Assembly: GCF_020745735.1 (NCBI RefSeq)
Contig: NC_083408.1
Span: 33,758,484-33,822,483, forward strand
From: Hemiscyllium ocellatum
Taxonomy: Eukaryota
Direction of reading: 5' to 3'
DNA: 64,000 bases
The translations under genes and the position numbers were made by a program. Under the pieces are notes generated by a model. That model saw nothing but the letters and a program-made list of their open reading frames with translations, searched no databases and was not told the DNA's origin. Shown here one piece after another: positions 1 to 64,000 of this stretch. Positions within the stretch are counted from its first letter, which is position 1, and each line of letters starts with the position of its first letter.

Positions 1-475
1 TCTCTGGTTTATTCATTTAAGTGCCACACTTATAGCAACTGCTGATGAAAATTTACTTGACTTTCTTCGGGATTAAGATATTTATTTTTTATGGCAGAGA
101 ATAGAGACAGCTCCTGCCCTTGCGGGGAATCAATGGTTTCTCTCAAACATTCACACCCACAAGCCGTTCAGCTTCTTGGGACCCAATCACATTGCTGTTG
201 GCATGTGGAAGGTGTTTGTCATTGGTCCATGGAGTGGTGATCAATTGTCAATCAGCTACTTGTTGGCGGACAAAGCTTCATTTGTCCACAACCCTTGGCT
301 TCAGCTCGACTGCAAACCACTGCTGGAACAAACAGCTATATGAACAGTACTTACAACGAGGTTGTGTTATTTGCTTCAATATCCTTAGCCAAAAGTCCTA
401 CTGATTAAGCTGCTCAGATCCTAAAGTTGCTTGACTGTTTCGGCAGCAGGTGGTGAGGGAACCAACAAGAGCAAA

Positions 476-2686
476 AAACATACTTGACCTTCCTTATCAA
501 TCTGCCAGCTGCAGATGCATCTGTCCATGACCATATCAGTGAGAGTGACCACCGCACAGTCCTTGTGGAGATGAAGTCCCACCTTCATAGTGAGAATACC
601 CTCGTGTGTCGTTATCACCATGCTAAATCAGACAGACTTTAAACAAATCTACCAACTCAAGAGTGGGCATCCATGAGGTGCTGCGGGCCGTTAGCAGCAG
701 CAGAGTTGTACTCCAGCGTAATCAGCAATCTCATGGTTCTGCCACTCAACCATTACCATTAAGCCAGGGGGATCAAACCTGCTTCAACTGAGAGTGGAGG
801 AGAACATGCCAGGAGCAGCACCAGGCATACCTGGTGAAGGTACCGACTTCATGCCAAACAACATAAGCAGCAAGTGATAGACAGAGGTAAGCAATCCCAC
901 AACCAACAGATTAGACGTATACTCTGCAGTCCTGCCACCTGTTATGAATGATGGCAGACAATTAAACAACTCACTGGGGGAGGAAGCTCCACAAATAACC
1001 CTATATCACTGACGGAGAACCCAACACCTCAGTGCAAAAGATAAGGTGGAAGTACTTGCAACAATCTTAATCATAAGTACCGAGTGGATGATCCATCTTG
1101 GACTCAGCCAGGGGTCTGCAGCATCACAGATACCAATCTTCAGCCAACCTGATTCACTCCACGTGATACCCAGTAATGGCTGGAGACACTGGGTACCACA
1201 AAGGCTCACTCAACATCCTAGCAATAGTACTGAAGACTTGTGCTCTGGAAATTGCCACTCCCATAGCAAAGCTTTTCCAGTACAGTTACAACACTGGCAT
1301 CTATCCAACAATATGGAAAATTGCCCGGGTATGTCCTTTACACTCAAAGCAGGACAAATCTAGCCTCCCCAATTACCACCCTATCAGTCTACTCTCACAC
1401 ATCAGTAAAGGGATGGAAGGTGTCATCAACAGTGCTACCATGCAGCACCTGCTCAGCAATAACCTGCTCAGTGACTCCCAGCTTTGAGAAAAGAGCAGAA
1501 TGTGCCGTGACAGTAACAATGTCTGACATAAAGGCTGTGTTTGTGGTACCAGGGAGCCTGAGCAAAACTGAAGATCGTGGGAATCAGAAAAAACTCTCCA
1601 ATGGTTAGAGTCATTCCTGACACATTGGAAGATGGTTGTGGTTGTTTGAGGTCAATCATCTCAGCTGACCTCAAACAACCTGCAGGATAACTCTGCAGGA
1701 GTCCCTCAGGATAGTGCCCGAGACCCAACCATCTTCTGCTGCTTCATCAACGACTTTCCCTTCACCATCAGGTTTAAAGTGGGGTTGAGCACCGATGACT
1801 GCATAATGTGCAGCACTGTCCACAACTCCTTAGATACTGAAACAGTCCACATCCAAATACAACAACACCTGGACAATATCCAGGTTTGGACTGATAAGTG
1901 GCAAGTACCATTTGCACCACACTAATGCTAGGCAATAACCATCTCTAATAAAAGGCAATCTAACAACCATCCCTTGACCTCCAATACTGTTACCAACACT
2001 GAATCCTCAACTGTCAACATCCTCGGAATTACCATTGACCAGAAACCAGATGGGCCATATAAATACAGCGGCTACAAGAACAGGTTGGAGGCTAGGAATA
2101 TAGCAGCGAATAACTCACGTCCTGACTTCATAAAAACCTGTCCATCATCTACAAGGCATAAGTCAGGAATGTGATGGAATGGTCTGCACTTGCCTGGATG
2201 GGTGCAGCTCCACGAACACCCAAGAAGCTTGACACCATCCAGGACAAAGCAGTCTGCTTGTTTGGAGCCACAGCTGCAAACATCCATTCTCTCCACCACT
2301 GATGCTCAGTAGCAGCAGTATACTGTATACACCATCTCAAGATGCACTGCAGAACTTCACCAAAGATCCTTAGACAACATCTACCAAACCCATGACCACT
2401 TCCAGCTAGAAGAACAAGGGCGGCACTTACGTGGGAACGCCACCATCTGCGATTCCCCTCAAAGCTGCTCACCATCCTGACTATCCCCATTCCTTCAAAA
2501 TCACTGGGTCAAACTCCTAGAATTCCCTTCCCAATGGCATTGTGGGCCAACCTACAGCACATGGGCTGCAGTTGCAGCTGATCAAGAAAGCAGTTCACTA
2601 ATATCTTCCCAGGAACAACTCGGTATGGGGTTATAAATACTGGCTCAGCTAGTGAGACTCACATCCTACACTGAATACATTTTTAA
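476..2686 (+). mobile_element. Degenerate non-LTR retrotransposon, second LINE family (CR1/Jockey superclade, clade uncertain)
   Basis: RT motifs PIAKLFQYSYNTGIYPTIWKIARVCPLHSKQDKS..NYHPISLLS, and a 3' end ATAAATACTGGC..CACATCC..GAATA shared with other copies. Confidence 0.85.
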
Positions 2687-2988
2687 AAACTGGGGCATTT
2701 GGTACAGTCTTCCACCCAATACTGATTCTACAGCAGAATCACTGTAACAAATCATACAGCCATTATCACATTGCTAAATGTGCACGCTTGCTGTGCATAA
2801 ACTGATGGCTGTGTTCTCCAACATTACAACACTTCAGAAGTAATATGTTGGCTATGGATATTCCTTAAACCACTGAATAAAGGAAGGTTCTTTCCTTGAT
2901 TACATCACATAAGAAGGAAGCAGTCAGAAAAATGTCATTTTCCAAATTAACACTACTTCTGGATTTAAATGGTTCCGAAATCACTTAC

Positions 2989-3082
2989 CTGAGTGACCAG
3001 CCAATTGAATCCATGAATATCGTTTCTTGAACGGGAAGGATGAGACGTGGACTATTGATTTTGCCTTCTTCCAGGATTTGTT
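2989..3082 (-). CDS. ITPKA: ITPKA-like second coding exon (calmodulin-binding helix and start of the kinase domain)
   Basis: Acceptor TTTTTTTAACAG| and donor G|GTAAGT enclose 94 nt translating [31 protein letters not shown](G), equivalent to ITPKA HWQKIRTMVNLPVISPFKKRYAWVQLAGHTG. Its phase 0 start fits exon 1. Not in the ORF track. Confidence 0.92.
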
Positions 3083-4109
3083 CTGTTAAAAAAAACATGA
3101 TGGGAGAAATTAAGATCTCTCCTTTGTCAGACTTCTCGAGTTTCAATTAAAGCACTGTTCACACAGACACCTTGCCAGGTTGGATTGCATGCAGGGCTGC
3201 CTGAACAAGAGGACCAAAATAAAGGTGAGGAAGCACTGGGACAGACAGACAATGGGAAACATTCAGTCTCCAGTTACAATGCCCTTTCATTCACCACAAC
3301 AGAATGTAAACAGAAGATTCACCAGATTGTTTCCTGGGATGAAAGAACTGTTTTATGCACCGAGATTGAGCAGGTTAGACAAATACTCATTGGTGTTTAA
3401 AAGAATTAGAAGTGACATGATTAAAACACAGAAGATTTTGAGGGATTTGACAGGGTAGATGCTGAGAGGGTATTTTTCCCTTCAAATAAAACCTTTAAGT
3501 ATTGCAAAGTCACCATAGTCCAAGAAGACTGTTCTCTCAGTGGAGAGAGAGAGGTAATTTGTGGTGATTTAATCTGAGGAAGGCCAGGCATCCAGCAAGG
3601 GGCAAGGCTGAGATGGTAAGGCCTTCACAGAGACCTCAGCCAGTGCAGAAATTGAACCCACACTGTTGGCATCACTTCCCCCGCAAACCAGCCATCGAGC
3701 CAAATAAGCAAACATAATTTAAGAATGCGGGTCACCTGTTTGTAAGATGGCATGGACGCAGAATTTCTTCTCTCTTAATGGCATGAAACTTTACATTAGG
3801 AATGGTGGAAGCTGGGTCATTGAATATATTCAAGGCTGAGACAGGCTCTTGAATCAGTGATGCTCAGTGGGGAAATTCAAGTGGGAGTCAAACTCAGATA
3901 AATATGTAGTGGGGCATTGCATCAGAAAGAATTGGGAGGTCGCTTAATTACTTGGAGAATGCAAGTCTAGGTGAGGTAGAGTGACCCAGGGATCAGGGTA
4001 CACACACAACAATCACTAAATGTTGGGCTACTAAGGCTATGTATACAAACCAAGCACCACTTGTTGTACTGAAGGGATAGGATTGAAAAGTAAAGAGGTA
4101 ATGGGGGGA

Positions 4110-4503
4110 GATGGTGACACGGTGCTACTAAGACTGTCCTGGCAATCCAGGTGGACAGGTTCAAGCCCTGGAGATTTGGGTTCAAATCTCAATATGCTGG
4201 ATTTTAAATTCAATTTATAACATCTTGAATTACAAAGCAGTGCTCAGTGATAGCGACCATCAATTATTATTAAAATCATTGATTATTATTAAAAATCCAT
4301 CTGATTCATTATATCCTTTAGGGATGGAAATCTGCCATCCATACCTGGTCTGGCCAACATGTGACTCCAAAGCCGTATAAATGTGGTTGACTCTAAACTG
4401 CCCTCTTTGATGAACAAATAAATAATTAAGTTTCATGGCTGATTACAGATGGGCAGCAAATGCTGGCTTTGTCAGTGATATCCATAGCTCATGAAAGAAT
4501 AAA
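4110..4503 (+). mobile_element. tRNA-derived SINE sharing its 3' tail with the second LINE family
   Basis: B-box-like GGTTCAAATC; the 3' end GGCAGCAAATGCTGGC...ATGAAAGAATAAA matches the LINE tail. Related pieces at ~14255-14480, 24020-24345 and 30450-30840. Confidence 0.55.
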
Positions 4504-4549
4504 CTAAGGAAAGACCTCATGCAGAGTGTTATTTGCAATCCTGGTCAGC

Positions 4550-4880
4550 ATATTATATTATTATATATTATATTCCCGACAGTGTGGAAACAGGTCCTTC
4601 GGCCCAACCAGTCCACACCGACCCTCCAAAGAGAAACCCACCCAGACCCTTTACCCTCTTGACTAATGCACCTAACACTATGGGCAATTTAGCATGGCCA
4701 ATTCAGCTAACCTGCACATCTCTGGACTGTGGGAGGAAACCGGAGCACCTGGAGGAAACGCACACAGATACGGGGAGAACGTGCAACCCTACACAGACAG
4801 TTGCCCGAGGCTGGAATAGAATGTGGGACCCTGTTGCTGTGAGGCAGCAGTGCTAACCACTGAGCCACCATGCCACCCCT
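4550..4880 (-). mobile_element. HE1-type SINE
   Basis: Reverse complement shows A/B boxes, V domain and an AT-rich tail. Confidence 0.88.
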
Positions 4881-5029
4881 AGAAAAGAAATGGAGCTAGA
4901 GGTTATAGAGACAATTTTCAAGAATGATTCAGAGTGACTGAGTATAAATACTAGGAAAAATTTCTTTATTCTTGGGAAGGAGGGTGGGGGAAGAGAAGAG
5001 CTTGGGAAGTCACCTAATCGAGATTTAAA

Positions 5030-5388
5030 AGGCCCAGGTAGACAGAGGAACTGTTTCAGGGATACCCTGAAGGCCTTGCTGGTGAACTTCGGCACTCCCA
5101 CAACCCCTAGGAATCACTGGTCCAAGACTGTTCAAAGTAGAGGAGAAATACCATGAGGGTGTCGAGTACCTCATGACTTGCTGTCAGGAAAAAGCAGAAG
5201 CCAGACGAAAATTGGGCAAGGAGTGCGCTGTCATACCAACGCCCCATCCACCCCTTCCTGAGACCAGCTTCTTCCCCAAGTGTGAACAGCCTGCGGAAGT
5301 CGCACCAGTGTGTACAGCCACCTATGGACTCACCCTGAGAATGGAAGAGAGTCATCCTCATCTGTGAGAGACCGCCAATGATGAATAG
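5030..5388 (+). mobile_element. RTE-clade LINE 3' end
   Basis: Decayed QRNCFRDTLKALL...ESLVQD, a C-terminal CCHH-like remnant (SHLWTH) and an ATGATGA tail. Confidence 0.65.
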
Positions 5389-6904
5389 AGATTTTTAAAA
5401 TCATGTTAGCTTGGAGGTTTTGACAGTGTCATCCAGAGAGAATGTTTCCTCTTGTAGGGAAGAGTACTAATAGAGGCCATCAATATGAGATTGTCACCTC
5501 GAAATCCAGAAGGGAATTCAGAAGAAAATCAGAGTATAGTGACAATGTGGAACTCACCACCAGTGGGGGTGAAGAGTAGGAGTCCATTGGACAAACAGCA
5601 CTGAAATAGGCCATTCAACCCGACCAGTGTTTATACCTCACTTGAGCTTTCTCCTAGCCTTTCTCAACAAAATTGATCATTCGCCTTGTTCTCTCCCCCG
5701 CACACCTTGCCCAGCTCCCTCTGAAGTGAATTAATACTGTTCTCAATAACCGTTCCTTGTGGTCTTGAGTTCCACACTCTCCAAGGAAAGATACTTCCTC
5801 TCGGTTTGACTTCTTATGTCAATGGTATTATTGATGGCTTCCAGTTACTCATTCATAAAGCAGAAGTGGCTTCGCAAAGGCCATTTCATCCCAGTTCTTT
5901 CAGTTATGCAACCGCATTCAATACATGGGTTTGAGGAAAAACTGGACAGATGAGGGATAAGGAAGCAAAGGAGATTGTGATGGCATATATTGGTACAGGT
6001 CAACAATGATCCGACTGAATGGTGAGGGAGACTCAGGGTGGCACGTGGCCATCTGCTGTTACTTGCACTGAAGATGAGTCATATTTAAGTTGAAACGTTA
6101 CCTTTGTTTCTCTGCATGGAGGCTGCCAGAACTGCAGAGGCTTATACCAGCACTTTCTTTTTCTATAAAGGGGGCGTTGCTGAAACAATGTTGTGGGGTA
6201 GTAATCAAAAACCAAGCTTTTGTCTGAGATTCTAGTCTGCACTATTTGGAATCAAGACACCATTGTAACAAAATATATCACAGATAGGCATTTCAACGTG
6301 AATGTGCTCACTCTGTGTGAACAAGTGGTCCCATCTGTCACTTTAAGGGGCTATAATGCGAAGTATTGTTAAAAAATATATAGTGGGGGATGGGATGTTG
6401 ATCTTAAGGTTATGGTTGCCTTTAGTGATTCCCAATTTAAAAACTGAATATTGCATATTTACATCCAGCTGCATTAGCGGTTTTACAAGTTTAGTCAGAC
6501 ATTCAGGCAGTAGTTGCAGTACATGCTCCTGTACCACCCGAGGTTTGAACTGTCAGTTTGTTTTTTCTGCTACAACTTCCTCCAGACATTTTAAATGCAA
6601 ATGCTGCGGTAACTCTGCTGCTGAACGCCACAAATGTCACTCCATTCAAAACAGGAACTCGCTGCACGACTGTTTCAGAACTAAACAGAAAAGGTCATGT
6701 GAGTTTTAGTTGTGAAAGAGCCGGCTGACAAGGTGCACATGTGGCCCCAGAAAACTCTGTGTTCTCTCATGGGCAGCTGCGGGGGACCAACAATAGAGAA
6801 AATCTTGTTTTTGTCCCACTGTATGAGACAAGTAGCAGCAGCTCAGCCCTTGTCATTAATGAGCAGCACATGTCTAACTTAATCTACAGGAAGGAACTTC
6901 ATCA

Positions 6905-7155
6905 GTTACACACAAAACAATCTTAACATGCTGAATTAAATACTAACTTCACATAATTACATCCTAAACAATCCTTACCATGCTGAATAAATACTGACTT
7001 TACATAATTACACATAAATAATCCTTATCATGCTGAAAGAATATCAATGTTACCAACACACGCTAACACAATCTTTGCCACGATGAATAAATATTAACTG
7101 CACACAGTTCACAATATGTAGCCCTGAGAATGCTGAATAAACATCAGCTTTCTAC
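6905..7155. repeat. Degenerate ~50-bp minisatellite, about 5 units
   Basis: Recurrent ACAATC(C)TT..CATGCTGAATAAATACT.ACTT.ACATAATTACA, decaying to the right. Confidence 0.8.
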
Positions 7156-8219
7156 AGTAAGGTCTCAAAGTGGCATAGTAGACTCCTGATCTCATGTTCC
7201 TTATGCAGAATTGGATTACACAGGGTAGGGATATGCCACTTTTTGTCCTCATTAGCAGACAAATTAGGAGCAGGATTATACCATTTGGCCCTTCAAACAT
7301 TCAACAGGATCATGGTGCATCTGATGACTCCACATTGCTGATAACACTTCACCCACTTACTCTTCAAGAATCTGTACACCTCTGCTTTAAGAGTATTCAA
7401 GGAATCCGTTTCCTCTGTCTCTTGAGGAAGAGATTTGCAAAGTCTCAGACTGAAAAGCGTGTATGGGCAGGTATAAAAGCATTCAAATTTACTAAGAACT
7501 GTTGGTTTTAATCTGGATTCAGACTGGAGGTGATCACAATACCGATCATTCTGTTGTCCAGACATCTGGTGTCAGTGGTTTTCAGCATGGACTCAAGATT
7601 ACTTATCTATCTTAAATGGCTCACCTTTAATTTTAAACAGTGACCCTTACTTCCAAATTCTCCTACAACAGGAAAAATCTTTTCCACAAACTACACCAGA
7701 CAGGGCTATAATATGCCTTGTTAAGTCTTGTTAGGACCAGAAATAATTGGCCAGAGCTCTTGCTTGCCTTGTCAATGACCACTCATTGTCTAACCAGTCC
7801 ACGCTGACACAGTTTGCAGAGCAGGCATCAACAGTGATGCCCTCTGCAGCCGGTGAATGTTAACCACGTATCCCCATATGTCACAGACAAATTCTCTGAA
7901 GCTACCACCTGTGACCTAGCAGGGGGATGGAAAACGGTGAGAACGGCAGCAAGTTATGTTAGTTGTGAAGTAGCAGATGCCTTCCCCCTGCCACTCACCT
8001 AGCCTCCAGTCTGTATGTAACCACTACACTCAGGATAGCTGTGAGGCCACAATAACTCTGCCCTGCTTCCTGTGGAAACATTTTCCAGGTAGAGCAATTC
8101 ATCCCATTCTTATGGTTATCCGTGAGACAGCATGTCTTGCATACTTTGAGCACAAAACACTGGCGCCAAGGCAGGTGGGCAGAAACACTGCTACCTTTAA
8201 ATATTTCATCATTAGCTTT

Positions 8220-8640
8220 GGCTTTGCAAGCAAATTCCCTCCATGCTATCTTGCAAAGCTGTTCACGTGATGTGAATGAAGCTACTGCTATTGCCTGTCG
8301 CCCTTGGAAGGTGGTGGAGAGCTGTCTCCTTGAGTCGTAGCAGTACAACCTCAGTGATGTTTGCAAGGAAAGATTTTGACCCAGTGACCATGAAGGAACA
8401 GCAATATACTTCCAAGTCAAAGTTGGAGGGGACGTCGCAGTTATCCCATGTCTCTGCTGCCCTTGTCCCCACCAGTGGCACAGATGCAAAGAAACTTGGT
8501 TGAGTGCACACTACTTCTGGTGTGAGTGAATTAGATGCCTATCAAGCAGGGTGCTTTGTCTTGAACGGTGTCAAGCTTCTTGAGTGTTGTTGGAACGGCG
8601 AGTGGAGAATAATCCGTCACGCTCCTAACTTGTGCTCTCC
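8220..8640 (-). mobile_element. 3' fragment of the second LINE family
   Basis: Reverse complement resembles 2160-2660. Further fragments at ~26880-27270 (-) and ~60440-60850 (+). Confidence 0.65.
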
Positions 8641-9044
8641 ACAATCTTGTGGAAGATCCACATTGCCACTACTGATTGTGATAGGAGGGAATGTATAAAA
8701 TGAAGGATAGGTGTCTTTCTTGTTGAATAATGTGCAAAAACTTTCTATATGATATTACACAGAATGCACAGAACAGTAATATTCAGCCCGACAAGACTGT
8801 GCTGGTGTATATGTTTCACTGACACTCTTCCATCTAATATCATTTAACCATCTTTGCTTATGTCTGCTTCAAGCTGTGATGAGAGATGAAGGTGAATGTA
8901 CCTATGTTCACTTTTAAAGAACGAGGGATGATCTCAATCAAATGTAAATAATTTTTCAAGGGCTTGACAAGATATATGATCAATGTAGTGTCCCAGACCC
9001 AACCATCTTCAGCTGCTTCATCAATGAACTTGCCCCGTTTCAAA

Positions 9045-12000
9045 CAACATAGTATTTTGGAAAATGTAGGGGGTGTTGGATTCTCAGGGGAATTTAGCAA
9101 GAACAGCCAAGGCAGTATCAAGACAGGCTCTAATGCAATGAGGGGTATGTCGGGTTCCAAGAGGTCAATTGTGTTAGGGGACTCTCTCGTTCGAGGCACA
9201 GACAGTCGTTTCTGTGGCCAGCGGTGAAAGATCAGAATGGTGTGTTGCTTCCCTGGTGCCAGGGTCAAGGATGTCTCAGAGAGGGTGCAGAATGTTTTCA
9301 TGGGGGAGAGGGCCAGCAGGAGGTCATTGTACCCATTGGAACCAACAACATAGGAAGGGAAAAGGATGAGATTTTTGAACGGGAAATAGAGAGAGTTAGG
9401 CAGGAATATAATAAGGAGATCCTTGAGAGTAGTAATATCTGGATTACTCCCGGTGCTGCATGCTAGTGAGGGTAGGAATAGAAGGATACAGCAGATGAAT
9501 GCATGGTTAAGGAGCTAGTATACCGGAGAAAGATTCACATTTTTGGATCAATGGAATCTCTTCTGGGGAAGAAGTGACCTGTACAAGAAGGATGGATTGC
9601 ACCTGAATTGGAAGGGCACTATTATACTGGCAGGGAGATTTGCTAGAGCTGCTCAGGATGATTTAAACTAGTCAGGAGTGTGTGTGTGTGTGTGTGTGTG
9701 TGTGTCACGCGTGGGAATACCAGGGAGATAGTGAGGAAAGACATCAATCTGAGACTGGTATAGTTGAGAAAAGAAGTGAGTCAAACAGTCAGGGCAGGCA
9801 GGGAAAAAGCAGAGAACAAGATAGGACGGATAAATTAAACTGCATTTATTTCAATGCAAGAAGCCTAACAGGGAAGGCAGATGAACTCAGGGCATGGTTA
9901 GGAACATGGGAATGGGACATCATCGCAATTACAGAAACGTGGCTCAGGGATGGACAGGACTGGCGGCTTAACGTTCCAGGATACAAATGCTACAGGAAGG
10001 ATAGAAAGGGAGGCAAGACTGGAGGGGGACTGGCATTTTTGATAAGGAATAGCATTACAGTTGTGCTGAGGGAGGATATTCCTGGAAATACATCTGGGAA
10101 GGTTATTTGGGTGGAACTGAGAAATAAGAAAGGGATAATCACTTTACTGGGATTTATTACAGACCCCCTATAGTCAGACAGAAATTGAGAAACAGATTTG
10201 TGAGGAGATCTGACTTATCTTTAGGAATAATAGGGTGGTTATGGTAGGGGATTTTAACTTTCCAAATATAGACTGGGACTGCCATAATGTAGAAGAAAAT
10301 TATCTGATTCAATAAGTGGATGTACCGACTAGAGAAGGTGCAAAACCTGACCTACCCTTGGGAAATAAGGCAGGGCAGGTGACTGAGGTGTCAGTGGGGG
10401 AGCACTTTGGGGCCAGTGACTATAATTCTATTAGTTTTAAAATAATGATGGAAGAGGATAGACCAGATCTAAAAGTTGAAGTTCTAAATTGGAGGAAGGC
10501 TAATTTTGACGGTATTAGGCAAGAACTTTCAAAACTGACTGGGGCAGATGTTCGCACGTAAAGGGACGGCTGGAAAATGGGAAGCCTTCAGGAATGAGAT
10601 AATAGAGCTGAGAAATAGTATATTCATGTTAGGCTGAAAGGCTGCTAGGTATAGGGAATGCTGAATGACTGAAGAAATTGAGGGTTTGGTTAAGAAAAAG
10701 AAGGAAGCATATGTCAGCTATGTCAGGTATAGACAGGGTTTTGAGTGAATCCTTAGAAGAGTGTAAAGGCAGTAGAAGTATACTTGAGAGGGAAATCAGG
10801 AGGGCAAAAAGGGGACATGAGATAGCTTTGGCAAATAAGGTTAAGGAGAATCCAAAGGGTTTTTACAAATACATTAAGGAAAAATAGGGAAACTAGGAAG
10901 TGAATATGGCCCTAATGATCAGCAAGGCGGCCTTTGTGTGGAGCCGCAAGAGATGGGGGAAATGCTAGACGAGAATGCAGAATGCAGCACCTCGCATTTA
11001 TCTGAATTAAACTCCATCTGCCACTCCTCAGCCCATTGGCCTATCTGGTCAAGAGCAGTGTTTACTGTGGAGAAGGACATGGAAGATATAGAAAGTGGGC
11101 AAATAGATGACACCTTGAAAAATGTCCATATTAAAGAGGAGGTAGTGCTGGATGTCTTGAAATGCATAAACGTGGATAAATCCTCAGGACCTGATCAGGT
11201 GTACCCGAGAACTCTGTGGGAATCTGGCAAGTGATTGCTGGGCCTCTTGCTGAGATACTTGTATCATTGATCGTCGAGGTGAGGTGCCGGAAGACTGGAG
11301 GTTGGCAAACGTGGTGCCACTATTTTAAAAAGGTGGTAAGGACAAGCCAGGGAACTATAGACTGGTGAGCCTGACCTCATTGGTGGGCAAGGTGTTGGAG
11401 GGAATCCTGAGGGACAGGATGTACATGTATTTGGAAAGGCAAGGACTGATTAGGGATAGTCAACATGGCTTTGTGCATGGGAAATCATGTCTCACAAACT
11501 TGATTGAGTTTTTTGAAGAAGTAACAAAGAAGATTGATGAGGGCAGAGCAGTAGATGTAATCTCTATTGACTTCAGTAAGGCGTTCGACAAGATTCCCCA
11601 TGGGAGACTGATTAGCAAAGTTAGATCTTATGGATTACAGGGAGAACTAGCCTTTTGGATACAGAACTGGTTCAAAGGTAGAAGACAGAGGATGGTGGTG
11701 GAGGGTTGTTTTTCAGACTGGAGGCCTGTGACCAGTGGAGTGTCATAAGGATCGGTGCTGGGTCCACTACTTTTCGTCATAAATGGCTTGAATGTGAGCA
11801 TAACAGGTACAGTTAGTAAGTTTGCAGATGACACCAAAATTGGAGGTGTAATGCACAGCGAAGAAGATTACCTCAGACTACAATGGGATCTTGACCAGAT
11901 GGGCCAATGGGCTGAGGAGTGGCAGATGGAGTTTAATTCAGATAAATGCGAGGTGCTGCATTCTGGGAAAACAAGTCTTAGCAGGACTTATACACTTAAT

Positions 12001-12743
12001 GGTAAAGTCCTAGGGAGTGTTGCTGAACAAAGAGACCTTGGAATGCAGGCTCATAGCTCCTTGAAAGAGGAGTCACAGGTAGATAGGATAATGAAGAAGG
12101 CGTTTGGTATGCTTTTCTTTATTGGTCAGAGTATTGAGTACAGAAGTTGGGAGGTCATGTTGCAGCTGTATAGGACATTGGTGAGGCCACTTTTGGAATA
12201 TCGCATGCAATTCTGGTCTCCTTCCTATCGGAAAGATGTTGTGAAACTTGAAATGGTTCAGAAAAGATTTACAAGGATGTTGCAAGGGTTGGAGGATTTG
12301 AGCTAAAGGGAGAGGCTGAACAGGCTGGGGCTGTTTTCCCTGGAGCACGGAGGCTGAGGGGCAACCTTGTAGATGTTTATAAAATCATGAGAGGGAGGGA
12401 TAGGATAAATAAGAAAAGTCTCTTCCCTGGGATGGGGGAATCCAGAACTAGAAGGCATAGGTTTAGGGTCAGAGGGGCAAGATATAAAAGAGACTTAAGA
12501 GGCAACTTTTTCACTCAGAGGGTGGTACATGTATGGAATGAGCTGCCAGAGGAGGTGGTGGAGGTTGGTACAATTGCAACATTTAAGAGGTATTTGGATG
12601 GGTATATGAATAGGAAGGGTTTGGAGGGATATGGGCCAGGTGCTGGCAGGTGGGACTAGATTGGGTTGAGATATCTGGTCGGCATGGACGGGTTGGACCT
12701 AAGGGTCTGCTTCGGTGCTGTACATCTCTATGACTCTATGACT
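9045..12743 (+). mobile_element. Near-full-length degenerate CR1 (HER1-type) LINE
   Basis: ORF1 SGNH/GDSL esterase remnant (IVLGDSLVRG, GTNNIG), APE (YFNARSL, IAITETWL), RT (QHGF, DFSKAFDK, FADDTK) and a (CTATGACT)n tail. Multiple stops. Interrupts an older LINE (8985-9040 / 12744-13620). Confidence 0.93.
9678..9705. repeat. (GT)n microsatellite inside CR1
   Basis: Perfect dinucleotide run. Confidence 0.9.
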
Positions 12744-13625
12744 AAGTGTGATTGCACAACATTCAGCACCACTCTTGACTCCTCAGACACTACAGCAGTC
12801 CACATCCAAATGCAACAAGATCTGGACAATATCCAGGCTTGAGCTGACGAGTGGCAAGTAATGTTTGCCTCATACAAATGCCAGGCCATAGCCGTCACCA
12901 ATAAGAGACAATCTAATCACCACCCCTTAGCATTCAATAGTGTTGACCATGCCCCACTGTCAACATCCTGGGAAGTTATCATTGATCAGAAACTCAACTG
13001 GACTCACCACATAAATGCAGTGGCTACAAGAGCAGGTCAGAGGCTAGGAATACTAGAGTAACTCACCTCCTGATTCCTAAAACCATCTCCATCATCTACA
13101 GGGCACAAATCAGGAGAGTGATGGAATAATCTTCACTTGTCTGGATGGGTGCAGCCCCAACAACACTCAAAAAGAGTGACATCATCCAGTACAAAGCAGC
13201 CTGCTTGATTAGCACTATATCCACAAGTATACACTCCCTCCACCACTGGCACTCACTAGCAGCAGTATGTACTATCTACAAGATGTGCTGTAGAAATTCA
13301 CCAAAGCTCCTCAGATCGCACCTTCCAAACCCATGACCACTTTCATGTAGGACGAGGGGAGCAGATACATGGTAACACTACCACCTTCAAGTTTCCCTCC
13401 AAGCCACTCACCATCCTGACTTGGAAATATATCATCATGTCTGCAGTGTCATTGGGTAAAAATCCTGGAATTCCCTCCCTCATGGTGTTGTGAGCTTACC
13501 TACAACAGATGGACTGCAGCGGTTCAAGAAAGCAGCTCACCACTACCTTCTCAAGGGCAACTAGGAACGGGCAATAAACGCTGGCCCAGCCAATGACATC
13601 TACATCCCACAAAAATGAGCAAATG
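12744..13625 (+). mobile_element. 3' part of the second LINE family (5' stub at 8985-9040)
   Basis: Collinear with 1790-2680 and split by the CR1 insertion. Confidence 0.8.
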
Positions 13626-13852
13626 AAAAGAAATCCACTTCTCCTCGGTGGGGAAAGAATCGCTTCTCCACATTAAGAGGTCTCTTGTTTCGGACTGAAC
13701 TGAGAATCTCGGCTACTTGCAATCTCCAAAGGTTAAGGAAACTCAATCTGGAGGTAGACTCAAAACTGAGTGGGCGGCAGGGAATTCCCCAGGCTCACCA
13801 CTCTCTGGGTGAAGACATTTCTCCTCATCTCAGTCCTACATGGCCAACCCAT

Positions 13853-14017
13853 GGGCGGCACTGCTGCCTCACAGGGCCAGAGACCCGGGTTCAATTCCCG
13901 CCTCAGGCGGCTGACTGTGTGGAGTTTGCACGTTCTCCCCCTGGGTTGCGCTTCAGTGGGTCGGTGTGGACTTGTTGGGCCGAAGGGCCTGTTTCCACAC
14001 TGTAAATAATCTAATCG
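13853..14017 (+). mobile_element. Internally deleted HE1-type SINE
   Basis: A box removed between GCAC microhomologies and V domain deleted; the 3' end is intact. Confidence 0.8.
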
Positions 14018-14599
14018 AATGAAGTTTATGGAACTCTGAACTCAAAGGAATCGGTTAGTTATCGGAATCAGGCAGGAAATTAGAATTGATGTAAAACTTA
14101 AGCATACTCTTGTTGAATGACAGATTGGGCACAAAGGATCTCCTGGTCATATTATGCATGTCTTTATATTGCCCTTAGATTGCATTGGCTGAGTAAAAAG
14201 ATTTCTCCTGATTCCCTATTAGATTTGTTGATGGTTATTGAGGAAAGAGGTGTCATTGCTATAATATCAGCAGACTAGTAATTTGAGGCCCAGGCTAATG
14301 CTTTGAGTTCACGTGTTCAAATCCCACAGCTGCTGTCGGCGGAATTTAAATTCAATTCATGAAAGAAATCTGGAATTGACAAACTGGTCCCAATAAATGT
14401 GCCATGATTGTTAATAGTCACTAATGACCTTGAAGGAAAGATATCTGCTGTTCTCACCTGGTCTGATTTACAGACTCACAGCAACATAGCTAGAAAGGGG
14501 TCGCCATTGTTCCAAACTGCCAAAGTAATGTTAAAAAAAATTAAACAAGATGGAAAACCCAGCAGTGATCTTGGCGTCAGAAATAACAACATTAAACCA

Positions 14600-15630
14600 T
14601 GCCGTGTCAAGTGTGCAAAGTCTACTTTACTAACATTTAAGGGTTGAGGACTAAGTGAGGCGAGATATCTCACTTACATGATCATTCACAGAATCATAAA
14701 TCACAGCCCATGCCTGGGCACCTCCAGCGCCATCCCTGGGTGTGTCCTGTTCCACCTGCAGGGACAGGCCCACCAGAGCGGGAAGCATTGCCATGGAATT
14801 GTTTTGGGATGGAGTTACCCTTGGAGCTCTCAAATTTGGCTTCATGGTGGTATTTGAAGCCCCACCACCTTCAGCCGCACTATCAATTACTTTCCATCAT
14901 AAGACCAGAAATGGGAAGTTTGCTGATGATTGCGCAGTGTGCATCACCGTTCACAACTCCTCAGACACTGCAGCAGTCTATATCCACGTGCAGGAAAGCC
15001 CAGACAACATTCAGACTTAGGTTGCAACACTTGCATCCCATAAGTGCCAGGCAATGTCCATCCATTGATGCTTGGCATTCAATGTCATGCCATCACTGAA
15101 TCCAGCATTATTATCATGACAGCTATTTTTGATTGAAATGTGGCTCAAAAGTAGATCAGGGGGTTTGTTTCCATGCTGTAAATCTCCACGACTCTAAGTA
15201 ATCCATCTTTTGACTCTAAAAGCCTGTACACCATTAACAAGAATACTCTCCACTTGCTTGGATGAGTGCAACTTCAACAACACTCAAGAATCTTGTCACT
15301 AAGCATGACCAAGCAGCTTGATTGATATCTCATTTACCCCTTCAATATACATTTCCTCCACCATTGACAGTACATGAATGTATAACATCTACAAGATGCA
15401 CTGCAGCAACTCACCATTAATCCTTTGACATCACTTTCCAAACATGCAACCTCTTCCACCTAGAAGAACAAGCAAATGCCTTGGTGCACCAACATCTACA
15501 AGTGGCCCTCTAAGCCCCACAGTACCTTGACTTGAAAATTTATTGCTGTTTCTTCATGGACTTCAGGTTGAAATCCTGGAATTCTTTTTCTACTAATACA
15601 ATGGGAGTCCTGAAACCACAAGGGCTGCAA
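14600..15630 (+). mobile_element. Fragmented copy of the second LINE family
   Basis: KFADDCAV and similarity to 1790-2570. Confidence 0.65.
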
Positions 15631-16395
15631 TGGAGTTGGGGTGGAATTTCTTCTCTCAGAGAGTTGTGATTTTTTGGGGGGTATTCTCTCTAATAGAGAC
15701 CAAGGGAAGCCTCATCATAGAATACAGTTAAAGCTTAGAAAAGGCAATCCTTAACCAAATGGGATCAAGAGCTATGGGGAGCAGGCAAGGGAGTAGAGTA
15801 AAGCCAAGATCAAGTTAGCCATGATCTGATTGATTGGTAGACCAAGCTCACTCCCGCTTCTTTCCCTCTCTCTCTCTTACGTTCTTGCTACATTGAGTGC
15901 TTTGTGATGTTGAAAGTGTAAAAGGGACTAGAGATATCCAAGGCCTTACGTACTTCCACCAATTCCTCCTCTGCTTTTACATACTCTGACTTCTTCCTTT
16001 AACAAAGACCTTTTTTATGTGGTGGATTGTTAGCCTGATGCACAGTTCCTTACCAGAGTAGCAGCTAGTTGCTATCTCGACGATGGACTTTGCTAATTTA
16101 TATGTCCAAAATGAGTATTTTACAGAAGTCTGTTGCAGCTAAAAGCTGGCTGCAAATTCAAGTGCTGCCTGACAGTGTGGGGCCTATGAAGTAATACACC
16201 TGTAGTGTGTCAGGGAAACTTTAAACAGACAGAGTAACATAACAGGAAGTGATTACAAGGGTACAATCTCCCCTCTCCCAACAGAAAACCACCTTTTGCA
16301 GAATGTGTATGTTTCGGCCTTTCACACATAAAAGTGTGTTAAAAAGCAACCTTCAACTCTGGTCTGTGTGTGTTAATAGCCTGATATCTGAGTTT

Positions 16396-16605
16396 AGGAA
16401 AAAGTGAGGCCTGCAAATGCTGGAAAGTCAGAGTCGAAAAGTGTGGCGCATAGCATAGCAGGTCAGGCAGCATCCAAGGAGCAGGAGGGTCAACCTTTCG
16501 GGCATAAACCTGATGAAGGGCTTATGTCCGAAACGTTGACTCTCCTGCTCCTTGGATGCTGCCTGACCTGCTGTGCTTTTCCAACGCCAAACTTGTCAAC
16601 TCTGA
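16396..16605. mobile_element. Penelope-like fold-back insertion (older)
   Basis: Same family, with inverted arms. Further copies at 41872-42097 and 42599-42805. Confidence 0.78.
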
Positions 16606-17644
16606 TATACTAGTTGATAGATTAGTCTACTGTAATGATCACACCTCTGAAAACAATCATTTAAACACTTCGACATTGCAGGTAAAGAAAAAAACACCTC
16701 TCACCCTTAGTGCTGCCAGTCAGGCACTGCCTAAAGAAATCCAGATAAAGGCATTTCAAATTAATCTATACAGCAAGAATCTCAAATTTGACTGTTTAAT
16801 TACCAACATCAATCCAGTCAGTAAAGTCCACTGCAAAAGCCACAATATTCAACTATCTTCTCTTCACAAACAATCCAAAGATAGATACATGCATGCTTTA
16901 AACCCTTATCACTTTGCATTCACCTCATGTGCACGTGTTTTGAGTTTTTATTTCTCCTTGAGTTTAGTAATTAATAAGTTCACCTTTTTGTTTACTCAAG
17001 AAAGCCTGGTTAACTTGGTTCCTTTTAAAACTGAGTTTCATTCGGGTCTGGGAGACAGGTATCCACAAGGGAAGGGATCGTTTTAAAATTAACCCTGTTG
17101 TGACCAATCAAAGGAATGGATAAATATTGAATGGGAGCCAATTCACCATTCCTCACCCAGGAGCTAAACAATTTGAGATATCTGGTCTAAAATCATAATA
17201 AATGGGGGAACCTCACAAAGGGAGGGGTTGTAACAGTGCAGTAGGGACGCCATCACCTCTGCCAAGACATGGTAATCTCTCTGCATATTAACTCAGGAAT
17301 TGTAAAGTGTGTTTGGGCAACAAAATTACCTGAACAGACACTTTAGGTGTGGCTTGACACAATGCAGTGCCCCACAATCTTGTTTGAAAGTTCAGGGAAG
17401 TAAAAATGCTACAGATGGACTGTCAGACTCCAATACATGTAAATAAAGGAGACTTCCCTGTGTCAGAGTACTATGCACACCCTCTTGTGCATAATCTTTA
17501 CCTTCCAGACTCCTCCGAATGATTAATATAGTGTTATATGGACTACTATAGAGACCCAGCTGAATGGTGTGAACGTGTAAGTGTGTACTTAATTTTGCCT
17601 CCTACTTTGTACTGACTCTTCAAATGCTACACACACACACAGCA

Positions 17645-20340
17645 TGAACACAGAACATTGAACAATACAATACAGGAACAGGTCCTTCGGCCCACCACAT
17701 CTGTGCTGACCATGATGCTATTCTGAACTAATCCCATCTGCCTTCACAATGATCTGTATCCCTCTATTGCTTGCCTGTCCATGTGTCTGTCTAAATGCCT
17801 CTTAAACACTGCTATCATATCTGTTTCTACCAACTCCCCTGGCAGCGCATTCCAGACATCTACCTATGTAAAAAAACTTTCCTTTAAACTTTCCCTCTTT
17901 CACCTTAAACCTCCCCCTCCCCCCACTAGTATTTGATATTGCCACCTTGGAAAATTGACTCTGACTATCCATGCCTCTCATTATTTTATATATTTCCATC
18001 AGGTCATCCCTCAGCCTCCAATGTTCTAGTGAAAACAATCCACGTTCGTCCATCCTCCTCCTATAGTTAATGCACTCCAATTCAGGCAACATTCTGGTAA
18101 ACCCCACTTGTACCCTCTCCAAAGTCTCTGTATCCTTCTTACAGTGTAGGACCAGAACTTCACACAGTACTCCAAATGTGGCCTAACTAAAGCTTAATAG
18201 AGCTGCACATATCTTGCCAACTTTTATGTTTAATGTCCCAACTGATAAAGACAAGTATGCAGTATATCTTCTTTATCCACTTGTATTGCCACTTTCAGGG
18301 AATTTTGGACTTGGAACCCAACATCCCTCTGTACATCAATGCTCCTCGGGGTCCTGCCTGTATTGTACACTTTCCTCTTGCATTTGACCTCTAAAAATGC
18401 ATCACCTCACACTTGTCTGGATTGAACTCCATCTGCCATTTCCAACTCCAACTTCTCTGTATGCTGCTGCATCCTTTGTCGCAATATATATACTCCGACA
18501 CTGATCCTCGTAGAACACTACTGGTCACAAACCTCCAGTCAGAAAAACACTCCTCTACAACTACCCTCTGTCCTCTATGACCGAGCCAATTTTGTACCCA
18601 ATTTTCCAACTCACTTGGATCCCATGTGACTTAACCTTCTGGACCAGCCTACCATCAGGAACTTTGTTAAATATTTTAGTAAAGTCTATAAGATCAACAC
18701 CCACAAACGTACCCCCTTAAATCAGCTTCATCACTGCCTCAAATGCCTCAATCATATCTGTGAGACAAGTCCTCCCCCCCGCCCCATAAAATTATTCTGA
18801 TTATCCCAAGTAAATCTATTCTTTTCCAAATGTGAGTAAACTCTGTTCCTAAGGATCTTCTACAATCACTTTTCTACCACTGATGTAAGGCTCACCAGTC
18901 TATAATTTCCTGAATTATCCCTATTGTCCTTTTTAAGCGATTCTCCAGTCTTCTGGTACCTCGCCTGCGGCTAAAGAGGATACAAAGATCTCCGTCAAGG
19001 CTCCAGCAATCTTTTCCCTTGTCTCTCTTAGTATCCTAGCTAGATCCCATCAGGCCCTGGGAATTTAGCAAACTTAATGTTTTCAAGGCACTCAACAACT
19101 CCTCTTTAATATCATCATGCTCCAGAATATCAACATATCCCTCCCTAATCATATCATCATCCATGTCCTTCTCCTTCGTGAATACTGATGCAAAGTACTA
19201 ATTAAGGTCCTCATTCACTTCCTGTGAATCCATGCATAAATTCTCTCCTTTGTCCCTGAATGGACCTACCCTTTCCAAACTACCCTCTTCCTCCTAATAT
19301 ACATATAAAATGCCTTGGGATTGTTCTGAATCCTATTAGCCAAGGTCATTTTGTAGCCTCTTTTGGCCCTCCTAATTCCTTGTTTGAGTTTTTTCCTGCT
19401 TCCTTCTGACTAAGGTTTCAATGTCTCTTGACATGGAGGGTTCTGGAATCTTGCCATCCTTAACTTTCATCATCACAGGAACATGCTTATTGATTTGATA
19501 TGATTTATTGTTGTCACATGTACTAAGATACAGTGAAAAGTATTGTTTTGTATGCTCCCCAGAAAAATCATACCTTATGTAAGTACATCAAGGTATTGGA
19601 ATAGAATGCAGAATATAGTGTTACAGTTAAGAAGAAGGTACAGAGAAAGAGCGACTCTAATATATGAGAGGTGTGTTCATAAGTCTGATAACAGCAGGGA
19701 AGAAGTTGTTCTTAAATCTGTTGGTGTGTGTTTTCAAACTTCTGCATTCTGAACAGTAATCAACTCGCCTTTTAAAGACTCCCAGATGTCAGGTGTAGAT
19801 TTGCCCTCAAACAGCCATACACCCTCAATCTAATTTCTCCAGCTCCTGCCTAATATTGATGTGATTAGACTTCACCCAATTTAGGACCTTCACTTGAGGT
19901 CTAGAATTATTCTTATTCATATGTATTTAAAACTTACAGAATTATGATCACTGTAACCAAAACAGTCCCCTACTAAAATCTAAATCACCTGCCCAGGCTC
20001 ATTCCCCAATACAAGCCTCTTCCCTTGTTGAACTATCTACACATTGGTTTCAGAAATCTTCCTGGATATTCCTTACAAATTCTACCCCATCCTGGCAGGA
20101 AGGGAGCTCCAGTTAATATTGGGGAAGTTGAAATCACCCAATACAACACTACGTTGTTTTTACATCTTTCCATGATCTGCTTACATGTCTGTTCCTCCAT
20201 CTCCTGCTGACTATTGGGAGGCCTAGAGTGTAACCCCATCATACTGATTGCACCTTTCTCTTTCACTGGATGAGCCCTTCAAGATCTCCTCTCTTACTGC
20301 AGCTGTGTCTTTCTCTTTAACTGCCCCACCCCTTTTATAG
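17645..20340 (-). mobile_element. Degenerate CR1 LINE (APE to 3' UTR)
   Basis: ORF fragments MERVQ..FTRMLP, WVQNWLGHRGQRVVVE and WQMEFNPDKCEVMHF, with a CR1-type 3' end at the left. Confidence 0.88.
19490..19748 (-). mobile_element. 3' fragment of an RTE/Rex1-like retroelement nested in CR1
   Basis: The minus strand ends ...ACATGTGACAACAATAAA followed by a (TCAAA/TCATA)n tail. It interrupts collinear CR1 sequence. Confidence 0.6.
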
Positions 20341-21649
20341 CTGGGTGATACTCTCAGGGAGATTGCCTGACCTGCTGAAAATTTCCAGCATTCTCCGAGT
20401 TTGATTCAGACTCCAGCAGCTAGCGTACTATACCTGCTGCCCATAATGTTTCTGCCTTCAGTTTCAGGTGCAGTTTGATTGATGCAGTATTACTGTTTAA
20501 AGTCCCATCTTAACATGAAAACTGCACAGAGTTTTCAGACAGAATTGTAAGGTTAAGTTTAGGTTTTTTTCAAAAAAAAAATAAATGACGCCAGAGCTTT
20601 CTGACCATGGGGTCCCTTGAGTCTCCAGTGAACACATGTTGAACGTGTTATGAAGTGTTATCGAGCAGCTGGCGAGTAAGTGTGGAAAGCTAGACCTTTG
20701 CTCTGTGTGGCTGCAGAAGGACTGTAATGCCTCTGCACTGTAACTGTGATTTGCACAGTTACTGCACCACTCTATCTATGCAGAGCCTAAAAACCCCAAA
20801 ACTACAGAGAAAGTGCAGATGGCAGACCAAATCAGTGAGGGAGTATGTCATGAATGTGTACATGGTGAAGGATGTGTGGATGCTGCTCTCCAAAGTCTGT
20901 GCTGCATCGTACCATTTTAAAAATGTGATACTGAGCAGCTTCCTCCCGCTGTTAAAAAATTATCTCCAGAAAAAGCCTGGGGGATAAAGTAAAATTTGCC
21001 ACAATGCTGGTAATATCATGGGAGCAAAAGGAACATTAAATACTAAATCTCCATCCAGTGTGTAATCAGTCACTTTCCTGTTCTTTGCCTGAAGATCATT
21101 CACACCCTCTGCCTTGTAACAGAGACAGGTCCTCTGGTAAATCCTGCGCAATTTGTTATGTGAATCTTTTGGGATTGATTTCAAAAGAGCCTGGAGTCAA
21201 AATCCAAGGTAAACCTAAGGGGAGGAGAGGTCCCCACATTATTCTGCCCGAGTATATTGAGAAGATTGTGAGCGTCGCCTGTCTCTCTGTATCATTGCCA
21301 TGATAAGTAGCAAACATCTCCCCAACTCTGTCTGCCCAAAGCACATGGCTTTGTTTCAACAGCAGACTCCAGTGTTTTAATAAGTTGCACCTTTAACATT
21401 GTGAAATGTACTTCACAGGAGCATAACCAGACAACTCTAACACTGAGCCCCATCAGAGGTATCAGGATAGGAGACCACAGGCTTTCATAAAGAGATCAAC
21501 TTTAGAGAACATCTTAACAAAGGGGAGAGGAACAGAGAGGTACAAAGGTTAGATTAAGAATGGAATTCAAGAGGTTAGAGCCAACAGGTGTAAATAAAAC
21601 AGGGAGTAGTCACAAAGAGCTAGAATGGAGGATAATAAATATGGGCTGT

Positions 21650-22365
21650 GTGGGGTTAAGATGGCGGCAGAGTAAGACACTGCAGCCAGAGCTCCTCTAC
21701 TTGCCAGTTCCTTTTCCTTCCTTTTTTATTTACTCCCGCTGTAGTTTCTCTTCCACCCTGCTCCCCTCAAAACCTTTAACTTCTTAAAATACCCTACCTG
21801 GAGGGAATGGAGAAAAGAGTTCAAGACCAGCCCAGTCTGGGAGGCGAGTCATGGCGGAGAGGGAGCAGAGAGAGTGCGGGCCAAGACCCAGAAGTGAGTT
21901 GCAGCTGGAGCAGCAGCACAGCAGGTGTGGGCCGAGCTGGGAGCCATGTTGCGGCTGGAGCAGCAGCACAGCAGGTGTGGGCCGAGCTGGGAGCCATGTT
22001 GCAGTTGGAGCTGGAGCTGGAGTGGAAGCAGAGTGAGCCCAGATTGACCTGGGAGATGAGTCCTGGACAAAAGCTAGCATGTGCAGGCAGCATGGCCTCA
22101 TGTTCTGAGGCCTGATGGGCACAAACTCAGTGAGAAAGGATTATAACTTGAGTACTTTAAAGATACTTTTTATTCTCATTCAGGACTCTGTAAACTCTGT
22201 ATTTCCATGCTAGTCTATTTTTGTTCACTATTTCAATTCTTTAACAACTCTTAAAGTATCTGTACCTAGGTATCCAGTACCTCAGATGGTGCCAAGACGT
22301 GACATTACAAACCTTTCACTGCACTCATTCCAATGCATGTGACAATAAAGGACATCCTTACTCTT
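21650..22365 (+). mobile_element. Non-autonomous retroelement-like unit containing a 50-bp tandem repeat (21898-22010)
   Basis: Starts AAGATGGCGG and ends CATGTGACAATAAA, a 3' end like that of 19490-19748. No intact ORF. Confidence 0.5.
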
Positions 22366-25308
22366 GGTGGGTTGTGGGGATGTTGTAAGTTAAAGAGTCA
22401 ATGAGGGGCGATTTGAACACAAGCACTAGAATTGCAAATTCGAAGCATTATTTGATCAGGAGCTGAGACTGGTCAGTGAGCACGTGCAGAAAGATAAATG
22501 GGGTTTGGTGTAAGAGCAGGATTCGACAATTCAGCCCCTTGAGCTTGCTCCACCACTGAATAGGATCATGGCTGATCTCACCTCAGCCTCAACTTTACTT
22601 TCCTGCCTTCTCCCTATGACTGTTTAATCCGTTAGTAATTCAAACTCTGCCCATCTCCTGCTTTGTCTTAATCTCTTAATTACTTCAACATTATCAAAGG
22701 CTGGGAAGGAATCTTTGAAGGATTCTTGGACTAAACAAGAAGCAAAACAAAAAAACTGGCTGTTTAATTGGGTTTACATATTCTGAAGAGAGGAGTACAA
22801 GGGAATAGTAGGGAGGTGGAGTTGACCCATGAGAAGGAGACAGCTTTGTTGATTACAACAGCGTGCCCCTCTTCCCGAAACTGAATGTTCAGTCAATCAA
22901 TGGTTTGTTTCATCACAGCCCTGAAGCACAAAATGGTCATTAAAAGTTGAGCTGAAGTTTTGCATCCTCTATTTTCCTCCTTCAGGTTTGCATCACCAAG
23001 TTTAACTTCAGTTAGGGGAAGTTACTATTACAACTTACAAGCAATTGCTGAGAAGTTTCAGGAATCTATTATCTAACTCTGAGTCACTGAGTACTTGGGC
23101 AAGTGTGAGCAGTGAGTCAACGTGGATTTGTGCAGGATAGTCATGCCTGACTAATCCAGCAGAATGCTTTTGGGATGTAATTAGGTGGAGGGGATGGGAG
23201 TTGGAGGTGGATGTTGTCTGGATGGATTACCATCAAAAATTTGACAAAGCTCCACCCAAGAGACTGCCTCTCAATCTACTAACCTCAAAATAATGCAGCC
23301 CTAAATCGCACATGCAACTCCCATCTCTTGGTTTCAGACTTGGAGAGGATTTGAAGAGTACATGAAGTGAATTGTCAAATTCCCAGCTCGGCCCACACCT
23401 GCTGTGCTGCTGCTCCAGCTGCAACATGGCTCCCAGCTGGGGATGGGTCTCAAACGAGGGGGTATAACCTTAAACATCAGAAACAGGCCATTTGAGGGGA
23501 AATTTAGGAAAGGCTGCTTCATGCAAACAGTGGTTAAAGTGTGGAACTTTTTGATGCAAAAAGCAGTAAAAATTAGCTCAATTATGAACTTTAAATGTTA
23601 AGATCAATAGGTTTTTTTTTGACAAAAGCAACAATCAAAGAATACAAAGTTGGATGGTTGGAGTTAAGATACAGATCATCTATGATCTCCTTGGAAGAGT
23701 CTTTAGAGGCCTACTCCTGTTTTGAAGTATCAATTTGATAAAACTGCATTGTATCCCCTCCAAAGCCAACATGTCTTTCCTGAGACAATGCACCTATTAC
23801 AAACTCTGTTTGAAGTCTGTCCGAGTCATTGTAAAATTCAAGTACACCTTCCTGGTTTACCGTGACAATGGGGCCAACACTGCGCTAGTCTCTTCAATTA
23901 ATTTTTGTACCTGTTCACTCATCTTTGTTCAGATTTGTCTACCTGGACATGAATACATTTTGCTCCCGCATTGTTTCTGATTCCAATACTGCTTATTTTG
24001 TTGATAGAAGTGTTTTTATAAATCATTCAGAGATGTCAATGTCACTGGTTATAGAGTCATAGAGTCACACAGCAAGGAAACAGATAGCATTTACTGCCCA
24101 CACCTAATTGCCAAGAGGGCAGTTAAGATTCAGTCACAGGATCATGGTGGCAGATGATTTCTTTCCCTCAAGGAGATCAGGGAACCAGATGACAATAGGT
24201 TGCTACTAGACTTGCTTATTTCCTTCCAAACTTATACTGAATTCAAATTCACCAAGGTGGGATTTGAATTGTATTCCCTGAATTTGAGCTTGGCACTCTA
24301 GATTACTCGTCCAGCAATACGACCACTACGCTATCACCTCCCCTAACAATAATTGCAAGGACAGCACTAGGAATGGCTGAAAGATGATGATGTGTGTGAG
24401 ACTCAAGTCCTTGGTCTTGAGATACCCCTGAAGCAGAGTTAGTTGACAGTTTTTGTGGGAGAATTGAACATTGAAATTTCCTAGCATGAGAGCTTTTGTA
24501 CTGATTTCTCCAGAAATAAATACCTTTGTGCATCACAACAACAACAACTTGTGCTTATATGGCTCCTTTCAACATCCCAAAGTACATTGCAGGAACATTG
24601 TGAAACAACAAAGGAACCACATGAGAAGATATTAGGCTAGAATTCTGCTTAAAGAACTGCGTTATAAAAAGTGCCTTCAAGGAGGAAACCTGAATCCCAT
24701 CGTCATTGTCATCTCTTCATCCCTGCTGCAGAAGAAGACCCTGCACAAATCAACTCCACCCCCTCCCCCCCCCCAAAAATAAGTCCAGTTTCCAATATTT
24801 ATTAATTACAGGTTGGCGTTATTGATTTCTCTCAGCCTTACACAGTCTCACCATAGGATGGACAGTCAGGTGTGACAGCTTTTACATCTTGTGGGAGAGC
24901 CATGTTTTTAGATCAAGTTTCCAAAAGTCACAATACATTTATGGTGGAGGGAAGCCATTCAGCCAAGTATGAAGCCAGACAGATTGAAACCAGCATTCAG
25001 TCAAGGTTTGCACTTCCACTGCTCTATCTCGGAGTTCATTGCCGGTACTGATTAACTCAGTGACAAGGATTTCTTGACATCGGTCTTCAACTGGCTTTTC
25101 CTATCTTTGTCTTGCTCTTGCTATTTTTTGAAGTAATTTTCCAAATTTGCTTTTCTCCATGCCACTTACCATCTCCTACAATCCTACAGGATCACTTTTC
25201 AACCACCCTCTTTTTGGGATGAAGATCCCAAAACTCTCCAACTTTTCCTTATAACACAGGCCTTTGATGCTGGAGATCAGTCTAGCAACTCTTTTGCTCC
25301 ACCTACAA

Positions 25309-26487
25309 TGAGTCATAGAGATGTACAGCATGGAAACAGACCCTTTGGTCCAACCTGTCCGTGCCGACCAGATATCCCAACCCAATCTAGTCTCACCTGC
25401 CAGCACCCGGCCCATATCCCTCCAAATCCTTCCTATTCATATACCCATCCAAATGCCTCTTAAATGTTGCAATTGTACCAGCCTCCACCACGTCCTCTGG
25501 CAGCTCATTCCATACACGTACCACCCTCTGTGTGAAAAACTTGCCCCTTAGGTCTCTTTTATATCTTTCCCCTCTCACTCTAAACCTATGCCCTCTCGTT
25601 CTGGACTCCCCGACCCCAGGGAATAGACTTTGCCTATTTACTCTATCCGTGCCCCTCATAATTTTGTAAACCTCTATAAGGTCACCCCCTCAGCCTCCGA
25701 CACTCCAGGGAAAATAGCCCCGGCCTGTTCAGCCTCTCCCTGTAGCTCAAATCCTCCAACCCTAACTCCTGTACTCAATACTCTGATCAATAAAGGAAAG
25801 CATACTAAATGCTATCCTATCTACCTGCGACTCCACTTTCAAGGAGCTATGAACCTGCACTCTAAGGTCTCTTTGTTCAGCAACACTCCCTAGGACCTTA
25901 CCATTAAGTGTATAAGTCCTGCTAAGATTTGCTTTGCCAAAAATGCACCATCTCGCATTTATCTGAATAAAACTCCATCTGCCACTTCTCAGCCCATTGG
26001 CCCATCTGGTCAAGATCCTGTTGTAATCTGAGATAATCCTCTTCGCTGTCCACTACACCTCCAATTTTGATGTCATCTGCAAACTTACTAACTGTACCTC
26101 TTATGCTCACATCCAAATCATTTATGTAAATGACAAAATGTAGTGGACCCAGCACCGATCTTTGTGGCACTCTACTGGTCACAGGCCTCCAGTCTGAAAA
26201 ACAACCCTCTACCACCACCCTCTGTCTTCTACTTTGAGCCAGTTCTGTATCCAAATGGCTAGTTCTCCCTGTATTCCATGAGATCTAACCTTGCTAACCA
26301 GTCTCCCATGAGGAACCTTGTCAAGTACCATATCTAAGTCCATATAGATCACATCTACTGCTCTGCCTTCATCAATCTTCTTTGTTACTTTTTCAAAAAA
26401 TTCATCAAGTTTGTGAGAAATGATTTCCCATGCACAAAGCCATGTTGACTATCCCTAATCAGTCCTTGCTTTTCCAAATACATGTAC
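25309..26487 (-). mobile_element. 5'-truncated CR1 LINE, same family as 9045-12743
   Basis: Near-collinear with 11420-12740, including FADD and the 3' tail. Internal deletion at ~25762. Confidence 0.92.
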
Positions 26488-29400
26488 AGAGATACACTGA
26501 GTACACAGTGCTCTGAAGGTAGTACTCCATTTTTGCATCACCCCTGGAGCTTGGTAGCTGAAGATGGCCCCGAAACAATCCTACAGCAAATGTGCCATCC
26601 AATACTACTTGGAATTGGTTCCTCTTTGTTGTGGATGGGGCTTCACGTACTGCTCCCCTACCTGACACCTCTGGGCAGAAGCTTACAGGTCCGCTACATA
26701 TCACCACATTTAACCTGCATTTGTCTTAGTCCTCTCACAACATCCCAGCATCTGCACTCCAACATGGAATCTCAACATATGAGTTGTTCCAAACGTTTTC
26801 CATGGCTTTGTAGTTACTTGGAAACTTTTGGGATAAGGGCAGCCTTGTTCACTCACTGTAGTCTGTGGCTATGGATAGACCCATACTGTGATTAGCAAGG
26901 AAATTCCAGGATTTTGCCTCAGTGACAGTGGTAATATAGTTCCAAGTCAGGATATTGAGTGGCTCAGAGATGAACTTGAAAGTGGCTGTTCCCTTCATCT
27001 GCTGACTTTGTTCTTCTTGATGGTTCAGGTTGCGGGTTTGAAAGATGCCCTCAAAGGAGTATTGGTAAGTAGCTACAGTGGATGTAGCAGATGATAAATA
27101 CTGCAACCAACCCATCTGCTGTCAAGATCAGTCGTTCCCACTCACCTCTGAAGGTCTTGTTTGGAACAACGTTGGAATGAGGTCAGGAGCTGAATGCTTT
27201 CGTGAAACCCAAGCTGTGTGTCAATGAGCAGTTTATTGCTGACTAAGTGCTGCTTGACTGCACTGTCAACAATAGCAGTCTCTGGGAGACCGGACTGTGT
27301 TTAATGCTCTAAACACGGTCTAACCAAACTTCCACAGACCTCTCTACTTGCTAATTCTCTCGCTCTAGTAGTGAAATGGAACCTAACGGAATCCTCATCA
27401 ACAATAAATTATGCCTTGCCAAGATTATTTTCAAAGTAGAAACCTGGCACACTGTGTCATCTGGTCACAACCCTGCACTCCGTGGCATCTAGGGACTGGC
27501 GCAGGATTACCATAACTATCCAGAACAGCTACAAGGGAACAAAACCTCGATTCTAAATTCTAATGAGCACCACACCCAACTACTAATTGCTTTTTCTCCC
27601 TCCAAGTGCCAATTACCCTTCTGTGCACTTCCCCAATTTTCTGCTTGTAAAGTCATTCAAACTTTGTTGGTGGTCATAGTAATCATTGACCTCATAGCTA
27701 AACTGTTACTGTGTGCAGGATTAATTGAGCACATTAAGGCTTTTCAAATAACTAGCTGAGCTCAACAACTCTCCCAAATACACCCACCCAAATAGGTTCA
27801 GAAGCATCAACACACGGACATTTTCAGCTCTTCACATCAACTTTGATGAAGAGTCATGAAGATGCAACATGTTATCTTGCTCTCTCTCTCCATGGATGCT
27901 GCCTGACCCGTATGATTTCCAGCATTTTTTTTTGTTTTAAGTACAGATTCCAGCATCTGCAGTAAGTTGCTCCTACATCTAACAATAGTTGATTAAAACA
28001 CTGGAGTGTTTGATGGGGTATACACAAAGCTGTTTCAGCCTTGAGGTCTGGAAGTCACTCTGGACCTCTCCACATATGTCTCCCCAGGTTTAAGGTGCTT
28101 TGTAAAATCTTCTTGACCAAGTTTTGTCCCGCTTTGGCCCGGTTTCAATTCTAAGTCTAAATAAAGCCCTGTGAAGCTCCCTGACATGTTTTGCTGTATT
28201 AAAAGAACAATTTAAATGCAAAGTTCTTCTTGTTATTGTCTGTCATCTCATCAGTGATTTGACTTGTTTCTGTTCTGCATTAAAGAAGGAAAACAAAACA
28301 AGAACTGGTACATACACAGAGATACTTTCACAATCCAAGGAAGTCCAAAAGTATTGTTCAGCAATGCTGTTTTGCGAAGTGCAGTCACTGTTGCAACATA
28401 GGGAAATGGGCATTGGCGAATTTGCACATAGCAAGGTCCCACATGATAATGGTCAGACAGTGGACTTATCATTGAAGATATGCTGTACATCCCCTGCTAT
28501 GCTTGGTGGGGGACAGTACATAACATGAATTAGGAACAGAAATAGGTCATACAGCCCTTCAAGTCTGCTCTATCACTCAGTAAGATAAATAAAGGGAGCG
28601 TTACTCTGTAAACTTCCCCATAACCTCAGAGATGCTGACACTGGGGTGATAACGCTAATTTATTCACTTACACAAACACAAAAGAAAGGAAGAAAAATGA
28701 GAAAGTGAAATCTGGGTGAAGGCAAAAACTGCACACCTCAGGACGACTTCGAAGATCAGTTCTGTACTGACCCACATCCTGCTCCTACAAACACCCAATA
28801 TAAAAAAAGAGATCACAAAAGCAAGACAATGGAACATTTTCATTTCGCCTGCACCTGTTTAGTTTTCATATGTTATTTGTGACCCAATAGATTTCATTCC
28901 TTCCTGGGTCAATGTTTCTGGATTCAAGACCCTGAGTTTTAACCCAAGCTGAAACTTCTGGTGCAGTACTGATGGAAAGCTGCATTGTCAGAGGTAGCAC
29001 CCTTTAGTTAAACCGAGAGCATGTCCACACCTTCCAAATGGACTTGCAAAATCCCACTTTAAAGACTTGACTCTTGACCCTGGCAACTAGTTATCTCTCA
29101 ACAACACAAAAGAAATGGGCTGAATCTAAGGACAAAAGAAATAGGAACTGGAGCAGACCACATGGTTCTTGAGGGCTGCCTTGCTGTTGATAAAAGTCAT
29201 GACTAATATTTATCACAGCTCTGCTCTCTTTTAAAACTAAAAAAAAGCTTAAGTAGATTACAGCTAGCACAGTCGATTGTGTGTGTTAGTTGGCCTGACC
29301 TGTAAATTCATGTTGTCTCTCAAGAAGATACTTTTGGAATCTACCTGTGTGCGAGTGGGCTATTGCTACATTTTCCTATTTTGCATTACAGTTCATTGTT

Positions 29401-30047
29401 GCAAAATCCTTTGAGATTTATAGAGATACACAAATATAACTTCCTGTTGGTCTTTTTTCTTCACTAATGCAGAAATTATTACCTCGATAGTAGGCCTTTG
29501 GAGTCCGTAAGTTGCATCATACTTTGAGGCTGATTGCCAGTTCTTGTTTACTTTCCTTGCAATGGAATTTTAAAGCATGAATGATAGGTTGTGGGCGTCT
29601 GTTTGATTTGGCTGAGGGAATAATTCCAGGAGCAGGGCAGAGACGTTTTGTCAGCAACGTGTTACAACCGAGAGACAAAGGATGGTTTTCATGCTTGGAA
29701 ATAAAAGCAGCCTCAGCAATCAGGGCTTGCAGCTTGGTGTCAAATAGAGGGTTCAATAAACAACCACAACAAAATCTCCCAGAGGGTCAGGAGGCAGGGT
29801 ACCACGGGAACAGTCCCAAGTCTTTAAACCAAAGTCCAAAAGACACAAAAATGGTGACAGAGAGAAGAAACAAATCACAAACCCAGCACATGAAGGGACA
29901 GCAAGGGTAAATTTACAGGTAAACATAAACGTTAACTCACTGACAACCTATTATAGTTTAATTAATTAGTTGTAAGACTAAAAAAAACAAACTTTAGTAG
30001 ATTGTGTGTATTAGCTGGCCTGACCTGTAAGACAACCCCTGGCATGT

Positions 30048-30359
30048 GGGCGGCACGGTGGCACAGTGGTTAGCACTGCTGCCTCACAGCGCCTGAGACC
30101 CGGGTTCAATTCCCACCTCAGATCACTGACTGTGTGGAGTTTGCACATTCTCCTCGTGTCTGCGTGGGTTTCCTCCGGGTGCTCCGGTTTCCTCCCAAGG
30201 TCCAAAAATGTGCAGGTTAGGTGAATTGGCCATGCTAAATTGCCCGTAGTGTTAGGTGAAGGGGTAAATGTAAGGGAATGGGTCTGGGTGGGTTGCTGGT
30301 CAGTGTGGACTTGTTGGGCCAAAGGGCCTGTTTCCACACTATAAGTAATCTAATCTAAT
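30048..30359 (+). mobile_element. HE1-type SINE
   Basis: Same structure as 39987-40300. Confidence 0.9.
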
Positions 30360-32585
30360 TGTGGCAACACAATTTATAGTTTTGCATACACTTGATGCAG
30401 CGGTTAACAACCTCGCCCACCACCCAACCTTTTCAGCTCTGACTTTTTAAAAATACTTTGACGGGATGTAGGTGTCAAATACAGCAGTGACTCCACTTCC
30501 CTAACTGCCTTTGAATTGAGTGGCAAGCCAAGCCATATCAGGGCAGTTAAGGGTCAGCCATATTGTTCTGGGTTTGGAGTCACAACTAGGCTAGATCAGA
30601 TAAGGACGGAAGATATCCTTAAAGGACAGCAGTGGATTGGATGGTTCTTTACAATGGTTTTTGATAGTTTCAGAGTCACTACCTACTAAAATTAGATTTC
30701 AATACCAAATTTAGTTTTTTTTTCCTTTGATTAAATGAATCTAAATTCCATCAACTTTTGCAATGGTATTTGAACCATTGTCATTGGAGCAATAATCTGG
30801 ATCTTTGGACTACTAAAATTACCCATGTGCCACCATTGCTTATATAAATAGTCTGTCTCAATGTTAATCTCATAAGTGGATGTTTTAATTACTGGTACTT
30901 TATAAGTGGGCACAAGGGATTGACCAGGTGAAAGAGCATGTGTTACAAAGATGCGCAAGAGTTTAAGATAATTCTACGCAGATCAGATCCCAAGTGGTAA
31001 ACAACAAAAGTTGCCGTCACCATATACATGCAGAAGGCTATCATTTACTGGTGGCACATCAGCTGACTGCCAACTCTAGAGAATCTAATGATTATTATGG
31101 AGACATGTTTGGAGAGTGCCAAAGGTTGGTAATTAAATATTGTAGAATACCTGACATTTATAAGCAATAGAAGGAATGGAAAGTCAGGAGAGGTAGCCCT
31201 GTTGATTCAGAATGGGATAAAGATAGTAGGGAGAAAAGACCTCAACTCAGAAAATCCAGATGTACAACCAATTTACGTGCACACAATAAACAACAGAGTG
31301 AACACAATGAAGGGAGTCATGTTTGAGCACTCTTACAAAATAAGTTAGAGGCATATTGTGATTATGTTGAACTTGAATCTTCAAGTACAATCTAAGTTGG
31401 GCAAACCAGATTTGTTATAGCTTTGCACAATCAAATGCCTTGTGAAGTCCTTACCTCTGAATCAGAGGCTTTGGCTCAAGTGCCACTGTAGCTACTTGGT
31501 AGCCAAAGTAGAAACATTCATAATGCAGTCAAAGAGATACAGTATCAACTTGGAAATACTTTTAACACACATTAATGGCAGGTGGTAAGATTCCTGGCCA
31601 GTTATGGAAATAAACTGGAGTCTCTACTGTCACTATCCATAGCTCCAGGTTACAAAATACATGTAGAGGTGTTTGCTGCCACAGCAAGCCAGACTTCCTG
31701 GGTAGTTGGTTAGTTAGGCAGACACTTTGGATTAGATTGGTGCCAATAACAGAGTTTGATTCCTGTTCTAACTGGACTGAATTCAGACAGTGTTAGTCAA
31801 TAAACTTGGAGCAAATGAAGGAGAGCTGTCACAACATGATAAGAATTTAATAATGAATTTGCAAGTGATTTAGTTAAACAAGGAATTTGCACTTAAACAC
31901 GAACAAAGCATACTATATAGGCAAGAGGACTGGGTTGGCTAAGCGATACTGGGAGACCAGATCAAAAGGCTATAGGTAGGTAATGACGAACATTTAAAGA
32001 GTTAATTCATAATTTGTAATAATTTTCTGCTGCTTTATGGAATAAAAATCCATGGGAAAAGTAGTTCAATTCTGGCTAACAAGAGAAGCTAAAGACAGTA
32101 GTAGTTAAAAGGCTTGCCAAAAGTTCTAAACACAAAGTTTTAATGCATTATAAAATCGACAAAGGGTGACCAATATATCAATAAAGAGAAAAGACAATAT
32201 GATAATAAACTAACTAGAGCCAAAAAAATGTGAAAGCTTCAATTATATGTTAAAAGGAAGAGATTAGCAATTGTAAATATGACTGTTTGAGAGGCTGTGA
32301 CAGTGTAAATTATAGTTATAATTACATAATTATATCAATTATAATTATTGAATTATAAATATAAGTATGTTATTGACAAAATCATTCTAGAGTATGAAAA
32401 ACTGCAGGATGGCCAACACTATAAAGTTTTAAAGAGGGTAACAGAGACAACAAGTGCATTAGCTTTAATCTTACAGAATTCCCTGGATTCTGTAATGGTC
32501 TCCAGGAAGTTGAAGATAGCTAACATAATCCTGCTATTCGAGAAAGAAGTAACAAATCAAGGAATTATAAGATAGTTATACTAAG

Positions 32586-32715
32586 GGTTCTGATGAAGGG
32601 TCATCAATCTGAAATGTTAACTCTGTCTCTTACCACAGATGCTGCTGGATCTGCCCAGTATTTTCAGAATTTTCTGTTTTTATTTCAGATTTCATTTACA
32701 GTATTTTCTCCATGT
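32586..32715 (+). mobile_element. Short PLE-terminus-like element with a degenerate hammerhead motif
   Basis: GGGTT-CTGATGA...GAAATGTT-AACTC, then GATGCTGC..TTTCAG. Relatives at ~27840-27980, ~41680-41810 and ~20360-20430. Confidence 0.5.
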
Positions 32716-33084
32716 CATAAAGAATGTGCTGGAATTTATTATTAGGGGCCTAGTAGCAGAGCACATAGAAAATTGTCTAATGATATAGCACAGCTGACAA
32801 TAAGTTATGAAAAGTTTGTTTGGTGCATCTCTTTTGGAATTCTTGCGATTACAATTAGTAGAGTGACAAAACTGAACTAATAGATGCAGAGTCTTTGGAT
32901 TTTCAAAAGGCATAGGAATTCATCAGAATAGTTTATTACATAAAATCAAATCTTATGAGATAAGAGTTAACATTTTAGCATGGATTTAGGAATGGATAAT
33001 AGACAGAAGATAAGGAGTAGAAATAAACAGATCATTGTTAGGTTGGCAGGTTTGTAGGTCGTGGGTAACTGCAAAAAACAATGT

Positions 33085-33300
33085 GGGTTTGATTAACTCA
33101 GTTGGCTGGAGCTGGTTTACAGTGCAGAGTGACACAATAGTGTGGATGCAATTGCCAAACTAGCTGAGGTTACCATGAAGATCCAGCTTTCTCAACTTGA
33201 GGCGTGATGACCCTCAGGTTAAACCATCAGCAGTTGTCTCTGTATCTCTCTCTCTCTCTCCTTTTCATGAGGGAGCAGCCCTTTGGGACAACAGTGACTT
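33085..33300 (+). mobile_element. tRNA-derived SINE, third family
   Basis: A-box-like TAACTCAGTTGG. A reverse-oriented relative lies at 3505-3715. Confidence 0.5.
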
Positions 33301-34064
33301 CATCTAACAGGAAGAATCAATACTTGTTCCTCAGGAAATTTACAATCTGTATCAAAGTCTTAAACAAGGGGCCAAGTGGAATGAACCAAGATTTCTGGTG
33401 AATGGAAGTTGGTGGGAATGTATGAGATGAGGGCCCAAAGAGGCGAGGAAAGAACTCAGATAGGTTACATACCTGAATTGGAACATGTTAGGTAGCATAT
33501 GACATGGAGAAAAGTTATCTACATTGGTAGAAAAATAGGAACATAGTTTTAAATGTGACAGACTGGGAAGTGTTGGCATTGAGAAGGACTCTGGTCCTTT
33601 TTTGCCACTGGAGCGTAGGAGGTTGATGTTATTGAGGTTTATAAAAGCATGAAGATAAGGTGAGTGACAAAGGTCTTTTCCCTCAGGTAGGGGAGTTCAA
33701 AATTAGGGGACATACTTTTAAGGTGAGAGGAGAAAGATTTAAAAAGGACATGAGAGGCAACTTTTTTACACAGAGAGTGGGTTTGTGTGTGGAGTGAACT
33801 GGCAGAGAAAGTCTCAGTTGTAGGTACAGTTACAACATTTAAAAGACATTTGGGTAAGTTCATGGGCCAAGCACTTGCATGTGGGACTAGTTTAGTTTGG
33901 GAACATGGTCAACATGGACTGGTTGGACCAAAGGGTCTATTTCCATGCTCGATGACATGGTGTTCTTGTACTCAACTCACAACGAACACCATGCAGACAC
34001 AGCACGAAATTGGGAGGGCATATGGAATGACTGTCTTATTGCAGAAGGAACAATGAATAAACTT

Positions 34065-34385
34065 AGAATAATAGAATCCCTACAGCCTGAGGCCATTTGG
34101 CCCAACAAGTCCACCCAGACCAATTCCCCTACCCTATTACTCTCCATTTCCCATGACTAATGCACCTAACCTACACATCCTTGAATACTATGGTTAAATT
34201 AGCATGACCAATTCACCTAGCCTGCACATTTTTGGACTGTGGGAGGAAACCAGAGCACCCAGAGGAAACCCACAGAGACACGGGGAGAATGTGCAAACTC
34301 CACACAGACAGTCGCCAGAGGCTGGAATTGAACCCAGTCCCTGGCGCTGTGAGGCAGCAGTGCTAACCACTGAGCCACCATGACA
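34065..34385 (-). mobile_element. HE1-type SINE
   Basis: Same layout as the other copies. An older copy lies at ~44600-44935 (-). Confidence 0.85.
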
Positions 34386-36389
34386 TCCCTTACTTAGAGG
34401 GAGTGCATCTAAAGCTCACCAGATTGGTTCATGAGATGTTTTAGAAAAGAATATTACTTGTTAATGCGATGTGGGACTTGTTGGCTAGGCCAGCATGTAT
34501 TGCCCTTGAGAAGCATACATTGCTAGAACCCTGCACTCTTAAGGGGTTAGATATATTCCAAGGGAGGGAGTTCTAAGATCTTAACCTGGTGACATTGAAG
34601 AAACAGAGATATAGTGAGCAGCTTGCAGTGAAATTTGCAGGTGTTGGCTTCACATATACCTACTGCCTTTAACCTTCTAGATGCGAGAGGCTTCTCAAAA
34701 GAGCTGTCAAAGGAGACTTGGTGAGTTTCTGCAGTCAGTAAAGGAGATGTAGTAGTGGCAAATGTAATTATGTATATGAATGTATCCTTATTAATAATGG
34801 AAAAAAAGCTAGAGAATGGAGGGGGGAGAAATGCAGCGTATGATTTTAGACTTTGACAAGGTTAATGCTGAGGAATGCATTAAGCACAACAAGCATTTGA
34901 TTGAGAGCTCTGCATCTTGAAGAAGACTGATCTATCTTCTAGGTCTTTGTAACAATGTCTATCATACTAACCGTAACTTGTATAGGATTATCATCATACA
35001 ATAAACTATTCCCTGTTTCAGAGCCTCTTCTCATTAGACTACCTAAATGGTTTTCCTTTACCACACTTGACAAGGCAGACCCTGTAGTTCCTAACCTAAA
35101 AGGAAGATGGTAGCAGCAAATCCATCTTCTGGTGACCAACAGTCCTGCTGGGTTGTTCATGTGACAGAAAGACCACTGGCGAGGATTCATTATTAAGCAA
35201 GTTCTACAGGGGAATTCTGGAGAAGAACAAGAATGATAATGAAGCTGAATGATTCATAACAAACCAATGCTGATTTAAGACAGCAGAAGCAGATTGAATG
35301 TTTGGTGCTTGTGGTTAGCATAATCACATTGCAAGGATCATCGCAGTTTATGATCTGATTTACGCAACCTCCACTAAGGGAATCTTTGAATGATTGCAAA
35401 GATATATGCAAAGTTGTTTAGTAGTTGTTTGTTGATGTGAAATGCCAAGTTCATTATCACTGATTATTTGGTAACAAGTTAGAATATATTGAACGGGGGA
35501 TGCAGATAAGCATAAGTAGTATGCGGAAAGGTCAGTGTGTCCATAGGAACATAAGTAGCAGGAGTAGGCCATTTGGCCTTTGAGCTCACTCCACCATTCA
35601 ACAAGATGACGGCTGTTCTGGTTGTGGCTTCAGCTCCACTTTCCATTTGCACACCATAACCCTTGATTCCCCTGTCTATCAAAAATTTAAGTGAGTCTTG
35701 AATAAATATAAAAGAGTGCAACCACCACCTTTTCGCGAGAGAGGGATCCGACATTCTAATAAAATCTTTGAGAAATAAAATCTTTCTTCTAATCTCTGTC
35801 TTAAAAGAGAGACCTTTTATTCTCAAACTATGTCATCCTAGTTTTAGTCTCCCCTACAACAGGAAACATCCTCCTGGCATCCATGCTATTCCATCTAGAT
35901 AGTCAATGTTTCAATAAGACAACATCTCATTTTTCTGAATTCCAATGAGTATAGACCTAATCTGTTCAACCTTTCCTCAGGGTTGAGGAAGTGAGCATTC
36001 TCTGGCCTGTTTCTAAAAATAATATTATTTTCGGAATAAGGAGACCAAACTGTACACGTACAGAAGTGCTCTCACCAAGGTATGTAGATCTACAGCAATG
36101 AGCATTTATAAACAATGTGGATAACAGCAACAGTGTAAGACACGGAAAGGTTGGGTCATACACACAGCAATATTACCTAAATTATTTTCATGCAGAAAGA
36201 TAGCAGAGAGATAGATCGTAAAGGATCAACAGTATCTGTGAGTACTGCTCCATTCCTCTTACTGCTGAGGTAGATCCTAAATTGAGGACTTCTCAAACTA
36301 TAGTCACTGCTAAACAATTTTCTCCAATGCAAGACTGTCTCCCTGTTTTATTACTATTAAAACAGTATCTACTGTAGTTCAGTTCATCA

Positions 36390-36781
36390 TATCCTGAATC
36401 TGAGTGAGGAGGAGCTCGGCTCAAAACTCACTCCAAAATTTTGAGCACATAATCCAGTGTGATATTTCAATGTTATCTGTGGGGGAGTGCTGCACTGTCA
36501 GAGTCTGTCACTACTGTTCTGATGAGTCTTTAAATTGAGATCCTCATTGCCATCACAGCTTTATATAAAATATCCGATGACATTTGAAGCAGAGCTGGAC
36601 TGCTCTCCATGCCTGGGCATTTATCTCACAGTCCACATCGCTAATGACAATCAACATAGTCAATATTTCCCTGCTGTGTGATGTGTTTCCCACATTTCAG
36701 TGGCAACCATACATTCCTGATTGTAAAATGCTGTGGGACATTCTGAGGTTGTGAATGCAACTATATGAATGCACTTTCTTT
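36390..36781 (+). mobile_element. Ancient Deu-domain SINE (SacSINE/AmnSINE-like)
   Basis: GAGCACATAATCCAG...GGGAGTGCTGCACTGTCAGAG, with 3' end CTGAGGTTGTGAA..CTATATGAATGCA. Fragments also near 28930-29100, 43060-43270, 50570-50710 and 51430-51530. Confidence 0.6.
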
Positions 36782-37312
36782 ATTCCAATCAATACTGTTC
36801 TGAGCGTCCCACTTATTTCTTCTAAGTTCTTTTCTCCATACGGTTATTGTGATAAAGCCAAGTTCCATCAAACCACCTGCTGAGTCACTGGAATGGAAGG
36901 ACGACCTGCTACAAGAGCCCAATATTATGATTCGATGAATCCCCTCAAGGAGTTGTTTTCCATTCATACTTGATTACAGGCCTAACCGTTGACGAATAAA
37001 ATTTGTAAGAAGCTCAAGGGCCTTTCAAGAACAAACTATGCTCCTCAAAACATACTTGTTTGATTGAACCTGAAACTGTTTACAGTCATATTTCTTTATT
37101 TGGATCAGTGTAAAATTATGTCACATTACACTCCTATGAATTGCTTTCAGACATATCAGTGAAATATAAATGTAAATTGGGATGGTGGAGGTCCTCTCAC
37201 CTTCTACAATATGGAATTTTCCCAAATGTCTTCCAGATTATTTTATTGATTTGCAACGTATGGTTAAGCTCTCTGACTGAACCCAGCTTCAAACTGGGAG
37301 CCCAATGTAATT

Positions 37313-37525
37313 AGAGCTGAAAATGTGTTGCTGGAAAAGCGCAGCAGGTCAGGCAGCATCCAAGGAACAGGAGATTCGACGTTTCGGGCATAAGCCCTTC
37401 TTTTGAAGAAGGGCTTATGCCCGAAATGTTGAATCTCCTGTTCCTTGGATGCTGCCTGACCTGCTGCGCTTTTCCAGCAACACATTTTCAGCTCTGATCT
37501 CCAGCATCTGCAGACCTCACTTTCT
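37313..37525. mobile_element. Penelope-like fold-back insertion with TSD
   Basis: 90-bp inverted arms (37313-37402 / 37406-37495) with 2 mismatches. TSD GCCCAATGTAATT(A) at 37300 and 37526. Confidence 0.85.
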
Positions 37526-37549
37526 GCCCAATGTAATTACTCAAGTCAA

Positions 37550-38985
37550 TGGAAATAATAAAGCTCCAAAAATATCTCTATCCCCAATTTTGGGGGAGCC
37601 CACTCATCAGTGCAAAAATAGAGTTGAAGCATTTGCAGCAAACTTCAGCCAGAAGTGGTGAGCCAATGATTCATTCCGCCTCCTCTAGAGGTCCCAAGCA
37701 TCACAGATCCCAGTCTTCAGCCAATTCGATTCATTCACATGACACCAAGGAACATGTGGAGACACTGGATACTGCAAGGTTGTGAGCTCTGACAACATTC
37801 TGGCAATAGTATTGAATTTGCCGCTCCCCTAGCCAAGCTGTTCTACTACAGTTACAATACTGGCATCTACTTGACAATGTAGAATATTGCCCAGGTATGA
37901 GTTACGCATAAAAAGCAGGGCTAATCCAACCCAGATAATTATCACCCTAGAAGTCTATTCTAGGGTGTTGGAAGGTGTCATCGACAGTGCTATCAAGCAG
38001 CACCTGCTCAGCAATAACCTGCTCAGTGACGCCCAGTTTGGGCTCCACTTGGGCCACTCAGCTCCTGACCTCATTATCGCCTTGGTTCAAACATGGACAA
38101 AGGAGCTGAATTCCAGAGGGGAGGTGATAGTGACAGCCCTCGACATCAAGGCTGCATTTAACTGAATGTGCCATCAAGGACTCTCAGCAAAAACTGGAAT
38201 GAAAGGATATCAGGGGCAAGCTCTCTGCTGGTTTGAGTCATACCTGGCACATATCCAAGTATGGGCTGACTTGTGGCAACTAACATTCACACCACACAGA
38301 TGCCATGCAATGACCATCACCAACAAGAGATAATCTAACCACTACGCTTGTCATTGAATGGTATTACCATCACTGAATCCCACACTATTAAACATCCTGA
38401 GGAGGTTACCATTGACTAGAAAGAAACTCACTAGTCTAGCCATATAAACACAATGGCTACAAAAGCAGGTCAGATGCTAGGAATCTTGTGGAGAATAGTT
38501 CTCCTCATAAAAACTTTAAGCCTGTCCACCATCTGTTAGGCACAAGTTGGGGGTGTGATGGAGTACTCCCCACTTGCTTGGATGGGTGTAGCTCCCACAA
38601 CACTCAAGAAGCTTGACACAATCCACGACAGAACTTGATTAGCACCACACCCACTAGCATCAACGCCCATCGCCAAAGACACTCAGTAGTAGTGGTTTGT
38701 ATTATCTACAAGATGCACTGTCGAAATTTATCAAAGTTCCTCAGACAGCATCTTCCAAACCCATGACCACTCTCAATCTAGAAGGACAAGGGCAGCAGAA
38801 GTATGGGAACACCACCGTAAGTTCCCTCTGAGCCTTTCTGTCTTAGAAATATATCACCATGTACACAGCACATGGACTGCAACTGTTCAAGAAGGCAGCT
38901 CACCACCCCCTTCTCAATGGCAACTAGGGACAGGCAATAAATGCTGGTCAGCCAGCAACATCACATCCAATGACTAAATAAAGAA
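37550..38985 (+). mobile_element. Second LINE family copy
   Basis: EGVIDSAIKQHLLSNNLLSDAQFG...ALDIKAAF and the family 3' end GGCAATAAATGCTGG. Confidence 0.85.
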
Positions 38986-39986
38986 ATTCTGTACATAGAA
39001 ATCCCCCTGTAAATTATTTAATTGCTTCCCCCCCAAAAAAAGATTTGTTAGATAGCAGAACACTGCCCATGGTACTGTACAACATCAGAAAGGGCCAGGT
39101 GGCTGAGGGAGTAAAAAATACAAGACGCTACTTAGTGAACTTAAGAGGTGAGAGGAAAGCAAATATCTGCAAAACCTCAGACTATTGATTGAGTGGTAGG
39201 TAAGTGTGAGTCAAACTATTCCTTAATTCAAACAGACCATTATTCATCCATGAAGAATGTGTTTCTGGGAGTGGTGAATAATAGATATCATTTGTAAGCA
39301 TTGGATAACATTTCAAGGTTAGTATATCATATGCCAACAAACAGCACTTGACAAATCAGTGCAAAACAAATCACACTCCCTCTCTTAAGAAAAGCTGGGG
39401 CAAAGGGAAAAAGACATTCCTACCTTAGACACTAGGATCTATCCCTGCGAAACAACATTGACAATTTAATTTCATGATGGGAGGGGAAAGGGAAGGATTT
39501 AAGAATTAATGGGCACTATTCAAATAGTGCATGGGATACTCTCTGAGAATGAGGATGACACTTGCTCATGCTAAAGATGAATGCGTGGAGCCCTTTAACT
39601 AGGGGAGGCCGTTGTGCTGCAGCTACCACAGGGTCCTGCCTGACCAGGGAACTCTCCACTCCTACCAACTGCTGTGACGTGGGATTTGCAATAATCAATC
39701 AATTGATAGTTAATCTACAGTATGTGGTTACAACATGCTCTTTCATGATCATCAAGTGCATGTAGCTTCTGGCCCAGATGTAGGGATATTACCCACTGCA
39801 CCACAAGGCCTGTCATTCAGACAGTAAAGTGATATGGGGTGGGAGCAAGCTGTCCAGAAATGCAGTGAAGCAAATGCCACTAGTGCAAATGGAAAGCTCT
39901 TTTCCCCAGGTATTGAAGCAATGGAAAACAGCCTGGGGTTACTTGAAACTTATCCCATGAAAAAGGTGCCGAGAAAGGTGCCGTGT

Positions 39987-40300
39987 GGGCGGCACGGTGG
40001 CCCAGTGGTTAGCACTGCTGCCTCACAGCGCCTGTAGACCCGGGTTCAATTCCCGACTCAGGCGACTGACTGTGTGGAGTTTGCACATTCTCCCCGTGTC
40101 CGCGTGGGATTCCTCCGGGTGCTCCGGTTTCCTCCCACAGTCCAAAGATGTGCGGATCAGGTGAATTGGCCATGCTAAATTGCCCGTAGTGTTAGGTAAG
40201 GGGTAAATGTAGGGGTATGGGTGGGTTGCGCTTCGGCGGGTCGGTGTGGACTTGTTGGGCTGAAGGGCCTGTTTCCACACTGTAAGTCTAATCTAATCTA
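39987..40300 (+). mobile_element. HE1-type tRNA-derived V-SINE, full length
   Basis: A box TGGCCCAGTGG, B box GGTTCAATTCC, V-domain GGTGCTCCGGTTTCCTCCCACAGTCCAAAGA, CR1-like 3' end and (CTAAT)n tail. Confidence 0.9.
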
Positions 40301-41047
40301 AAAGCAAAACTGCAAGTCAATGACTTTTTATCATTGAAAACAATCTATGTATCATTTAAAACTCTTGGAATTGAACATTAGTCTTGAAGCATTTCATGTT
40401 GAACAATAGTAGTGGATACAGTGACATGACCCAACGAGATTGACCAACCGGTAGCTGCAAAAGCAATGCGCTTCTAATTAACAATGATTGTTTTGGGTGT
40501 GACGGAGGCCTTGGTTCTTGGGAACAATGCTAGGTAGAATTCTAGCACAGGATACAAAGCCTTTTGTAGCTTGAAAAATGTAAATATTTAATCTGGGTGT
40601 TCTGTTTGCCTTTTTAGGCCCTGCAGCAGCAGGTCCACTTACAAAAGAAATTAATCATGGCTTGACTGTTGACTCAAACTTTTTCAGTACCCGTGTGATG
40701 GAAATTCTAACCAAGCATAAAGGTGACGCAAAGTAAGGTTCTGCAATCCTTGGCTGGGGTAGTTCCTCAAATGGAACAGAGACAAATAGAATTGATGGAA
40801 AACTAACTTGTATTTTTATATCCTCAGGATGTTTTAAGACATTAAAGGAGCTAGGTAAATGCAAGTCAATGCCAAATCATGCTCCTCACATTCACCCACG
40901 TATGTAATCATCCGAAGTGAAGTCAACAGCAACAGATTTGAGTCCGACACTGCAAAGCATGGACTTGCGTTGTGATAAACCAGGGAATTTTCTTCCAAAT
41001 GCTGATGCACTCCTGGGTATCCCCTGCCCTGACTTCTTGCGGACATT

Positions 41048-41172
41048 AGATTAGATTAGAATACCTACAGTGAGGAAACAGGCCCTGCGGCCCAACAAGT
41101 CCACACCGACCCGCCGAAGCGCAACCCACCCATACCCCTACATTACCCCTTCACCTAACACTATGGACAATT
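41048..41172 (-). mobile_element. 5'-truncated HE1-type SINE
   Basis: Near-identical to the 3' part of 39987-40300. GGACATT is duplicated on both sides. Confidence 0.85.
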
Positions 41173-41529
41173 GGACATTGTCAGCTGTCCAAATGTAAAG
41201 TAGTGTTGCACACCAACACAGACTAGAAAGGAAGCTGGGCTGAAAGGTGTATTTACATGTACTGTTATTCACTTTCAGGAATGGAAGTAACACACCAACA
41301 ATTTCCAAATCCAGTTCGCCAGAGAATAAATATATTTATTCCCTGAGGGAATTCTTGAATTTTAGGTTACTGATTTAAAGCCTAGGCCATGGATTATATT
41401 GAGGGCAATCTGGAATTTATATGGACTGCAATGTCACAGGACTTTTTTCAAATGAAGAAAACATGCATTTTGTATAGTGCCTCAGATGAACCAAGACTGT
41501 CTACAGCAAATGGAATACTTTTGAATATA

Positions 41530-42970
41530 GACATACACAAACATGCAAACTAGGAGCAGAAATAAGCCATTCTGCCCCTCAAGTCTGCTACCACACAAAT
41601 AAGATCATAATTATGTTTTGAAACCACATTCCCATTCACCACTCACAACCTTTGAATCTCATATCCAACAAGATTCTATTCCCGAAGAAGAATCACTGGA
41701 TTTGAAATATTAATTCTGCTTTCTCTCCACAAATGCTACCAGACCTGCTAGGTTTCTCCAGCAATTTCTTTTTGTTTCAAATTTCCAGCACCTGCAATTC
41801 TTTGCTTTATTTTGGATTCAATTTGCCTCTGGCTTAAAAACATTCAATGACCTGACTACCACCTCCATCTGGGAGAAAGTGAGGTCTGCAGATGCTGGAG
41901 ATCAGAGCTGAAAATGTGTTGCTGGAAAAGTGCAGCAGGTCAGGCAGCATCCAAGGAACAGGAGATTCAATGTTTCGGGCATAAGCCCTTCTCCATCTCC
42001 ATCTTCCTGATGAAGGGCTTATGCCTGGAACGTCGGTTCTCCTGCTCCTCGGATGCTGCCTGACCTGTTGCACTTTTCCAGCACCATGCTCTTGACTCCA
42101 CCACCAACTGAGGCAAACAATTCCAAAATCATACAGACCTCAGAGGAAAAATATGCTTCCCTATGTTTTAGAAGGGCAACCCCTAATTTTGAAATCATAT
42201 TTTCTAATTTAGGACTCACTCACAAGAGAAAATATCATTTCTATGTCCATCTTGTTAAGCACATTCAGGATCTTATACACTTCAATCAAGTTCTCTATCC
42301 TTCTTCTAAAGTTCAATGAAGACAAGCCCAGCTTGTACAACCTATCCTCATACAACGACCCATTCTTTCTAGGTATCAATGTAGTAAACCACTTCTGAAC
42401 CACATCCAATGCATTTACATGTTTCGTTAAATAAGGACACCTAAACTGCACATACTGTTTGACACGTAATCTCACTAGAGCCCTGTACAACAGATGAATA
42501 AAATCATACTTTTATGTTCAATTCCCCTTGTAATGAAGTACAGCAACCCATTACCATTCTTAAATACTTATTTGTACCTGTTTCCTTTGTCAGCAACTAG
42601 GAGAAAGTGAGGATTGCAGATACTGGGGAGTCAGAGTCAAAAAGTGTGGCACTGGAGAAGTACAGCAGGTCAGGCAGCATCCAGGGAGCAGGAGAGTCAA
42701 CGTTTTGGGCCATGCTGAGGGGCTTATGGCCGAAACGTCAACTCTCCTGCTCCTCGGATGCTGACTTACCTGCTGTGAGTTTTCAGCACCACACTTTTCG
42801 ACTCTGTTTCCTTTTTTCGTACATGTAGAAACTCTTGTTATTCATTTTCTGTTTCTAACTAACTTCCTCTCATACTCTGACTCTTTTCTCCTGATTAATC
42901 TTTGTCATTCTCTGCTATTCTTCATAGCCTGCCCAAATATCTGATCTGCCACTCACCTTTGTACAATTAT
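41530..42970 (-). mobile_element. Decayed CR1 fragments hosting fold-back insertions
   Basis: YRALVRLRVKQYVQFRCPYLTKHVNALDVVQKWFT (CR1 ORF2 C-terminus). Confidence 0.65.
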
Positions 42971-43291
42971 ATGTATCATCCTCAGGCTTGATGTTTTTGA
43001 TTCGATGGGTTGAATGGCCTGCTTCCACACTGTAGGGATTCTATGATTCTTTCCTTCAGCGTAGTCATTGTTGTTAAATGGGAAACGTGACAGCCAATTA
43101 ATACAGCAGATCTCCACAAAAGAGCAATGATTTATAACAATGGTCCAATATGGGTTTGTACTGATATTGGTCAAAGGATAAATCTTGGGCAGGAGGGCAG
43201 AGGCAAATCTCCTGCTTTCATTCAGATTAGCTCCAGGACTCTTTTATGCCCAAATCAAAGTGCAGACAGGGTCAAAGTAAGCTGTGAGTGC

Positions 43292-43493
43292 TGGAAAAAC
43301 ACAGGTCAGGCAGCATCCAAGGAGCAGGAGAATCGATGTTTCGGGCATGAGCCCTTCTTCAGCCCTTCCTGAAAAAGGGCTCATGCCTGAAACGTCAATT
43401 CTCCTGCTCCTTGGATACTGCCTGACCGGCTGCGTTTTTCCAGCAACACATTTTCAGCTCTGATCTCCAGCATCTGCGGTCCTCACTTTCTCC
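43292..43493. mobile_element. Penelope-like fold-back insertion with TSD
   Basis: Inverted arms; 14-bp TSD TAAGCTGTGAGTGC at 43278-43291 and 43494-43507. Confidence 0.85.
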
Positions 43494-46094
43494 TAAGCTG
43501 TGAGTGCATTCATTGGAGTAAAGTGAACAGCAAATACAACTCCTCAACAAATAGGATTATGGTCAAATCCAGTTTTTTTTAAAGCATATTGTACCAAGCT
43601 ATAGAAATATTCAAATAGGCTTTCACTAAATTTACTACATTGTCACTGAATAGGATCTACCCAGTGCCCCACAAAGGAACTGCATAGATCCTATTCAACA
43701 CAAGAGGAAATTGATGTATAACAATTTTGGATCAGTGTGCTGACGGGTTCCACTGTCTGGGCAATTGTCCCAGAGACAGATTATAATGAGCAGAATATAT
43801 TCATCTAACTGTCAGAAGGGTAGCCAATCTGAATAATTCCCTGCCCAATGACTTGAGTTGATTGGCCAATGAATGGAGTCTTCTGGTGCCTGATGAGCCT
43901 CTGACTGAGGACCAAGCCTGACAGATACCGAGAGATGGGTTACTGTGGCTGGTCAGGGGTAGGTGGGGAATGTCTCATTAGGCCTTACGTTCCTCTCCAC
44001 CCCTCACACTGAAGGAGCTTTGACCGATGGGAGCGCAGTTTGATGGTGGGGAGTGGTGGTGGGGAGAAGGAAGTTAATTGTGGAGCCAGCTTTTTTATAT
44101 AAGGTTCAAAGCATTTCTGAAGGTGCCTTAAGATGGCGGCAGCTTCTCAGTGTCCTTTCTTGCAGCAGCAGTCTCTACTTTTTGAAATGGGGCAGCCAAA
44201 ATTCCAAGGGTACAAGCCCTCAAAATTGGACTCGTGTGCTGCACTGATAGGGTCCCTATTTCTGGGCCAAAAGGTCCTGGTTCAATTCCACCTTTCCCCA
44301 GATGTATGTACTGGTTGGTTTGAATCACTACAGGCCCTCCAGTTGAACTTGCAGCCTCAGGAATCTATCTACCATCCTGGCCTACATCGTAAATCCAGAA
44401 GCAGGCTCTTAATTGGCCCTCTCCAGGAAGATCTCCCAGGTCAGCATCATGACAAGCACTGAGGGAATCAGATCCCAGTCATGATCTTGATCCATAATTA
44501 TATTTAAAGAGAGGTAATACATCACACAGTGCATGCTAAAGAATGTATCAGTTTCTCAAAAATATTATGCAAGATATTAAAAATAAAAAATCCATAGTAT
44601 AATAGCATTCCTGTACAGAAAGAGGCCATTCTGCCTATAAAGACTGCACCAACCCTTTGAACCTACATACAGCATCCCACCTACAAACAGCCCCTCACCC
44701 TATCCCCATAACCCAGCATTTACCATGACTAACCCAAATAGGCTGCACATCCTTGGACACTACTGACAATTTAGCATGGACAGTCCACCTAACCTGTGGG
44801 AGGAAACCAGACCATCGGGCGGAAACCTATGTAGGCATAGGGAACAAGTGCAAACTCCACACAGACACCCAAAGCTGGAATCAAACCTGGGTTCCTGGCA
44901 CTGTGAGGAAGCAGTGCTAACCACAGAGCCCCATGCCCCCTACAAATTGATAATTTGATCAGCTTGCAAGAAATTGCTACAAGGACCAGCAAACATATTT
45001 TGCCTTCCCAAAGTTTTATTCACCTAAAAGCCTGCGGCCTACTGCTAACTCACTGCAATTCCCATTCACCCGTCAATCCACACTGGCTCCCAGTCTAATC
45101 TATGGCTCAATGTTAATACTCTCCACCTTGTTTTCAAATTCTTCCATGACCTCACCCTTCTATATATCTGGTAATCTAATCCAGCCCCATAACCCTCAGA
45201 TATCTGCACTCCTATAATTCTGGCCTCTTTAGCTCTCTTCTCCTATGCCTTCAGGTGCTATCCCTGTCAGCTCTAAACCTCTCTGTCTCTGTCTCTCTCT
45301 CTCTCCTTTTAAGACTCCTTAAATCTATCCCAACTCAGTTTTGCTGACTTTTACTCATACACTTGCTGAACAATTTCTACAAATATCTCATTGACTTGAT
45401 GTCAAATCATGTTTGGGAGTGCTTTGGAACTTTTTACGATATTAAAGATGCTTAATAAAATCTAGGTTGTACAAAGCTTTGTGAGACATTAAGTATTTCA
45501 ATTCTTTCTGAACCAGGTTAACAGATTCATAAGAAGAATAAGGATGGCCTTTAGAGTCATCAGCACTGTCACCATTTTGATTAGAATGGAATGCTCCCCT
45601 TTTGCACCCAAGCGTACTTGTTGACAACAGCTATATCAACATGATTTGAGAATACGTCAAAAAAACACTCAAACTGAAACGTGACACATTCATATTCTTA
45701 ACAAGTAACTTTCTGACCAGCTGTTAATCTCATATCATGACCAATGCTAAAGGGTTCTCCCTCTCCTCCCAATAATGGAAGAGAAAGAGAAACCCATATC
45801 CCCAAGGTGAGGGAATGCTATGTTGCCCAACAGGGTGGAATAGCCAGGTACACTCAGAAGGACTGCTGGGAAAAGATAGGACTGCTGTGTGTGGAGCTGC
45901 AGTGCAGCATTAACCACTGCCTTCAATGAGGAAGAGAATAAAATCAAACAGTGAGATTTTCCCCAGGTGCTTAATCCAGGTGTCTTCCAAAGAGTTAGTC
46001 AGCTATAACATTTCATAATAGAATAAAGCATCGCTGCCAGCTCATTGTGTCTCATTTTAAAGTATCGATTCTCATTATTTTGTACATCTTCCTA

Positions 46095-46465
46095 CAGTCT
46101 GTGCTTGAATGACTGTGAGTGCATGTCTGTTTGTATGTGCATGTATTTGTGTGTGGAGCTAAATGTGAGGTTGTGTATTTGTTTATGTGTGCTCATGTAT
46201 GCCTGTACAGCTCTGTTTATTTGCATATGTCTTTGTATCCATGTGTGGGTATTTGAGAGTATGCATGTTTCTGTGTTTATCTGGACATGTAACTTCTCAA
46301 GTAGGTCTATGTGTTGTTTATATTTGTGTTGTCTTTGTGTATGCAGATGTAAGTGTGTGCGTCAATGCGGATGGTTGTCTGCATGAATCCTTACATCTTT
46401 ATGTGTGTCTGTTGGCCTGTGTGCGCATTGGCCTGTATGCCTGTGCTTGTGAGCTTATGTGTGCC
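46095..46465. repeat. TG-rich low-complexity tract
   Basis: Imperfect (TG)n/(TGTA)n, which explains the Cys/Val-rich ORFs there. Confidence 0.8.
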
Positions 46466-47316
46466 TCCAGTTGCAGTAATCAGAAATGTTATCTGTCTCT
46501 AAAACCACATTACAGAAGTTACTCACACCTACTCCTCCAGGCTTTGGGAACAAATCCCCTTAATTCAGTTCACTCTGCACCTGACAAGGCAAAAGTGCTT
46601 CTCACAGTATGTGTGTGTATAATAAACTCAAGGTTACTGATTGCTGTAACAAAATCTGAAATGTCTGAAAATATTCAGCAAGTCAGACAGCATCTGTGGT
46701 GGAACATGAATGGGCTAAACCTTCAGCTCCCAATTGCCTGATGCCGCGATATTTTATTTTGTTTTCAAATCTCTAAAATCAAACTATAGAGTATAGGAAG
46801 AACCAAGCTGTGCAGACGTCCATTCTACCAAATATTCCCACAGTTCAGCTCCTTTCCAAAGCCCAGCTAATGTATGCATCCTTTGCAAATATTTATCCAA
46901 GCCCTTTTTGAAAGTTATGATTGCACCTGTATTCTTTCAGGCGCTACATCCCTGACTGTGACAACTCCTTCCATTTAAACAAAAGACACCCTGGAGTTTG
47001 TTTTTGAAAATATTTGTCAAACCCCAATCTTCTGGTTCAACCAAAGGAAGCAGTTTCTCCCCAGACTGCTGTTCCAAATCCTGAATGATTTTGAAATCTC
47101 TCCCACTAGCTCGATGATGCTCTATTCTCTGGGACAACAAATCCAGCCTTTCCACTTGCCATCACTCCCCTGGTCTTCAACACCTTCCCAAGTACTTGTT
47201 TGATTTTACTGGAGGTCCTGTTGCTTCAAGTGAGCAGGTGCCAGCCAATTGGAGGGAGAGCTGGACAGGAAGTGGAAGGGTCTTTTGCCTAGACTTCCCC
47301 GGGAGCCAGCACTTAC

Positions 47317-47910
47317 CTGACTGGCGTCCTCTTGCTCCTCAGCTCCTCTGATGTGCTGGTGGTCGTTGTCGGCGAGGAGGTCATCTTCGGATTCCTCGAA
47401 GAGAGAGGAACCCGTGGACGAGAGGGACGAGCTGGAGAGTTTGCGGCACACTTTGACGTTCAGGTCCGGCTCCAGGCTGTCCTGGGTGGTGCCCTCCTCC
47501 GAGGTGACGGTGAGCTGCGGGACATTCGGGAGCAGGTGAAGCTGGGGCTGGAACGGCAGGCTGTCCACCAGCTGCAGCGAGGACGCCGTCAGTCTGCAGA
47601 GCGGACTCTCCTCCTGCTGGCCTGCAGCGGTGCCGCTGGCGGAGCTCAGCTCCAACACGCTGAAACCGTCTGCAGGCTGCACCGGGGAGCTCCTCTTGAT
47701 CCGGGACGGCTCGCTCACCGAGCACGACTGGCGGTGAAGCATGGTGCGATCCTTCGCATCGGGTGACCTGCAGTACTTCCACAGACCCAGGCAACTCTGC
47801 ATGGAGCTCCTGATTTGCAGCCCCCCCTCTCTCTCTCTCTCTGTCTGCTGCAAGATCCCAGGACTGCAACTGCTGACAGATGCGGAAGTTCCGATGTCAG
47901 CATCTAGCAT
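47317..47910 (-). CDS. ITPKA: Inositol-trisphosphate 3-kinase A-like, first (large) coding exon
   Basis: The ORF contains VPQLTVTSEE and RKLSSSSLSSTGSSLFEESEDDLL, matching the ITPKA N-terminal region (PQLTVTAEE...RRLSTSSVSSTGSSSLLEDSEDDLL). It is CpG-rich and ends at a perfect donor CAG|GTAAGT (47317/47316), phase 0. The start is uncertain: in-frame ATGs at 47910, 47802 and 47742. Paralogue assignment (A vs B/C) is from remembered motifs. Confidence 0.85.
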
Positions 47911-47969
47911 CTTGTACTGAGAACAGGGTAGGGAAGCCAGCTGCTGACTCAGGCACTGACTCTCCTACT

Positions 47970-48170
47970 CGCACACTCACTCACTCACATTCAATCACAC
48001 GCACACACATTTTCACTCGGTCACTTGCTCACATGCAATCACACTTGCAGTCACATTCAGTTACACACACATTCACACTCCCAGACACACACACGCACTC
48101 TCAGCTACTCGCTCTTACAGTCTCTCTCTCTCACACACACACATTCAGTTTCTCACACACTGTCACTCAC
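47970..48170. repeat. CA/CT-rich low-complexity tract upstream of ITPKA exon 1
   Basis: Imperfect (CA)n/(CACT)n. Confidence 0.8.
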
Positions 48171-48719
48171 TACCCTTTCAAAAGAAGTATGTTAGTTTTG
48201 AAGAAGGTCAATTTGTTGAAATGTTTTTGTGCATATACATACATATTATTATGTATACATATACATTTATATGCATATTTACATCCAGTCCAAAAGAAGT
48301 ACAATAATTGGTATATTCTCATTGATTTTCAGAACACAGCTCAGATTGTAGGCATTGCTATTTAATTTAATGCCCAGTCTTTATAATATTTGAGAAGGTG
48401 GTGATGAGCTACTTTGCAGAACTATTGCAGTCCTTGTGGACACAATGCATAATTGCTTGACTTCAGCTTCCTTATGCACAGTAACATCACAACAGCAGTG
48501 TTAGGAAGGGAGCTTCAGGATTTTCACTCAGTGCTGATGAAGGAACATCACCCAGAGCAGGATGTTATTTGGCTTAGAAAGGAACTTGGCTATGTTCTGC
48601 TGCTTTTGATTTTCGTCTCCTTCTGGATCTGTGGTTTCCAACATTTTTGAGTGCGATCAACTGGTTGGTCAGAATCTCTGACAGTTGATCTCAGCCCCCT
48701 GTGTACATTCCCTCATGGA

Positions 48720-49655
48720 CAGGAATGGCTATTTTTCTTGGAGCGTTGGAGGCTGAGAGGTGACGACAGAGGTTTATAAAATCATGAGGGGCATGGATAA
48801 GGGCATCCCTATCTAGAGGGACTAAAACTGGAAGCATTAGGTTTAGGTTGAGAGGGGAAATAATTAACAGGGACCTAAAGCGGCAACATTTTCATGCATA
48901 GGGTGGTGTGTTTATGGAATGAACTGTCAGAGGAGGTGGTGGAAGCTGGTACAATGACAGCATGGAAAAGATATTATGAATAGGAAAGTTTAGGGGGACA
49001 TGGGTCAAATGCTAGAAAATGGGACTCAATTAATGTAGAATATCGGGTCGGCACAGATGAATTGGACCAAAAGATCTGTTTCCGTGCTGTACGTCCCTAT
49101 GACTTTGTGACCTGATTGTTGATAATCATAGGATTGCAGGAGTCCCACTTCCAGAAACCGCATGGCTAGAGAAAAGTGATTGCTTTTGATAGGCTTTGCC
49201 AGCTTGTTGCATTGTGTTTGAGTTTGATACAGATGGACTATCATTGCAGACTGAAGTAACTTTTATGGTCAGAACAAATCAAAAGGAGTGTACTTGAGAA
49301 AACAATTCTGACTAAGAAGGGCGGACACTGGGAAGTTGTTTCCGTTAAGCAGGGAGACTAGGACTTATGGACACAGCCTTAGAATTAGAGGGGATCAGTT
49401 TAGAATGAAAATGCCGAGACATTTCTTCAGTCAGAAAGTGGTGGGACTGTGGAATTCATTGCCACGGAGTGCAGTGGAGGCCAGGATGTTGGGTGTCTTC
49501 AAGGCAGAGATTGATAAATTCTTGATATCGTAAGGAATTAAGGGCTCTGGGGAGAGTGCGGGCAAGTGGAATTGAAATGCCATCAGCCATGATTAAATGG
49601 CGGAGTGGACTCGATGGGCCGAGTGGCCTTACTTCCAGTCCTATGTCTTATGATC
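48720..49655 (+). mobile_element. Two CR1 3'-end fragments (48720-49105, 49320-49655)
   Basis: FPLSRETRTYGHSLRIRG..HFFSQKVVGLWNSLP and CR1-type tails. Another fragment at ~50710-51200. Confidence 0.75.
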
Positions 49656-52600
49656 TTGATTTCCCCTCTCTTATCAATTATCACAGTATAATCCACCAAC
49701 AAGCATTCGTGAGCAAAGTTATGCACTTTTCCCTTGTGATGCAAGTTGTTGTCATGATTGTAAACCCGATTCGAACAAGAACCCCTCAGTACCACTTACT
49801 TGAAAAACTCAGTGTTGTCTATGTAAACTCATATTCCACAATGATGCGAGGTGGTTATGCTGAGAGAAGGTCCTACAAAGATATTTGGATCTGATGCCAG
49901 AAATTGTCACTTTTCTAAAGTCAGGAATGAAGTGTGCAGTGAGCTGTCATGCGGTCACTGGTTTTTAGGTTTGTTACAGACATAACTTCAAAACTGAACA
50001 AGCTGAACTGAGAACTATAGAGAAAGGACAGAGACTCAGCACATATGATCAGTGCTGTGAATGCATTAAAGTTGAAACTGGACTGTGGTCTACCCAATTT
50101 TTTAAAAAAAATGCTCTAATACTTCCTGTATTCAGCGTAAACACTAGAAAAAAAAATCAAAGACCAAGTAAATTGGTTCTACCTATACCTGAGGAGAAAG
50201 TTAGCAGAGGAATTCAAGAGGCCATTTCAAGAATTTGATGTGATGGAATAAGTCATTACCTTTGTCTCAAGTCCATTCCTTCAAGTGAACATTGATGAGT
50301 TTGCTACCTAATGCCATCAGCTTTTTGATTTAGAAAACAGTGGAGCTTATATGCAGATAATTATTATACAAAATTACATTGAGCTGAAAGTCAAATCAAA
50401 GAACAGTGATTTGAGGGACCTTGTAAACAGAAAATCACACACGTCTGTGAAACAGCAATCATCCAAATGAAGATAATCAAATCCAATTATCACGTTCGGG
50501 TCACAGACCACCATTTATAAGACTGCTTATTCTCTATTTTCTTAGGGGCAGATCCTGGGTACTGGAAGCTGTCCCTTTGGCAGCAATAAATTAACAGCCT
50601 GATAAGCTGTTTTAGTGGTGTTGGCTGTGGGATAAATATTGGTTGGAATAACATTGATATTTTACATCCACCTGACAGGACAGACAATACCTTGGTTTAC
50701 CATATCCTGTTTACAGTTTTGTCGACCTTATTGAAGAAAGGACATAATTGCATTAGACACAGTTCAGAGAAGGCAGACATGACTAATTCCTGGGATAAAG
50801 GGCTTGCCTTTTGAGAAAAGGTAGGACAGGTTGTCTCTGTATCCGTTGGAGAATGAGAATCTTATTGAAACAGATGAGATTCTTAAGGCACTGGACAGGA
50901 TGGATATTTCCCCTTGTGGGAGAGATTGGAACTAAGGGACACAGTTTAAAAAAAATAAGGAGACTCCATTTAAATTGTAAACAAGCATTTTTTCCCCCCT
51001 TCATGGGTTGTGAATCTGTGGATTTATCTCCTCCAGACAGTGGTGAAGGCAGGGTAATTGAATATGTTTAAGACAGAGGTGGATAATTCTTGATTGACAA
51101 GGCAGTCAAAAGGACATCAGGGCAAGCTAGAAAGTGGAGTTGAAGCTATGCTTGCATTGAATAGTGGAGCAGATTTGAAGGCCAAAAGGCCTACCCCCTT
51201 TCAATCCAGTATTCAAACTGGTGCTCCAGGCTTCCCCACAGCACAGCCCAAACTGAACCCATCTGACTCAGATGGGGAATCCCACTGCCGAACTGGTGGT
51301 CACTCTATTTGGTTGTGTTCATTCTGCTGGATTTCTGCCCAGTACTCAGAGTCTATTCTCTGGCCGCTATTTTTGACAATAGAACAGTTATTTTTGCTAC
51401 GGTACAGGTTAAAACCCAATCTTGGCAATTGAGGATGTGTTTCTAAGTCAATATATCAGTGCAATGTTGGAGGACTGCTGCAAGGTTGAAGATGCTGTCA
51501 TTTGGAAGGGATGTTAAACTGAGCCTTCTGTAATAGTTGCTGTCATCAGGGGTAGCATCTTTCAACCTATGTGACATGCAGCATCTCTCATTGACAATAA
51601 GGTATATCTTTGCTGATGGTTGAAGGGCCAACCAGTGAGACACAAGTTCTGACACAAATGTTGCCTTTAGGATGGTTATCAAATATCAATGGGAATTGCT
51701 GTTTATGGTTCTGGTGCCTGTAACCACTCATTATCATGGTAGCACACACTAATGTCATTTTCTTCTGTGGTGCCTAGTATTTTCCAATTGTGAAAACAGT
51801 TATTCATGGCATGAAGAGCCTTCATGTCACTCATGTAAACATCCTGGTCTCTGTCTCTGGCCACTCCCACCATACTGAATAGGAATGCATCTGTCTTCTA
51901 TTCTGCAAATGAACCTGAGCCAGCAAAGTGGCCTCTGTTTATTGAGTGCAATAGACTTGATCGATTTGCCCTTGAGAGGTCTGACACATTCATGCTTTTG
52001 ACCTTCCATGAGATGCTATTTGCATGGAATGCTCTCAGTTTGATATGAAAGGTCTCAATCTCTAACAAAGTCGAGTCATAGAGAATTCCTGATGCCCTGA
52101 AATATTTATCCCTCAAACTGACTTCATCAAATCTGATTCTTTCCTGTTTGAGCAACCTTGCTGTGTGTAAATTGGTTGCCATGTTTAACAAATGCGGGGG
52201 AGGTGTGTGAATGACACAAATTTACAAATTATGGATGGATATTGACTACATGTCTTCCCACAGGAGGAAGAATTCCTTGACACATTTGGTAGTAAAGCCA
52301 TATTGACTGTAATGCAATTAGCCCTGTGGGAAGATCAAAATTGTGATCTTTCTCAGGTTATAGAACAAACACTCCATTCAACTGGAAGCTGAAAACTTGC
52401 AAAGAGATTTCTTTAAACAGTAGAGTGAACTGAGCAATGAATTAATCCAGGCTCGGAATAGTTACATAATTAGCAATCTTTCTTTGAAAGATGGGAAATA
52501 TTAGTCGTGATAGATTGCCAAGTAAACTGGTGTAGACACAAGCTCCTGTTATCTGGTTGTTTGCTGATCACTGTCTGTGGATTGTCTGACTAAATTATCT

Positions 52601-53920
52601 ATCTCATTTTGAGCAATAACTTGAGAAATGTTTTTCAAAATTTGACAAGGACAAAGAACTTTAGATTACAATCTCTTAAACTTGAATGAGTCACAAAGAC
52701 GATAAAAACTGCATTATATGCATTACATTTGGTAGGAGTGCTTAAAAAAAATTCATTCTTTGGAAATGCAGTCAATGGTGAATCACTCACTGCAGCATAC
52801 TCAGTCCATGAATTTTCCTTGTAGCTTAGTCCTCCAGAGATCTAAACTGGAACCTCAGCAGTGGAAAAAAAACACGATATGTATTAATAACTTAGATGAT
52901 GGAAGAGACAGGTGTCTATCCAGGTTTACTGATGACACTGTCAGAGGTGGCCCAACCAGCTAGGTAAATGAGAAGAGACAATTGACAGGTGAAATGAGTT
53001 GGCAAAATGAAAAGGAGACTTTCTAAATGATACGAACAGTGTAAGGATGCAAACATTTAGACGAGAAAAATAGTAAAGAGATCCTGCCAGTTGATGTGAC
53101 TATAACGCCGATCAGATACTCACCCTGCATGTACCTTGGAGTTAAGATCAACATGTGTTGAGTCAATGGGCATGAGTGAGATGTAGCCAAACCAGGTGTA
53201 AATAACAGAGCACAAAATCCAGGTCAGCTACAGGAGACTCCGATGAGCACTGCAGTCATATGTTGGATAATGCTAATGGTGATGGAAGGCAAGATTCTGG
53301 GTGTGTTAGCTGGCCTATCAGACAGCCTCCAGTCTTTGTCAAAGACCCTGGAGGAGCCCTGCTCCAATTTAACAAGGGCATTGCACAGAGCTTATCTTCT
53401 TTTGCTCCATCAGTCAGTCATGTGGCAAAGCTAGAGGTGCAGTTCGTGTAATCAGGGCCAAGAAAAGAATTGATGGATCCCCATACTCCTCCTGGCCTAG
53501 CCGTCCAACCAGAGCAGAGCAGACCCTTTGAGCCTTGGACTTTGGCTACTGTACACCCTTCCCCACTGTACACCTGGTTCTGCCTGCAACTGCAGAAACA
53601 AATTGCTGGAATGGTGAGATTGTCTGTCTGAAAGGAGGTATTGAAGAAACCCAGTCAGTGTTCTCTGGGGTTTAGAAGAAAGGGAAGCAACCTCATTGAA
53701 ACTTAGCAAATTTTTAAAAGGATGGATGTAAAATGGGTACATATGAAAAGCATAATTGTCTTGGCAGTGGGGATCTGTAAACAGGGACATTGTCGGAATA
53801 AATGGCAAGCCCTCTAAGACTAAGCTGAGGAGGAACCTCTAGACACAGAGTGATAAATCTTTAGAATTCTCTACTTCAGAGAATCAAGGAGGCTTAGCTA
53901 TAGGGTTTGTTCAAGACAAA

Positions 53921-54496
53921 TGTGAGAAACAAAACTCACATATTAATAAATTTCAGTCCGAGTCAAATCCGGAAGCAGCAAACTTTATTGATACGTTCCT
54001 GCAAGAAAGGGTGCCTAACAAGTAAGCACCTCGATCTGAGGGTTACATTCTGATTTATGCTGTTCAGCTGCGTGTCTCGGTCCTCCTCTTTCACCCCATA
54101 GGCTACGCGCTACAGCAAAAGTAACCAATCACAAGCTCTAGCTTCATTCCACCTTTTGTCTAGCTTCTCTCCACCTCTGTTTACTTCTCCCATTACTGTA
54201 AGCCTGTCGCCCCTTACTCTTATTTATCTCATTCCTTATATGGGACTATCCTGGCATAGATTGCTATCTTTGTGCGATCACCCTGCCAAACTAAATTCCA
54301 TCCATTGGCCATATCCCTCCTGAGACTGATATATCCTGCTACACGGTCACTCTGCCCTATTAGTCATAGATAATTCTACCTGTTTTTGCTTCTCACTGTT
54401 TAGTATTTTCGTGTGCAGCCTAATTTTATAATGTAAGTTTTTGCAGAAGCAACACCTGTTCCCTTATTCTGCACAATTTTAACTCTATATCTTACA
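53921..54496 (-). repeat. ERV 3' LTR (576 bp)
   Basis: Preceded by the PPT. TATA-like CATAAAT at 54053-54059 and AATAAA at 53984-53989 on the minus strand. Confidence 0.93.
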
Positions 54497-54498
54497 AT

Positions 54499-54514
54499 CC
54501 CCCCTTTTCTTCTT
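54499..54514 (-). promoter_or_regulatory. Polypurine tract
   Basis: AAGAAGAAAAGGGGGG, 2 nt before the TGTAAG start of the 3' LTR. Confidence 0.9.
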
Positions 54515-54546
54515 GGCTACTAAGTATTGTCTTCTGCATTTGTCTC

Positions 54547-56444
54547 CTACGTTGTCTTCCAGTTCGCTAGCATCATCCCTGAGACTTCATTTACAGTGGC
54601 TAATTCATTAAGGCCACCCCTCCCCTCATTGTTCAAGTGCTTGAGCTCCTCTGCCTGATTACCTTTTAGAGGCATTTGTTTTGCCAAGGCCGTCTCAATT
54701 AGCCGCTGGGTTAGCCCTCATACACAAGGTATGATACAACAGCCAATTGCTGTCAGTACCCCTGCTACCACTATCCGGGAGGTGAGGATAAAGACTACCA
54801 CACCTTTCCACTTCCCAAACCATGATTCCAGCCATCCGGTGAGTGATGTGTCCACTCCTGAATTCTCAGCCAATTCTTTTGCCGAGGTGGTCAATCCTTG
54901 CAAGGCACGAGAGATTGGCCCATCAAGTGCTGTATTATTTGCAATAAAGGTACAACAGCTACCCCCTAACATCTCACATACACCCCCTTTTTCAGCTAGG
55001 ATCATATCTAAGGCCAGTCTGTTTTCCCAGGCCATTCTGTTGGTTGCATCAAGTTGCTTGGAAATACCCTTGACTGCATCTCTAGTGTAATTGATGAATC
55101 TTTGCTGGTTGTAAAAAAAAAAATGGAATTTTATCCAGTCCACATTCTTGTTGACCATTACCCACCAAAATAAGACTGATTCAAAACCTGCTGGAATCTG
55201 GTTGCGGGTCTTAAACTCATCAGGGACCCCTCTAGGAACTCCTCTAGAGTCGAGACAAATCCTATCATCAAAGGAAGTATCTAATAGCGACCTTTTACCC
55301 CTCCCATTCTTTGTTACTATCTCCTTCTCAAATGTCAAGGTGAATGGGATTGCCAATTGCCCATATCCCACTCCAGTCAGGAGGTAGGGTATGTCGCACT
55401 ATTCTGCCTCCACAGTACCACCAGAGATCCGCCTGGGGATCCTGGAGTGCTGAGTAGTTCCCTCCTTTGTCTGTTTCGGTGTAATTCTGAGTTTCTTTCC
55501 ATAACTTCAGCTCCCCCAAGTTTCTAGACCAATTTGTACCCTGTCGGCTTATACACGATGTGTGATTCCTGACCGTGGTTAAAAATGGGGAGGGAGCTTT
55601 CATATCTGTCTTCTCCAAGGGAGGGAACATTCCAGATAGGGATATACAATTCCTATCATTCCATGCAGTCTTATCCTGATACAGGGCGGTCATACATTCC
55701 ATGTCCTTCCTAGCGGAAAGGGGACTATGTGGGCAACTAGTCTACCGGAGGCACGTGCATAGCAATTGCTTTTATTCAGAGTTTTAACAGTGTACTTTAC
55801 CCATTCAACCCAAGCATTTGCGTCCCCGTATCCAGTTTCTATTTCAATGGTCTGCTTCAAGTCCTTCACCTCTATAATTTTTACCACCTCTGGGTCATTG
55901 GGAGGGGCAAAATGTTGTATCTTATTATCCAAGTTGTTTGGCTCGTTTTCCATTTCCTACAACTATTCGGAAACAGCAGCCCGAAGAACACTTCCCAGCG
56001 GCTTATATTACTATCTTTAAATCATCTTTACTAAGGAGTCGGGACCTGTTTTAACAGGGAAGGGAGTTTTCAGAGGAGGTATTCCTAATGGTGGGATTTT
56101 TGGGTGGCACTTTCTGTCAGGACAGTCTAGGACTGGGCGAAAGGGGACTCTATGGATAGTGATGCCAGGTGGCAGTTTTTGCGAACCATACCTTGTGTCC
56201 GGTAGGGTCTTAAGAAGGATTTCGGAGAAAATATACTCCCTCTGATACTTTACATCTGCACATTTTACTAGGCTGCAAGCATCGACCTCTATTACTTATG
56301 GATATTCAGACTCCGGGACCGTTAATAACAAATATGGAGATGACAGCATCATTTGACAAATCCCAATACTAAGAAAGCTAATATGGTAACCCTAAGCGTC
56401 TCCAGCATCCTACAATAGTATTGAAGGACCGAGAGATTTAACAT
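54547..56444 (-). pseudogene. env: env remnant (SU and gamma-type TM)
   Basis: Hydrophobic leader, SU motif IETGYGDANAWVEWVKY, furin site RGKR, ISD-like ENRLALDMILAEKGGVC, CX6CC and a TM anchor. Split over several frames. Confidence 0.9.
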
Positions 56445-56504
56445 GCAATACAATATATAGATATCAAAAAGAAACTATCCTGGGTTCACATAAAAATCAG
56501 TTAC

Positions 56505-57105
56505 TTAAAGTCTTTTGAGTCTGAGTTTCAGTGTTTCTTCTGTTGATTCGGCTGTCCAGACTTCTTTCTTAACTAGGGATTCCACCGGTCCTTTAATCCT
56601 GGTGTAGTGAGTCTGCCCTTTCTCCGCTGTGCGTATCGCCGTTTCAGTAGTCAAAAGAGCCTGGTACGGTCCCTCCCAATCCGGTTGCAATTTAGTTTCT
56701 GTCCATGACTTAATTAGGACCCAATCTCCCGGCCGGATGGGATGAATGGTGAATTCAAGAGGCGGAGTCTGTGCCAGTAATCTGTCTTTTCTTAAGAAAA
56801 GACAAAGACGAGGACAAGCCCAGTATATACTTTTTTAAGAACAGATCTTTAGTTTCCAGGTATGGCAGTTCCCCTTTCATTCCCAGATAGGGCAGGCCAA
56901 ACAATATCACATAAGGGGACAGCCCCATATCTTTCCTTGGAGCTGTCTGCACTCGCAAAAGGGCTATAGGTAAACACTTAATCCAAGGGAGTCTGGTTTC
57001 TATTATTAATTTAGATAACTGCTTCTTGAGTGTCTGGTTCATTCTCTCAACCTTCCCTGATGAAGGTGAGTGCCAAGGGGTGTGAAACTCCCAGGAGATA
57101 ACCAG
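56505..57105 (-). pseudogene. pol: pol remnant: integrase C-terminal half only
   Basis: WEFHTPWHSPSSGKVERMNQTLKKQL (catalytic E), then LQPDWEGPYQALLTTETA (GPY/F motif). Frameshifted. Confidence 0.9.
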
Positions 57106-57759
57106 AGCTGTCTTAAAAGGATTTGTCTATTCAAGGTAAAAAAAAAATCTTATAATGCATGAATAATGGCCGAATCCAAGGTCACAGATATTAACCATAG
57201 GATTGATTTATTACAATCTAATGTTGAACTGAAACTTCAACTGTCATTGAGGGAGGGAACTTTCTGAATAAAGCTACGGCTTAAAATTAAGTGAAAACAA
57301 ATGAGTTTGAAACACAAAAAAAGGTTATCATGTTGTTTTCCTCTGTATTAAGCTGATTTGAAATCGCTTTTATGTAAGGATAAAAGCGATTAGTTAGAAA
57401 CTGATAGTAAGGCAGTCATGACCTGTTAAAAAGAACAGGAGTTAACATTTTATTTCATAATCACTGTTAAAATCCTTAACCCTTAAAAAAAATCATGTTA
57501 AATTTCCAAAAAATAGAAATCCGATTCAAAACCGTCCCGGATCTCGAGCTCCAGGGAACAAAGCACAAACATTCATTAAACATCAAACAAATGTGCATTC
57601 AAACTGAATCACAAAGGGTTAAACTTTCTATTAGTTGTACAGCTCTTTTCTCTCTCTCACTCACTCACACACACCTCACAGACACTTTGAGCTTCCCGCA
57701 ACAATAACTCTAGAGGCTTCTCGCTCCACCCCTCTATCTTTTGAATCTTTTTCTAGATT

Positions 57760-58440
57760 TAACACCCTGCTTGTTGGGGTCTCCACCTCTGTCCTTGTCC
57801 CTGCAAACTGGACCCTACAAAAGGTCCTTCTCATCCTCTAGCCCTTCCTCTATATTCTACATGCTGCCACCCTCCACTCTGATTGCTAGTCACCTGTTCG
57901 ATTCTTTTCTTGACTACTTTGTCAACCGTGGCTACCATCGTTCTCGCCTTCTGTTTTTGTTTCTCATCCTCTCTCTTTACAAATACTTTCTGTGCCTCTC
58001 TTAATAATTCCTCAAGTGATTTCTTACTCCACCCATCTATTTTCTGAATTTGTTTTTGATGTCAGGCCATGATTTAGTTACGAAGTGTACCCTCAGTGGC
58101 CCTTCAGCTACTAGCCCTTCCAACACGAAGCATAATCTGATCCCTCCTGCCTGAAAGGCTGTTTTCTTTTGACATATAAATTCAAATATTTACAAACACA
58201 GTCTTTGTCTGACCCGTACTTTGGCCAGAAGACGGCAGGACGAAGAATGGATTCCTTAGTCCACATAAAGCAACAATATTTAATTATCTTTTTGCTATCA
58301 TTTTCCCTTGTACAAGTATTATTTTTCCAATTCCACAACATCCTGCCCAATGGACTTTCTGGAGGTATGTTGTCAGGGACCCCGCCTCCATTTCCATTTT
58401 GTTTCCCAGAGGCTTTTACTTTATCCTCGGCACAGCCTAT
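57760..58440 (-). pseudogene. gag: gag remnant (MA fused to CA C-terminus; stops at the NC knuckle)
   Basis: IPPESPLGRML...IIKYCCFMW...FWPKYGS (HERV-I-type matrix) jumps at ~58110 to LRVHFVTKSWPDI...LEELLREAQKVFVKREDEKQKQK. The presumed start reads ATA-GGC-TGT (M-G-C mutated). Contains stops and a frameshift. Confidence 0.85.
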
Positions 58441-58696
58441 ATTGAGTTCCTTCATTAGACACTTATTAACTACTAGAACTCAATCCCAGCCACCAAGGCT
58501 GTACTTAAAAATCTCTTTTCCTACCTTGGTCCATGCACGGAGTTGCCTGGCTCCCTGTGTCGATAGACTCTCATCGGATCTCAATCAGTCAACCAGAAGG
58601 AGAAACCCACCACCGAGGAACATGGGACTGTTCTAAAAGGAACAGGATGTGTCTTCCCAACTGTCGACTGTGACCACCCTGCTGGTGATGATGGAT

Positions 58697-58714
58697 ATCC
58701 AGGACGAGCCCCCA
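58697..58714 (-). promoter_or_regulatory. Primer-binding site, tRNA-Pro
   Basis: TGGGGGCTCGTCCTGGAT is a 17/18 match to the canonical tRNA-Pro PBS TGGGGGCTCGTCCGGGAT, 3 nt after the 5' LTR. Confidence 0.92.
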
Positions 58715-58717
58715 AAT

Positions 58718-59397
58718 TGTGAGAAACAAAACTCACATATCAATAAATTTTAGTCCGAGTCAAATTCTGAAGCAGCGAATTTTATTGATCCGTACTTGCA
58801 AGAACAGGTGCCTAACAAGTAAACACCTCGATCTGAGGATTACATTCTGATTTATGTTGTTCAGCTACGTCTCTTGGTCCTCCCCTTTCACCCCATTGGT
58901 TACTTTTGCTGTAGCGCATAGCCTATCACAAGCTCTAACTTCACTCCACCTTTGTCTAGCTTCTCTCTGCCTCTGTTTACTTCTCCCATTACTGTAAGCC
59001 TCTCGCCCCTTACTCTTATTTATCTCATGCCTTAAATGGGACTATCCTGGCATAGTTTGCTGTGTTCGTGTGATCATCCTGCCAAACTAAATTCCATCCG
59101 TTGGCCACATCCCTCCTGAGACTGGCACACTATTCTCCTGTTACTGGTATATCCTGCTACACGGTCACTCTGCCCTTTTAGTCATAGATAATTCTACCTG
59201 TTTTCGCTTCTTCTGTTTTCCTATGCCTGGTACATCCTGCTACACGGTCGCTCTGCCCTATTAGTCATAGATAATTCTACCTATTTTCACTTCTCACTGT
59301 TTAGTATTTTCATGCGCAGCCTAATTTTATCATGTAAGCTTTTACAGAAGCAATACCTGTTCCCTTATTCTGCACAATTTTAACCCTATACCTTACA
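58718..59397 (-). repeat. ERV 5' LTR (680 bp)
   Basis: Starts TGTAAG and ends CTCACA on the minus strand, followed by the PBS. About 90% identical (hand count) to 53921-54496, with an extra 83-bp tandem unit in U3. Confidence 0.93.
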
Positions 59398-61351
59398 ACA
59401 AGGCTCAAAAGATTTCCAGATACTAATGGTATCAAAGGACATAGAGATGGCATGGGTAAACAGCATTAACGTGTATGATCAGCCATAAGTTGGAAATGGC
59501 AGACAGGCTGAATGGTTAACTACTGTTCCTTTGTTTGCTAACCTCTTGCAGTCTTTGTGACAGTATGGTTAGGTCACCCACTCCTGTTATTCCTGTGAGA
59601 ATAGCAATGATTGCAGCAACAAAATGCTTCCAGAAACACTTCGCAGTATTTCCAGGCACTCTGCAATTACAAAGGTCTTTAAAATCACAATCACCGAGAG
59701 CCTGGCCATCTCAATATCATTTGTGCGAAGTCTGTTTTAGTGCTTGCTCTTTATTAGTGCCAGTTCTGCTGTTTGTTTCTGGCACACACAAAGAAGCCAT
59801 GTACCAGTGCCCTGCTTAAGGACGTACCACACTGCTGCACCACAAAAAGCTGGGGACACACTGCTCGCTTCCAAGAAATTGCAAGCCTGATGTAGCAATT
59901 TGTGACTAATTCAAGCTTTGGATTTCTCCAGCTTCAGACCAAGTGAGATTTTTGACACCAGATATCAGTGTCTGACCTGGGTTAAATTTGCTTTTTACAT
60001 TCCCCGTATCATAAAATCTTAAATATTCTTATATGGTTAAGGCAAAAAGATGTAAATAGATTGCTATTTCCATCCTGTCTTTTGATAATAACTAGAATTC
60101 ACTGTACAATAGGGATTAAATGGCTGCCTATATAGATTTTGTCATCACTCAAGCCAATTATGCAGTGATTCAACTCAATAAACATTTTACTACACTTCTC
60201 TGGTGGAATAATCGCTTGGGCTGATAAGTAAATGGATCGTATGAATTAAGAGGTGTATACCACTAGCTGCTTGTGCTTTCTCCATTAATATGATTATACC
60301 TCATCTGATCATTCCACATTCCTGTCTTCCCCAATACTTTTCCACTCCTTTGTTTATTGAGGGAGTGCCTCAGTTGAATGTCTTAGGTTCAGACATTTTA
60401 GCTGCTTTAACTGCCCTCAAAATAAGTTCAGAAATAGGATTTCACTGAAGATTGCACAATGTTCAGCATCATTCGCTTCTCTTCAGATCTATGTCCAAAT
60501 GAAGCAAGACTTGGAAAACATCTTGGTTCGTGCTGACAAATGATGACAAGTAACATTCATGTTACACAAATGCCAGACAATGAACATCTCCAACAAGAGA
60601 GAATCTAACCACCCAAACTTGACCTTCAATGACACCACCATTGTTGAAACTCTCACTATCAACATCTTGGCGTTACCATTGACCAGAAACTGAACTGGAC
60701 TTGCCAAATAAATACACTGGCTACAAGAGCAAGTCAGAAGCTATGAATTCTGCTATTAATAACTCGCCTTTTAACTCTCCAAAGCCTGTCCACCATTTAC
60801 CAGGTACACATCAGGAGTCTGATGGACTACTGCCCACTTGCTTCGTGGACAGTATATCCAGCAGACCATAAGGGTTCTGAATCTGGCTGTCTGTGGCAGC
60901 CATCAACTTTTCATGGAGGCAGCCAAATGCTCATGTACTTAAGGCATGGGATCCCAATAGCATTAGTGCAACCCTGTAATCCTTGTCAGGTTGCTCAGTC
61001 TCCTGACAAAGCTGCCTGCTACTCCTGTGTCTGTGTGCATCAATGAAGTCCCTGATCACAGATATCATGGGCTCCTCTCCTGACTGGGGCTGAGCAGGTA
61101 CCTAATCTCTGGAAGTCCTCTGAGTGCCAGCGACCTGGGGCATTTGTTCTTGGGCCAGCTGCAGAGATGTGGCAGTGAAGTGCTGATCTGCATGTGCTCC
61201 ACTCCAATCTAAATAGATACCGATACTGTGGTGTCGGTATCTGAGACATTAGGGAATGGGAGTAGGCTTGCAGGAGGCAGCCTCGCCTGTGCTTCCTCTG
61301 AGATAGAAGAATAATGTCTTGCAGCTCTGCCTTCTTGCCCATGGAGATTAT

Positions 61352-62383
61352 GGTGTGGAGGTGCCGGTGTTGGACTGGGTGGTCAAAGTTAAAAATCACA
61401 CAACACCAGGTTATAGTCCAACAGGAAAAAGTGAGGACTGCTGATGCTAGAGATCAGAGTCGAAGAGTGTAGTGCTGGAAAAGCACAGCAGCTCAGGCAG
61501 CATCCAAGCAGCAGAAGAATCAACATTTTGGGCATAAGCTCTTCATCAGGAATGGTTACAGTCCAACAGATTTATTTGGAAGTATAAACTTTTGGAGCTT
61601 TTCTCCTTCATCAGGGAGCTTGTGGGGTAGGTTCATAGCACACAGAATTTATAGCAAACGATCAAAGCATCATGCAACTGATGCGATGTATTGAAGAAAC
61701 CTAGATTGCTGTTAAGTCTTTAACTCACTTAGAATGGGATTGCAGATTTCAATTTATTAATATGTACATCCCAGAATTACTTTAAAGTCATGTTCTTGAG
61801 ATAACTTAAGGTTTCATACAAAAAAGGTGACAGCTTAGACAATGCATTAAAGGTGTGAGGTTAGAGTCTGATTGCATCCCAACTTGAGTCAGACTACTTC
61901 TGTTTCCAAAGTAGGAATTTATAAAATGTCACATGGATTGACTGCCTACAGATTATGTGCTTATTGTGGAAGCAGTCAGTCCATGTGACATTTTATAACT
62001 TCTTACTTTGGACATAGAACTAGTCTGACTCAGGGTTGAGATACAGACAAACTCTAACATTGGACCTATTAAGGCATTGTCTGAGCTGAGATGTCACCTT
62101 TTTTTATATAAAACCTTATGTTATCTCGGGAATGTGACTTGAAAGTAGTTCTGAGATTTACATATTAATGAATCGAAACTTGCAACCCAATTCTAAGTGA
62201 TTAAAGACTTAACAGCAATATAGATTTATTCAATACATTGCATCAGTTGTATGACACTTTGATCTTTTACTATAAATTGTGTCTTATGATCCTGCCCCAT
62301 TAGCTACCCGACAAAGGAGCAGCACTCTGAAAGCTTGTACTCCCAAATAAACCTGTTGGGCTATAAACTAGTATTGTGTGATT
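61352..62383. mobile_element. Large inverted-repeat element (second Penelope-like family) with a nested single-arm insertion at 61425-61553
   Basis: Arms of ~400 bp are reverse complements around ~61960. The nested insertion is flanked by GGTTA(T/C)AGTCCAACAG at 61409-61424 and 61554-61569. Confidence 0.8.
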
Positions 62384-63734
62384 ATGATTATGACACTGAT
62401 ATCTGTAGGATCAGAGATAATTTCGAGGACTCGTTGTGGCATGTTAATAATAATATATTGACTGTGGATGTAATGAGTGTAGTAACATTACAAGGAACAA
62501 TAAATGTTTCTTACTTAATTGTTAAGGTATGGATGTTGCTATATCTTCGCAGGACAAATCTTAATCCTCACCAGCGAAGATATCCTCTCCTTATTGGATG
62601 TAAGGAGCCAAATGTTGGGCAGACCACCACTCATCTATGTTTTTTAGCCCTACTATGGTCTATTTTCTCCTGGAGGAATGAAGGGAGAAACGGAGTGAGG
62701 AGAAAGGTGGAACAGCTAGTAGTGCTGATGCAGGTGGGGGAAAGCCATCAGGTGTCTTGAGTGAGTGAATAGGAGGCCATGCAGGTTTATGAAAGTGAAT
62801 GAGTTAAAATGTTGCAGCAAAAGTGAGAATGAGGGAGCTTATTCCTTGAAAGGAGGTGGGTACAGTAGCAGTGATACAGTGAGTGTGACCAGAGAGAAGA
62901 TGGTGGCACTGACTCTGGTGGAGCTGAGAAGGCCATTGATCACTGCTAGGCCTTCCTCCAGATATTTGAGACTACACTGACCAGGGTGGCAACCTTGGAC
63001 CAGTTGCAGCGCTGAGTTGTGACCTCTTCTGTCAGTCTTGCGGGAATAATACACTCCAGATCTCTGTCTGCAAAGCAGGACACAAATTTCTTCAAGTTAA
63101 TCGAACCATAGAGGACAGCTCCAGACTGAGAGTGCTTGATTGGTTGCACAATGACCTTTTAAATATGGTGTCAGTGCCAGGGATCCTGGCAATGTTGAAT
63201 ACATCCGCCTTCAGTGAGTAGAAGAATCAGCTAGCATGACAGAGTGCCATGAAGCGTACTGCTTATTTAGTGATGAGTTGAGGATGATTGCTCAAGGAAA
63301 TGAGCTCAATCTCATCAAACTTGATGAAAATGATACCTAACCAACTTCTGGTAAAATTCAGCCTTGTGTCTTAATTGAGATAGTCGGTATTGATTAGGAA
63401 ATTTGGAGAATTCATACTCACTTTCATATTATGTCCTTCAACATTAAAAGAAGGTCTCAAGCAAAAGACAGCACTTTTCCTAAAGCATTTCCTTCTGCAC
63501 TGAGCTGTCAGTTTCTAATATGTGTTCTCGTTAGATGTGAAAATTCAATGTACAACCTTCTTACCCACAGGGAAAATATTGTAAATGGAGTCAAAATAAT
63601 ACCATAATGTCAAAATAAGGGACTAAGTGGTTTGATTCAAAGTTCACCACATTGTCATTTAATCATTAAAAGCTGGCAGAGTTACTATTTTCTTAGTTTA
63701 TTAAGTTGTGACTTTGGTGACTTGTTTCTGGGGT

Positions 63735-63908
63735 AAAAACAAGGACTGCGGATGCTGGAAACCAGAATCTAGATTAGAGTGGTGCTGGAAAAGCACTGCA
63801 GGTCAGGCAGCATCCGAGGAGCAGGAGAATCGACGTTTCGGGCAAAAGCCCTTCATCAGGAATAGAGGTGACGAAGGGCTTTTGCCCAAAACGTCAATTT
63901 TCCTGCTC
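63735..63908. mobile_element. Penelope-like fold-back insertion with TSD
   Basis: 14-bp TSD CTTGTTTCTGGGGT at 63721-63734 and 63909-63922. Intact hammerhead-like core on the minus strand. Confidence 0.85.
63832..63859 (-). ncRNA. Putative minimal type I hammerhead ribozyme core
   Basis: CUGAUGA-A-GGGC-UUUU-GCCC-GAAAC-GUC: conserved core, perfect 4-bp stem II and palindromic ACGU stem III (dimer type). Stem I is weak and activity is untested. Confidence 0.5.
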
Positions 63909-64000
63909 CTTGTTTCTGGGGTGTCTTGCTTAGTTTCCTCAGTAATACTTACCAAAGGATGTTAAGTACAAAACTCTGGAAATTATTATGCCCAGATATT

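Follow-up and report, generated by a model that had tools for sequence, protein, structure and literature searches.

A class I shark endogenous retrovirus with two capsid ends and an AT-rich module in place of its polymerase, best read as a mosaic, helper-dependent family

Introduction

How does a provirus come to carry the end of its capsid gene twice, with AT-rich DNA standing where its polymerase should be? This question is raised by an element in a 64,000-nucleotide stretch of shark DNA (hereafter the window), in which gag runs to the start of the nucleocapsid (NC) knuckle, restarts inside the capsid and gives way to AT-rich sequence before integrase resumes. A first-pass annotation, made from the letters alone, read it as a chimaera of two viral lineages. 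Here, we compare the element with its protein relatives, with its own LTRs and with contigs from public sequencing runs, and we weigh how its parts may have been joined and whether the joined form was copied.

Results

The element is a class I provirus of 5.5 kb on the minus strand, running from 59397 to 53921 of the window. Its gag was laid against P0001, an intact gag relative of 546 residues. The features, in the order of the viral genome, are as follows.

59398–59402, minus strand: upstream copy of the 5-bp target-site duplication, equal to the downstream copy in 4 of 5 letters
58718–59397, minus strand: 5' LTR (TG...CA), its U3 with about 105 extra bases including a tandem repeat
58697–58714, minus strand: primer-binding site, presumably of the tRNA-Pro type, as in MLV
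58117–58422, minus strand: gag matrix region, 61% identical to P0001 residues 7–106
58110–58120 (about 58115), minus strand: join 1, from matrix to capsid end, with P0001 residues 107–396 (290 codons) absent
57762–58120, minus strand: C-terminal end of the capsid (piece 1) and linker to the first Cys of the NC knuckle, P0001 residues 397–515
57681–57760, minus strand: second capsid fragment (piece 2), P0001 residues ~417–442, with join 2 at ~57760
57642–57680, minus strand: (GT)n/(GA)n simple repeat directly after piece 2
57100–57641, minus strand: AT-rich non-coding module, of which length variants exist
57098–57105, minus strand: join 3, from the AT-rich block to integrase
56508–57105, minus strand: 3' half of integrase, beginning past the second catalytic Asp, with one frameshift near 56790
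54600–56400 (ends approximate), minus strand: gamma-type env in several broken frames, TM with CX6CC
54498–54514, minus strand: polypurine tract
53921–54496, minus strand: 3' LTR, with 47 differences from the 5' LTR in 545 columns
53916–53920, minus strand: downstream copy of the target-site duplication

Measured against P0001, gag proceeds from residues 7–106 to 397–515 and then repeats ~417–442. The piece 1 region holds a frameshift near 58050 and a stop at 57831–57833, and the (GT)n/(GA)n run at 57642–57680 is possibly what is left of the codons of gag's next charged helix. Absent are 290 gag codons, the NC knuckle, PR, RT, RNase H and the start of integrase; the element encodes no working enzyme today, while its cis signals are kept, with the same LTR on both ends and no third LTR inside. 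The first-pass annotation had called it a non-autonomous, env-carrying, vector-like element: the loss of enzymes and the retention of LTRs, primer-binding site and polypurine tract are borne out, but 'env-carrying' overstates an env that is broken today. Its description of an AT-rich stretch followed by integrase holds as well, with an AT content of 67% over 57110–57680 (70% over 57110–57500, against 57% in the window and 55–60% in the viral genes) and integrase similarity restarting at 57105.

The class I (gamma-like) assignment draws on the paired LTRs (TG...CA), the primer site, the polypurine tract and the target duplication (4/5 letters) and, at the protein level, on a Gag_p30-type capsid, an MLV-type integrase C-terminus (PF18697, 7e-10) and a gamma-type env with CX6CC (PF00429, 7e-6). 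The capsid match is that of P0001, in which Gag_p30 and CCHC domains were both found (4e-28 to PF02093, 4e-27 to the solved capsid 6hwx) and to which the gag pieces of the window are 59–67% identical; a Pfam search with the short capsid piece of the window alone returned no Gag_p30-type match. The closest named proteins come from Chiloscyllium punctatum and a skate, in keeping with a cartilaginous fish as the probable host, and we take the gag of the element to resemble the HERV-IP group (a HERV-I/HERV-IP-like lineage). Searches of viral contigs gave 36 pattern matches with integrase and 17 with gag, with no relative in either set.

We then compared the two capsid pieces (58055–57984 for piece 1 and 57752–57681 for piece 2, minus strand). 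The counts of the first reading were reproduced exactly: 18 of 24 residues and 49 of 72 nucleotides are identical, and 16 of the 23 differences lie at third codon positions (5/2/16 over the three positions), 10 codons differing by silent changes only. The pieces share one frame at a spacing of 303 nt with stops in between, and no other ungapped 72-nt match to piece 1 with at least 38 letters occurs on either strand of the 64-kb window. The third-position bias is significant (P=0.0004), retention of 17 of 22 residues never occurred in 20,000 neutral simulations given an equal number of changes, and pN is 0.13 against a pS of 1.1 in the 22 codons behind the frameshift of piece 1; silent sites between the pieces are near saturation. 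Thus, the proposed divergence under coding constraint is upheld. The 21 differences in 66 nt far exceed the 8.6% between the LTRs (47/545; P=8e-8), so that the divergence of the pieces predates the insertion, and with silent sites nearly saturated the pieces were not duplicated at the present locus, as the first reading had also concluded. On these counts, the two were thus functional genes while they diverged, and were joined only afterwards.

Did they diverge in separate viral lineages? The nearest relatives of the pieces differ: piece 1 is closest to the Chiloscyllium punctatum gag P0123 (20/22, against 17/22 for piece 2) and piece 2 to P0023 (19/22, against 17/22 for piece 1), with P0001 about equally near to both (19/22 to piece 1 and 18/22 to piece 2, or 20/24 to each). 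The patch was present in 100 of 164 fetched proteins, from which we took the 24 nearest and built a tree of 17 distinct rows plus the two pieces (19 rows, 22 columns). Grouping the pieces as one clade was rejected at a p-AU of 0.04, which is borderline with 22 columns and no well supported branch (0 of 16 branches starred). Separate lineages are hence moderately supported, by the different nearest relatives and the p-AU value, but not by any well supported branch, and the two gag donors may be described, with moderate support, as sister lineages. Piece 2 departs at two columns where 78 of 100 and 88 of 100 relatives agree with piece 1, which points to decay once selection had been lifted. A repeat native to intact relatives would have told against separate origins; P0001 is single-copy, and a doubled capsid end was found in none of the 117 and none of the 164 fetched proteins of two comparisons. 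A protein search with the doubled region itself gave 17 matches among 27 candidates, all of them single-copy gags and none aligned as a tandem.

The LTRs differ by 8.6% (K2P 0.093, 47/545 columns), in a comparison that left out the extra U3 segment and an inverted patch. Their age depends on the rate: 211 Myr at 2.2e-10, the rate assumed for shark ERVs in the accessible part of PMC4422223, which is too old to trust, or 93 Myr at 5e-10 and 46 Myr at 1e-9, rates of our own choosing. The target duplication supports a single integration of the mosaic as one unit.

Two local changes in U3 may be recorded here. A 32-bp patch including a CCAAT-like box has opposite orientations in the two LTRs (54098–54129 versus 58895–58926, 97% complementary), a hairpin-bounded micro-inversion in the promoter. 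At 59112–59218, the 5' LTR carries about 105 bases that the 3' LTR lacks, among them an 83-bp tandem repeat; contigs of three DNA runs have a tandem repeat at the corresponding place of the 3' LTR (54326–54393), and therefore the U3 repeat varies within the family.

Is the recombinant form present at other loci? To address this, contigs from four public runs with three species labels were aligned to 53500–58714 at 80% likeness; what follows comes from the best 32 of 13,218 pieces and, for loose ends, from the best 24 of 2,150 rows. X1, X9 and X15 are DNA runs, and X17 is guessed to be RNA, its AT-rich contigs being excluded as evidence of transcription. The locus itself is represented in X1 by a flank-LTR contig with no difference in 449 letters at a depth of 35.6. 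Join 2 is bridged by at least one X1 contig (record 6; 57681–57959, 36 differences in 279 and no gap), which is apparently a paralogue, too diverged for an allele; being at least as diverged as the LTRs, it matches the expectation for an independent insertion and not that for a segmental copy made later. Join 1 is bridged by at least two X9 contigs (records 26 and 27) with 39 differences each and 7–8 gap letters, given which their breakpoints may differ from that of the window; X9 record 28 departs from the window sequence at 58116. For join 3, no bridging contig occurs among the matches listed (32 of 13,218), nor does any contig there span all three joins. At 57098, at least 16 X9 contigs, together with X17 record 21, match the AT-rich block and depart on the integrase side, while X17 record 20 matches integrase and departs on the AT-rich side; the two branching X17 records overlap by two letters only. 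The claim of a mobilised family is thus supported for the joins at ~58115 and ~57760, which are shared with diverged paralogues, but not for the join at 57098, unbridged among the matches listed. Since two joins are common to paralogues, the recombinant form was probably copied and mobilised.

Contigs also depart at two other places. At least three X1 contigs follow gag below 58010 and depart inside piece 1, and gag copies with another capsid sequence therefore exist in that run. Right behind the integrase stop, at 56495–56497, at least 11 X1 contigs and at least one X17 contig depart, suggesting that the env or spacer at this place differs in other copies.

The same runs revealed a property of the AT-rich block that the first-pass annotation had missed: it is a very abundant family module with alternative neighbours. 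In all three DNA runs, it is as abundant as the LTRs, with summed depths in its bins of 18,800–27,800 (X1, 57154–57675, set against 35.6 for the contig of the locus itself), 6,000–7,500 (X9) and 15,700–31,500 (X15) that equal or exceed those of the LTR and matrix bins, summed contig depth not being a copy number. The bin of piece 2 and join 2, partly masked at 57642–57680, reaches about one tenth of this in X1 (1,917 versus ~23,000), so most AT-rich copies may be without join 2 and the exact form of the window may be a minority.

Searches for a signal within the block were largely negative. Its fold is not unusual (z -0.86, with 27 of 100 shuffles equally stable), Rfam gave no match at E<=1 over 53800–59500, and a scan for bacterial promoters, of a type not apt for such an element, found nothing. 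The block does hold two AATAAA hexamers, at 57454 and 57212. Three weak matches to the 164 gag and pol proteins (E 0.004–0.03) were rejected as protein traces, lying on the opposite strand or covering 15–24 residues, and 50 metagenome loci that matched a 19-base AT-rich motif were dismissed as chance, the longest alignment to the element being 26 letters. As a separate observation, a form of the block shorter by 115 bases (57245–57361) occurs in all four runs, together with several variants nearby.

Discussion

Based on the divergence of the capsid pieces, the sharing of two joins with paralogues and the abundance of the AT-rich module, we favour, at a probability of roughly 0.7, a mosaic that arose when reverse transcription jumped between co-packaged RNAs and that spread with the proteins of an intact helper. 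In such a history, a gag of one lineage would have been fused, where NC begins, with the capsid end of a sister lineage, which was already attached, or was later attached, to the AT-rich module. The 5' half, with its deletion between matrix and capsid, would then have been copied to further loci, as the shared joins suggest, presumably by re-insertion. The AT-rich module, which continues into other sequence in many copies, would further have been joined to the integrase–env–LTR end of a fuller provirus, and the finished mosaic would have integrated as one unit, as the target duplication indicates, and decayed for tens of Myr or more. Template switching between co-packaged RNAs is the joining mechanism that we infer, and spread would have depended on the proteins of a helper virus. 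Intact relatives of gag and of pol do exist as proteins; no helper provirus was found.

Could piece 2 instead stem from a duplication, much older than the insertion, within a single ancestral virus, such that a Gag with a doubled capsid end was selected for a while and then decayed? The pieces share their frame at a distance of 303 nt, fall into the same weak tree cluster of 7 rows and are each 20/24 identical to P0001, all of which such a duplication would explain. A shared frame, however, is a one-in-three chance, none of the 164 proteins is two-copy, the search with the doubled region turned up no tandem (17 matches among 27 candidates), and the residues that distinguish the pieces at two columns match different natural gags. 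Together with the p-AU of 0.04 for a single clade, and the fact that a coding Gag of this kind would be crippled by the loss of NC, we consider this origin quite improbable. The mosaic might alternatively have formed in DNA that was already integrated, with copies of the provirus interacting through gene conversion, ectopic recombination or break repair. The old locus and the very abundant family suggest this, and DNA-level change did occur here, as the LTRs differ by the 105-base segment and the 32-bp inversion. Yet a target duplication still flanks the element (4/5), an outcome that one crossover joining separate loci does not produce, and joins 1 and 2 occur in paralogues at least 13% diverged. 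We therefore regard DNA-level formation as unlikely overall; it is more plausible for join 3, unbridged among the matches listed, and conceivable for the founder element.

The AT-rich block might also be an unrelated mobile element or host repeat that had inserted into a deleted provirus, given that it is high-copy and non-coding and lacks similarity to the 164 gag or pol relatives beyond the weak off-strand matches. However, terminal repeats, whether inverted or direct, are absent from its bounds, the 64-kb window contains it only once, its depth tracks the LTR and matrix bins in all three DNA runs, and it replaces pol rather than interrupting it, which makes such an insertion very improbable. 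On the plainest reading, the block is a passenger that would keep the RNA packageable. More speculatively, and in our view doubtful, it could be a selected cis-acting RNA cassette for export, packaging or splicing, spread through shark class I ERVs and combined by exchange with various gag and integrase/env halves across three species or more, with piece 2 marking the donor lineage of its origin.

Taken as a mosaic of co-packaged RNAs, the element is best read as belonging to a helper-dependent ERV family of the Harlequin, recKoRV and ETn type. Mosaics of this kind are already well known, and what is added here is the evidence of copying in a shark element. In ETn, an AT-rich non-retroviral segment replaces much of gag–pol, and HERVIP10FH is likewise a non-autonomous element. 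As described in the available text of PMC2265474, ETn elements of the mouse are non-coding and high-copy and are moved by MusD proteins in trans; ETn and MusD are class II, env-less and still active with a known helper, whereas the shark element is class I and has an env region. HERVIP10FH, of the HERVIPADP group, has a composite internal sequence of ~5 kb (PMC5753468; PMC1431705, with 54% shared domains) and is compared here by description only.

For human class I mosaics, the accessible portions of PMC4724089, PMC5753468 and PMC1431705 invoke co-packaging, jumps of the polymerase and 'midwife' helpers; the first of these papers lists Harlequin and 97 re-integrated HERV mosaic chains identified by two criteria. 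Of these criteria, the shark element shows one in full (the same LTR at both ends) and the other in part (joins 1 and 2 in paralogues). Like Harlequin, it apparently combines several ERV lineages in one class I element, framed by two copies of a single LTR type, with defective gag and pol and a retained env region (PMC4724089, PMC5753468); Harlequin, in contrast, is human and has several named donors, while the insert here consists of a 24-codon capsid scrap and a 570-nt AT-rich block. In recKoRV1 of the koala, as far as the available text of PMC6112702 describes it, KoRV ends surround a piece of a high-copy defective element, and the breakpoints recur at several loci. The shark element similarly has both ends from one virus, a middle swapped for high-copy defective-element sequence and, at joins 1 and 2, apparently recurrent breakpoints. 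However, recKoRV1 is younger than 50,000 years, with dissimilar parents and mapped microhomologies (PMC6112702). The LTR divergence of 8.6% marks the shark element as old, the two contributors to its gag are closely related, and it still has one half of integrase and all of the env region.

Gamma-type-env ERVs of cartilaginous fish, including Chiloscyllium, have been surveyed, with high copy numbers in some and frequent recombination between env and pol (bioRxiv 10.1101/2021.11.23.469661). A pol-less family with an AT-rich module is not described in the available text of that survey, whose supplements may list the lineage. In the literature within reach, which left out most subscription papers and the repeat libraries, we found no account of the shark family or of its AT-rich module.

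The element changes no principle. It suggests that a cycle familiar from mammals, in which a retrovirus is disabled by recombination and its disabled form then multiplies with helper proteins, has run in cartilaginous fish as well. Surveys of shark ERVs that are seeded with pol would miss such a family, shared joins could serve as markers to order recombination events across species, and the AT-rich module is a candidate for showing which non-coding sequence successful parasitic ERVs keep.

Some neighbouring observations remain. P0023, the relative nearest to piece 2, is predicted to be an Ig-domain membrane protein of 583 residues, and its tail consists of the family's capsid end followed by integrase in another frame; P0023 is probably a gene-model artefact over a similar provirus and possibly a case of exonisation. 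Beside the provirus, the window holds a palindromic element of about 1 kb (61394–62383) with nested arms that are 75–88% complementary around a 6-base loop (61956–61961), fold-back or MITE-like in form. Two copies of a short repeat lie at 61466–61553 and 63776–63912, the second with a 42-base hairpin, and they probably represent a SINE or a small non-autonomous transposon.
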